A DNA stretch of 56,346 nt, filler included, from Bipalium vagum (taxonomy: Eukaryota), in the NCBI GenBank assembly GCA_037834085.1. It is 3 parts of 3 records of this genome, joined end to end, with 100 filler letters (N's around TTAATTAATTAA, not from the genome) between each part and the next. Parts side by side here need not be neighbours in the genome. Positions count along the whole stretch, not along the records: positions 17,129 to 39,700 come from JBBMKC010219687.1; 2 more parts are not named here. One strand, 5' to 3'. This document shows, piece by piece, positions 1 through 56,346 of the stretch. How positions within the stretch are numbered: position 1 is the stretch's first letter; every line of letters starts with the position of its first letter. A program made the position numbers and the translations under genes. The notes beneath the pieces were generated by a model. That model did no database searches. It was not told the origin of the DNA and was given only the letters and a program-made list of their open reading frames with translations.

Positions 1-1127
1 TAATATTATTTGCAATATGATTTTTTTTATATTTTCAAAAACATGTAAAAATTAAAAATGAGAATATTTCTTTTCGGAAATGGAAATAATAAAAAGAAAG
101 CATATTATTTTTGTTACAAAAATTTTAGGTCCGGTAATCTCTTTTGGACCTTTAAAAAATATCTAATCTAAATTTTTATAATTAAAATAATTGTTATAAT
201 AATAAATGTTTGGGTCGTTAATTGTAATATTTTTATTTTTTAACGGATTTATTGAAAATTTAGAGTAAAATAATCTTGTAATTAAAAAAATTAGTCGATA
301 CTGTTGCCTTTCGATTTGTAATAAGATTACCAATATTATATTTAAGATTTTCTACCATTTGTTTTCTCATGAAATTTTTGGTAAGCAGTAATCACTTATA
401 AAATTTATTAAGATAAGAAATCATGGATAATTTACAATTACGTGGGTACTTTTTTAACCGGATACTTTAAGGAATAACTGTATTTTAACAGACATAATCA
501 CGAAATTCGATATTGACTTACTATAAATCATTCGATAAATCTTGATTAATGAATTTTGTTGAAAATAAAGGTAAGCCTTTGAAAGAGGAATTATAAATAA
601 AATATCAAAATTTCGCGGGAAAATTGATGTTCACTGATTTACTATAATATTGATTTACCAGAAATAATATAATAAAATATGATGAATTGATCGATCTATA
701 GATTAAGACTGATAGGCCATTCCATTGAATTTCAAAGAATGATAATTTTGTCTAGAAATTTTGAAATGGAAATTGTGGATTAATTTTGTTTTAGAATCCA
801 AGTGAAATGTAATATTATGGTAATATAATACAGGTGAGATGTGAATAAAAGATAATTTAATGCACACCGATTATTTGAGCAAGATGAATTTGAGAGTCGC
901 AAATGTTTTAAATTCATATTTTTGAGCGGATTTTATTTTTTTCTTTATTTAATATCTTGTTATACTTGTAGATATATTTTTCATTGATTTTTGGAAGAGG
1001 TTTATCGACTCTTAAGACTGTTTCTTATATCAGCTATTAAGTGATTTTAGTCTACATATAAGAGGTCAATGTCTAAATATCTATAAAATTAAGAATATGT
1101 TGTTTTATAATTAGTTATTGTCCATAT

Positions 1128-1800
1128 ATTAGGTCACCTGAAAAGTCCAGTGGATTTTGACGAAGAAAACCAAAGAAAAATCCACATTTTTAAACACTTT
1201 AAAAAATAATTTTAATTCTGTTTAATTACTCTTCACTATTGGTCTGGTATTTGAAAATTCCCTCTGATCGGTACGCTTATTGGAGAAGGGTCACCCAAGT
1301 ACTTTTTGATGGCCTAATTTAATAATGGTTAATAAATTTTGGAGATATAAGAATAAATGGTAATCCGATCGAGCAAGATTAGCTGAGTATGGCTGTTGGG
1401 TAATAAGATTTCAGCCATACTCCAGAATTTTATCGCAAAATTATTGACATTTGTGGTCTGCTATTATTGATGTAAGACAACGCCTTTTCTTGCCCTCAAA
1501 TGGTATTGTTTTTTTTTAATATCGATATCCATCTTAAGATATGCCAGTTGAGAACAATTTTTTCGAAGTTGAACTTTTGATTGTGTGAGAGTAATTCATT
1601 AAGAATGATTTCCTTGTAATCTCACCATACAAACAGCAATACTTGTCGTGGATAAAATTCAGTCTTGGATGTCAGTAAAGGAGTTTATCCTGGTTTATTG
1701 TAAGAACTTTTCATTGTGACATTGTCTTATTAGATCCATATCTCCTAGTATATCTTAGAACATTTGATCTTCTATACGCAAATAATCTTTCTAGAAATAC
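1128..1800 (-). mobile_element. Decayed mariner transposon remnant
   Basis: TATTAGGTCACCTGAAAAGT mariner-type terminus at ~1128; minus-strand PYSANLARSDYHLF (YSPDLAPSDYHLF motif) at ~1350-1395; many stops. Right boundary approximate. Confidence 0.7.
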
Positions 1801-2039
1801 AAAATGATCAGACTGAAGAAGAAAGTTTTGTTCTAAGTAAAAAATATTTTAAAAATAATATTTTTATTAATTTGTGGAATTTCTTCATGAAGATTAAAAC
1901 AAATAATTAAAAAAAATTAATGTCGTTAGTCCTAAAATTGAAGCATCCTCTTATTTACTTATTTAATCAGCTGATGCGATGATATTTTCCGTTTTCCCAC
2001 CATATGTTAGAGATTCAATATAATTTAATCTCTCTTCAG

Positions 2040-5000
2040 CTATACAAGCAATACATGGAAAACGTTGAACAAATTCTATTAGCATTAGACCAGAGCATTC
2101 GTGGAAATTCCGTTCTCAAGGACAATATTAGAAAATTTGAATCACAAAAGGTGTGTTATATGCCACTTTATGCATATTTTCTCGCGCCTTCCCATCGAAT
2201 TCTGCAGTATCGCCAAGCTTTCGAGAGAATTCTTCGTCATATTGGAGAAAATCATGTAGATACGAAAGATTACAAATGTACGACATAATTTTAATTTTTA
2301 ATTTAGTTATATTTTTTCACATATGTCAACAAGATCCATGTAACCCTTATGATTTTATTGATTTTTTATCATGACATTTCAAGACATTAATGACAAATGA
2401 AATTTTTGTTTCAATTAATTAAAAAATCTTTCACGAAATGAAAATTTAATTTTCTACATTTGAGTCTTGTAAAACATTATCAAGCTCAATATGTGAGGTT
2501 CTCATAAAGAAAATTTCGATTTTGGCAAAACTGTAGAAAATTACTTATACATTTTCTTTTCAAAAATTCTTTTTCAATCTCAGTCTTGGTAGAAAATTTG
2601 AGTTGGTATCGATTTCTACAATCTGACACCGAGATAAACTAAAAATATGAGTTCCATCAACAATTCGCCATATAATCCTTAGTTTTCTCTTGATGAAGTA
2701 ATTTAAGTTTTTATTAAATGTTACATTAATTTATTTAAGACAATTTGTGAGGAACGAAACAGTCTTGTGTTTGATTAATAAGATTTGTTATACTCAAACA
2801 TATTTCTTGAAGTGTTAAAAATGGGCTATATTTTTTTTAATCTATGAAAGGATTTATTTTTCTCTTTCCTGTCCATAAATGAGTGAAGCTTTAACGTCCT
2901 TTGAAAAAAAATCTAAAAATGATATTAATTCTTTCTCGTATCTCACTAAATTTATTTCGTGTTTCTTTGGAATTAGTTGAATTTGTTAGAGTAAAAATGT
3001 GATATAAAAATAGTGTAAAATAATAAAAGTAATCGATATTAGTAACAATAACAAGTTTTAATCTTTTTTATTCCTCTCATATCTATATTTTTTATTGAAA
3101 TCCTTTCTACGACAAGACGTCTGACAAAAATCACCAACCTTAGTCCTCTGAAAGTCAAGAATAATTAATTTTATTGATACCATTTTTTAACACTGTGTGT
3201 GATGTCCAAAATGATCTCAATGAGCCAACGAACAAGAACATTGACGTTGGTACATTATTGTTTAGTAGATCTTTGAATATTTTAATTGAGATCCTATACC
3301 AAGTGTATATACCTTTAGTGTATATTGATTTTAAGTATTTGATATCTATATTCTGTAACTGAAGTTGACTTGACAGAATAGCTCAAATCTGCAAATTTTT
3401 TAAATCCAGGTTGTTAATATCAATCGGTGTATATTCAGAATTAGAAGTCATTTTTTGAATAGATTTATTAAGTGATCAAACAAAATAATATTTAAGCAAA
3501 TTTTCTCAGACCTGGAAATTTCTTTTTATATTAAATTTTAAAAAAAGTTTTTTTTAAAAATTTCATTCATACTTTTTAAATATTTTAAAATAGTTAAAAT
3601 AAATAATTAAAAATTCCCCGAGTCTGATTAGCCTCTTCATATAGTTTAGATTTCTTGATGGTCATGTCTTAGATTCAGTTACGTTTGCCTCGTTTTCACT
3701 CAGATAAACCACAATATCTATAGCTTTGTGATCTACCGATGTTTTACTGTTGTCATTTTCATTCTTTTGAATCCATTATCTCATTGATATCTTTAAACTT
3801 TTCTTGACACATTTCATCTTTGTAGACATGCTAATTAACTGATTTCCATTTCTTGTCATGAGCTTGTTGATAGTCAACATATGAATCAATAAAGCACACC
3901 TTTGTCTTATCAGAGTATAATATTGCAAGAATTGAACATGATTGAAGACAACTGTTTATCATTTTCCACTAGTTAATTTTTATTTTGGATGTATGTCGTG
4001 ACCTGCCTACTGATGTATTGTTGACTGTAATGTCCTGGTGAATGTTTTGGTAATATCCCTGGTGTTATAGTAAGTTCTAACATATCTTGTTTGGTAGCAC
4101 AATTAGATTTCGTGGATGTACCTTATATACTTGTGCCCATTTTGCAGATCTTTTCCTACTTCAGCCTGATTTTTCGTTATTACTGAAAACAAATCTGGTA
4201 AACTTTCACGATATATGTATAGTCCTTAAATTGAATTCCATTCATGCATATTAGTTGCACCAATAAATAATAATTAAATTAAATAATTAAAACAAATTTA
4301 TTGAGAACTTAATATTGTATTTTTTCTTAAGTGATTTTTTGATGGGCACCCAGTAAATTTTAATGTGCTCCCATCTTTGTAAAACAGTAGATATGTGTGT
4401 AAATTATTAAAGATTTACAGTTTTACATTTTGATTTTCCTTCAATGTGAATAAATAAAGATAATGGTAAATTTGTCCTTTTTGACTGGTCCACTTTTTTC
4501 ACATTAATGGTTCATAATATTGAGGAATGATACATTCCTATTCTGTTTTCATTCATATCATTACACTATTTAATTCATATATTTTAACTATTTTGATAAG
4601 CCCACTGAAAAAATTTTCGCTGACATTTACAGAAATATGTCCATTACATATTTTCAATATTTATACCAACGGAATTTGAAATTTTTTTCTTTAATAATTT
4701 AATAAAATAATGAAATTTTATGTGGATCCAATTGGAGATTCAAAATATTTTCAAGGTGTGGTTTTTTATTTCTCTATAGAAATTTATCAGATTCTCTGTG
4801 GGTATAATTTTTATCCATATTTGTCTTTATATTTATTTACCTAATTTCTTTTGAGGTATATGATTATTAAAAGTCAATAAAAGTGTTGGCTTAGACATTT
4901 TAGTAAAAGAAATACCAATAAAGCAGACCAGACAAGTAGAAAATGATTTTAATAAATAATTTTTAATAATGATGATTTTTTGAATAAAAAATCTTACTCC

Positions 5001-8000
5001 GACGATTAACTTCAGATGTGAAACGGGAGAGTTTTATTTGTCTTGAAATTGGAAAGGTTAATTTACAGTCGTGAATGATGAAAACCACACCTCTATTTAA
5101 ATCTTAACATTTTTTTAAATAAAAAAACTAATAACTTGTTATACAACAAAAAATTTTATGCAATATTCTTAACACGATCGATCATGGATTTTTAATCAAA
5201 ATAAGACGATCTTGTGTGTTACTCATTAAGTCATTCCATATTTCCTCTAACGTAGAGAATAACTGGTCTCGTTTCAGAACGCACCCCATATATTTTCGAT
5301 TGGGGTCATAAAAGGAATAATAAAAGTCCATGGAAGGACATTTACATCATAGACCTCCAAACATTTCTTTGTTGATCTCGAGCATGTGTACGAGCATTAT
5401 CCTGTTGAAATTTATCTCAATTTAATAAGATTTTTACCTATAAATGGTAGTAGACCAGTTATAAGAGGTTTCTAGTACGTTTCTGAATTAAATTTCAGAA
5501 ATATTTACCTTTAAATCAATACCATGAATGTATACTCATTCACAGAAAAAGCACTCCAAATAATACAAATGCCTCTGCTTCCATTCAAATGATTAAGTAT
5601 ACTGTTTCATTATACAGTTTTCCGGTACATCAGCGCACATACTAAAAAGCTACTCTCATCAATAAAGGCAATGCAAAACCAGTCATCTAATATCTAGTGC
5701 AAGTGATTGAGTTCCCACTTATCTTTTTTATCTTTCAATCTTTAAATCAGTTTCAGTTTCTTCGCAGGTGTTTACTCACGTACATAGTCCATTGTCACGA
5801 AGTCAGCTATCTACATGTTGTGCAGAAATAATAGGGATAATTCCTTTTGGATTTCAACAGCACTTCTAAACCGATAAACTTCACAAATTCGTACCATATG
5901 AACTATTTTACTACTTTCCCATTTTGATTTTTTACTCTTCTCTGTGCATAACTTTTTTGCAGTCGTTGTCAACATTTAGCCACCAAATTTCTAGACATCT
6001 TTAAATAAATCACAATTTCATGGTAATTCCATTGAACATCAAATTTCAATGATGATTCAAATATTCTTCCATGCATGAAATCTGATAAATCTGCTCCACT
6101 TTCCATGTTTTGCTAGAATCAATTTAAAATAAATATTTTGTTTAAAAAAATTACAAAATATCCATATTGCTATTTATTGTTTCATTGGTTGCCTTTTCAC
6201 TTTGATTAAATACTTGAAAGGAATAACTTTAACAAATGCATTCGTTATATAAAAACCAAGGATTTTACAGGTGTGTACTTTTCATTGTCCACGACTATTT
6301 AGAGTAAATTGATCGCTCAAAAAAAGTTGATAACAAAAGTTAATTCTTAAGTTTCGCGAATTTCTTTGAATTCAATAAATGAATATTTTAATATACCTTC
6401 CAAATGTTTTTGGAAGTCTCAACATTTCCATTCCTGACCTTCAAAATGTCACTGATAATAAAGTAAAAAAAACTTTAATATTTTTAAACAAATCTTATTT
6501 CTATTTAAATCTTGTGTTATTCAACATTTAAATATTCCAATGGAACATTCAATTAAATATAAATAAAATATTTATCTGGAATATATAATGTATAATATCA
6601 ACATGTGGGATTTTATGTGATTCCTCTTATATTTCTTTACAGTAATTTTGTCACAATTGCAAGATTTGATTCAAAGTGTTTGGGATGTTTACAAAAAGGC
6701 AGAAAATACTTGTAAATTATTAGAATTGCAAAAAGATATAGTGGGTTTTCAACAATTTTGTAATAATTCCTCAGATAAATCGAATTCTTGTTCGATATAT
6801 AAACCTAATCGAAATTTTATCAGAGAAGGTTGGCTTCAAAAACTTGGAAAAAAGGGATATCAACAGCGAATGTTTTTCATGTTTTCTGATCAATTATTCT
6901 ATACGAATAAAATAAACGGAAATGTTTTACAGTTTAAAGTTAGTATTCCTTTATTACTTTTATTAATTTGTCCAATAGTATTTGTAGTTAAGAAAACCGT
7001 TTATATTATCAATAAATGCTCTTAATTTTTGTATTATTCTTAGAAACAATTTTTGTTAACCCATAAAGACATTTAATCATCTAATGAATGACCGTTTCGG
7101 GTATGATTAGGAAATTATGTAACCAAAAATTAATGTTTTCTGCAGTCATTGTAAAATTATGAGTAATGTTGTAATTGTAATATGATTCATCTGGCATTCT
7201 ATTTTAGAGGCTAAAGACTGTCAACAGTTCATCTACATAGCATGTGACAAAGACTCAGTATTCTTGAGAACCATTTACCGCTGATATTCAGAGTTCTAAT
7301 CTGGAAAACAAATTTCTTTAAAAGTCAATACTGGATCTGGACACCTTCAGTTGTAATAAACTTTTAAAGATAAGATCCCCATATTACGATAGACAAATTG
7401 ATTGAATGTATTAATGGTTTTTGTTTTATGACCTAACATATTCTTACCGAAGATCTCCATTTAAAGTGGAAAGTAACAAAGTGGATCCAGACATTATTAT
7501 CATGCTCGATAATGGTTATCATCATTGTGCTGCTTCTGTAATCTTTCAAAAAAACTTTGCTACATCATCCACCTTATAATGTAGATACTAATATACTTGA
7601 TCGTTGAGTGTTTACCAAACTATGACTTATTCACATGATAAAGTTTTCATTCCGAAGATGGAGTAAAAACACCATGAAATAAATAATGGAAAAGGGTTGA
7701 TATTTAATCAGGATAATGTAGAGTCTCACCAAATATTAAGTGTACTGCAAAAATTAATTTTTTTTGCTTAAAAGATTTTTAATTACTTTCCAAAAAGTAT
7801 TTTCAAATTGCCTAACCCAATAGAAATAAACACAATTTTTACATCCAATCAATATTTATTTTTACGTAATAAATTTTATATTTACCACTAGTGTTTAATG
7901 GATCAGGAATAATATCCATTTTAAAAGCGACATTTTAAAATCCGTGTGTTTCAAAAACATTTGAAATAAAATAAATAATCAAATTTCAAAAATAATAAAT

Positions 8001-11000
8001 TATTTCTTTTACTAATGTACCGATTTTTCTATTCCATAAACAAAGATAATAATTTACTGAAATTTTTAGTTGATTATTTACTTATGTCTTAATTTGTTTA
8101 TTTAATTTCGTAATAATAATTATAATATTAAAAGTTCAAAATACCATTAAATCACCACAGTTCGCCTTTTTACAAAAAGATTATTAAATAATATATAATA
8201 TAAAATTTATTTTTCAGTGGAAGACAAAGAGGTCTGGAAGGCCAAAAGAGTTGGAGGATTATCAAATTATGAACCTTCTTGAACAAAACAGATAAATTAG
8301 TGCTAAGCAAATCGATTCTGAGTTAAATATAAGCGATACAGCCATAAGAAACCGACTGAAAGCGTTAGGATTCACTTGTAAATTAGACAAATGGATTCCC
8401 CACCAACTAACTGGAAAAACAAGTTGGATCGCATTGAAATTTGTTCAAGACTTTTCGAAAGAAACTGAAATGATACTTTTCTCGACCCGATAGTCACTTG
8501 CGATGAAAATTCGATCTATCTAGACAACATAACCAGACGAAGATCGTGGTCGTAATCCCGGGAAACCATTATTTCTGATATCTATTGTGACATGCTCAGA
8601 AGAGTTCATGCCATTATGAAGAAAAGTCGGAGCAGTTTGATAAACCGAAAACAAGTGATTTTCCACCAAAATAATACCAAGCCTCACAAATCAATGAAGA
8701 CATTGAAGGTTATTCAGGAATTGAGCTGGACTCTAATGAAACATCCAAAGTTCCGATAGCGCCAAATCCGATTTTTATTTGTTCCGGGTATTACACAGAA
8801 TCACTTGATGGGTTAAAATCTTAAGAGTTCCGAAGGTACAAAGAATGAAGTACATTTTTTCTTTCATTCAAAAAATCGAGATTCCTTTAATACTGGGACC
8901 AATAAACTTCTAAATAGATGGGAGGCAGTAATAGAAAAAGATGGAGAATATCTGGATGGTTAATTGCTTAATAATGTTTTATGATTAATAAATTAAATTT
9001 ATTTTTCAGTCTTAGTTTAGTTTTTAATTAAAAAACGAAAAAACTTAGTTCGTTACCTGATATTAAGAGTTTTTTAAAGCAAAAAAGTCACTATTTTGTT
9101 TTATTAATAATCAAATACCTATTGATTCATAATATTCAATATTAATGTTATTATAGTTTTTATCACAGGAACATTATCCCATCTGATATCGTTCTTAGTT
9201 TTTTCTAATGTTATTATTTTCTCTATATTTTTCCTTTTTGATTATTTTTGATATTATTGGTTCATGTGTATGTTAATTCTGCTAAGGAATTTTTCTTATC
9301 AGTGTTGCGTGTTGTATTTATTTTAATACTGGGTTCACCATTTTGATAGAAATAATATTTTACAAATTAATATATTACGTCAAATTATTCTCCAGCTTAA
9401 TATGTAAAATGAATGTGGTTTGTTCAGCTTCAATTTTCATTGAAATTAAGATGGCTTGATAGCTGAAGTTTTGACACTTCCTTTGAAACATTATCTCGAT
9501 GATTTGTCTTTCTTTTTATTAATGGCATTGCAATATGTTCTATGATATTACTTGAAAGGGGTGTTTGATGTGGCAAATAATAATTAAAGAAAATTTAACA
9601 TTAATTTTCATTTTAACTGATATTTCAAATGATATTTCACCACTGATGGTAATATGGAGATTTTCTTCATTATAAACGATGATTTATTTGTTTGAATCTT
9701 TGATGCAATTTCTGAAATATTTGAATTGATCATTTCTTAATCATAAATCTAAAATTATCACAGTTTATTGTATTATTATTTTTGTTTAAAACTATGAAAA
9801 ATATTATCTTTAGTCTTTTTTAATTGAGTGCAATTTCATTTTTTCAATGTCTACTCTATGGAAATTTTTTCATATAGTCATTATCAAAAATACAGATGTT
9901 GGTATTGGTTTCAGTTTAAGTTCTAAACATTATTGTACATAATTAGATTGTTTGCAAGAAGCTGATTAGGAAGAAAATTCAAGTTTGGTAGATCGAAATA
10001 ATGTGATATTTACTGCAAAACCACAGTCTGTATGGAGTCTTATTAAAAAGAACAACCTTGAGTGAGGTGTTCTTTTAGACCCGCAAAATTCATTAGATGT
10101 GCATTAGGTACCTTCCGATTATTATTTGTTTCAATCGATGTTGAACTATTTCAATGGAAAACAATTTGAGTCTTTTAAAATCTCAATGTCTCAGTTCAAG
10201 CTAGAAAGATGAAGATAAATATTGAAAACAGTGACATGTATCTAATTAATTAATATTTGAATTTAATTATAATTGGATATTTTAAATTCGCCGAGACAAT
10301 TATTATTAAGTGTCATTGTCTTTCTTATTGGAATTTACATTTAAAATTTTATTTAAAAAATTCAGTCTAATTTCTGTTAAGTGAATTTTAAGATTTTTCA
10401 AAATTTATTTTTTAAGAAAATCATTTTAAAAATTAATTAAACATAATTGTTGCATTATCAGAATTGAATTGATTTTATAAACAATCTGAAAATCGATAAA
10501 TATTTTATTATTAATTTATTTGTTTTTTTTTGTAATTAAAGAGTGAATATAACTAATTCAATTAATGATATTTGCATTTAAATTTAGAAAAAAATTATTA
10601 TTAAAAGTTTTCATAACATATGTAGTCAGTTGTTGCTTTCATCGTTATCAATTGAAAAAAGTGATCTGTTAAAAATGTTAAATCGAAGTACGATGAGAAT
10701 CATAAATTATTTCTCCATAGGTACACGGCCAATTCCCACTTCACGATTTAATGATTGAAGAATCTGAACCAACTCACAGCTTTACTGTCTATTCTGGTAA
10801 TCGATGCTTTCTGGTCGCTGCCAACAGCCAGTGGCAGCGGGATCGTTGGCTTGAGGACATCAGTCGGGCTATTTTAGCGGCGAAGTCTTCTTCAAGTCTC
10901 TCAGGAAATGGAGGCGTTGACAGTAAAAATTTTAATTTCGATGACACTGTATCTTCTGATCAGCTAAAAATAGGTGAGATATTATTAATAATTTCTTTTC

Positions 11001-13867
11001 AATTGGATTTTTTAATCTAATTTTTTTACGACAAAAATGTAATTTCTATAATTGTTATTGTTTTACTTTAATTTTTGATAATTAATATTTTGTCCCGAGT
11101 AGTTCGTGCGTTTTTTATGATAAAACAGAAATTTTTTTATTAAACATAAGCACCCATTGTGTACGATAATTATTCCACTGTTACCTGGAATAAATGTTAT
11201 CTGTTGCCAAGTGTTTTCAATTATTTTGTATACAAAAATTTTATATACAGGGTGGTCTTCCGAAAACCGGGAAATTTCGGAATAAATTTTTCAAAACGAA
11301 CTCTCGGTTTTTTCTTTGACCAAGTTCGGTTATACTTCTTCACTATTTTAGGGTAAATCGGACTACAACATGTGTCAAATACTCCTTTAAAATACGGATC
11401 ACTTAGTTAATTGATCATTTTGATCTTATTTGTGCTATAATATCATTTTCAATTATATAACTATGAAGTCTAAATGAATTGATTATAAAAATTTTAATTT
11501 TAGAAAAATCGAAAGTTGCAATGGAAGATCGGTATCAAATACCTCAAAGATCAAATACCAGCGTCCATGTTTGTTGGCATCGGAATTGCAGCTTGGCATT
11601 CACAGAAATTCTCAGAGCAAATGAAGTTGGTGATATACTTTAATTGAATAACACAATTTCAATTTAACTAAAGCTACTTTTTAGTGAATTCTAAAGATAA
11701 ATTAATTTTGGTTTTTTGGAAATTCATTACTGATCTTCTTTTCCATATTATATTACATTTGTGAATTATGAAGTAATAAATAATATGGTATTCCGTATAG
11801 TCCATGTTTATTTATATGTTAAAATTGACCTCGGAATGGTATTTATAATAATTATTAATAATAAGATAGGGAAAAACAATTAAAAGTTTTATGTAATCAA
11901 TTAAAAGATAGCTCATATTTCAATAATTATATAATTTAGAACGAGTTGTCTGGATATTTGCTAAGAAAGTTCAAGAATAGCAACGGCTGGCAAAAACTTT
12001 GGGTTGTATTCACTCAATTGTGCCTCTTTTTCTTTAAAAATTATCAAGATGATAGCCCCTTAGCCACACTACCTTTAATTGGATATCTTGTCTGCCAACC
12101 GTCTCCCGAGGATCAAATCAGGAAGGATTTCGTTTTCAAATTGCAGTTCAAAAATCATGTGTACTTTTTCAGGGGAGACAGTCAGTATACTTATGATAGG
12201 TAATCTGTTACTTGTCCATGGTCGAAATTTGTTCGTTCATTAATATTCTCAAATCTCCTTAATCGATTTTTATGATATTTTGTTATGATAAAATCATTAA
12301 AATTAATTTTATTCTTTTATTTTCTGTTGAACCAAGATAGTCAGTATGAAATATAAAAAAATACATTTTTAAAATTTAAAATAGACTTAGTTTGTCATAC
12401 AGGTACGAAATAACTTTCCAAGCAGCTCAATTTCATTAAAAATTTGGAAATTAATTAATTTTTCAAAAATATTTTCACACTCTTTAATCATATAATTAAG
12501 TCAAATGATACAAAGGTGAGCTTAAATCTAAATAAAATATCAAAATAATTATTTTTTATTTATTTTTATTTTAACAGAAAATATTATGGAATTGTTTAAT
12601 TTAAACTTTTATTTTAAAATTAATTTATTTTATTCTTTTAAGATTCTCTATTATATCTATAAGCAAAATATTGAAATATTTTGTTTCGCGTTTCATTAAA
12701 TCAGACTTACAAACAGATATGAGAAGCTAATCAATATACCTTAAAATAATAAAAATTATTATTATTATTATTAAAGGCACGCGTTTGTGACTAATAAAAA
12801 TTATTAATTAATATATCCGTCTTATTTCAATTCATTTATCAATTTTAACGGAAATCGGCTTTACGAGCTAAATAACAAATTACTTAATATTCTCTGCTTT
12901 TTCCTCTTATTAGATTTTTCTTTCAACTCACCCAACATAAAAGATATTTTTATCCGATTTATCATTGGAGTAATTTCATTTTCTATTCACCTATTTTTCT
13001 TATGGTTTTTATATTATTGTTCGGTTATTTTATCACAATATCTTCGGCTATTTTTATCCATGTTTTGAAAATAGTAAAATATTATTGATTGCTGTTCATA
13101 ATTCAGGTTGAAATAGCGAATCTATAAAAGAAAGAAAATGAAAATTTCTAATTCGAATGTATTTTTTGCTTAGAAAATTAATAAGTCATCCTGTAATAAT
13201 ATCATTTTAGACATTATATCTCGTTTTATGATACCCTTATTTTTATATATTTTTAAGGTAAAGAATTTACCTATTAAATCTTGGTAACATTGTTTGTTTT
13301 ATTTATTATATTAATAAATTCTATACTAATACAAATTATATAAAAATTAAATAAGTTATCAGTAAAACTGGAAATTTTAAAAGGCCTCTTTTAGATATTA
13401 AACTGATCTGTTCCATTTTAAAAATTTAATGGAAAATCGTAAAGCCATTGATAGAAAACACTTCAACTTCATTTTTCCACTAAAAATAAAAAATAATACA
13501 AATAGTAATATAAATTAACAAGTAAATTTTCAATTAGAATATTGATTTATATTCCACTGATTAAATTAAATATATAATATTAATAAATTAATCAATCCTA
13601 TTTTCAGTCAATCGATTTTATTGAGTATTGTATATTTAAAGAGCAATTATCCATCAAAATATAAAATTATTATAAATTATTAATAATAATATTTTTAAAA
13701 TGATCAAAATTGATTTGATAATAATAATAATTAATAATAATAATAATAAAATGACAATGAGAACAAAATAAAATTATTTCAGATGGTTCGAGTGTTTGAA
13801 TGCGGCAACAGGTTCTGCCAACAAGCTGAAGTCTGCACCCCTCAGCCAATCAGGCCATAACCGATAA
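2040..13867 (+). CDS. FARP: FARP1/2-like FERM-RhoGEF-PH protein, 3' portion (end of DH domain, PH1, PH2). Exons 2040-2277, 6643-6938, 10721-10973, 11504-11625, 11940-12199, 13783-13867
   Basis: All five junctions are GT-AG and phase-consistent. Spliced product has FARP hallmarks: FESQKVCYMPL..HRILQY, REGWLQKLGKKGYQQRMFFMFSD, QFK|VHGQFPL, SNTSVHVCWHRN, SGYLLRKFKNSNGWQKLWVVFT, KDFVFKLQFKNHVYFFR, R|WFECLNAAT; stop TAA at 13865-13867. The 5' exons were not found in the window. Confidence 0.93.
5066..6297 (-). mobile_element. Decayed Tc1-like transposon in a FARP intron
   Basis: TA-CAGTCGTGAATGATGAAAACCACACC at 5066 is an imperfect inverted copy of GGTGTGTACTTTTCATTGTCCACGACTA ending 6297; minus-strand DDWFCIAFIDESSF resembles the first-Asp motif W..V.FSDES. 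Confidence 0.7.
8215..9062 (+). mobile_element. Mariner transposase pseudogene with 3' terminus
   Basis: SGRPK, KLDKWIPHQLT (WVPHEL), IVTCDE, FHQNNTKPH, LLNRWEAVIEKDGEYLD; ends ...CGTTACCTGATA; frameshifts and internal deletions. Confidence 0.85.
9950..10210 (+). mobile_element. Short mariner C-terminal remnant
   Basis: VPSDYYLFQSMLNYFNGKQFESF at ~10110-10175. Confidence 0.6.
11245..11279 (+). repeat. Tc1/mariner-type terminal sequence, second copy at ~20325-20358
   Basis: TACAGGGTGGTCTTCCGAAAACCGGGAAATTTC here versus TACAGGGTAGTCATCCGAAAACCGGGAAATTTC at ~20325; a TA-CAGGGT start is typical of Tc1/mariner TIRs. Confidence 0.6.
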
Positions 13868-15737
13868 CACAATGATCTGTCGAAATATTGCCAAATCATT
13901 AATGTTGAATTGTGCAAATATGCTTATCGATCTCTTTTTGATCTCCTTTACTCTCAATTCGTTTTTGTTTCTCTGTATGATCTCAGTTTATATGTTAAAT
14001 AAATTTCAGTACGAATTCGAATCAAGATCTTTTTTGTTGGATGAAAGAAAAAATAATGTTTCGGCTTACTTTTGTGCATTTTTCAATTTACTTTATTTCA
14101 ACTGTTCTTTATAAATCTTAAATGTATCAAAATAATTATTAGATATGTTTGAAAATGTTATTATTATTTGTGATGAAAATTATTAATATTATTATTATTG
14201 CTTTTATTAACGGCATAATAATTATTATTTGTAATTATTTTAAAATATATTATTGTTGATATTATTATTTAATTATTAATAGTAATAGTATTAATAATAG
14301 TATTATTTATTATTATTATTATATATAAATATATATTGGTTTTAGTGAAATTATTAGATTTTTTATGACATTTTTATGGTATGATTTTAATTTGAGTATT
14401 TGATATTTGTTGAATTGGTTTTATTGTTTTTCCAAATATGAAAATAATATTTTTAATCTTTATTTATTTACTGATAGACAAATAAATATCAGTTTGTTGA
14501 ATTTATTGCTAGTTTTAATATTGAATAAATTAGCTTTATTTTAATTTATATTTTTACAATTTTTGGATTTCATTCGATAAAGCTGTGGCATGCTGTTTTT
14601 GATTTAAATGATTAATTCCATCTCAAAGTAATATTTTAGCTTTACTTTTTGTAGCTATATAGTGTGTTAATTAAATTTAACGAAAATGGTCGATTTTAAG
14701 GTCGATTCTCCGCTAATAATTATTAATAAAAGGCTCCGCTAATTAAAAATCACTCTGTAAGTCTAGATTCTAAAAAAATTGTATAACATAAGGAATATTA
14801 AATTAACCTTGACAAAAGACCTGCAGTGGTATAGAAGTTCTACAAAAAATTTTTTTCTAATAATAAAATTTTGAGAAATTCTTCATTTTGGCTTTATGTA
14901 GGGTGTTTGAAAGTTTCTTCTGCCTGATCTGATACTTATTTTGAATAATCTTGTATGTGCATTTTGGTCTTAGTGATCTATCAAATAAAATATCGTATCT
15001 ATTTTCAAATTTTGTCTCGATTGTATTGTGTTCTTTAGAAATAAATACATTTTTATAATGTTGCGACTGAGGAGCTCTCTTTTTTAAATACTACTTATTT
15101 TTTACTATTAATATATAGTTCTATTTGAAGTTTTAATTCTTTTTTATTTTAATAATGTTTAATTCGTTAAAAGTATCACCAAATGTGCTTAAATTTTTGA
15201 ATGAATATTGAATATTTGAGTGAAAAAGAGTTTTGATGCTGATATATTAATGCTCTAAAAAATATTAAGTAGAATAGATAAATTAGGACTTTTGATTATG
15301 TTAATTCATTACACTGATTATAAAATTATCAATAATAATTCCATTTCAATGTTTATCAAACATCGAAAAAAAACCTACAATAAAAAATCGATTAATAAAA
15401 ATCAATAGAACCTTGAAGTAAATCGAAGTTAATAACAATAATAAACAATAAATGTGTTCAATGTTTTGTGTAATATTTAAACTATTTACTTCGTCATATT
15501 ACTCTCTTAGACATTTAAAATTATAATATTATGAAGAAAATGTTGTATGAAAATGCATTTAATAACGGAACAAAATAGAGAAAAGTGGCTATCTTAACAC
15601 GATTCTTCTTATGGTTCGTTTGTATCTAAAATTTAATATATAAAACTTTTATTTATCGAAAAATGTGAATGTGACATATCATCTAAATAAATCTAATTCT
15701 TGAAAGTTTCGTTTCCTTCTTTATTCAATTTTTATAC

Positions 15738-15921
15738 TGTGGCGTGGATTGTTGCATTGTAATGTATGGTTAGTTTTTGCATTGGACAATTTACACAGTA
15801 AGATAACTCTAAAAATGCGCGAGTTTTAATTTATAAAATACTAATAACTTAATGTTAATCAAATATTCAGATGTTCCATGTTCAAATCTCTCCTTTTATA
15901 GGATATTAAGCAATTCTTACA
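15738..15921 (-). mobile_element. Possible short solo LTR
   Basis: Minus strand TGTAAG...TATAAAAGG...ATTAAA...CGCCACA; flanks ATAC/ATCC form a near 4-bp duplication. Confidence 0.35.
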
Positions 15922-17028
15922 ATCCAGAGGCTGGTTGTTAAGTTCCTTTATTTGATTCTTCATTACTTAAATTAACTCTAAATTCCTTATTTAAGGACTC
16001 AATTTAAAGATTGGATACTTCATATTTTAATTCTAAAGCATTGTTTTAAATTTTCTAATCTCAAGCATTTTATTGTCCCTGAAAATGTGAAAGAATTTAT
16101 TAATCTCCAAAATATGCTATTAAAATTAAATTACATAATTTTTCATTTAAATATTAATACAGTACAACTCGCTTAATATCACGGCGTCAGTTACAGAAAA
16201 AAAATATATTAACCGGGTCGTGATATTAACCATCAACTCGCTTTATATCATGATTCATAATAATAACCGAAAAAATGATTTTTTAAATAAAATAAATAAA
16301 TAAAATAAATAAATAAATAAATATATCAACCAAGGCCTAAACCAAATTAGCATAGTAATTTTCTTTATTATTTTTATTTAACTTGGTATATATTTGGTAT
16401 AGAAAGTCAACAATTTTTATTAATAGTTTTTTACATAAATCATTTGTTTATTTGTTTTATGGTAATGTTAATAATTGATAATTTATAATAAATAAATTAA
16501 TAATAATAGCAATATTAACAATAATAATATTACCAATAACAATATTAACAATAATTATATTCGTTTTTTGACTTGATGATTCCATATTACAAAGATAATA
16601 AAAAAATCACAAAAAAGAATTCTTTATCAAAAATGTCGTTATTTTGGGATTCTCTGCATATGATACTTTTATAAATTGAGAAAGATCGAAAGCAGGATCT
16701 TTTAGTGCATCGTCATCCATTTTGCTTTGCATTTCTGTCATGTCAATAGAGCAAGAAGAACATTTTGGACAGGAAATCATCCAATCTTCCGATAATCACT
16801 ATTTCATAGGATTATCTTCAATTTGTTTTCCCATTTTCCATTTTTCTCTTTTTGTTTGTGATTTACACAACAGTTAGGTTTGGTAAATCATCTCAGGACC
16901 TTACCACAGGTTACAGAATAACTATGTAAGGATTTAAGGATTCTCGTTTTGAAATCCCCTTGTAAACTCACATTTTTACAAATAAAAATATTTGTATTTG
17001 ATTTCAGTTGTTTTTATTTATCCTATTT

Positions 17029-17128
17029 NNNNNNNNNNNNNNNNNNNNNNNNNNNNNNNNNNNNNNNNNNNNTTAATTAATTAANNNNNNNNNNNNNNNN
17101 NNNNNNNNNNNNNNNNNNNNNNNNNNNN
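17029..17128. other. Assembly gap with artificial spacer
   Basis: 44 N + TTAATTAATTAA + 44 N. Confidence 0.97.
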
Positions 17129-17999
17129 ATATTTGTAAATTCCCTCTTTTGGACTTCTTTAAAAATAAAAAATACTTTTGGAGGGTTGTTTTATTTTCTA
17201 AGTATTTTCAAACTAAAAATATCTGGGAATTTTTAATCGCTTTTCAAGTGTTTTTTATTATTATTATTATTATTAATTTTTTTTATTTTTACTTTTTTTA
17301 ACATCTATACTCTTTTTATGATTTTCCTTGATTATCTTTCCTCGGGGGGTGCCTTGGATAAACCCAACAGAACTATGGATAAGAAAGGCGTATTTTTGGT
17401 TTCCAAGTAATTTCTTGTTTAATCTCTTAAAAAGACATTTATGAGGACAGAAAAAGGAGTCCAAAGAAGATCTGTAAGACTATGGTAAGATTTCTTCAAC
17501 GAAAGAAATGTATTTTTCTTCGAAAATGGTCTCTTTTCATTAGTAAATCGATGGACGATGTGGCGGGAAGCAAAAATTGATTATATAGAAAAAGGATTGT
17601 GTGTGTGTGTGTTGCCTACAGAGTTCATTTTTTAGAAATAAAAGATTTCATCTTAGTATCGATCACATTTCTGTGATTTTATTCAAACCACAAATATTTC
17701 TCTTTATTTAAGGAAAAAGTGCCTGGTGAAGACAACAATTTGCACCATCATTTCAGAAGAACCAGAAATTCGGGCATGTTTAAAGTATACTTCGGAGAAA
17801 TAATCATTTTATTAAAAATTTTTAATGGTAAAAGGATGACCTCTTCATCGTGGAAAATATTCAATGATACAAAACTGAAATGGTTTATAAAATATATTTT
17901 TGAAAAACTTTCGAAATCAATAGGAAAATTTTTGTCAATTTTCTGAAATTATTATTAATATTATTTGTTAAATTATTATTATTGGTGATATTATTTTTA

Positions 18000-19538
18000 T
18001 TAATAGTTTTTCAACTGCCGGGACTTAAAAGTAAAATTCTTAATAGCGGAAAACCTAACTATACCTTCGTTTGCCAGAAGAGCCTTTTCATATTCCTGGT
18101 CACTTACTGCTTCGGCAAAACTGACTTCAAACTTTTGAAAGATGCTTGTAAAAAAAATAAAATATTCCATTCGAGCCAAAGATTCTCCGAGACATTGTCT
18201 TTTTCCTATTCCAAAAGGAATCAGTTCCTTTCGCGGAGTGTATCTTCTAATGCCCTGGCTGTCCTCTGAAAGAAATCGTTCTGGACTAAACTGCATAGGA
18301 CTCTCCCAGGTGAGAGGATCAATGTGACATGCCAATAGGTTTGTGAAGATAACAGAATTCTTTGGAATGAAATACCCGTCTACACTAGAATCGTCTAGAG
18401 TTCTGTGGGGAAGTCCTAAAGGCAGCACTGAGCTCAATCGGACTATTTCATCCATTACAGCCTGAGTGTAATGAAGCTCAACCTTGTCATTCATAACCAC
18501 TGTCCTTTCTTCTCCAATTTTGTCAACAATCTCAGCATGAACCTTTTCCTGGATCTCTGGATATCTCGAGAGAAACAGACAGGCCCAGCCGAGAGTTGTT
18601 GAAGTGGTCTCATAACCTCCACTAAACAATTCCAAAATAACACGAATTAACTGCCATTCTGTGAAGGTATCTTCTGTTCCGGTTTTCTTTCTCATTTCGT
18701 GCTGCTTGAGTAGAAAGCGATCAATTAGGTCTTCTCCTTCAGAATTGAGATCTAAACATTTTGAGTGTTTCTGAATTTCCATACGGAAAATCTGATAAAC
18801 CTCATCAAACCTTGTCACTCTATCGGAAAAGAACCCTGTAAATTTTTGAAACAGCCAAGAACTATCCAAAGCGGGGAACATTGTGAAAAACAGTCGACCA
18901 TAATCCCTTTCTCTTGCCTGATCATGTACAAGTCTATCAATCAGCATGATTCTGGGATCACCCTTGATGAATCGCTTGCTCATTATGAACTTTGAAATGA
19001 TGTTTCCTGTGGAATATAAAATCAGCTTCGAAAAGTTTAAGCTTTTCCCATCAAACTTTTCAAGTTCGTCCAATAAATATTGGCATTCGTTTTGAATGAT
19101 TTCCATTGCTCTCGATTTACCCAGACCGAAATCACGTAGTACTGTTAAGACAAAAGAGCGCTGTTTAGCCCAGTGCTCTCCGTCTTTGAATACTATTCCG
19201 GAATCATGGGTGAACTGTTTGATCATCTCAAGCTGCAATCTACCAGAGAACGTATCCCCGTCTTCCTTTACCGCCTTTTTCATAATATCATAATTGCATA
19301 TGACGACAACATCTCTCATTCCCATTTTTATCTTGAATAAGGGCCCATGTATTGCACTCAAGTTTTTTAAATGCCAAGCAAGAGAAATCTTTACTCCATG
19401 CATCATACCAATTATAGGAAGACCCTTCTCACAAGGAAGCTCTCTCAGTCCTTGAGGCAAGCTTGAACTACTACCTGCGAATTTGTAATATACATAAATC
19501 AGCAGCACTACAAGGCCTAATGTTATTAGTGAAATCAT
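18000..19538 (-). CDS. Cytochrome P450, CYP2-clan-like, intronless, 512 aa
   Basis: N-terminal TM anchor, WAKQR (WxxxR), GGYETT (I-helix), EIVR (ExxR), PERF, FGIGKRQCLG heme-binding motif; uninterrupted ORF. Confidence 0.96.
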   Translation of the reverse strand: MISLITLGLVVLLIYVYYKFAGSSSSLPQGLRELPCEKGLPIIGMMHGVKISLAWHLKNLSAIHGPLFKIKMGMRDVVVICNYDIMKKAVKEDGDTFSGRLQLEMIKQFTHDSGIVFKDGEHWAKQRSFVLTVLRDFGLGKSRAMEIIQNECQYLLDELEKFDGKSLNFSKLILYSTGNIISKFIMSKRFIKGDPRIMLIDRLVHDQARERDYGRLFFTMFPALDSSWLFQKFTGFFSDRVTRFDEVYQIFRMEIQKHSKCLDLNSEGEDLIDRFLLKQHEMRKKTGTEDTFTEWQLIRVILELFSGGYETTSTTLGWACLFLSRYPEIQEKVHAEIVDKIGEERTVVMNDKVELHYTQAVMDEIVRLSSVLPLGLPHRTLDDSSVDGYFIPKNSVIFTNLLACHIDPLTWESPMQFSPERFLSEDSQGIRRYTPRKELIPFGIGKRQCLGESLARMEYFIFFTSIFQKFEVSFAEAVSDQEYEKALLANEGIVRFSAIKNFTFKSRQLKNY

Positions 19539-19699
19539 AACAAAATATAAAGTTCAGTCAAACGATTAAAGTTGGTTAATAAATACACATAAATACACAA
19601 GTCCATTGGTATAAATATACAAAGTTTAAGAGACTTTAGTGCACTTGACCAATAGCAGTCCAACATCTCTCATTGTGGTGATTGTGGTGTCCATGCAAT

Positions 19700-19713
19700 C
19701 ACGTGTATTTATA
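19700..19713 (-). promoter_or_regulatory. Candidate TATA box and adjacent E-box upstream of the P450
   Basis: Minus-strand TATAAA (19708-19713) next to CACGTG (19700-19705), ~170 nt upstream of the ATG. Short motifs in AT-rich DNA are weak evidence. Confidence 0.3.
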
Positions 19714-19919
19714 AAAATTACGAAAAATAATATTTTAAATTTTTTTTAAAAAATAAAATAATAACATTGTTATGTAAGGGAATTAGTTCTCGTCGTTTTG
19801 TTATAGATTAATTATTATTATTATTATAAATATCTTGTGTTTGTCATACAAAAAACAAGTTATATTGTAATACATCTATGGTTAGTATTTATTTTAACTG
19901 ATTAAATAGTTTATTTTAG

Positions 19920-20870
19920 CAAAAATGCAAAATTATAGACCAAGAAAACAGCATTTGCGGGAATAATTATTTTACTACAATTAAAGAAATCAGCAGTCGA
20001 AGCTCATAAATTAATATCAAAGCTTAGGGTAAATATGCACTGACATTTATTATAATTATTTTTAATATTTAAAAAATGAGTTAATTTTATTTATGATGAT
20101 ATCACTAAACGTTGATATTTAAATAAATCTATTTTTATTGACATTATCTTTTCAAATTCCCATACATCTTCTCTTCTATATTACTATTTAATTTTCCAAG
20201 GTGTTTTAAACCGTATTATTTATTTGATCTTTTATTATTTTTTCTGGGTGTGAATAAAATTGATTACTCCAATTTCATTTGTTTCTGTATTAATTTTAAA
20301 TGTAATAAAATCTGATAATTAAATTTACAGGGTAGTCATCCGAAAACCGGGAAATTTCAAAAAAAAATATTTACAACAAATATACATGAATTTCATAAAT
20401 GTTCAAAATGGCATCCCTGCTCAGCATAACATTGTCCTAACAGTGGGATCCAAGCTTCCCTTGCCGTTCGAAGTTATTCCACATGCAATTTAACGCTAAA
20501 CAAGCTAGGCGGAATACTCAAATTATTAAATACATTTTGATCACTTTATCAGTTTTAATTATTATGTTTATAGCACGAATCTGGATACAAAATTCTACAT
20601 GACCTCTCGCCTACTGATTATCATTTTTCAAACATCTGCTCTCTTTCATTCTGGAAAAAACTTGTAGAACCAGAATAATGTCAAATCGACCTTTAACGAT
20701 TTTGTCGCCTCCAAAAAACCAAACTTTTATGACTGGAATATAAAAACTTGTCTCACGATTGGAAGTATGTTCAATCGAATGTTTGTTATTGTGATTAATA
20801 GAATTTTTACGTGTCTTATCGTTTTAAAATTCAATTTCGAAAACAGAAATTTCTTTTGCATCAACCCAAT
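19920..20870 (+). mobile_element. Fragmented mariner element
   Basis: N-terminal KQHLRE..KSAVEAHKLI at ~19945-20015; DLSPTDYHFFKHL at ~20600; 3' TIR-like TTCTTTTGCATCAACCCAATA ending ~20870. Confidence 0.7.
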
Positions 20871-21352
20871 ATCATACAAACTAGTCTTAGCAATATTTAC
20901 ATGTGTTACTTTTAATTGTTTATTTAATGGGAAAAATCATAACTTTATTTATGAATATTATATTATTCTCTTGGATTGTATAATTAAAGTAATATTTCGT
21001 ACTATTTTCTGAAATAGGAGTTGATAAAGGCTATATCAAATATCATGGCTTTAATTTGAATTTAAACACACATACAGTAAAATATGTTAAACTACTAAAT
21101 GAATCTTGGACTGACTTTCAGCTTTTCTTGGAATTGGTTTGTAACTAGTGTCGACCCCCAATCATCAACGAGTTTAGTTTAAATATTTTTTTAAATTACC
21201 ATTAGGGATTAGGTCTTAAATTTTATAAGTAAAAATTCCGGTGCTTTACTACAAAAATTAATCGCCTGCACTGCCTAAAACTCTAATTACAGTGCGTTTT
21301 CCTTTTAATTCTGAAAATTAATTACTAAGCATCCTTATTAAAAATAAACTAG

Positions 21353-21540
21353 AAAAATGTACAGATGCACGCTTTTTAGGTTATATTACAAAATATATAC
21401 ATTTTGTAGGGGCTCGGACTTCACAAACACCAAAGTTTTGGAAAAATAAACATTAAAAATATTTTCAATTTGTAAACATGCAAAATAAATGAGCTAACCT
21501 AACCTTAACCTAATGCATAACGGTATCGATGTACATTTTT
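21353..21540. mobile_element. Small inverted-repeat element with (CTAAC)n tract (MITE or HINE-like)
   Basis: AAAAATGTACA (21353-21363) and TGTACATTTTT (21530-21540) are exact inverted repeats; internal CTAACCTAACCTTAACCTAA. Confidence 0.45.
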
Positions 21541-21646
21541 TATAAAAAGACATTAGGAAATTAAAAAATTAAATTTCATAGAAAATGAGAATGAAAAGCG
21601 CGACTAGAAAAACTTAAATGCCGTCACTAAAAGAGCGTGTGACCAA

Positions 21647-24600
21647 TCACGGCGCGAAGTATTTTACAGCCAAGTAAATGACGTAGCCAATCAGAAGCAT
21701 TATATGTCCGGCAAACTTCAATCGCCTCCAACACTCAATCGAATGTTTCATACTGTATCCCTGACAAAAGAAATTCAATAATTCGTTTACATTCAACTCA
21801 ATTTTACTTGACTGTGGCCAACACTATCGTCAAACATTGCAGCGATATAAGCCAAGAAGACCATACCCATCAACGTGAATGTAATGTTGAAGAACAGAGA
21901 AATGATATGATATTTCTGAAATGAAGTGATAATACAAGCACGTGTTTTATATTACTAATTAAAGGGGTCTTTAACTCTACCATGCGTTAAATATTGTCAA
22001 TCAAAACAGAACAATCAAGCTGCACTACAAGCACTCATGCAACACACTTTCCACTACAAAAAATAATCACACACCGTTGATTACAGTATCATATTTCAAG
22101 TGAGAAAATTGTTTTTGCAATTTACTTTTCTCATAGTACATTTATTGTGAATTTTGTTTATCTAACCATCAGACATACAAAAAGCTTCCATTTCACAGCA
22201 CTCTTTTTTCTTGTCACATCTCAAGTTTAATACATTACTCGTAACACATTGTAGATTGTACTGAAAAAGATTAATGACCATTGTGTTTTACTACTGAAAA
22301 GAACATTTGCTGTAACTTCAACCCCAACGTTAACTTTGACAAATTCTATCCTGCTTCAGCCACTCAATCCATACTTTTCAACAATCGATCTCAAAAGTTA
22401 TTCCCTTTCAACTAGTCATAACTAAAGTTTTAGTTTAATGTTTATTGATTTTAAATCAATTTTTATCTGAAAATCGATTTACCTTGAAAAATATTATCAC
22501 TAAATCGGCAATAAAAACTAATATTTAGTTTAACCATAAACTCAGATGTGCATTGTGATTTTATATCAATTTTGTTAAGTCTTTAAATCGATTTCTCAAG
22601 AAAATATCAAAATTGAATATCAATAGATAAAAAAATATTTCAAAATCATGCAAAAGAAAAACATTAATTTTCAACCTTAAACATTCCATAATATCGATTT
22701 ATGTATACTATATCTGGATTTATCATCGATTTTTAATCAATTGTATTTTGTGTCGTTGAACCTAAAATTGTAATCCGTTCCCATTTCTCTCTACGTTCAC
22801 GAGTTTCATTCGTTTCTCGATTTCCCATGTAAAGATTGATATTACAAATTAAATACTGATCAATTTCATTGATTTTTTCTGTGTTGCGATATGATATTTT
22901 AATTTAAATAAGACAGTCATTTTGAAAATAAATCGATACGAAGCCCATTTTTTATTGCTCAGTATCAATTTCAAAAATGAGACTCACCTTGAACTTGTGA
23001 CTACACGAGTCGTGACAAGGTCGGGCCTTGATGCACGAATTGGTGGTTTTTGCCAGCTGAGATCGCAAAACTGAAATCCGAAAGATAATAAATATAAAAA
23101 AATTGGGAGAAAAGTCAATTAATAATAATAATCGATCCGATATAACCGACAAAAACGAACCGTATTCAACGTAACTGTATACACCCAACGAAATCAATAT
23201 AGCCGATAAAGCGAAATTGAAACCCTGAACCAAAAAATTGATAAGTTTTTTCTTTCAATTTCCCCAATGAAACAATCAATAATCTCACGTGGAGCAAAGA
23301 GCTGGCGACAAAGGTCAACAAGATGGCAAAAAATCGTCCGAATCTTCGACAAGGGAAAAACACGTCTATTACAAATTTAGGCAACAAAATAGAAAATTTA
23401 ATAAAAATTGATAAATTTACAATTTTTCAACCAGAAATGCATAGGCAGATTCCATAGGGTGACCACATCGATCAACGAACGTGGAATTTCGATCGATAAC
23501 GGATGAACAATTGGTTGAAACCTTTCGGGAATGAAAAAATCCAATATTATTTTCGCATCATAGAAAAATAACTAAATCGATTCAAGACCAAAGGTAAATG
23601 AAGCAACAAATCGATAACGGATGTCACTTTAAAAATCTATATTGAATAATAATCAATAAATAAATATTATTTAATTATAAATATTTTTAATCAATAAAAA
23701 TAATCGATAATAATGTTACTATTCATCACAAAATCGATAGAATAAAATTGAGAAATAAAAAATTTTTTAAAAAATCAATAAAATTTACTTGAAATCGATT
23801 TTATTCTTTTTATGATCGCCACCATTGTCATCATCGCTAAGCCCCACCGAGTTCATGTAGCCAATGGACAGAAAGCTAATGAAATAATGGCTGAATCGGA
23901 ACGATTGTGCGTCCTGGTACGCTCGAACCCATCTGCGAAAAATAAAATCCATCAATCGATTTTTACTTTTAGTAATTAGCTTTTCATTGAAAAAATTCAA
24001 TTGAGATCAAAGAATTTTTAAGTTATTTTTTAAAAAATCAATAAATAATAATCGATTAAACAAGTGAAGTCATTGTCCCACTTTGATTGGGGCAGAGCGG
24101 AGAAAATGAATTGGCTGCCGCAAGTGGAAAACAAAAGGCAGATGAGGCCGAGGCCAAAATTTTTCACTGTCAGTAATATCGATCGATAGATCGCCGTCGC
24201 CTGAAAAAGAAAAATATTTAATTATCGACGATCGATAAATTAGTCAATTGACTGAAACACGCACGGAGAAGTTTAATGAGCACCGACTCCAGCGATCGTA
24301 CAATCGGTAATCAAACCACGGTCCGTAAAGAATGGAGCACGGCGTCAGGAGGTACCCGACCAATTTGACAGCGGGAACCCCTTGTAGACTGGCTCGATCG
24401 ATATCGATCGATATGGAGATGATTTTCATTAGTAGAATCATGAAGGGACCTGAACGGAAAATCGATAAGGAACGAAAAGAAGGATGAAAGGAAAAGGAAA
24501 ATATTGTCTATCATAGTTTACCTCTTAGAGAGTGCCATTTGACAGGATCGACATGGAATTCACTTTAAATAAAGACAAAAAACAGAAAAATCAATCAATG

Positions 24601-25125
24601 CATTTAAAGAAGATACTTAAAGACGATATAAATCGCCGACAGCGCCAAAACACTCAAAAGACATGACGATTTCCCTTGGGCAGCACCGATTACACAAACC
24701 GCAGTGAGGCCGAATAAGAGAATGCTACCAGTTCCGCTTTCAAAGGTGTCCAGGAGTAAATAAATTCCTGTTTGGAAAAATGATCAAATTATGACTAAAA
24801 CAGGCACTAGTTGAAATTGAAACAACCTCCGATTGAATTGAGACAACATATGAGAATATCTTTGAAAAATTGAATCCCTAATTAATAAATAATACACTAC
24901 ATGTGGATGATATTAATTGGACATGTTACCTTTAATCAACTGTAAACAAGTGGTTATTAAATTGATTATAAAACATATTAAGATTCCTTTATAATTACTA
25001 AGAATCACTTGGCTGACAACTGACGGAGCACAGTCTTTTAAATAATATAAAATGTAATTAAAATAATCTTTAAAAAACAAAAGGCTGTTTTCATAATCAT
25101 CATGATCCGTTAAACTGATATCCAT
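21647..25125 (-). CDS. porcn: Porcupine, Wnt O-palmitoleoyltransferase (MBOAT), 13 exons, ~477 aa. Exons 25125-24930, 24877-24827, 24767-24617, 24562-24522, 24449-24265, 24200-24082, 23932-23789, 23521-23421, 23365-23289, 23224-23161, 23070-22988, 21915-21808, 21760-21647
   Basis: All 12 introns are GT-AG and phase-consistent (1434 nt CDS). Motifs: [71 protein letters not shown]|GFNF (catalytic His), SCIKARPCHDSCSH (Cys/His cluster), GYSMKHSIECWRRL. Confidence 0.95.
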
Positions 25126-25836
25126 AATGCTTCAGTCGTTGGAATAAGTGTACGGATTTAAATAATCTTGATTATTGTGATTATTTAAACAAACGTCAAT
25201 ATGACCAATTACAGGTTAAGTAAAAATTATATATAATTTTGTAGTTCCTTTATACCTTTAAATCTTTCGTAACATGAAAGTATTTTTAAAACTAAAAATA
25301 ATGTAGAAAACTCTGTTAGTAGTTGCAGGATTATTGTTAACAAGGGTTAAGTTATTTAAATATTTTACTTAAAATATAGTATCAGTAAAAATTGATTATC
25401 TTCAATTAATTTTATTTATTTTTATAAATTTTAAGATTCACTTCCTTTTCCTGGATTTTTATTAAACTTTAGATTTATTTACATCTTTTTAACTAAGGTT
25501 TCTATTGTATAACCTTATAATATTATTAGTGGAGATTGAGCTAAGACACTCGACGAAAACTATCAGCGAAAAATTGACATTTTTATAAGAAACATTTAAT
25601 TTTGATTTTAGATACTTTCTTATATTTTTGGGCATACTTACTTTAATTTTTCAGAATTTAACTTTAATGTATAATTATTTTAACATTTTCAAGTATAAAA
25701 TAACATTTATTTATTTAGTCATAAAATCAGGATAATAAAAATTAATAAACTGAAAATTAATTATAAATGAGTTTAATTTAGTAAGCTTTGATAAAGTTAG
25801 CTTTCTTCAACAAATCACCTTAACCCCATTGAAGCT

Positions 25837-26066
25837 TGTAGTGATTAGCTCAGTGAGCCTTGTCTGATGTTATATATGACGACTGACGTGATACTATGAG
25901 AGTAACTTAGTTAAAGTATTTTGCATAAGAATGACAATATTGTACAAGAATTACACAGAGACGTACATATTCAATGATAGTATAAATACAGAGACTAAGC
26001 TCACTAAAGTCAGAAATAAAGTAACTAGTACTTCTTGTTCCTCTTATGGTCAGAGTAATTACAACA
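25837..26066 (+). mobile_element. Probable solo LTR upstream of porcupine
   Basis: Starts TGTAGTGATTAGCTC and ends GAGTAATTACAACA (imperfect inverted ends, TG...CA); internal TATAAATA and AATAAA; no clear TSD. Confidence 0.5.
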
Positions 26067-26904
26067 GTTTTTAAGAATAAGATTAGAATTAATAAGAACT
26101 AATCAATTCAAGTAATTAATATTCTTTTTTTAAATTCTTTATTGAAGTCTTTTAGATCTATACAAATTCATAGTTTTCTTTAAAAAATAGTCCTGTTTCT
26201 CTTTGACAAGGAACCTAAATAACCAATAGCAAAGGTGTTTAATTCAACGGACCATCGTCGTAATGAATCCTCTTCTGGTTATATCAATTTTTTTTCAGTG
26301 TCAAGTAGAAATTTCACAATAATCGAAATAATTTATTTGACATTTTAAATTCAAATTGGAAATAAAGTTAGTTATTTCTAATTTTAAATATTAAATTACT
26401 TTATTTTTATTTGGGTAACCTAAAGTCTCAAAGATAGCTCTCGGATTATATAAAAGTAAAACCTTTTGATAGAAAATATTGATGATTATTTTTAATTTTT
26501 TACTTTGATATATCATCTTGTATCAGATAATTCAATATTTCTGACGCTGGAACTGACATTTAATAAATTTTCATTCACTTCTATTTAAGTTTTCATATGA
26601 CTTTTAAGAAAGGTTTCTATTAGTTGTACTGTTTGAACTTAAATTTTTTAATCAAATCTAAAAAGATTAACAGAAATAATATTGAAATAACCACTTAATC
26701 AAGTCCCGTATAACATTCGCAATTAAACTATATTAAATGCACGATTTAAAATTAAATTTTTTATTTGGAAAATTGATTTTTTTTAAAAACAATGACCTAC
26801 TGCATTTCAATGAAATTTCAACAAAAAATATTTTTAAAAAGAAATATAAGATAAAATATACTACAATTAAATTTTTAACTAATTTTTAAATATATCTTAT
26901 AAAC

Positions 26905-27410
26905 AGGTGACGGTATCTCACCCGTTCGATAATTTAAATATCAATATATCATCTGAAAGAAAATAAAATTCTTATTATGAAACTTAAATTTTTTTCAAAT
27001 TAACTCAATAAATAAAAAGATATTAACAAATAAAAATATTTTAAAAACTTGAAAAAATTCTAATTTGACACGGTAACCATAGTTACCTAATAAAATAATA
27101 TACCTAAACAATATATAAACTAAAAAATTTTATAAAAATCTATACTTTTTAAACGAAAGTTTAAGGTTTTTAGCCGTAAATCAATCCCTAACCCTAATAA
27201 AAAGAATAATTTTAAATGTATTCTCAGAATTTTTTACCCTAACCCTAACACTAATTAAAAGAATAATATGATAATAATAATAACAATAATAATAAATGTA
27301 ATATAAAAAAAATTTTTTTTTAATTAAATTAAAATAATTTTATTAAATCTTAATTTTTATTGGTCCATTGACACGAGCCAATCAAAATACGGCGGAGATA
27401 CTATACATAG
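26905..27410. mobile_element. HINE/DINE-like non-autonomous element with telomere-like repeats
   Basis: Imperfect inverted pair GGTATCTCACCCG (26912) / CGGCGGAGATACT (27390); internal CCCTAACCCTAA tracts at ~27186 and ~27237; ATTGG...CCAAT hairpin at ~27359-27382. Confidence 0.45.
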
Positions 27411-27529
27411 ACAATTTTTTTTAAATTTTATTTTATAGTTAAGACAATTTTTTTAAAAATCATTAAAAAAAATAAAAAATAAACATCGATTGTGATAAAA
27501 AAAATTATATTTCAAGACATGAAAAATAA

Positions 27530-29092
27530 TTATATATTTATTAAGAATTTCCGAATTCTATCTAGAGAAAATTTCAAGAAATTATTTTTAATTTCTGAAG
27601 TTCCAGTGCCAACATTATTGAGAATCATAGACGATATTTTCATTCTCATTGTGTTCTGAATATTGATTATATTTTGTTCTATTTCCACTATCATCATATT
27701 ATCCTCTACATTTCCTCGATCAATGCTTTTATCATGTTTGGCAATCTTGATGAAGATGTGATTGTAGTTGGTGAAAAAGAACAAACTTAAATCACAAATA
27801 TTTAAAAATAGTCTTTTTTCATGAGCGACTAAGTTACTGCTAAGAGCAGAGTCCGTGTCAATAAAATATTGACTAAACATTTCTTGATTTATAAGGCATA
27901 GGCGACCATAGTGTCTCCAGAAGATGGTTTGGTCCACATAAAACTTTTCTATCTCAGGTTGTGCTAACATTGTTTCCAACCTGGCTAGTAAAAAATCATG
28001 AAATTCTTTGATCCAGTCGAGAAATTTTGTGAAAGTACTGTACTGGTTATTTAATATACTATTCAAGTCAGGTCCAACAATATTGGAATATTGAAGGACT
28101 TGCTTATGAAAAGGACAAGAGATTTGTAAGCAGCCAAATCTTCGAAAGCAAAATTTACAAACTTTGTGTTCGCAAGAGGACATAGGACTTTGTGACTCTA
28201 ATCCAATATGAATATGACAGATAAGACACTGTTTCTCTGAATCTATAAACATCTCTGAAAAGTCTTCCTCACAGCTTTGTACTACTTTTAATAATGTATA
28301 TCTGAAAAGTTCCAAACTTTTCGTTATCAAAATTCTGAGGCTTAGTATATTGTTAAGTGACCTGTAACACTGTTTGTAATTAACTTCATCTAAATCTTTC
28401 ATTACTATTTCATTTATATTTGGAATCTGGATTAAAATTTTATATATGAACGAATAGTACGAATTGATCAGCTGTAATAACTGGAACAATATTTCCAACT
28501 TGCTTAAAATGAAACAAAATCCATAAGTGGTTTCTCTAGCCAAAGCGGTTTTTATGAAATCCGACGTTTTGTCTAAAGCGGACGATATCTTCCTCTCATA
28601 TTTTCTAACAGGTATAGCGCAATACTTTTTAAGTTCCGGCATGGAAGCAATTAATTGATATAATTCTACGACACCTTTGAAACTACCTTCTTCTTCTGCA
28701 TTCATCAAAGGTGTTCTCATAAAACTGAGACCAAGGTCATTTAACGACAATAGACCGGATTTCAGATTGCACAGGTTATTTTGGAACAACTTAAATATTA
28801 CTTTTAAAGGTTGAAGAGAGTTTTTAATATAAGATAAAATTTCCATGTTTAATTCCGGATGAAGAAAAGCAGCTATTAACATAGTTTTAATTTTTTCACT
28901 TGGCTTCTCAACGATTGAAAGATGGGTTATCTTAATTCGATCCATAGGACAAATTTGCTTATTATGCAACCAGTTTTCCAGACAATTTGAGCAAAATGTA
29001 TGTTTACACTTGGTTGTGGTTACCTGGTCCTCAGGTTTTATATTTTCAAAACAAATGGGACAATTGATCGATAGGTCACTGTTTGAATCCAT
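27530..29092 (-). CDS. Intronless 520-aa protein with two RING-finger-like domains (putative E3 ligase)
   Basis: CPIC-x12-CKHTFCSNC-x10-CPMD at the N-terminus and CLIC-x14-CEHKVCKFC-x10-CPFH near aa 290; 1.56-kb uninterrupted ORF in AT-rich DNA. Confidence 0.85.
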   Translation of the reverse strand: MDSNSDLSINCPICFENIKPEDQVTTTKCKHTFCSNCLENWLHNKQICPMDRIKITHLSIVEKPSEKIKTMLIAAFLHPELNMEILSYIKNSLQPLKVIFKLFQNNLCNLKSGLLSLNDLGLSFMRTPLMNAEEEGSFKGVVELYQLIASMPELKKYCAIPVRKYERKISSALDKTSDFIKTALARETTYGFCFILSKLEILFQLLQLINSYYSFIYKILIQIPNINEIVMKDLDEVNYKQCYRSLNNILSLRILITKSLELFRYTLLKVVQSCEEDFSEMFIDSEKQCLICHIHIGLESQSPMSSCEHKVCKFCFRRFGCLQISCPFHKQVLQYSNIVGPDLNSILNNQYSTFTKFLDWIKEFHDFLLARLETMLAQPEIEKFYVDQTIFWRHYGRLCLINQEMFSQYFIDTDSALSSNLVAHEKRLFLNICDLSLFFFTNYNHIFIKIAKHDKSIDRGNVEDNMMIVEIEQNIINIQNTMRMKISSMILNNVGTGTSEIKNNFLKFSLDRIRKFLINI

Positions 29093-29604
29093 ATCCTAAA
29101 TTTTTTTTTATTAAACATTAAATAAACTAATTTTTTTATTATTTTTTTAGTATTTGAATGCTCTAAAACAATAATGGAAATCTTAATTTTAAAATTTGTC
29201 TGTAAAATAAATAAAAGTTTTAAGAATTTAAAAATAATTTGACACATAAAAATGAATGTTAATGTCATAATTCGTTGATAGTTTAAAATTTTCTAAAAAA
29301 ATAATGGTTAAAATTTGATTTAGTTGGCCAAGGTCATTGTTGTTTTAATCTTTGCCTGCCGAAAAATATGATTTAAATTTTTAATTTAGACAAAGTCGTA
29401 AATTTTGAAAAGTTGCTAAATAATTTTTTACAATTATGGAATTCTGATATATATTATAACGAATAATCCTTCAGTTTATAATTTTATTTTTCAACCGAAT
29501 TTAACTACTGAAAATATTAAGTAGTGTAACTGTTATATTTACTTTTATTTCAGAATTTTGGTTAATTTCAGTTTAGAAATTAAGTAAAATAAAACACTTT
29601 ACAT

Positions 29605-30060
29605 TTATACAGAATAGTTTTCAGGTAATACATTTAAGAAAGCCACGAATATCTCTGTGTTGCGGAGCCTATTGCGAAAAAGAAATTCGTGTAGGTATGA
29701 AGGAAATAGTTCATTCGATGTACAGAACTGGCGGCGATTTTTACGTTTAGCGCGCATCTACATATTCTCAACATTTTCTGTGTGGATGTCGTTATCACCA
29801 GGATCAACAAAATTATGCTAATGCACCACAATACTGTGCATATATATGCCTTCGCCGGGCCTTGAAATATATTTATACGCTGGCTAACCATCCGACATAA
29901 TGTGTGTGCTAGAGAGTATGTATCTTCTAATCAAAGGTTCCAAGGTAGCTTTAGTTCGATTAGGAACATCGATAAAGAAGCACTTTCCCAATTCACGTTC
30001 AATGCCACCGAATACTCAGTGTCCTTCTTTCCACTGGCCTCGATGATATTTCCGGTGGAA
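29605..30060 (-). mobile_element. Merlin (IS1016/ISXO2-like) transposase pseudogene fragment
   Basis: One frame reads KYHRG..H*VFGGIERE.GKCF..VPNRTKATLEPLIRRYI..THIMSDG*PAY..H..VVH*HNFVDP..IHTENVENM*..K..SYLHEFLFR; four in-frame stops, no frameshift. Confidence 0.88.
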
Positions 30061-30129
30061 GAAGAGCGAAAAAAGTAAAATAATACAAGATTAAAATTTA
30101 ATATTTATTCAATTTGAAAAATATCCGTT

Positions 30130-30510
30130 ATTGTGTTTGTTTCAAAACTTGAATCATTTCCATATTGACTTTGTTCTGTAGATTCTCTATTGAATATACA
30201 TAGGTTGTACTAAATTCCTTATGGGTACGAAGGAATAAATAACCGTTTTCAGTGCTTGAGTAACATCATTGAAGGAAGGAACATGAACATCTTCAGAATC
30301 ATCTAGATTATTATCAACTTCTAGATTTTAATGGTATTTTGTATCATGGCATTCTGGTTTGTTAAACTCAATATATCATCATTTGAAATTCCAGGAAAGA
30401 TAATCAAGTCATCATCAATTCGAATATACTTTTCAAAAGTGACGTCAACTGGTACTGGTAAAAATGATCGTAATCGATGAAATACAGTCAAACCTCCGTA
30501 TTAAGTATAC
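30130..30510 (-). mobile_element. Pogo/Tigger-like remnant
   Basis: Minus-strand EDVHVPSFNDVTQALKTV resembles pogo C-termini; TACAGTCAAACCTCCGTATTAAG terminus at ~30483; a similar TACAGTACAACTCGCT terminus lies at ~16158. Confidence 0.45.
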
Positions 30511-32179
30511 TCTATACGAAGTACAATTCTTTATTAAGTACGACTTTTTAAATTTTAAAATCAATATTATTCTCTTTTGATTATAGTGGTTGATGAATTA
30601 GTGGGAGCATCAAAATTCACATTTTAAATTAATTTCACATTTTAATCACTTTGTTGTCATCTAAAATAATAATTTAAATTTTTATAATTAGCGTATTAAA
30701 TTACTTTTAATTTGAATATACAATGGGACCTACTGATTCCTAGACGATCACAGGGATCCTTTGTCGCGCAGAGTGAGAGTGATTTTCTTTGTGATATAAA
30801 GTTTTTCATCGTTTTTTAATTGTTTATTTCATAATTAATAAATATATTTTGATTATTTTAGTGTAATTCTCTGGATTTCAGCCATTTATTGTGATTTACT
30901 GATAACTGATTGATTTTTAGTGTATTGTGCGATTAGTGTAGTGTGTGTATTATTTTGATTCACTAACGCGAATAACAGTAAAGTTTTCGTAGTTATTTAG
31001 GTTTAACGAATACGTTATCAACAAAGTGAGGAGTTAGAGAAGTTTGATCTGAAAGTTACATATTCGAATAAGGTAAATAATAACAAAGATAAGGTTAGAA
31101 ATTGTTTGAACAAGAAGTTTGGAAAGTAAAATAAAGAGTTAAAGTTTTGAAAAGAAGTAAGTAATATTTGTTGTGAGTTTATTGTGAAATCTGGGAAGAT
31201 TTCCGGAGTGCAATTGACTTTTTAAGATGCAATCAAATAATTTTTTATAGAAGATAGAAGTCTGTTTTAATCACGAGAGACTTCAAGGGTGTCGATTGTC
31301 GTTTATCTTTCAGGTATTTAGATAATTTTAAAGCGAGCGAAATCAGTTTGGGAATATACGAGTCACCAGCATTTTGGACTGTTTTATCATATACTCTATT
31401 TTTGACTTGATTATATTCGTTTGCCATGTTGTTTCCTTAATAAAATCTTGTCTTATATTTACTGTTTTCTGCGTTAAGAAGTAAACTATAATTGATATAA
31501 TTTAGAGTGAGATAGAGAGCATAAAAAGTTTGGTTAATACTTTTTTTTAAATATTAACAATTCTACCATTCAAATTATGTTGATGACCTTTAAAATCAGG
31601 CTACACCAAGCTCCAAGTTAAGTTTTCCTGATAGTAAAGTATTGTATACACTGAATAGTAAAAACTTTCCTTTATTAAAGCCTAAAATTATTACATTTCT
31701 TAATATAAAGGTACTATCATTCTGCATTTTGAAGATACTTTATTGAAAATAAAAGAAATTAAATATACACAATGATTAAAATTAAAAAAATCAATTAAAT
31801 CAATTTTTAATCTGTAAATTAATCAATTTTTCCATTAGAATACTTAACAGAAATTCTTGCTGGTAATTTTATTAAAATGAATCGTATCATTGTTAAATTG
31901 AAGATAAACTTTTCAATATCAATGTGACTGAAACTGAAAGAGTGTTTGTTTAATCGAAGTCATAAAATAAATTATTCGTAACAAATATATATTCCTTATA
32001 AAGGTAAGTTCGTCTCTATCAAAGATATATCACATTATTAAACCTATTAATTTTATTCCATTTAAAAATCGTTTATTCAGATTGTCAACTCTTGAAAACT
32101 TATAAAACTCGCTGACATTTTAATATCCGTATTTTTAAAATCATCGATAAAAACTAATGTTTCTATTGTTTTCAGAAAA

Positions 32180-32413
32180 ATGAAAATCAACGTTACATAT
32201 GGTGACAAGATATTCACCTTTGAAGTGGACAAGGAGCAATCGGCTTTAGAATTGAAAAAGCTCGTTGCTCAAAAAACCGGAGTGTCCACTGCCGACATCA
32301 TGTTGCAGTTCAACGGCATTTACATGATCGACGATAAAAAGCTCAGTAAATACGATATTGAGTGTAATTCCAACATAATTATGGTGGCTAACATTCGAGG
32401 GGGTTCTAAGTAA
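32180..32413 (+). CDS. Stand-alone ubiquitin-like protein (77 aa) ending IRGG-SK
   Basis: Manual alignment to ubiquitin gives about 23/76 identities with one gap (TFEV, LKK, TGV, LQFNG, LSKYDI, RGG). Acceptor TTTTCAG lies just upstream of AAAAATG, suggesting a 5'UTR intron. Confidence 0.85.
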   Translation: MKINVTYGDKIFTFEVDKEQSALELKKLVAQKTGVSTADIMLQFNGIYMIDDKKLSKYDIECNSNIIMVANIRGGSK

Positions 32414-33075
32414 CGAAGATGATAGTGAAAACGTTGAGAAATAGATAATTAACTTGTTCAGTGTTATCTTTGTTATTTATTTATGTAATGGTATAAAATT
32501 TCACTTAACAAGTACCAAATCTTTTTTGTCTATTTAAAATATTTAATTAAAGTCAAATACAGATTATAAATCATTTTATTTATGTTTTAAGTATAACTCA
32601 TTGTTCTTAACTTAGAGGATCATTGTAATAGGGATATTATTGCATTTGATAAATAAAGTGTTTAATTAGTCTGGTTTTTTGCAAACTATTTTGAAATGGT
32701 GAACTTTGATTATTGCTCTGATTCCGGAATTTATTATTTTGAATCTCGTGCCTAGGCTTTAACCAGTAAGTCTTATAAACCGTTTTGTAAAGTTTTATGT
32801 AATGAGAACTGTTTGTCAGACTTTGGCAGCCAAAGATTTCGTTGCGACATTAAAGTATAAAATCTAGTAGATAGCGAAAAAGCTTCAATTGTATCAAATG
32901 AATTGTGTCAATTGATAAAATTAAATTAATAATTGGGAATCGATATTTTGTATATTGGATTTTTAAAAAAAATCATTTATTTAGGTATTGGAATGTCATG
33001 TATTCAAGCCCTGGTGCTACAGAATAAATGATTAATAAATTATTCAAAAAAATTTAGGAGTTTAATTTTTAAAGA

Positions 33076-33546
33076 TCTTCGGTGCTTCTGAAATCCGAGG
33101 TATTGTTTAAACATCCAAATCATCAGTTGATTTTTGAATTGAAATTTTGTGTTCGAATTGTGAAATCAGCTGTCTTAGAATTTGGTGAATTTGAAAAGAA
33201 ATTAAGCATCTGTAACGTTTCAAAAGAATTTTATGCACAAGAAGAAGTTAATCTATGTGAAGATGTTGGTATCCACAAAATCAGAAAATCTCGAAGTCAT
33301 ATCATCAGTAACCACGAAAAATACATGGAGACTTCAAATGAATCAGACCCGGAAAGAATAAGGGCAGCAGTCAACCTCCGACAGCCATTTAATCTCTCGC
33401 TAGTCACCAAGTTCTCTTGGAGCACGAGAATGATTTTTGTAGAAAATCACAATTACCTTGATCCAAAATTGTTCTTGAGATCCATAACGTTTTCAAAATT
33501 TGATTTTCGCCAACATATTTGTAACCTTCTCAATTTTGTAATATAA
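33076..33546 (+). CDS. Unidentified ~155-codon ORF, possibly a terminal exon
   Basis: Follows the acceptor-like TTTTAAAG; stop overlaps AATAAA; no recognisable domain. Confidence 0.3.
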   Translation, partial: SSVLLKSEVLFKHPNHQLIFELKFCVRIVKSAVLEFGEFEKKLSICNVSKEFYAQEEVNLCEDVGIHKIRKSRSHIISNHEKYMETSNESDPERIRAAVNLRQPFNLSLVTKFSWSTRMIFVENHNYLDPKLFLRSITFSKFDFRQHICNLLNFVI

Positions 33547-34189
33547 TAAATGTATTAGATTTAATTTCGCCTTCTCAACAATATTAACCTGATGCACTAA
33601 GCTTTTTGCTCACCAGTTTGGTAATTTTCTTTTACATTAACTTATGGCCACAAAGTAATAAGTCATAATCAGGTCAGAAAATTCTTCGACATTAAATCGG
33701 GTGAAAAAGAACTACTTAGTATTATTATTATTAAAATTAATATCAATATTAACCGAGCTTTCATTACTGTTACTACCCTTAACAAGGTAAAATGTAAAAT
33801 AATTAACTTAAATATATTAAATTACTAAATTTAGACCATTTTAACAACATTTGTAAGCTGTAACCAAATTTAGTAAGTACGAAATACGCTTTGAAAAATC
33901 ATAATAGGTCATAATAGGAAAAATTGGATTTAAAATTAGCAACGGAATTTTTAAACCAATCAGATGATTTATAGGGATCTTTTCCAGATAAGCCTCGCTT
34001 CTAATGCAAAAAGTACACTCTCGAAAAGTTAAGCCCTCCCTATTTTTTACCAGCTCAAATATAATACACATATGCAACCATGATCTACTTTTTATGTCTA
34101 GACATTTGAATAAATAAACGGACGCCATAAAAACAACTAATCTAACAACTAATTTTTAACCAATGATAATTTGAAATCAATTCAAAAAA

Positions 34190-34474
34190 TATGAAAAAGC
34201 AAGCTGGTGATTTTATGCACTAGGTGGGATTAGAAGGGGATTAGTTATCATGATTTACTTTCAAGTGGTCAAACTATCAGTGCGGAGAGGTATTGTGGTC
34301 AGCTAGAAAAATTGAGGGTGATGCTGAAGAAACGAATGAAATTTGTGAACAAAAATATATGGTCTTTCACCAGGATAACAATAAGTCACATTACAATTTT
34401 GAGACCAAACGCTAACTAAAGCATCTTAGTTTGGAAGCGAAGCAGTACCCATTGTACTGACCAGATGTAACTTC
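34190..34474 (+). mobile_element. Mariner transposase remnant
   Basis: YHDLLSSGQTISAERYCGQLEKL, FHQDNNKSH, PLY*PDV. Confidence 0.75.
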
Positions 34475-34846
34475 GGATTAGTTTTACATAAAATAGCACC
34501 ATAACTAGCACTAAATATTAACCCACAAAAATATTGACTATTGTGGTAAGCTCATTATTCCAACTTCATAAAAACTTTTGGGCTTTTCTCCAAAATAATA
34601 TTTCGAACACTTTTTGAGATATTCAAATGAATGAATTTGTAATTTGTCCAAATATTTTTGAAACGATCGAAACAGATGAAACTCCGAAGGAGTCACGGTT
34701 AATATTTAGAATAAATAGCACCAAATATGCTATTGTTTAAATAAAGTAATTTTATTTATTTATTTTAAAATTAATCCGCTACGGTTAACATTTTTGATTA
34801 GTTTAGAAAAACAGCAGAATGGTGCTATTTTATGTAAAATCAATCC
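34475..34846. mobile_element. MITE with ~28-bp TIRs
   Basis: GGATTAGTTTTACATAAAATAGCACCAT ... ATGGTGCTATTTTATGTAAAATCAATCC; GG..CC ends; internal copy of AAATAGCACCA; no TSD recognised. Confidence 0.7.
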
Positions 34847-35460
34847 TTTTTGTGAATAAAACACAACGATTTATAAATATTAGAACTTTGTCTTTTAATC
34901 TCGATGAAAATAATGCAAAATCCATTCCACAATTCAATGTTAGAATTATTAATTTATGTTTGACTCTTACAGTAATCATTTTATTGCACGTAATTGATTA
35001 TTTTCCATATTACCTTAACATTTTCAAAATTAAATAATGGTGAAATGCTTACAGAAATATAATTTAAACCGAACGCTTTAAAATGATATATAATGAGTAT
35101 TGAAACAACAAAAAATTTATATCCAAGTAACGTTAAATAAATTAGATTTATAAAAACCGATATTTATTTTTAAACAACCTAATATTATGTTATATGACCA
35201 ATTGGAAAAAGGTAATCTAATCTATGGAAATATAGATATTTCATTTTTTTCATTAATAGTTTATTGTAAAGTTTTTATTATCCGCTCTGCAAATATTCAT
35301 ATTTAAATTAAATCAATCATAAGAGGTTTTCTTTACGGACTTCTCAAACATGGGGTCGTTTTGATTGGTTGGTTTTATTTGAAATCAAATTTCTTCTTTA
35401 TTTTCATTGGATGAAAACTAAATAAAATGACGTGTCTTTTATTGGTAAATATGATTGAAA

Positions 35461-36426
35461 ATGTTATCGAATTCTCAGTTTGATAATATTTATAAAATAA
35501 TTTCTGTTTTGAGCCTAATTGTTTTATTATCGGGTTTAATTGGATGTTTTCTCATATTTTATATTCTCTATAAAGACACGACTATTCGACAATTTTCCAG
35601 GTTGCTATTTTTTCAGCAAAACGTTTTTGACACCTTAGTGATGATCATTTCTGGAATGCAGCATACCTTGTGGTCTGTTACCCAAAACTACTTTTTGTTA
35701 GACAATCTAGACCTGTGTCATTTATTTATTATTATGGAAGGTCTTTTTACTCATGGTGCGACTGTAACACTTTGCCTAATGTCCGTTGAACGGTTTATCA
35801 TTGTCACTTGGCCGACAAATGTCTATTTCAGGTCTTTGAAACTGAGGCATAATGTGATATTATTTTTTATCACAATCATTTTTTCTGTAGTTCTTATCAT
35901 CTATCCTTTTGTGAAAAATACTATCACCATGCCGTATTGCTTCTATTTAGTCGGTGTATCAGAGAGCTTCGGTTTTCTTGTTTATAGCGCCTTTCTGCCA
36001 TTCTTAGTATTATTCGTAACGACCATAAAAATTAGTTATGTACTTTGGAAAAGCTCTCGTCAGCAAAATAAGGTTTCCACAATAAATTCCGTGACATCTA
36101 ACGTAAAGAGCAATAAAAGTTCCAATTCACCTGTGTCAACATCCATTATAAAAGTCGTCATTCTTACCTCTGTCTATTACTCTGTTTGCACCGTACCATA
36201 CAGCTTCACCAGGTTCCTGTATATATTCAAACCGACTCATATGAGCCTAGAGACAATCTCATTGATCCCATTATTTGGGAAATTATTACTGATATCTAAC
36301 AGCTCCACAAGATTCATTTTCTACATTATCGGAAGTAAAAGATTCCAGATGATCATTAAATCGTTATTCGTAAAATCAAAAAATAATAATAATTCATCAA
36401 TCCACACCGTCACTCAAACCCTATGA
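35461..36426 (+). CDS. Rhodopsin-class 7TM GPCR (orphan, peptide-receptor-like), intronless, 321 aa
   Basis: Seven hydrophobic segments, TM3 Cys (DLCHL), MSVERF (DRY variant), CTVPY in TM6, NSSTRFIFY (NPxxY variant), RF in helix 8. First ATG is at 35461. Confidence 0.9.
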   Translation: MLSNSQFDNIYKIISVLSLIVLLSGLIGCFLIFYILYKDTTIRQFSRLLFFQQNVFDTLVMIISGMQHTLWSVTQNYFLLDNLDLCHLFIIMEGLFTHGATVTLCLMSVERFIIVTWPTNVYFRSLKLRHNVILFFITIIFSVVLIIYPFVKNTITMPYCFYLVGVSESFGFLVYSAFLPFLVLFVTTIKISYVLWKSSRQQNKVSTINSVTSNVKSNKSSNSPVSTSIIKVVILTSVYYSVCTVPYSFTRFLYIFKPTHMSLETISLIPLFGKLLLISNSSTRFIFYIIGSKRFQMIIKSLFVKSKNNNNSSIHTVTQTL

Positions 36427-36694
36427 ACCTGAAGATGATCATTGGCTTGCAAGGGTTTTTGAATTGGAACACGAAGAGTTGTAGTAATGTTTATCATGGA
36501 ACTTAGAGGATTTTATTTTTTAATTTTATTATTGTTGTGGTTATTATTATTATTATTATTATTATTTATTATTATTATTTACTTTGATATATATTTTGAT
36601 TTGTGTTGCACTTTTTCTGTATTGATTTATTTCGATTATTCAAATACATTTTATCTTCAATTTGGTGCATTCCTTAAAGTAATAATTTTTAATA

Positions 36695-36770
36695 AGAAAG
36701 TATATAGTATATATAGAAAGTATATAGTATATATAGAAAGTATATAGTATATATAGAAAGTATATAGTAT
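36695..36770. repeat. 20-bp tandem repeat (AGAAAGTATATAGTATATAT) x~3.7
   Basis: Perfect tandem units directly visible downstream of the GPCR. Confidence 0.9.
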
Positions 36771-37084
36771 AATAATAATAATAATAATAATATAGTAATA
36801 ATAGATTTTATTTTCGTTCTTTGAAATTTTTCATAATATGACAGTCACAGCCATTACAATGGAAGGTCATCGTACAGGTAACACTGATTGGTATGTACAG
36901 CTTGTTTGTCGAAAGTTTTCAATGAATTTCGAAAAGGTGACTCAAAGCGCTCAATGATTCTTCACAACGAGTCTGTCCTGATAATACAGAAAGCAACAAA
37001 AACATCGAAATAAAGAAATTTTAGGTCATTCGGAAAGTAATGGGGCTAATTTGGAACCAAACTGTAAACTGTCATAACTAAGTC

Positions 37085-37920
37085 AATTTAAAACATTCTT
37101 ATTACAAAAATGCACCATTAGAATCAATGCTGTGATAAAAGTTTGTTGATTCTAGTTTGAAAAAACCTTGATTTTTGGGCCCAATGAAGTCTTTGGCATT
37201 GATTTCTGGACTCTAATCTTCAAGAAGTGATAAAGATGTTTGAAAAATTGAAAATCTGTGGGAGCCAAGTCCGATGATTTTGGTTGGTGAGGAAGAGTTT
37301 CATATCATAAGATGAGGGCGTGCATTGCATGTATTGAAGGAGTATGGGACCATTCCGACAAAGGCCGCTGGTTTTGAATCAGTATTTTATACATCATCTC
37401 CATTTGCTCACAGCGCGATGTCCCAGTGATTGTTTTGCCAGTTTTCATGAAAGAAAAGTGAATAACTTCTGCAACTGACAACCATACAGTAGCCATGAAC
37501 TTTTTTGAATGAAGATTCATTTTTGGGAATTTCTTGGGGGATTCATAAGCTGATAAGTATTGCGCAGAACATTTGCGGTTATCATAAAAAATTCACTTTT
37601 CATCATAAGTAATGATATGATCCAATAAGGAAATGATCAACGGAATGTCTTCTGAGAAGAGATGTTGCTATCCCTAATCTTTTCATATGGATTTCCGTAA
37701 GATTATGTGATATCCATTTATTCATTTTCTTGACCTTGCCAATCGCAGTCAGGTGTTCGAAGGCCGTTGATTGGGAAACGTTTATCTTTGTTGCTATATT
37801 TGATACAATTTGCCTTGGGTCTTCCTGGATCGTCAACAACAATACAAAGCGCCCGGGCTTTTCTTTATTCTCAAGAAATTCATTTCCACTTCGGAAATTC
37901 TGGAACCATCTCTGTACTGT
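37085..37920 (-). mobile_element. Mariner transposase pseudogene
   Basis: TVQRWFQNFRSG, KWISHNLTE, IFYDN, MATVW, PHQPKSSDLAPTDFQFF; stops and frameshifts. Confidence 0.9.
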
Positions 37921-38721
37921 GCACTTAAAGTATCACCCCCACTTCAACGGGTGGTTTAAACAAATGACAAAAATGTATAGATGATTGCACTAAACATTTG
38001 GAAAGGAAATGATAAATAATAATAATATTATTTAATGATATTATCTATTTTTTACCAATTTGATTTTATATCTGTTTGGAGATACTAAATAGGTGTAGAC
38101 ACCGTGAACAAATAAAGTTCTACTGAGTGGTAACTCTTATCAAGGTAATTTCAAGAATATTTTTCAATTAGATACGCCAGTCAATGACCGGATTGCTCAT
38201 TTGAGTGGCAGGGGCAAAAACTATAAATTAGAGTAAAAATCCATTATAATGGCCACAGAGTAATTTTAATGCTAAACTAGTTGGAAATTTGTTGAGGAGA
38301 GACGAAAGACGATTTTTTCTTAAATTTAATTTTGCGAAGCTAGAAGAGACAAGTGAAGATTGTTGTATTTAAATCCGGAATGATAGTCAAATTTGTTGCA
38401 AAGAAGATTGAGATTGGAGCTGAATTGAAGAAGAATATTAAAGAACATTTCAAATTGTTTCCAAGTTCATGCACATGTTATCGAATGATATGCAGTCAAG
38501 GTGTTTACTGACGGCCCAGTTAATTCTTATATTCATCCTTACATACACAATGATTTTATTTAACATTCAATCGATTGGTTGCTGTTTTGTTGTGTTCACT
38601 GAGAACTGTTTCTTATTGTGATTGTCATATCAAAAAATGATTACATCCGATTTGATTTTTGTTATGATAACTAATAGTTAAGGAGTCAGATTAAAATGTG
38701 CACTATTGTGTTAACTGTTAC

Positions 38722-39612
38722 TATTGGCTTGGCAAAAAATTTCGTGTGCTTTTTAATATTGGAATTTGTAAATTAATTTTTCATAAATTAATCATTCAGT
38801 TGTTGTTTAAATAATATAATAGTTTCACGCGATAATTGAAATATCGTTATGCAAGATTAAAAACTGCATTTTCATTATATTTTGTTGTTTTATTTTGAAA
38901 AAGGTAAGTATCATATTATTTATAAATATTATATTGATTTTAAAAAGGTAAGAGAGTCTCGGATGTAAATAGGAAAATATTCAAAGTATATGGAGATGAT
39001 GTTTTATCAGTACGAGTATGCCAAAAATGGTTCGTCAAATTCGATATGAGCGATGAATCCCACTCTGGATGCCCATCTCACATTGATCTAAACGATATTG
39101 AGTCTATTACCGAAAGGAATTCATCTAACACGTTTGGGAAATCGCAACGGTCCTAAAGACATCACATACAACAGCAGAAAGAACTCTGCATAATCTGGGA
39201 TTTGTTTCGCGACTCAATGTCTGGGTACCGCATAAATTAACGAGGCCAATTTATTGGCACTTATATTAATATGTGATTCACAGCTGAAACTTCAAGAGAA
39301 CCATCCAGGGATGAAAAGTGGGTTGTCTATTACAATGTGGTTTGCAAAAGGCCGTGCTTTCTGTTTGGTGGAATTTTAAAGGTATAATTTATTACGAGGT
39401 GTTTTCATCTTGCCAATCGATTAATTCGGATGTGTACTGCTCCAAATAGACAAAGGTGAACAATGCATTCCACGAAAGGGTCCAAGACAATACCAACACG
39501 ACAATGGCAGGTCTCATATATCTTTGGCCACCCGGAACAAATTATCGGCCATAAGATGCGATGTTTCGCCTCATCCTCCATACTTACAGGACACGGGTTC
39601 TACCGATTATCA
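38722..39612 (+). mobile_element. Mariner transposase pseudogene with 5' terminus
   Basis: TATTGGCTTGGCAAAAAATTTCG start; VCQKWFVKF, VWVPHKLTE, DEKWVVYYN, HPPYLQDTGSTDY. Confidence 0.88.
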
Positions 39613-39700
39613 ATATAATAGTAACTATAAGGAATTATAAAGATTTTACGTAATCTTTATAATTCAGTAAAATCAATAATTACAATTGTTTTAATTATTG

Positions 39701-39800
39701 NNNNNNNNNNNNNNNNNNNNNNNNNNNNNNNNNNNNNNNNNNNNTTAATTAATTAANNNNNNNNNNNNNNNNNNNNNNNNNNNNNNNNNNNNNNNNNNNN
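39701..39800. other. Assembly gap with artificial spacer
   Basis: 44 N + TTAATTAATTAA + 44 N. Confidence 0.97.
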
Positions 39801-39802
39801 CA

Positions 39803-40390
39803 AAATTAAATCTGGTCTCTAGAATGACAGATGGTAAAAATATTAATATTAATTTTTTGAATAGAAACTGTATAGAACTAAATTTAACAGAAGGTACAAC
39901 ACAAACCTTACAAATATATAATATACCTAATATTCCAATTTATTTATTTATTGCTTTTAGAGAAGCAGATTTTGATTATACAAAATAATAGTTTTTTATT
40001 CAAGATAAAATTAAATTGTTACAAGTTCAACTTTCTGATTCATTATATCCTATAAAACCAATAAAATTTGAAAAACGTTATAATAGTGAAACTTATTTGA
40101 ATTATGTAAATGCTTGTAAATAATTTAATAACTATCCATAATTAAGTTTATTAGAATTTCAAAATTTATATTCCATATTTTGTTTTGATTTAACGGATCA
40201 AGCAGAAAATTTATGTATCAATGGAACAAAAATTACTTTGCTTATAGAAAAAGATAATGATTTTAAAGGAATTATGAATTGTGTTTTATTAAGTGAGAAA
40301 TTTATTGAAATAAAACTTGAAGGTGGAAAGATGATTAATTTTGAAGTTAAAGCAAAAATAGATCAAATTTCAAAAAAAATCTTTTTCAAT
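39803..40390 (+). pseudogene. Polinton major capsid protein C-terminal fragment
   Basis: PIYLFIAF..QVQLSDSLYP..EFQNLYSIFCFDLT resembles the C-terminal Y..F.FDL signature of Polinton MCPs; in-frame stops. Confidence 0.65.
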
Positions 40391-41864
40391 TTTATATTTT
40401 TATATAATTATTAAATCATATAGTAATTATTAAATTTTTCTAATATTGTTTTATTGCGCTTTTTACGATATATTTTTTTCTTTTTTAGTAATATACAAAC
40501 AATTTTTTTATTAATCAACTTGTATATTTTTTGTAAATATTTTTTTAGTATAGGTATACAAATAAATATTTTTTTGATTTCATATATTAATCCAATTTGA
40601 AAATAAAAATCTTTTTATTTAGTTTTTTGATTCAATAAAAAAATATTTGTTAATATAGGTATACTAAAAAATATTTTGTAATTTGTCAAGTTATTAGGTG
40701 AGTTACATTTTTTATTTTTTTTATTAAAAAATGGTAGATTATTATTTTAGTAAATATTGTAATAAATATATTTCAAAAAATAATAAATGGAATTATGAAA
40801 AAACTAAAATACATATTGAAAAGTAAGTGTAAGTAAGGAAGTAAATAGAAAGTAAGTAATGTAAGTAAGGAAGCAAGTATTCTTAGTAAGGAAGTAAGTA
40901 ATCTAAGTGATGTGAAAATAGCAGATGATAAATTAAGTATTGCAATAAATGATTCTTTAATAAATAAATTAAACAATGAAAAAAAAGAAAAACTAATGTA
41001 AAAATCTTTATAAAAATCTTAATAAAGATAAAGATGAAAAGAAAAAAAAATAGGAGAAGCTAAAATTAATATTCATGAAGAAAATTATGAAAAAATAAAA
41101 TTAGAAATACAAAATTTTAAAAATATTATAAAAAAAATGAAGAAAAACTTAAACAAGTTAATAATTTAGAACTTAATTTAAACCAAAAAGAAAATATTGG
41201 GGATAAATTAGAAAATTTTTTTAATAATTATAAAAGAGATAATGATTTACAAAAAAATTATGAAAACTTATGTATTAAAACTGAACAATTGGAAAATTTA
41301 GAATCTAAAATATCTATTGAAACAGAAATTAAAAAATATAAAAAAAGAAATTTATTGTCTTAAAGGAGGATTAAATAAGACTGAAGAACTTATGAAAGTA
41401 ATGAACACGAGTTTTAATTTTAAATATGAAAAAAACGATTGGAAATTTGAAGAAAGAAAGTTTCTTAGAAATTGAAAAATATAAAAATTAAGTTGAAAGA
41501 TTACAAAAAATAATATTAAATACTCATGGACAAATTGATAGAATACATCAAACAGAATTTAAAGGAAAATCTATTGCAGTACAAACAGAAATTACTCGAA
41601 CAAAATTTATAAAGATATATTATGAAAATAAAAAATTATTCAAAGAAAAAAATAAAAAATTGAGGAGATGAAAGCGAACAATGCTCTTATGAAACAAAGT
41701 TTCATAGAAAAAGATAAAGAAATTTACAAAAAATTATCAAGTGAAAGAATGAAAGAAACCAACAAACCTTCATTTTGGATCATTAGATACTATGATTATT
41801 TCACAACATTTCAGTATTATTTTGTAAATAATAAACTAATTAGAGATGATTTAAAAATAAGATA

Positions 41865-42427
41865 TTAGATTGTCCAGTATGAAATTGCGGATTTTCAATA
41901 TTATTTTTAAAAAGTCAAAAACAGCTTGTAAATAAATTTTTTTAATTAACATATTTCCATTCGCTTTTGACACACTGTTGCCATCGGGACAAAACCTTTT
42001 AAATTCCTTTTTGACTTCAATTGGGCTTCATTTAAGAGGGACTTGGGTCTTCCGCGGTCTTGGTTTTGGAGATTTAGGTCCCCGTCTCGAAATTTTTTGA
42101 ACCATATCTATGTTGTTCTTTTGCTTATACTACTTTCACCTCATGCAGAATTAATGTTTCGAGTTGATTCTGATGCATTGTGGTTCAGTTTGAACTTGTA
42201 TAATATGAATACTCGAATTTGTTGATCAACCATGTCTAGTAAAGAACGATAAAAAAACTTTTACTTTAAATTAATATGCTTACTTTTATATTTATATAAA
42301 AGTTTGAAAGTTACTCTTTAATTTGGTATATATAAACAAACAATTTATTGTTAACGTTTGTGATTAACTTTAATTTGAAAATAAATATAAAATTAATAAA
42401 TCCGCAATTTCATACTGAACAACCTAA
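41865..42427 (-). mobile_element. Internally deleted mariner with both TIRs and TA TSD
   Basis: TA|TTAGATTGTCCAGTATGAAATTGCGGA ... TCCGCAATTTCATACTGAACAACCTAA|TA; minus-strand IRVFILYKFKLNHNASESTRNINSA and RGRPK. Confidence 0.9.
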
Positions 42428-42429
42428 TA

Positions 42430-44510
42430 TAATTGAATATGTTCAGTTCTTTATCCATAAAATGCTTCTTTTGGTTTTAGTTTAGATAATTCTGAATCAG
42501 TTTTAAAATTTTTAAAATCAGGATTTTCTAAAGGCTTTTCATATTCGCATTCCCATAATTCTATAACTTCTAATTTTAAATTTGTATCTTTAAAATATTT
42601 TATAATATTATTCTTTTTTTCTAAAGTTCGATTATTTAAACATTCCATTGTTTTATTTCCTCTATGTCATATTTCTTTTTTATCATAACATTTAGGGCAG
42701 CCATAAAAATAGCAACCATTAAATTCATAGATATAATGAATTTTAAAAGTTTGATCATAATAAAATCCGTCAACTTTATATGTTTTGGAAGCTTTGCTTC
42801 CAAGAGCTTCGCTTGTATTATTAACTCTAATTGTTTTTTCTCCTCCTTTGCATGTTGAATTTTTATATTATCAATTTTACTTAACTATTCTAACCAATGA
42901 ATACATTTATAATAATATATATCTTCAAAATTACTTAATCTCGGTATTCCAATTTTTTCATTATTTATCACGGACATAAATATGTTTGTAAAATTTGTGC
43001 TATTGTCATATGTTGAAAAGGATCCATATTTAAAACGTTGTCATTTGAAATATTTATGTTTAAAAGAAATCTCTATAAATTAAAAAACCTTTAGTTAAGA
43101 TCATAACATCTGTTAAACAATAATAAAACATTTGATTTTGAAAATTAAAAACTTCATTCTTTTTTTATTTTTTCATCATACAATTGTCTTAATTTTTTTT
43201 CTTTATTATTATCACTCATATAACTATAACCATAACATTCTAAATCTGGACATTTACCAATGTAATTTTGATTTTTTGTTGCATTGAAATAATGTGGACA
43301 ATATCCTTTGGAATCTTTAAAACCAAATATTTCTGGAAAAGCTTTATGGACATAAAGTAAAACTTATTGAATCTACAAATCTTATATTAAAATGTTTTAT
43401 TTGCATGTATGTGATTTTACTTCCTGACCTAATTTTTTCTACTGGCAATTTTGTTTGAATTAACAAACCTAATATTGTGTGGTTATCATATCCTTTTTGC
43501 ATAATGTGCTATTAAAGTATATATTTCAAAATCTTTACAAATAAAGAATTTACAAAATGTATCATTTAAAGAAATTGAGTCTTCAATTATTATTTCTTCA
43601 AAAAATCTATATTATCTAAAATATTTTCAATTGTTAAATTTTCTAATTTTCAGTAATAAGTTTAAAATGTGATATTATGTTTGTTTGTATTTTAAAATAT
43701 ATTTTTCTTTCTGAATCATAAGCAATTGCGTAATTCATTACATGATAACCAGCTGTTTCTTGTGTTCCTTCAAATTCAAAAAATATATTTATTACTTTGC
43801 TTAAATTTTCTTTCATTGTTTTTAAATAACATTTGTGATTATTGAATGGAGGTTTGTATTGTTCATTAAAAATTGGGCAATTCTTATTACCACACTTATG
43901 TTGACATGAATTAAAACATTCTTCATTAAAAATATCAAAAACTATTTTATATTTATAAGGTTTACAATTATCTATTTTACATTTATTACAATATTTTAAT
44001 GATTGTAAAAAAGCTATTATTTTTGTAATAGAAATAAAATGATGATTTTCTTGACCATAATAAATAAAAGTTTGTTTCTCAAATTGTTCATTTCCTCTAT
44101 ATAAAATAGAATTAGGTTGATTATTATTATGAGAATAAACTATAATTCTTATTTGTAAAAAAATTTCAAATTGTTTTAAATCACCAATATTATTTCCAGT
44201 TTCTTTAATTTCTACTTGAGCCATATTATGTAATTTTATTGCCCATTCTTCTTGAATTGGATCACCTCTTCTAATTTATCTAATTCTATTATAACGTTCT
44301 CCAAATTTTAAAAAGTTTTTGTTTTTAAAGTTTTCATAAGTTAAAGAAGTTATTATTGATCTTGCTAAACAAATTGTATCATTATTTTGAGTTATGTTAA
44401 TAGAATTCTGTACAAAATTTTGTAATATTAAATTTTTAGAATTACTTCTACTATAATTAACATAGTTTCTTTCTTTTCCAACTGGTATTGGTAAAAGTGA
44501 AAATTCAAAA
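42430..44510 (-). pseudogene. Polinton protein-primed family B DNA polymerase (N-terminal, exonuclease and insert regions; truncated)
   Basis: NDTICLARSI, FFEFEGTQ (ExoI-like), KGYD (ExoII), RFVDS, KGYCPHYFN, YCLTDV (ExoIII), DPF..TIA, VDGF..YEFNGCYFYGCPKCY, WECE, EAFYG*RTE. Confidence 0.9.
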
Positions 44511-45300
44511 ATTACAAATTTTGGCAATTATTATGGAATTTTGCATAACGTTTTGGTATAATTCAATTGAGATCATAGCGATTTGTTCCGAAATGTGGTC
44601 TTTGAGTTGTGTAATAGTTTTGGGTTGATTAATATAAACTATATCTTTTAGATATCTCCATAAGAAATAGTCTGGAGCCGTCAACTCGGCTTTGTTGCCC
44701 AAACTCAACAATTTTGTTTATTAAAAACACCTTCACTCAAGTGAAAATTACTTTCATCAGTCAATGATTTTTTTTCCAAAAATGAGGATCCGCAATTGAT
44801 CTTTCTAGCAACCAATTACAATAATTCAGGCGACTTTGATGGTCTGATTCTTTAAGCTTCATAACTACGTTAAGCTTATAGGCTTTCTTATGCAAATCTT
44901 CATGCATTATCTGCGAAAAACTGGATTTTGAGAGGTTTAATTCCTGTGCTCTATTGAGGTGCATTTATTGTCTTCAATACTCTCGCGTGTACTTGCAATA
45001 TTTTCAGGTATACGCACAGATCGAAGTCGTCCAGATTTTGGTCTGTCTGCTACCGAGCCAAATGCTTCAAAAGCATTAACCAGATTGTAAATTGTTTGTT
45101 TTGGTGGACATTTGTTTTTCCCAAATTTTGCATTTAATTTTTTAACGCTTACTGAATTTGAACTACGGCCGTGATAAAATATTTTGACAAGTTATGCCCG
45201 CTGTTGCATATTATAACGATCCAAAACTACAAGTCGAAAAATATCATCCTTTATGAGAACCGTTATAGATCCAGACGATTTAAAAGAATTGATTACTCAA
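44511..45300 (-). mobile_element. Tc1/mariner-superfamily transposase remnant nested in the Polinton
   Basis: RPKSGRLRSVRIPENI, DESNFHL, NKQN, ELTAPDYFLWRYLKDIVY (PDLTP.DFFLWGYLK type). Boundaries approximate. Confidence 0.85.
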
Positions 45301-45379
45301 GTACCCATACATGACGATATCAATTTAAGTAATTATTTTCTCGACTTGAGGCGATTTTGTAAAAAAAGTCTTAGCGACA

Positions 45380-45458
45380 TTTCTATATTTTTCTATATAT
45401 TTCTGAATAATTTTCTATATTTTTCTGAATAATTTTCTATATATTTTGAATAATTTTG
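45380..45458. repeat. Degenerate ~21-bp tandem repeat (TTTTCTATATATTTCTGAATAA-like) x3-4
   Basis: Directly visible. Confidence 0.7.
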
Positions 45459-47459
45459 TAACTCTAAATTTTTTCCAGAACAAAGTTACTATATTATTGT
45501 TTTAATATTTTAAAGTGAATCAAGGTTTGTTTATCAAATAACCAAAATTATTATTTTAATCATTTATTTATGTTATTGTTGATTAAAATTTGCATAAATA
45601 CTTGCTAAATATTTATAATTAAGGTATAAAATTATCAGATTATCTAAACTTATTTTAAATATTTGGTTTAAATTTAGGTTCTTAAAGAATCTTTATGGTT
45701 TCTCGTATGGCAATTCAGTGAAAACTGTTCACTATTTCATTTTCTATTATAGAATTGTAACCAACATATTTTTGGTAAGTATTTGTTATTTTCTATCAAA
45801 GAAATTTAGTTACTGAGATAAGAAAAAATTCTAATACTTGGTTTTTGAAGAATTATTGAAGGTTTTAATTTTGAAATAGGAAGTATATCCTTAGAAATTT
45901 CATAGCATAATATTCAAAATTTTAAGTTAATATTTAAGTTTTGTTTAGTATTTCGCTTTGATTAATTTTTTAATATAAAATTTAGATTAGAAATTTTGTT
46001 ATGTTTAGTTTACTTACCCCAGAGTTCATTTAAATAAAGAACTTAATTTATGATGAATTCTATAGATGTAATATTATCAATTCAATATGATTATTATTAC
46101 ACAATCAAATAATACTTAATGATATATGATTTTAGTATATTATAAGGTAATATTAATAATACGAGTAATATTTATTGTAATTATAAATTTTTAGCATAGG
46201 TCATATCGAGCATATTTTTGTTATGATTGAATATTATTAATATTAATAATCTGAGACAAATATTTAACAACATCGTTACTGTGCTCCTTACTAAGTTTAG
46301 TAGTCTTTATAAAAAAAACTATAATCAACCTAGCACAATAAGCTATTGTTTTTATGATAATATCTTAGCACAAGTGATCAGTCAGATATTTGTCAATAGA
46401 GCTTAGTTTCTTTTAGTAACAGCAACATTGAAATAATCAAAACAAATAAAAATGTACTTACATTGCAATTTTAAAAAAATCAAGCCCAATTTACGTTTTT
46501 CATGGTTGAATCCCACCAATTGTAAGTAGCTAAGTTGACTTTTGACTATAGCACAATCTTCTATAGACTAACATACTAACATCATAAATATTTAAAATTA
46601 TTATTTATTACAATATATTTTCTGTCAATTTTGAGATTTCAATTCTAGATGAATTTCATTTTATTTTGTTAAGTTTCTAAAGGTGGTTTTATATTATTAG
46701 GAAACTTAACACAAATATATGTTTGTCTGAAAGAATGGATGTTTATGTAACTCCGGGTCAAATATGCAAAATATGGTATTAAAATTAAATTAACTTACAC
46801 CAATTATGTTTCTAATTGATTCAAATATTCAATATTCCTTTTATTATAATAATTATATTTATTATCCATATTATCATGTATTTTTGTCAACTCGGTCAAA
46901 AAAGATACTTGATACATTTGACCGGTCAAAAAAGAGATTTGATAGTCATTTCATTAAGAAAACCGTTTTCATTATAGCACGCCCAAAAAATTATCAATCT
47001 CAAATCACCAATTATCTAGTTATTATCGCTGATCTATTTATTATTGACGAATATTGATGTTAACATTTTTTTATTCTTTGCTCTTCTAGTCAAATTTTAA
47101 GAATTCTCTTTAATCTTTTATCAATGGCCTTTGTATGAGTTTTTCTTAAATTATAGAAAAGTAATATTGATACCCACAAATGTTGTTAAGAAGAACAGAT
47201 TTATTTAATTAGATTTGAATTTTTTAAATGTTATATTTTTGTATAATTATGTGATGAATATTTTACTGAACAATATCTTTTAATACTCTTATGTAATAAT
47301 TATTTACTGCATAAATTTCCATCGCTCAGATTTATGAATATTAAATATTATAACATATAAGCTTTGTTTTAAAACATTTGTTTAAGTAAGTCATTATTGA
47401 TTATATTGATATACATTAAATCACAATTTATTTAAATTATCCGATTTATTTCAAGCAAT

Positions 47460-48790
47460 AATTATGGAAGATGATAAAATGCATATTCGCCACTACATGT
47501 TGTTCTTTTTCAATCAATGCAAAACATCTACCGAAGCAGCCAGATTAATTTACAAAACTTATAGTATTAAAACAATAGCCAAGGGCTCATGTCGAGAATA
47601 GTTAAGACTTTTTAGAAATGGTGATATTGATTAAAAGAATAGATTTGCAAGTTACTCAGCCACTAGAATTGTGTTCGGACGAGTTGGAAGCGTTTTTAAA
47701 AGAACATTCGACTCAATTGAGTGTAGACATGACGAGAAGACTGTATGATATGTTAATCATAGCAACGTACTTTGGCGGTTGAATCAGATGCGGTAAATCT
47801 GAAAGAAGGAAAAATGGATCACTCATGAACTATCACTCCTGCCACCATTTGTTTTTCGCTTCTTTGTAGACACGAACATTTCTTTTCTGTATAGAATTGT
47901 AACTGAAGACGAAAATATACATATGTATAAAGTTAAATAATTTTATGGGGTTAAGAATATCGAATTTGGTCGGTAAGTAACAACAAAATAATTTCAAATC
48001 AGAAGGCTTTATGGTGTGTAATTCGGAACAAATAAAACTCAAAAAATTTCAAAGTAATAATAAAATCGAACTTTAACAAATATGTTTATTTGTAAAAATT
48101 GGCGATTACAATTTATTTTACTAGGAAACTATTATCCTTATTATATATTTTTTATTAATATAATATAAGGCTAGTCAATGTTTTCTCAGATTAATTAATT
48201 TTTAAAAAAAAAATTTAATAATAAAAATAATAATTGTTAGTTTTTTTACAGGCTTTTGTTTTGCTGAGTTTCTTATTTTACATACACAAAAAGGAAACTG
48301 AATACAACACAATAGGTAAAGAATGATATTATTAAAATCACATAGAATGTTTAAAAAATCATTTATAAGGATAAAAAATTGTTTTTTCTTTTTGAGTCTC
48401 CATAGTATTATAATCTCAATTGCAAAAGATCATTGGTTAATCCTGGAAATATTTTTATTCACCAGGTCGTCCTGTTTATCCAGTGGGACATGACGGTGTG
48501 CTTTGTTATAAACTATTAAAACAATCTGAGGTTGTTGCTGTGGTCACCAATTGACATAGTTCAACGAGTTATTATTGCCGGACGATGATATTTTGCAAAG
48601 GCTACTGATCTATTTCATTCCATGCATCATAGTCTTTCTGATGTAAATTTTAGTAATTTTGAAGAGGTGCAGAAATTTATTGACAGTTCTATTCAAGCTT
48701 AAAGATTTTTTCCTCGGGGTTTATCATTTTTTGTATGAAAGATGGGAAAAAGCAGTTAATAATGATGGAAAATATTTTGATTAAATGTAC
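47460..48790 (+). mobile_element. Mariner fragments (N-terminal ~47465-47835, C-terminal ~48400-48785)
   Basis: KMHIRHYMLFFF..TEAARLI, KWITHEL; LFHSMHHSL, RWEKAVNNDGKYFD. Confidence 0.8.
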
Positions 48791-49200
48791 CATGTTATTT
48801 TTCTGTTATTTTTAACGTCATTTTTATTTTTACTACTGAGGTCATTTTCTGTATTTGCTTTTGTGTTTGACGTCATTACATTATGTTTAGCTCAAGTTTT
48901 CCCTTTTGTCTGGCGTCAACTCAACTTTTCTTTCTTATTTATTATTATTACTATTTTATTCATATTGTTAAGTTCCTAATAAAGATAAGTTCTTCACTCC
49001 CTCGTATGCGGATTTGTTTTAGGTCTTATTGAAAATATTAAATTTCCTGTGTCATTTAAAATTTTTATTGTTTCTGGATCTAAGCTTACTTCATAATAAT
49101 CTGTTTTTTCATATGCTGTCTTTCGATGATAGTAATTTTTATCATGAATCAACGCTTTTTCATTTTTTAACAAAATATAAAATTTTTGAAAAATACATTT

Positions 49201-49465
49201 TTACTCAAATGTTGATGGCAATATCTTTTTTGTTTCTAAATTTATAAAAAAATAATTATATTTTTTATTCATATAAAAATTAAATAAACAATCAAATTCC
49301 TCTTTTTCAATAAAAGCGGATAACATTTTTGAATAAATTTGAAACTTATCATTTTTAGAAATTTCAAATAAAATTAAAACCTTTACATTATTTCTTTTTG
49401 ATCTTAAAGGCAAATCAACAAAAGATTGTGATAAATATATTACTGAACAATTATTATGTCTTCCT
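49201..49465 (-). pseudogene. Polinton packaging ATPase, C-terminal half (split by insertion)
   Basis: GRHNNCSVIYLSQSFVDLPLRSKRNNVKVLILF, an A32/FtsK-type GRH..Q..R.N signature. Confidence 0.88.
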
Positions 49466-51139
49466 AGTAGTAGGTAAAACCATACTTTGGGGACAGGAAC
49501 CCAATTTTTTTCGGTCGCCTGGGTTGGGGGTCCCTCAAAAAATAAAAAACGTTGGGGCATATTTTTTTGACTCTTTCAGTCGCTTCGCTCCTTCAAAAGA
49601 GTCAAAAAAATATTTCCTCTCCCCAAAGTAGTTTTACCTACTACTTCATTTATTATATTTTTATATTACTAGTTTTTAAAAACTTTAAAATATCAAATTA
49701 AAAAAAAATTTAATAATTTAGGGTATTTTTCAGTTAATTTATAGAGTTTTATTGAAAAATATAAATCCCCCTTACTTATTTTAATATTATTTTGTATTAA
49801 ATAAAGTATAGTTAAATTAAAATCATTATTAAAACTTTTTAAAATTTTATTTAATAATAAAACCATTTTTATTTTATTAAAAAGTGTATTATTTAATAAA
49901 ATACTTTCATTCATGAGACATTCTTTAACTTTTTGTAATAAAACTTCTAAATTTACAGGAATTGATAAGTTGAATGCATCAATATCGTTAATAACTTTCA
50001 ATCTTTCTACAAGATTTGCTTTTAAATAAGTTTTGGTGTCTTCTAATCTAATTTTAGACTTTCTTCTGATTTTCTTTCCTATTTTCTTCTTTCGTTTTCT
50101 TTATTGCTTCAATTTCGTTGTTTATAAATTTTGGATTGAACACATTTTGGTTTGCTTCGATTATATTCCCGACATAATTGGAATACTCTTCTTTTCGTCT
50201 ACATATTTTTCTTTAATCTCTTAAAGCATAAAAAGTAGACATTTGGTTGATAATAACGTTAAATCTTGAGAAGGCTTTCTTTTGAAAGGTTCCAATATAA
50301 ATTAATGTATTACATAAAAATATAATAAGATAAGATGTTACCTTTATACATTGAAATTCAGGTTGTTAAGCAAAAATAACATTTAACACTATAGTTACAA
50401 AATAAATTAACTTAGTAAAACAACTTTACTTGACAGTTATTTTAAAATTGAGTTTTCTGTAATTCATTATTGTAAAACCTTCCAATTATTTTTTTCCCAT
50501 TTTTATCAATTATTCCATAAGCAATTGGGTTGTAAAATAAATTTCATTAATAATTAATAATTCATCATTCCATTTAGCTGTATATCCTTTGTCAAATTTA
50601 TTTTTATATTTAAAAATTCTTATATGATCTCCAATATGGAATTTTGGTTATAAAGTTAATTGAGAAATAGGTGAAATTTTAACAGTTGCTTTATTTTTTA
50701 ATTTTTCAGGATTTTTAGAAGCCTCATTAGGAGAAATACCAATTGAACTATGGATTTTATTATTATTAAAATTAATTAAATTATGTAATAAATGAATCCA
50801 TTTTCTATTTCCTTTTTCTGTAAATTTTTTAAACATTAAATTTTTTGTAATTTTATTTTTTATGGAAAAATGTAATTTTTCTATTTTTTTTTAAGAAAAA
50901 ATTTGATATTTTTAAATTTTTAAAAACTAGTAATATTAAAATATAATAAATGAAGTAGCACATAAAACCGTACTTTGAGGAGAGGAGATACTTTTTTGAC
51001 TCTTGAAGGAGCGAAGCGACTGAAAAAGAGAAAAAAAAACATGCCCCCAACGTTTTTTATTTTTTGGGGAGCCCCTCCCCCTACGCGACCGAAAAAAATA
51101 TTGGGGTCCTGTCCCCAAAGTATGGTTTTACCTACTACT
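49466..51139. mobile_element. 1,674-bp non-autonomous mini-Polinton with ~235-bp TIRs and 6-bp TSD
   Basis: CTTCCT|AGTAGTAGGTAAAACCATACTTTGGGGACAGGA ... TCCTGTCCCCAAAGTATGGTTTTACCTACTACT|CTTCCT; TIRs ~49466-49700 and ~50900-51139; carries an integrase 3' fragment. Confidence 0.93.
50440..50836 (-). pseudogene. Polinton integrase C-terminal fragment inside the mini-element
   Basis: KWIHLL..NNKIHSSIGISP, PKFHIGDHIRI, FDKGYTAKWNDE, GRFYNNELQK. Confidence 0.88.
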
Positions 51140-51300
51140 CTTCCTCGAGTGAAATACATTTCCATAATATTTTGAGTTTTTTCATTTATTATATCATCAT
51201 CAAAAATAATTAAATTTTTTAATTTCGTATCTAATTTATTAGGTGGTTGAATTTCAGTTGCTTTGTCAGATAATTTTACTTTTTTCGGACTTTTTATTCA
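51140..51300 (-). pseudogene. Polinton packaging ATPase, Walker B segment
   Basis: PPNKLDTKLKNLIIFDDDII..MEMYFTRGR joins in frame to HNNCSV after removing the insertion and one TSD copy; Walker A not seen. Confidence 0.85.
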
Positions 51301-51379
51301 ATAGCATCACCATTAAGATCTCCAGTCGCTTCCTCCTCAAATTTATATATTTTTTCATTTTTAAACATTTGACAAACTT

Positions 51380-51731
51380 TTCTCGTAAGGATCAAAATAT
51401 AGACCAGCTCCGCTGGCTGGAGTGAATCTCAACCTGATCTTTGTTTTATAATTTTGATTTTATTCTTACAAATTTTTTGTAATAAATTCTTTTCTTTCAG
51501 ATTTCTCTAAAATTTTATATTCAGAACTATTTAGAATTATCTTTTAAACCTTTTCCAAAATAAGGATCTTTTCATTCTCTGCATTATTTTTGCTGCTTCT
51601 TTTGCTTTCTGAATAGTTGTTGCAATACCTCCTGCAACTCTACCAGCTACTTCTAATCCTGCAAATATTGCTCCTAAAATTGGAATTAATGGAATAATTC
51701 CGCCTTGTTTTTTAAAATTTACATTTAACAA
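51380..51731 (-). pseudogene. Polinton adenovirus pX-like small virion protein remnant
   Basis: KKQGGIIPLIPILGAIFAGLEVAGRVAGGIATTI, followed after frameshifts by GKGL and GAGLYFDPY. Confidence 0.65.
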
Positions 51732-53029
51732 AAAATAAAATATTTTTATTTCCTAAGATAGTTTTTAAGAAAAAAACTTATTTTTAAAATTAAAATAAAT
51801 ATATTTTTATTACATCACAGCGATTTGTTATTGGTTTAAGTATAGAATGCCATTCTGTAATTTTACCAATCAAATTAAAGTTTATTTTGATCACATAAAC
51901 TCCGAATTGTTTTAAAGTTTTTCTTAATAAATTATAATGATAATCCATAATTAAAAATTTTTTATGTTTTTCAGAAAAGCATGAAAAGCGAATTTAAAAA
52001 TCAATATACTCTTTTGTATAATCGATTCCATTATTTTTCAATAATCCCATATAATTTAGTTTAGATAGGATTTTTAATTTTACAAATGCTTTTCCTTGAA
52101 TTGAATAAAATGTTTGTTGATCTTTGTAATTCTTTTTAGACGAAGATCACATTTTTAATGCCACTCAAACAATTTTTCAAATTTGATAAAGCAGATAAAT
52201 TAGACATATTTTTCACTAGTCTTGTATTATCTATCTATTCTTGAATTTAAAATTTTATTTAAAATTTTCTATTATTCATTTCTCTCTTTTTCTTCTGTTC
52301 TGTAATGATATTTTCTAATATCCTATCACTATTTGATTTTGATGAGTCCAACAAATCATCTTCATTAGGAGATACCATTTCAATATTTTCATTTTTGATT
52401 AAAAATAAATTTTTTACATTTTGTCATTATATTTTTAGACAATGATCATTTCCATAATTTAGATTTAGATAATTGGTTCATTTTTCATATTCTTTAATTT
52501 TAATTATATCCACCATTGCCTAAAAACTATAATTAAAATGAATAAATATAAATTTTAAGTAATTTATTTAATAAATCGATTTGTGACCAGTTTAGTCAAA
52601 TTTAATTTAAGAAAACCTTTTGGTTAATTTTTCTTAAATTAATTTTGAAAACAATACCTGATAATAATAAAATTTTACTTGATCTTTTTATGTTGAAAAT
52701 AATAAATAGATTTTTTTGATGATCTGTTATATATATAAATTACTAATTGTTATAGTTACTATTGACATTATAAAAATTACAAATATAACAATTAATTTCT
52801 GACATTAGCATTCTAAAAATAATGATAAAAAAAATAAATTTAAAAAATGATAAATAAATACTAAATAATAAGAAAAGTTTATGAGAAATTTAAAATTAAA
52901 TTTCCTTTCCATTTTTGTTTAACTTTTTCATATTTCATTCAATTCTAGAAAGTATTCATGTATTTTATGAGCGATTATATCTTAAAATCAAATATTTTCT
53001 TTAAGATGAAGATTTCTGAAACTCTGAGA

Positions 53030-53245
53030 CTTCAGAACTCTGAGCTACGCTGCAATTCATTCTCATAAAGTCTACCTAATATTTTTCTCCTCTTAAATCA
53101 ATAATTCCATAAACAGATGGATTTGTAAAATAAATTTCATTAATAATAAATATTTCATTTGTCCATTTTGCGGTATATCCTTTTTCAAATTTATTTTTAT
53201 AAAAATTCATACACGATCTCCACTATGAAATTTTGGTTTTGAAAG
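53030..53245 (-). pseudogene. Second Polinton integrase C-terminal fragment
   Basis: KPKFHSGDRV, NKFEKGYTAKWTNEIF, GEKILGRLYENELQR; clearly homologous to 50440-50650. Confidence 0.85.
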
Positions 53246-56200
53246 CTTTTCTTCAGAAAGCAGAGCTCGTAAGAATAATTGAGAGACAGAGGAAATTTTA
53301 TGGGTTGTGTCTACTTTTAATTTCTCATAAATAATTATTTTAACCAATTTGAATTTGTCTTATAATCATAGAATATTACGGTTTATTATCCATATAAGCT
53401 TCTTTGTAATCTGTTTATTATAGTATTTGTTTTAAAATATAGTTAGAATAGTTCTACGAACTTCACACTAACTCAATACAAAGACTCAAATTAATCAAAT
53501 AAGAAATCTAGATTGTTTGAAATAAAATTCATATTTTTGAAATCGCGATTACAAGTTTTATTTGAATTGAAATGCTTTTTCAATATTACTGAGGCTCAAA
53601 GAATGGAAAAATGGTGATGAAAAATATTAACAAACTTTCAAATGACATTGGCTGAATATTTTTTTAGTTATTGGTTATTTTATTGAGCTTATTTTCTTGA
53701 ATTATAATTTTGTATAACTGTTCATTTAAATATTTTTCTAATATTAGTTTCCGATTCCAGTAATATATTTAAATTCAATTTTCAATATATATTACTAAAA
53801 TATACTGTTTCCCGATGGAAAATTTAATACCTTTTTCAAAATTAAAATTGCTTGAGTTATTCAACATGTAATATCTCATTTCGTCTTCATTTTCAATCGA
53901 TATTAAAGAAAGACAGATACCACGTAGTTTGAATACTTTCCAATTAATTATTTTCAAAATTACAGTCAAATTGTTGATTCTTATTTTATCAGTTTCTGAT
54001 AATTTTCTTTTTCCCGAAAATATTTCACAGTTTGCAATTTGATATTTGATTTTGATGATGAATATATTAAATTTATCAAAAAGAATTTTCTCATTTTTTA
54101 TTGGTAGAAATTTCGTCAATTTGTAACAATGGAATTCATTCATACCTTGTTTGAGTTGCTTTTCCGTTATTCCAGGATGAGGAACGTTTAAAGATATAAT
54201 TCCTTTTCTTGAGGAAAATATTGTATTTAATATTCGTTATTCCTGAAAGTTTATTACTATTATGGTTAATATTTATTATTTGACTATTTATTTCTTTTAC
54301 TGTTGTGAGTGATAAGACTCTGATTTCTTCGTTTGGTAATTAATGTCCAACTTGTTGAAGTTTGCTTAAAAGACTTTCCTTCATCATCATTACAATCATT
54401 ATGTATGTACAATACATCAATGTAATACCTGATTCATATTTAAGACATTATTTCGTTGCCTAAATTTTTTTCTGCAATTCTTAATTGTAGGTTAGATAAT
54501 TGGAGTAATGTTAAAAAATTATAAAAATTATTCCAATTATGCTTCACTAATTTCATAATGCACATTATAAAATATTATTAAATTTGTATTATTGTCTATT
54601 AAGAAATAGTCTTAAATAATTATTCTTAATGCACACTAACAAATATTATTTAATTTTTGTTTTTGTACTATTACATAATTAGTCTTAATAAGATAGAAAG
54701 TTATTTTTATTACTATATACATTCATGTATTTAACATTTGATAAACATGGATAGTGAATTTTAATTGATGCAGCAGTAAGATTGAAACAAAATTCATAAA
54801 GCACTTAAGAAATAAGGAAAATTTTAAGAATACATGTAATTCAAAGCATGACGAATTAAAATATGATCATATAAAGTTTATCACACCAAAAACCTTAAAT
54901 ATTTTGAAATTGAATAAAATTATTTACTTCGATAAGACTTATTTTATATTATCAAATACTGTCTTGTATCTGATGTGTATTTTGTATATATGTTTTTACA
55001 TATTGTAATATTAGGGTTTTCGCTGACATTTTAAATGTACTGACTATGATTTAATTGATTAACAATATTATTTTCTGTCTAAAATCGTTTTAGAAACAGA
55101 AATTGGTTTTTTCTATTTTTATAAACTGATAAAACTTTATTAAAAGTAGAAAATTAATTAATATAAAGAAAATGATAAACTTTTATAAGTCAATGAAATG
55201 ATCAAGTGTTAGTTAATCAAAGATTGGAGAGAAAAGAATCATTTTGTAAATATTCTAAATTTATTCTATATTTAGTACTGTAATTTGTAAATTAAATCTT
55301 AAATGATAGTGGTTTATTAAATACTTAATACTCGAAATAATTTCTCTAAAGACGACAAATGAATATAGATGTGAGGCATAGCTAAATTAAAAACATAATG
55401 AAAAAACACCTTCGACTCGGCTTGATGATCCATAATATAATGTTTACCTAAGTGGTAGCGATAACTTTGAAGTATGATGATTGACCATGGTCATAACATT
55501 AACCTCATGAAGATTATTAAAATCTGATTAGAAAAGATGGAAAGCACGACAATTCCGATGTCACCTCTGACTCATGCGTACGTCTGTCAATGAGAATTTT
55601 GTCTAAAAAAAATAGAAAATGGCATAGTTGAGAGAAGAATGATTGTCCTAAAAAATAAAATAAAACTCATTTTTCGTAATATGGTTTTCATAGTTTATAA
55701 TACTAAAATAAGTACACAAAATAAATTGAATAAATTGTTTAATATTTAATTTTAGAGTTTCCGTGCCTATTGGATTCATAATAATGCATTATACAATGTA
55801 CTTTAGCACTGTTAAACTATTTGTCTAACTTAAGTGTAATATCAAGTATAAATGTAACAATTTTAAAATAAAACTAAGTCAAATAAAATACTAATACTAA
55901 ATTATGTTATGGTTTTAAAAAAAAATTAAAAAAACTTTTTAGTGTAAAGACAAAAATCTTTCTCTACAATATAGATTGAGTCAACATTAGATTTTCTTAA
56001 AACCAAACAGTATTTTATTGAAAAAAGTCTTTCAGTGATAGTTGAGCGTGTATGTATTGACAATTCTTGAATAATTATCTTTAACATTAAGGGAAATATT
56101 TTTTCGTTTTTAATTCAAAATTTCTTGTATAAAAAATTTCCAAAAAAACAATTAATTTCTTTGGCCAAGGGATCTTTCACGATTATATATACCTTTTATT

Positions 56201-56346
56201 AAGGTGAACCATAAGTTTTTTCGTTTTTTATTGAAAACTTAAAAACAACGTTAAACAAAAACAAAAACTTATTAAGTTTCAAAGTATAAACCATTTGCAC
56301 TAATGGTTTGAAGCCATCTATTGGAAAGTTCGCTGATCCCGCAGTG

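Follow-up and report, generated by a model that had tools for sequence, protein, structure and literature searches.

A divergent, probably stand-alone ubiquitin-like precursor with a retained di-glycine: a candidate lineage-restricted protein tag in the flatworm Bipalium vagum

Conjugated ubiquitin-like modifiers are few in animals, and the well-known lineage-restricted ones among them, ISG15 and FAT10, are vertebrate proteins. A short reading frame in the genome of the flatworm Bipalium vagum raises the question of whether it encodes a ubiquitin-like (Ubl) modifier outside the known families, and whether such a protein would be attached to targets at all. The frame was studied within a window of 56,346 nt (56 kb; the whole stretch of DNA that was analysed, from assembly GCA_037834085.1), in which tblastn identifies it as the sole ubiquitin-like frame. 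It runs unbroken from ATG to TAA. A length of 75 aa had been given for it in a preliminary description, which is right for the mature part up to the di-glycine and wrong for the whole ORF, which has 77 codons for amino acids and adds Ser-Lys after the di-glycine (Table 1).

Table 1. The Ubl gene and its predicted elements, in window positions.
Feature	Position	Strand	Basis
Ubiquitin-fold precursor, single coding exon, 77 aa (75-aa mature part + SK)	32180..32413	+	
Di-glycine codons G74 and G75; predicted cleavage and attachment site	32399..32404	+	sequence; also in P0183
Ser-Lys cap, predicted to be removable, and stop codon	32405..32413	+	sequence
Predicted 5'-UTR intron, 172 nt, ending 4 nt before the ATG	32004..32175	+	splice motifs
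Branch-point-like CTAAT inside the predicted intron	32154..32158	+	by eye; not hit by the combined branch/acceptor pattern
Possible poly(A) signal AATAAA, 239 nt past the stop	32652..32657	+	weak

The ubiquitin fold that had been called for this protein, and the identity to ubiquitin of about 30% estimated by eye, are both borne out. The Pfam ubiquitin profile (PF00240) matches the 77-aa protein with 48.4 bits (E 8e-13; cut-off 25.4), and a single-sequence AlphaFold2 model (mean pLDDT 74, below 50 in the final four residues) fits ubiquitin chains with TM 0.85–0.87, which together place the protein in the beta-grasp ubiquitin superfamily. Hydrophobic core positions are retained. Alignment of the 75-aa part with a ubiquitin repeat (P0240, residues 77–152) gives 24/75 identical residues (32%) with a single gap, located in the first loop near the N-terminus, where the Ubl protein is one residue shorter. 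The equivalents of ubiquitin R42, I44, K48, K63 and R72 are M41, Q43, I47, C62 and N71 in this alignment, precisely the M, Q, I, C and N called earlier, and the arginine at the equivalent of R74 is the sole survivor of the six. Nine lysines precede the di-glycine, which stands at the end of the fold ahead of a short cap, by sequence the arrangement of a type I modifier.

Composition and splice signals point to an intact gene. GC3s of the Ubl ORF is 38/73 (0.52), compared with 444/1303 (0.34) in three neighbouring genes (Fisher p 0.002) and with a flank GC of 0.23 (p 7e-8). The donor AG/GTAAGT of the predicted 5'-UTR intron occurs twice in the window, both strands counted, and its acceptor TTTTCAG 30 times, both motifs having been picked after inspecting the site. 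An in-frame stop sits immediately upstream of this donor, implying that the upstream exon is non-coding and that the ATG at 32180 is the start. On the 3' side, AATAAA occurs at 3.9 per kb per strand in the window. A 3713-nt contig from a public run, X1, spans 31016–33400 with 0 differences; as this run may be the source sample, the agreement shows only the absence of a local assembly error. Mean depth in run X1 across the ORF is 26.6–29.2 and among the contigs listed no second type covers it at 80% likeness, a hint against close paralogues. A 31821–33023 junction in one run X1 contig was dismissed as chance, one side being 24 letters long. At 31000–31085 lies the end of a high-copy repeat, onto which many diverged run X1 contigs pile up (summed depth 1632), and a 157-codon open frame at 33073–33546 (+), 660 nt downstream of the Ubl gene, has no match in Pfam, PHROGs or PDB. 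We consider it very probable that 32180–32413 is a real, functional gene, and rather likely, with somewhat less assurance, that it stands alone and that its di-glycine is under selection.

A protein search yielded 884 representatives at E 0.001 or better. Among the best 150, which reach down to 58.7 bits, only one is a single-domain protein, namely P0183 (86 aa, 73.8 bits), while the other 149 are multi-repeat proteins of 23–34% identity. P0183, a singleton on a 575-nt contig, aligns without gaps and shares 37 of 75 residues (~48–49%), a distance of about one change per site; its alignment score is 200, compared with at most 104 for the remaining 598 of 599 distinct domains from the best 150 proteins. 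At its C-terminus a GG stands at the ubiquitin position, followed by three residues unlike Ser-Lys; the preliminary description had staked its reading on the GG being conserved in orthologues, and in the one relative it is kept. Core identity to ubiquitin is 21/70 for the Ubl protein and 20/70 for P0183, and among the fetched domains with less than 40% core identity only 4 of 67 carry GG, a control that is biased and non-independent, as these are mostly multi-repeat proteins chosen by likeness to the query.

The shared residues also tell where the two proteins left ubiquitin. Of the 37, 20 are non-ubiquitin residues, including Q43, I47 and Y48 (I44>Q, K48>I and Q49>Y in ubiquitin numbering), suggesting that a new surface is being held rather than decaying. 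Judged from these two sequences, the sheet face used by ubiquitin readers is rebuilt and was then held in both. Position 72 had been given weight as an E1 selectivity gate; this part of the preliminary description is not supported, because the residue differs between the two (N in the Ubl protein, K in P0183) and so provides no family gate, the stable changes being those at 44, 48 and 49. Position 42 likewise varies (M/T), as does 74 (R/Q), and positions 68 and 70 read I/L and V/I. The distance of P0183 resembles that of triclad P450 homologues and would fit another triclad; the N-extension predicted for it may be an acceptor that was read through. The window itself has an intron-free CYP2-like cytochrome P450 at 18000–19553 (-), whose best named matches are Dugesia japonica P450s (54% and 52%), with 27–37% to named proteins of other animals, as would be expected if the gene comes from a triclad, which is likely.

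Further members were sought widely. A word-index search, confined to near lengths, returned 4 candidates with the protein alone, none of which held up, and 14 with a two-row profile, of which only P0183 did. None of 359 metagenome stretches and none of 134 stretches from viral contigs was confirmed as a relative; a degenerate pattern hit at least 119 metagenome loci, none of which contains a ubiquitin-like frame (the highest score, 28.5 bits, is due to the pattern itself). PHROGs matched 0 of 7 proteins and Rfam matched nowhere in the window. The clusters returned by the ESM Atlas, at 0.90–0.94 and some of them archaeal or fungal, are ubiquitin-like in a generic way only; they are leads and carry no sign of transfer. 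In a quick tree the pair shares an open group of four (support 88) with two rows on long branches, and with 52 of 71 branches open the tree does not settle its origin. Searches of an open-access library brought up no planarian protein of this kind, while supplements and planarian databases may annotate an orthologue; in the main text of a planarian RING screen (PMC8807557) the term 'ubiquitin-like' occurs 0 times.

Does the protein belong to a known family? A structure search with the model bears out the beta-grasp fold, with Z of 11–13 over 70–77 residues (rmsd ~2), and gives Z of 10–13, roughly tied, across the known families. Structure-based identity is 26–30% to ubiquitin chains, 27–28% to the ISG15 C-domain, 25% to the parkin Ubl, 22% to human FUBI, 20–21% to SUMO, 21% to Hub1 and 16–19% to FAT10; NEDD8 has no entry of its own in this comparison and may fall within ubiquitin's cluster. 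A plant domain, P0203, which we take to be RUB-type from its LALRGG end, is identical at 20/76 positions and scores 74, versus 85 for ubiquitin. By sequence and model, we see no clear orthologue among ubiquitin, FUBI, SUMO, FAT10, Hub1, ISG15 and plant NEDD8. The earlier claim that the protein matches none of Ub, NEDD8 and SUMO is supported by these comparisons, and the clear orthology to a known UBL that would have spoken against the earlier reading did not show in them; its label "lineage-specific" has a scope of two sequences, the Ubl protein and P0183.

Ubiquitin is the best natural match in both sequence and fold, and the equivalents of K11, K27 and K33 are retained (K10, K26 and K32); nonetheless, ubiquitin proper was rejected, as the gene is one repeat, about 70% of the residues are changed and, of I44, R42/R72/R74, K48 and K63, only R74 remains. 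With the last repeat of a polyubiquitin gene it shares the GG, the short cap, the intron-free coding part and the predicted 5'-UTR intron, so that it may be a one-repeat offshoot; a 5'-UTR intron is reported for the UbC gene (PMC3680475) and an extra residue past the last GG for polyubiquitin (PMC8122580). As in NEDD8/RUB, a few residues follow GG in what is probably a stand-alone type I precursor, residue 72 is not arginine and a lysine lies at ubiquitin position 54, yet the pair has N/K for Ala72 and no Ile44, and NEDD8/RUB was set aside on the comparison with the plant domain P0203. SUMO was rejected because there is no N-terminal extension and Rad60-SLD gives 17.1 bits, below the cut-off of 23.8; P0183 does exceed that cut-off (28.5 bits), but scores 46.3 on the ubiquitin profile. 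ISG15 and FAT10 are lineage-restricted modifiers that also have a polar patch replacing Ile44, whereas they are vertebrate proteins of two tandem ubiquitin domains, the Ubl protein has one, and ISG15 retains LRLRGG. UBL5/Hub1 is defined without the di-glycine that is present here. The diverged ubiquitins of Plasmodium and Giardia, as described in PMC10457151, are similarly copies freed from conservation with the fold retained, but they are ribosomal fusions, and those of the L40 type in Plasmodium retain the lysines and a hydrophobic patch, unlike the rebuilt patch of the Ubl protein.

Our best reading, to which we assign an even chance, is that the gene encodes a divergent stand-alone modifier precursor that, once trimmed, is attached by way of a UBA6/UBA1-type E1 and serves as a non-proteasomal tag; covalent attachment of the mature protein to targets, taken by itself, we regard as evenly poised. 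The gene would be transcribed and spliced in its 5' UTR, and the SK tail removed by a deubiquitinase-type protease. Activation would follow, for which a UBA6-like E1 or a diverged UBA1 copy seems likelier than ordinary UBA1 because residue 44 is polar as in FAT10 and ISG15, modifiers reported to have a polar patch and to be charged via UBA6 and UBA7 (PMC12355090). The E1s of NEDD8 and SUMO appear disfavoured, since they want Ala or Gln/Glu at 72: according to the same source NEDD8's E1 wants Ala72 and SUMO carries Gln/Glu there (PMC12355090). By analogy, ordinary UBA1 is possible, since a preprint (10.1101/2025.07.06.663376) reports that UBA1 charges FUBI, which is 36% like ubiquitin. UBA6 itself has been reported in octopus, sea urchin and an ascidian (PMC11864663, PMC10341865). 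Attachment would be single or through the K11/K27/K33 equivalents, and not through K48 or K63. With K48, K63 and I44 absent, the usual chains would not form and the usual readers would not bind; without binding by Ile44-patch readers, targets would not take the usual route to the proteasome, and the tag would require readers of its own for the Q43/I47/Y48 face. A bolder version, which strikes us as unlikely, is that planarians evolved their own conjugation pathway, an invertebrate counterpart of ISG15/FAT10, in which a dedicated or repurposed E1, a UBA6-like protein or a UBA1 duplicate, reads the Q43/I47/Y48 face and targets are tagged outside the ubiquitin and NEDD8 systems.

What speaks most strongly against conjugation is the damage to both interfaces that UBA1 is reported to contact on ubiquitin, the Ile44 patch and R42/R72/R74 (PMC12355090): the arginine triad reads M/N/R here and T/K/Q in P0183, so that R42, R72 and I44 are gone in both and R74 also in P0183. 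On account of these losses we retain, at a distinctly lower probability, a functional but unattached protein, either a non-covalent binder like Hub1/UBL5 or a decoy for a deubiquitinase or an E1; the GG would then be a relic or else a site for a protease. Established modifiers hold the residues before GG tightly, whereas the four preceding it here, A-N-I-R in the Ubl protein and S-K-L-Q in P0183, differ at 4 of 4 positions. The N-terminal half of the protein finds its nearest match, weakly (E 0.03), in the non-conjugated Ubl of parkin, and with ~48–49% of all positions identical, any two chosen sites would both be kept in roughly one case in four, which tempers the kept GG. This reading must nevertheless explain why both proteins place a di-glycine exactly where ubiquitin has it and follow it with a short cap, when GG is rare in the equally diverged domains above and UBL5/Hub1 is described as having none (PMC8431670).

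A retained GG would be expected of a cleavable fusion exon no less than of a conjugated protein, and we next weigh the rather improbable case that the ORF is the ubiquitin-like half of FUBI-S30 or of a diverged Ub-S27a/L40, either as an exon spliced at the GG or as an orphaned half. FUBI shares several features: length and divergence from ubiquitin are similar, the 75 residues and short first loop recall it, GG is present and K48 and K63 are absent. A survey of FAU genes (PMC4515611) places the most conserved intron between the ubiquitin-like part and S30, gives intron lengths of 25–3339 bp and describes FUBI as poorly conserved with GG retained; ribosome-fused ubiquitins are also reported to diverge in protists (PMC10457151), and the elevated GC3 fits a ribosomal gene. 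The second Gly codon, GGT, offers a phase-1 GT at 32403, another GT lies at 32410, and the G-K after the first Gly of P0183 could, from its protein sequence, be a read-through GTAAG donor. However, the GT at 32403, with TCTA after it, makes a poor donor, the identity to human FUBI is below that to ubiquitin, and the preprint (10.1101/2025.07.06.663376) gives human FUBI one lysine, against the lysine-rich Ubl protein. S30, S27a and L40 motifs are absent from both strands of the 56 kb, 24 kb of it downstream, in line with the earlier statement that there is no S30 fusion; the scope of this result is introns that are no longer than 24 kb and do not cross the scaffold gap at 39701. The downstream stretch instead includes a GPCR gene and transposon remnants. 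Pfam, run on 64 of the 73 plus-strand frames of at least 25 aa up to the gap (the 9 over the GPCR being excluded), finds only transposase pieces and one sub-threshold match, while the 175 frames past the gap were checked by motif only.

Least probable of all is that the ORF is a ubiquitin duplicate drifting fast because selection has relaxed, or a pseudogene of recent origin; the 70% of changed residues might point that way, but this reading sits poorly with the lack of stops and frameshifts, the gapless alignment to a relative so distant, GC3s far above the flanks, near-perfect splice signals upstream of the ATG and the retained core.

Other genes share the window, and nothing connects them to the Ubl gene. 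An intron-free RING gene at 27530–29092 (-), 3 kb away, encodes 520 aa with an N-terminal RING (44 bits) and a weak RING-like stretch at 289–336; it has no exact sequence match in the protein collection and, from its sequence, is a candidate lineage-specific E3. A single-exon rhodopsin-family GPCR of 321 aa (7tm_1, 44.7 bits) lies at 35461–36426 (+), and exons of porcupine, the Wnt O-acyltransferase (MBOAT), at ~23785–24783 (-) (PDB match E 2e-4, MBOAT E 6e-4). Broken mariner-type transposase remnants occupy 34234–34416, 37603–37932 and 38944–39446 (Transposase_1, HTH_48; the middle one a weak HTH match). RhoGEF-PH exons at 1983–11020 (+) (RhoGEF E 4e-8, PH E 0.003) belong to a gene that we presume to be FARP-like. 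Past the gap, 40142–54236 contains several broken frames, those tested having no Pfam, PHROGs or PDB match, which in our view resemble Polinton/Maverick genes (polymerase, packaging ATPase, capsid); inverted duplications pair 49466–49718 with 50874–51139 and 50457–50649 with 53050–53238.

Taken from its sequence, the Ubl gene is probably real and functional, divergent and stand-alone, with one relative in which the GG is kept and the surface rebuilt, and it fits no known modifier; its product is likely a lineage-restricted protein tag in the flatworm. Should the protein be unattached, or a FUBI offshoot, it would add only modestly to the large number of diverged proteins with a ubiquitin fold. 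If our best reading is true, it would add a stand-alone modifier with a rebuilt face in an invertebrate regeneration model amenable to RNAi, and would show a route from a ubiquitin copy to a new tag. As UBA6 is reported to be present in animals without FAT10 (PMC10341865), the protein would also be a candidate substrate for invertebrate UBA6.

Follow-up and report, generated by a model that had tools for sequence, protein, structure and literature searches.

How did a 1,674-bp transposable element with the ends of a Polinton come to interrupt a gene of another Polinton? It might have moved while already small, it might have lost its interior after landing, or it might be a parasite of larger relatives. 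The element lies in a 56,346-nt stretch of DNA from Bipalium vagum, hereafter called the window. The element is real. It derives from a Polinton, is internally deleted and sits within the decayed remains of a Polinton from a different family; its mode of action, present or past, is like that of deletion derivatives of transposons with terminal inverted repeats (TIRs).

The boundaries of the element are set by a target site duplication (TSD), by its end motifs and by its TIRs:

49466 to 51139, no strand assigned: mini-Polinton with (AGT)2//(ACT)2 ends, 1,674 bp, the end motif being that in PMC8097293
49460 to 49465, no strand assigned: left TSD copy, CTTCCT
51140 to 51145, no strand assigned: right TSD copy, CTTCCT
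49466 to 49697, plus strand: left TIR, core of 232 nt, with weak AT-rich similarity continuing to 49718
50902 to 51139, minus strand: right TIR, core of 238 nt, with weak similarity continuing to 50874

The initial annotation had described a perfect 6-bp TSD, Polinton termini and TIRs of about 235 bp, and each of these was recovered. CTTCCT flanks both sides of the 1,674 bp, a match expected by chance with P of about 0.001, and both ends read AGTAGTAG in the inward direction. The 20-nt tip occurs twice in the window compared with 0.01 occurrences expected, and the alignment of the TIRs over 253 nt (left) and 266 nt (right) scores 338, whereas none of 200 shuffles exceeds 41. The cores differ by 17 substitutions in 229 columns (7.4%) and by 7 indel events; several of the differences are 2-nt indels. 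In the outermost 33 nt the two TIRs are the same, and all 24 differences fall in the remainder, a distribution with a chance probability of about 0.02-0.06 in a post hoc and marginal test. Identical tips would be the expected outcome of continued selection on them, to which this marginal result may point. The window holds one copy only, with neither a further copy of the element nor another match to its TIRs. The 27-nt tip has no match in prokaryotic genomes, which are an uninformative set for this element, and Rfam gives no match at E<=1 within 49400-51200.

Maverick ends are described as (AGT)2//(ACT)2 or (AG)3//(CT)3 with a 6-bp TSD (PMC8097293), integrases of the rve type typically generate 6-bp TSDs (PMC12220804), and Polinton TIRs range from 100 to 1,500 bp (10.1101/2023.08.22.554363). 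The element has (AGT)2//(ACT)2 ends, a 6-bp TSD and TIRs within that range, and its derivation from a Polinton and integration by an integrase that makes 6-bp TSDs are thus supported. In these respects, and in its c-integrase-type remnant, it is like the Polinton/Maverick group (adintoviruses, polintoviruses). It is unlike them in measuring 1.67 kb rather than 13-25 kb and in lacking PolB, protease, capsid and ATPase genes as well as an integrase core domain. Its 1,674 bp therefore fall far from an autonomous Polinton with intact PolB and integrase and a capsid module, and PolB homologues have no match within them.

Both TIRs also carry a feature absent from the initial annotation, namely a second, inverted tip sequence lying about 140-180 nt from the end:

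49466 to 49645, plus strand: left fold-back unit, 180 nt, whose tip pairs with the inverted tip copy at 49604-49645
50954 to 51139, minus strand: right fold-back unit, 186 nt, like the left with more mismatches; inner tip copy at about 50954-50997

Folded as single-stranded DNA, the left unit forms a long terminal stem enclosing two arms, one of them a perfect 18-bp stem, with a minimum free energy of -47.7 kcal/mol (z -10.3); the right unit reaches -33.7 (z -5.3). Neither value was attained in 200 shuffles. As controls we folded 180-nt windows outside the element at steps of 20 on the plus strand, excluding windows that contain N; the best of 2,688 gave -27.3 kcal/mol and none reached -33.7. 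The left and right inner copies depart from the tip in one shared difference and continue into an identical sequence, and the fold-back is therefore older than the insertion. The left fold-back is near perfect and the right heavily mismatched, an asymmetry that hairpin-templated correction or the joining of ends of two subfamilies could explain. Hairpin ends of the flip/flop kind were discarded as a candidate, the orientation of the inner segment being identical in both TIRs.

The 180-nt units were not inserted independently, for neither carries a TSD pair of its own, and the similarity between the TIRs runs about 52 nt beyond them with 3 substitutions. The same facts weigh against a reading that we find scarcely credible, in which Polinton DNA was captured by another TIR transposon (Ginger-like or a novel MITE) or by two 180-bp mini-elements forming a composite. 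Each unit does have its own (AGT)2//(ACT)2-type ends and so resembles a tiny element, and the TIR could be assigned to no full-length Polinton. Yet Ginger1 and Ginger2 have TGTNR termini and a 4-bp TSD, or 5-bp for Tdd (PMC2836005), whereas this element has other termini and a 6-bp TSD, and its ends, TSD length and cargo are all Polinton-like.

Polinton end repeats are thought to act in adenovirus-like jumping-back priming (PMC8097293). As folded in silico, the fold-back could enable local restoration of a duplex origin or of an integrase end from a displaced strand. A by-product of one template switch is an equal possibility, and the structure could have favoured internal deletion. Copy-back defective genomes and the hairpin ends of adenoviruses and parvoviruses offer a likeness in that an internal inverted terminus is predicted to fold into a branched duplex. 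Unlike them, the mini-Polinton lacks a flip/flop pattern, and no Rep-type gene was found.

The interior of the element holds two coding remnants:

50445 to 50857, minus strand: Polinton-type integrase, C-terminal ~138 codons, with 1 stop and 1 frameshift; rve core domain absent
49693 to 50100, minus strand: ORF-X, 135 open codons, 3' end within the left TIR; helical in a weak model

An integrase 3' fragment and an unknown ORF had been proposed for this interval, and both are borne out. With the 80-aa open frame 50651-50890 as query, 4 of 105 candidates scored, and the best of the homologues mapped to 50445-50857 (minus strand) has an E of 2e-31. Compared with a 397-aa rve protein, the piece corresponds to residues 256-397 (E 4e-29). 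It is a C-terminal fragment only of a c-integrase, and the rve domain was found in 2 of the 4 scoring homologues. Because it begins at residue 256, after the rve domain at 159-234, the element in its present form, judged by its sequence, cannot have supplied its own integrase. One of the homologues (P0003) has a fused N-terminal phospholipase A2-like domain (PF08398, E 6e-12), which is of a kind encoded by adintoviruses and is a further likeness to the Polinton/Maverick group. The 7 TIR indels predict 6.3 in the integrase piece, and 1-2 are observed (P 0.013-0.05).

A scan with an integrase profile gave at least 3 loci in the first 600 matches listed. One, L001 (1-1908), is a Polinton-like integrase on a 2.4-kb contig of a Roseovarius-labelled assembly; the frame beside it looks to us like a helicase with a GIY-YIG-type end, and the contig suggests a mis-binned Polinton-like virus. 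No useful relative of the ATPase discussed below was found among the ORFs of L001 and L003, which are 2 of these at least 3 loci.

ORF-X, the second frame, is probably real coding DNA. An open run of 135 codons arose in 1 of 2,000 Markov simulations, and its GC3 of 0.13 is as in other Polinton pieces. An upstream extension of the frame, interrupted by a frameshift and a stop, probably reaches about 50365. None of 120 candidates proved homologous (74-237 aa), no meaningful match was found in Pfam, PHROGs, NCBIfam or phage records, and a single-sequence model (pLDDT 55.9) has no BFVD match at E<=0.001.

The element separates two open frames of the recipient:

51146 to 51297, minus strand: ATPase-like gene, upstream piece, with a Walker-B-like word at 51213
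49201 to 49459, minus strand: ATPase-like gene, downstream piece, in the register of the upstream piece; Pox_A32 E=0.026, profile positions 123-169 of 242

The element and one TSD copy together amount to 1,680 nt. Since the flanking open frames share a single register, they represent one former frame that was interrupted. The initial annotation had the element inserted into an ATPase gene; the split of a single frame holds, and the ATPase label is more provisional, drawing on motifs and a weak Pfam match. The Pox_A32 match lies under the curated cut-off, with a downstream piece that includes about 37 TIR-derived residues, and neither piece alone matches this family. Among all three minus-strand frames of 39800-56346, the Walker-B-like word is the only one of the form hhhhDD. 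The search revealed no strict Walker A in the gene, which is also broken upstream by a stop at 51300 and a frame change. None of 30 candidates proved homologous to the downstream piece. A PDB sequence search returned spurious hits at E>=0.23 for this piece and no match for the upstream one, phage records match neither, and a model (pLDDT 44.7) has no fold match at E<=0.001. The label leans partly on the usual motif layout of A32/FtsK-like packaging ATPases, which have Walker A, Walker B and an arginine-finger region. Translated on the minus strand, the element's tip (51120-51139 and 49618-49645) yields by chance a word with GKT; this satisfies a relaxed Walker A pattern, and automatic annotation of the fused frame 50920-51297 could be led astray by it.

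Further pieces of the recipient, and other insertions within it, surround this gene:

42373 to 44527, minus strand: protein-primed PolB remnant, about residues 150-900 of about 1,320
53041 to 53326, minus strand: integrase remnant, C-terminal part only, with 1 stop and 2 frameshifts
51380 to 51752, minus strand: hydrophobic glycine-rich small ORF remnant without meaningful database match
41863 to 42430, no strand assigned: internally deleted element of about 570 bp, flanked by TA and bounded by 33-bp inverted ends, that lies in the relic and adjoins the PolB remnant
44505 to 45191, minus strand: Tc1/mariner-type transposase remnant (DUF4817 HTH, E=1.9e-6), abutting the PolB remnant
47410 to 47940, plus strand: mariner transposase remnant (HTH_48 (Mos1), E=3.8e-8), inside the relic

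The PolB search scored 36 proteins, with DNA_pol_B_2 present in all 3 full-length homologues scanned. From their strand and proximity, we infer that the PolB remnant and the ATPase-like gene belonged to one element. This recipient is heavily deleted, its PolB, integrase and ATPase-like gene all being truncated, and its termini were not found in the window. We take the small ORF at 51380-51752 to resemble Polinton pX/cupiennin-like genes, the 570-bp element to be mariner-like, and DUF4817 to be tied to Tc1/mariner. At 39800-40414 (plus strand), short open frames without a family match start at an N gap and face the PolB remnant; they presumably resemble the C-terminal part of a major capsid protein from Polintons. 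Past the integrase remnant, a 153-codon open frame at 53775-54236 (minus strand), likewise without a family match, is either a host exon or a Polinton accessory gene. The mini-element and the recipient have each kept the C-terminus alone of their integrase (50445-50857 and 53041-53326), which is either coincidence or the mark of a common deletion hotspot.

Comparison of these two integrase remnants agrees with the earlier proposal that the insertion is into another Polinton. They have 80% DNA identity over 194 nt (about 20% divergence), and in 82 codons there are 17 synonymous differences at 51 sites and 36 non-synonymous differences at 195 (pS 0.33 versus pN 0.18, Fisher p=0.034). The resulting dS of 0.44 and dN of 0.21 place insert and recipient in separate families that diverged while under selection.

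The same comparison bears on the suggestion that the element parasitises helper Polintons, which we could not sustain. The recipient is of another family and deleted, and it also carries three Tc1/mariner-type remnants. At its widest reading (39800-54450, without the insert) the relic makes up 24% of the window, so one nested insertion is unremarkable. Insertions into dead DNA escape selection. A single nested copy in another family is no evidence of targeting or parasitism. We therefore consider it quite unlikely that the element is a satellite or defective-interfering Polinton that co-replicates with helpers, prefers them as targets and disables their packaging. Insertion inside a Polinton ATPase-like frame would suit such an agent, similar lesion densities permit insert and recipient to be near-contemporary, and the fold-back ends are reminiscent of copy-back defective genomes; however, the dS of 0.44 and the other remnants in the relic speak against it, and preference is not demonstrable from one insertion. 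The notion that the recipient was long dead before the insertion was dropped, the lesion densities of insert and recipient being alike.

Neither Polinton-in-Polinton targeting nor fold-back Polinton TIRs were found described in limited searches of the literature, which included PMC8502044, PMC5718144, PMC6431247, PMC8504770, PMC11296320, PMC5499653, 10.1101/2023.08.22.554363, 10.1101/2022.07.12.499685 and 10.1101/2024.01.15.575659; Repbase entries, subscription papers and supplements may differ. Retrotransposons nested in PLVs and virophages are on record (PMC12220804) and there too the gene of an endogenous virus is split by a smaller insert. They differ in that insert and recipient are here both Polintons.

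How, then, did the element become small? We give an even chance to its being a non-autonomous Polinton derivative that was already small when it moved. A full-length Polinton would have lost nearly its whole interior, including the polymerase, the capsid genes and the integrase core, while both ends were kept, and this deletion would have preceded the insertion. The (AGT)2 tips would then have been recognised in trans by the integrase of an intact relative, a putative helper that would have inserted the short element by a 6-bp staggered cut. Its arrival in a different Polinton would have involved no special targeting, and decay of both would have followed. The fold-back may have allowed a displaced single strand to restore a double-stranded end locally.

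Remnants abutting both TIRs are the usual layout of deletion derivatives, and here the integrase adjoins the right TIR (at about 45 nt from its core, where the similarity starts) and ORF-X the left. Movement at small size is favoured because of these abutting remnants, the clean block formed by the element and its perfect tips. The alternative is that a full-length Polinton inserted at this site with its own integrase and was then shortened by about 13-18 kb through one or two deletions, which the hairpin-forming TIRs may have promoted, leaving a stub that was never mobile when small. This has a substantial probability, short of even. Large deletions are common at the locus, where all identified genes of the surrounding relic are truncated, and deletion in place is plausible for that reason; in vertebrates, 96% of Maverick loci are degraded (PMC8097293). 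One event would be enough if the integrase end, ORF-X and left TIR were the native end of the parent, and simple decay fits the integrase piece, in which 1 stop is seen versus 1.0 expected from half the TIR-TIR substitution distance. On the other hand, a break within about 45 nt of the TIR edge would be unlikely with breaks uniform over 15 kb, the tips are perfect, and the element is one clean block, whereas the recipient lies in scattered pieces with secondary insertions.

Against movement at small size stands the single copy known, and lesion density also favours deletion in place. The integrase piece has 2 lesions in 138 codons and PolB at least 4 frameshifts and at least 4 stops (at least 8 in about 718), which are similar densities, and the recipient integrase, with 3 in about 95, is somewhat more decayed than that of the mini-element. 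The integrase piece is no more decayed than PolB, and a long non-autonomous existence before the insertion has thus left no trace.

A derivative of this kind would be like deleted cut-and-paste transposons and MITEs (Ds, deleted mariners) in its intact ends, deleted interior and mobilisation in trans. It would be unlike them in depending on a helper integrase of retroviral type, and possibly on protein-primed replication. The deleted mariner-like element, with both of its ends, lies 7 kb from the mini-Polinton. The N1 in Polinton family names denotes a non-autonomous element, and short non-autonomous Polintons were reportedly described by Kapitonov and Jurka in 2006. Two precedents favour a non-autonomous derivative, namely the family name Polinton-1N1_DR in PMC9341505 and the polinton-related insertions without polB reported in butterflies (10.1101/2025.02.07.637071). 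On the other side, the Polintons of Anolis apparently include no non-autonomous copies (PMC3014272). Polinton-N1A_NV encodes a capsid, so that an 'N' name is no proof of small size (PMC11296320). The Repbase-type non-autonomous Polintons are likewise short derivatives with Polinton ends and no working enzymes; unlike the one copy known here, they are multi-copy by definition.

Short stubs of Polintons, virus-like elements that normally measure 15-20 kb, are an already known kind, and the unusual part is the strong hairpin into which each end can fold. What is understood of Polinton excision, replication and integration is mainly inferential, and amplification of defective copies in some genomes has been termed perplexing (PMC8097293). 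Should this 1.7-kb element with its intact ends prove multi-copy, it would delimit the minimal signals needed in cis, and the fold-back TIR makes a concrete prediction about the replication intermediate. Under a reading that we consider unlikely, the element is one of many copies in a family of Polinton satellites of copy-back type, whose ends would each carry a 180-nt branched fold-back. One displaced strand would suffice to rebuild a double-stranded origin and integrase end, with no need for the opposite end. Such mini-genomes would be copied by the PolB of a helper and inserted by its integrase, frequently into Polinton DNA replicating alongside them, and a 180-bp unit by itself might already be mobile as a minimal element. 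If the element is a single deleted copy, it reflects ordinary decay, and the TIR structure alone is noteworthy. Elements this short would go unseen by published screens because these demand integrase and PolB 4-40 kb apart (PMC8097293), five proteins (10.1101/2023.08.22.554363) or at least 6 kb (PMC12220804).

The window around the relic is AT-rich, with a GC content of 18-40% per kb. Intron-rich RhoGEF/PH exons lie at about 2-12 kb, and long unbroken frames encode a cytochrome P450 (18000-19553), a RING-finger protein (27530-29095) and a rhodopsin-type GPCR (35455-36426), a gene set indicative of an animal. The 100-nt N-run gaps at 17029-17128 and 39701-39800 both contain an identical TTAATTAATTAA filler mid-run, and the window repeats D1, I1, I2 and I4 were set aside as artefacts of this shared TTAATTAATTAA gap filler. 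An imperfect AT-rich palindrome (70% over about 150 columns) occupies 40535-40676. Beyond it, short AAGTAAG-type repeats lie at about 40820-40910, along with Lys/Glu-rich open frames that reach about 41870.

Follow-up and report, generated by a model that had tools for sequence, protein, structure and literature searches.

The window analysed here, a 56,346-nucleotide stretch of DNA from Bipalium vagum, is AT-rich (19-36% G+C). Genes lying in a single frame encode a cytochrome P450, a RING protein and a rhodopsin-family receptor, which makes an animal host likely. Positions 49466-51139 (1674 bp) hold an element that is, judged by its sequence, a non-autonomous Polinton/Maverick derivative. It starts with (AGT)2 and finishes with (ACT)2, the Polinton 5'-(AGT)2...(ACT)2-3' motif, and is flanked on either side by CTTCCT, a perfect 6-bp target-site duplication (TSD). 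Two contigs of sequencing run X1 skip 1680 bases here, and 6 letters fit either side, as an empty site would. The terminal inverted repeats (TIRs; 253 and 266 bp) fall within the Polinton criterion of about 50-1500 bp, and the interior is Polinton-gene-derived DNA that includes a 3' fragment of an rve integrase gene. The features of the target site and the reading frames are as follows:

49460..49465 (+), left TSD copy, CTTCCT (sequence; empty-site contigs in X1)
51140..51145 (+), right TSD copy, CTTCCT (sequence)
50445..50857 (-), 3' remnant of a disrupted rve integrase gene of Polinton type (relatives with PF00665; tblastn)
49693..50100 (-), 135-codon open frame that lacks a start (reading frame only)
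51140..51282 (-), interrupted ATPase gene, upstream piece, part of the target (tblastn with P0005 (PF04665), 66%)
49204..49465 (-), interrupted ATPase gene, downstream piece, part of the target (P0005, 67% identity, E 1.6e-28; also tblastn)

The integrase fragment has 4 relatives among 105 candidates, two of them with PF00665, and P0001 matched it by tblastn with an E of 2e-31, in two frames. No loci related to this fragment or to P0003 were found in viral_contigs. The 135-codon open frame yielded no Pfam family and no relative among 182 candidates; by eye, it may resemble the front of some Polinton polymerase genes. An autonomous Polinton/Maverick, defined by intact pPolB, integrase, ATPase, protease and capsid genes within 13-25 kb, was ruled out by the length of 1674 bp and the presence of gene fragments only. 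On the matches to P0005, the insertion target is the A32-like packaging ATPase gene of an older Polinton. A PDB sequence search with the ATPase piece returned chance matches only.

Older Polinton debris surrounds the element from 40000 to 53500, with ATPase pieces and a second integrase piece at 53044-53239. By eye, this region also contains a capsid C-terminus-like frame (40142-40414, +) and a protein-primed polymerase-like frame (42451-44527, -), and neither has a Pfam match. Frames at 44500-45200 and 47400-48750, amid the same debris, resemble Tc1/mariner transposase fragments by eye. Just upstream of the ATPase remnant, 51537-51752 (-) is a 71-codon frame with a hydrophobic glycine-rich stretch and a weak, chance-level Pfam match. 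Elsewhere in the window, two 64-nt copies that are 80% alike (11237-11300 and 20317-20380) start with a TACAGGGT-type motif and may be the ends of another DNA transposon. Long inverted repeats at 17025-17139 and 39690-39810 were discarded as assembly gaps, in which TTAA repeats border stretches of N, and have no biological meaning.

Layout and predicted fold of the nested terminal repeats

Aligned by blastn, the two TIRs (49466-49718 against 51139-50874) share 85.5% identity over 269 columns. Each ~255-bp TIR opens with a fold-back unit, 180 nt long on the left (49466-49645) and 186 nt on the right (50954-51139), in which the outer end is followed by two side stem-loops (arms A and B) and an inverted copy of the end. 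About 70 nt of inboard TIR come next. The component parts are:

49466..49718 (+), left TIR, made up of the fold-back unit and the AT-rich inboard stretch (blastn, 85.5% to right TIR)
49466..49499 (+), left outer end arm (one of 34 positions differs in the right outer arm)
49500..49557 (+), left side arm A, a short G+C base stem with a weak upper part (base helix mean pair probability 0.92 within the unit; z -0.14 alone)
49559..49613 (+), left side arm B, an 18-bp perfect stem with a 19-nt loop (z -6.89 alone)
49582..49588 (-), GCGAAGC 7-mer in the loop of left arm B (also at 51011-51017 on +)
49614..49645 (-), left inner arm, which repeats the element end in inverted form (differs from the outer arm by one substitution and a 2-nt gap)
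49646..49718 (+), inboard part of left TIR, 7% G+C, unstructured (z 0.28 for 49646-49760)
50874..51139 (-), right TIR (blastn; exact 245-nt X1 contig over 50886-51130)
50954..50987 (+), right inner inverted end copy, decayed (7/34 differences from the outer arm)
50988..51042 (-), right side arm B, decayed (z -1.25 alone)
51045..51106 (-), right side arm A (z -2.56 alone)
51106..51139 (-), right outer end arm (arm comparison)

An earlier sequence-only reading of this DNA had reported that the terminal sequence is answered by an inverted copy at 49620-49645 and by a more diverged equivalent on the right, starting at 50954. Both strings lie where it placed them, the right one being the decayed copy listed above, and the left pairing is longer than it had quoted, reaching the last base. 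Side arm A and the continuation of the TIR for ~70 nt past the unit were absent from that reading. Between left and right, the inner arms differ by 5 substitutions and a gap in 32 positions, the outer arms by 1 in 34, and the inboard parts by 3 in 54. G+C drops sharply at 49646, from 31-48% within the unit to 7% in the inboard part. Owing to the nesting, the left inner arm directly repeats the right outer end, and 51093-51106 directly repeats 49544-49557.

The 6 bases past both inner ends are the same inboard sequence, with no target duplication. This bears on the proposal, made from the sequence alone, that two independent inverted 180-bp MITEs mobilised the DNA between them as a composite transposon, which we consider highly improbable. 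The unit does have two end-like arms, and the DNA between the pair is broken Polinton sequence, but the composite is not supported because the same ~70 nt adjoin both units and neither has a duplication of its own. The two units are one TIR copied to both ends, and the composite is largely refuted at this locus.

Folded as ssDNA, as the sequence-only reading had suggested, the left unit reached -47.7 kcal/mol (z -10.33) and the right unit -33.7 kcal/mol (z -5.34), with 0 of 200 shuffles equally stable in each case. On the left, three helices (15, 11 and 5 bp), interrupted by one mismatch and a 2-nt bulge, join the outer end to its inverted copy, and the last base is paired. The inner stem with a GCTTCGC loop, also noted earlier, was borne out: 49559-49576 pairs with 49596-49613 over 18 perfect bp, and the 7-mer lies at 49582-49588 in the 19-nt loop. 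In the predicted fold, arms A and B close a tight three-way junction with about two free bases, giving a Y. The right unit adopts the same three-way topology with more mismatches, and at each end of the element the terminal base itself is predicted to pair flush. One hallmark of a parvovirus-type rolling-hairpin replicon, a palindromic terminus in which the 3' end is paired on a template, is thereby predicted.

When the middle was folded alone, z was -4.2/-4.6 on the left (both strands) and -2.5/-2.7 on the right. By itself, arm A had weak stability in the left unit and moderate stability in the right one, and arm B showed the opposite. Across the stretch, end-to-end complementarity in 1855 windows of 180 nt scored 46 over the left unit and at most 32 in all others; scored in register, the two units reached 56 and 37. 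The single Rfam match was rejected at 23 bits against a gathering score of 144. The GCGAAGC motif was weakly paired, with a probability of about 0.44-0.54, in a folding model that may lack the special stability of this motif. It occurs in both unit loops and at three further, unrelated places in the window.

Arms A and B (49500-49613) are alike in layout, with a T-run, a G+C core and an A-run, and share a weak direct similarity, the score of which was reached by 39 and 27 of 2000 letter shuffles that ignore the runs of T and A. The two arms may descend from one older hairpin. Repeated binding sites are common at transposon ends, and the inner copy and side arms could be protein-binding sites in duplex DNA, with the inner copy acting as an additional integrase or initiator site in inverted orientation, which assists in bringing the ends together, and the hairpin never forming in vivo. 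This habit of transposon ends, the A/B similarity and the better preservation of outer than inner arms all fit such sites. However, a binding site needs neither an end copied to its last base nor two self-complementary spacer arms, and the similarity between the arms is weak. We regard binding sites in duplex DNA as a quite unlikely explanation of the unit.

Sequence searches were also made with the ends and the loop. The element-end 24-mer had no match in viral_contigs, and no phage match to the TIR was found. The 119 metagenome loci with the element-end 16-mer were rejected as chance, since blastn matches between them and the TIRs do not exceed about 29 bases. The arm B loop motif TCGCTTCGCTCC matched 3 viral contigs, none of them in a comparable fold-back unit, and its literature match was unrelated. 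In one viral contig (L121:1500-1570), three copies of TCGCTTCGCTCC, the motif that also forms the arm B loop, are closely spaced, and we read them as sequence likeness only to this element.

Copies of the unit in sequencing run X1

Evidence on other copies comes from the contigs of one run (X1, share 0.55), which is possibly the window's own source. The X1 alignment held 2317 records, 58 of which fit two places, and the rows listed comprise 40 of 300 substitutions, 12 of 67 indels, 15 of 74 joints, 6 of 655 loose ends and 8 of 2509 pieces. Some outer-end contigs may sit on inner arms in this alignment. The 2-letter insertion rows at 49628-49630 were excluded, as outer-end contigs placed on the inner arm would give them too, and inboard-TIR depth was excluded as likely inflated by AT-rich contigs.

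Records 3 and 7 contain the unit running into the inboard part, with 13 and 21 other letters plus gaps (~10% diverged). At 49623, a letter foreign to the outer ends is present in 13 X1 contigs and accounts for about 70% of the depth there. Because other X1 copies carry it, the inner end is, on these contigs, a family trait, and the inner copy described by the sequence-only reading extends to the family. The element type, the 6-bp TSD, the nested inverted end and its occurrence in other copies are, taken jointly, a conclusion that we hold with high confidence.

Ten of the 40 substitution rows listed (of 300) fall within the units, and nine of these were checked against the window's own helix registers; row 51084 was excluded as having no fixed partner. 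At six positions (49505, 50959, 50962, 50970, 51031 and 51100), the letter with the most depth forms a Watson-Crick pair where the window copy has a wobble or mismatch. At 49623 the most-depth letter turns a pair into G.T, and the checked substitutions at 49499 and 50987 are located at the junction. Because the majority letters pair at the six positions, the outer stem, the A base and the B stem reconstruct as better formed in the family founder than in this copy. Better majority pairing means that the founder had the stems, and it does not imply selection. No compensatory two-sided change was found between the two TIRs or among the X1 rows listed. Both TIRs have the same orientation, and no flipped middle occurs among the 15 joints listed of 74, as flip/flop isomers would show. 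A weakening letter in arm A was carried through copying, since both TIRs share it.

Summed contig depth in X1 reaches ~60,000 on the ATPase and integrase pieces (49300-49465, 50500-50850 and 51140-51250), against ~25 for exact single pieces. X1 holds very many related Polinton genes, or free copies.

Possible origin and role of the branched ends

We prefer, tentatively, a reading in which the Y-shaped unit would prime its own copying while the element is single-stranded. Following excision or strand displacement, the 3' terminus of each strand would snap back, and its last base would pair with the inner copy's first base. From this folded 3' end, a polymerase provided in trans would continue along the inboard TIR into the body with no terminal protein, and copying through the far-end hairpin would restore the duplex (AGT)2 end. 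Insertion with a 6-bp duplication would rely on an rve integrase encoded by an autonomous relative. The fold itself is predicted, and from it we infer every later step. A flush 3' base on a template running into the element would correspond to the geometry of a self-priming parvovirus end.

Self-priming is favored by the flush terminal pairing and the same three-way topology at both ends, by the layout shared with a densovirus ITR, by the retention of the unit in other copies, by the majority letters that improve pairing, and by the terminal palindromes of integrated virophages and PLVs, for which hairpin priming has been proposed. Several observations count against it. Neither compensatory changes nor flipped middles occur in the X1 rows listed, and a weakening arm A letter is shared by both TIRs. 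The inner arms are less alike than the outer arms, a weak sign that the inner copy may be less constrained. The element retains a short tandem end, a mark read as protein priming in the available text of PMC4196379, and protist palindromes occur mostly with non-pPolB replicases in the available text of bioRxiv 10.64898/2026.07.28.741278. As regards a parvovirus-type rolling-hairpin replicon, no HUH/SF3 Rep (NS1) gene was found within 49466-51139. The suggestion from the sequence alone that each terminus has two origin ends is doubtful: the inner copy is inverted and internal and would offer no free end for protein priming, and a cut at the inner copy would split the unit from the body.

The unit could also be the relic of a captured mini-element, a possibility that we hold only slightly more loosely than self-priming. 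A 180-bp end-to-end mini-Polinton, arising by copy-back or internal deletion, would have inserted into an older AT-rich TIR, and panhandle repair would have copied the insertion to the other end. The outer arm would then have become the new end and the sole working part, with the fold as a by-product. Capture is nearly as likely as priming because any complete mini-element gives the same flush geometry. The inboard part lies outside the inverted end, as flank would, and the fall in G+C at 49646 matches this arrangement, as does the decay of the inner arm in single copies and between the two TIRs. Invasion of TIRs by a mobile module has been proposed for PLVs, according to the available text of PMC11296320. 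However, no target duplication is left at the inner end, although the outer copy would have been lost, and two self-complementary arms closing a junction with ~two free bases would be unexpected from random deletion.

Two observations in X1 bear on capture in both directions. In one contig, 49523 is linked to 51105 through 29 intervening letters, a ~120-nt end-to-end form without arm B; it has a depth of 32, just 31 letters on the short side and no flanks. Such a short form would fit a mini-element, but deletion between the direct repeats 49544-49557 and 51093-51106 could explain it. Summed contig depth, which is no copy number, amounts to about 566 and 567 on the two A regions, compared with 54-224 in the interior and 24-27 for exact pieces. 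The excess on the units suggests more of them than the 1674-bp derivative explains, but a MITE would be expected to give a larger one, and further long elements with the same TIR would account for it.

No solo unit with its own TSD was found within the window or among the 6 X1 loose ends listed of 655. Recombination between the left inner and right outer ends would leave a 180-bp unit between the original TSDs, in the manner of a solo LTR, and recombination of 49544-49557 with 51093-51106 would leave a 120-130-bp unit between them. Solo units with TSDs would not be decisive for MITE mobility, because recombination between nested ends makes them. Extending self-priming to a whole lineage, one could envisage an animal Polinton family with parvovirus-like Y telomeres, in which hairpin priming would operate instead of or beside protein priming, rve integration would be kept and 180-bp mini-elements would be shed by solo-LTR-like recombination. 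We judge this wider model to be on the unlikely side.

To our knowledge, neither the exit of a Polinton from the chromosome nor the start of its replication has ever been demonstrated. The predicted flush, branched hairpin is a short natural substrate for a direct test of hairpin priming, and it extends the palindromic ends of protist virophages and PLVs to a likely animal element. If Y telomeres prove true, the element would offer a present-day counterpart of the transition from Polinton ends to those of single-stranded DNA viruses. If the fold is only a relic, it would be a modest example of TIR turnover. There are also two warnings for annotation: software that calls TIRs may halt at the inner end, and recombination can generate solo end units that are mistaken for MITEs.

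Comparison with known systems

Taken alone, the 180-bp unit looks like a MITE, and its nested direct repeat could yield a solo unit much as a solo LTR is formed. The unit differs from a MITE in that it is a fixed part of a longer TIR, and no flanked solo unit was observed.

With Polintons/Mavericks, the element shares the end motif, the 6-bp TSD, the TIR length and the rve integrase sequence. According to the available text of PMC8097293, 5'-(AGT)2//(ACT)2-3' is the commonest vertebrate Maverick end motif, TIRs span 46-1447 bp and the TSD is 6 bp; that text, on Polinton/Maverick ends, makes no mention of a palindromic TIR. In contrast, the element described here is 1.7 kb long, has no intact gene, and bears an inverted second end and two side arms in its TIR. 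The standing Polinton model, as given in the available part of PMC4196379, is protein-primed with a racket-shaped single strand. Repbase and the original 2006-2007 descriptions aside, the accessible literature contained no branched or nested TIR in an animal Polinton. The accessible literature on nematode Polintons and PLVs does not mention a terminal hairpin, and palindromic TIRs in nematode Polintons had no support there. A figure legend in the visible part of bioRxiv 10.64898/2026.10.13.758929 marks a palindromic repeat.

Closer in kind are virophages and PLVs of the protist Halocafeteria seosinensis. In the accessible text of a 2026 preprint (bioRxiv 10.64898/2026.07.28.741278), palindromes lie within TIRs adjoining the TSD in virophage subtypes 1, 2, 5 and 6, as well as subtype 4 of the PLVs; hairpin priming is proposed and accidental annealing named as an alternative. 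The same text gives a gap limit of 10 for the screen and draws a subtype palindrome of 52 nt. A screen with that limit would miss the present unit, because its branched middle is 114 nt. The two systems share a palindrome in the TIR beside the TSD, rve integration, and hairpin priming as a proposal. They differ in that the Halocafeteria elements have a protist host and, in the text available, mostly non-pPolB replicases, whereas the unit here is 180 nt long, branched, and in an element with the classic Polinton motif and a likely animal host.

The sequence-only reading had likened the termini to those of parvoviruses and bidnaviruses. Bidnavirus ends differ, as they form a panhandle between the two genome ends, not a hairpin within one end. 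Densovirus ITRs are acted on by the Rep/NS1 nickase. The parvovirus half of the likeness is apt in layout, to judge from the available text of PMC3820778, in which the ITR of Acheta domesticus mini ambidensovirus is 199 nt long with a 113-nt Y hairpin (stem 45 nt, with 23 nt of arms) and flip/flop is seen. As in that ITR, a terminal stem, two side arms and an inboard stretch are combined in one inverted repeat of similar size. Unlike it, the arms here are ~55 nt each, the element has no Rep gene, and integration occurs with a 6-bp TSD. As far as the available sources extend, palindromic ends are already known in the virophage/PLV group; new here is a branched, nested end in a likely animal Polinton.
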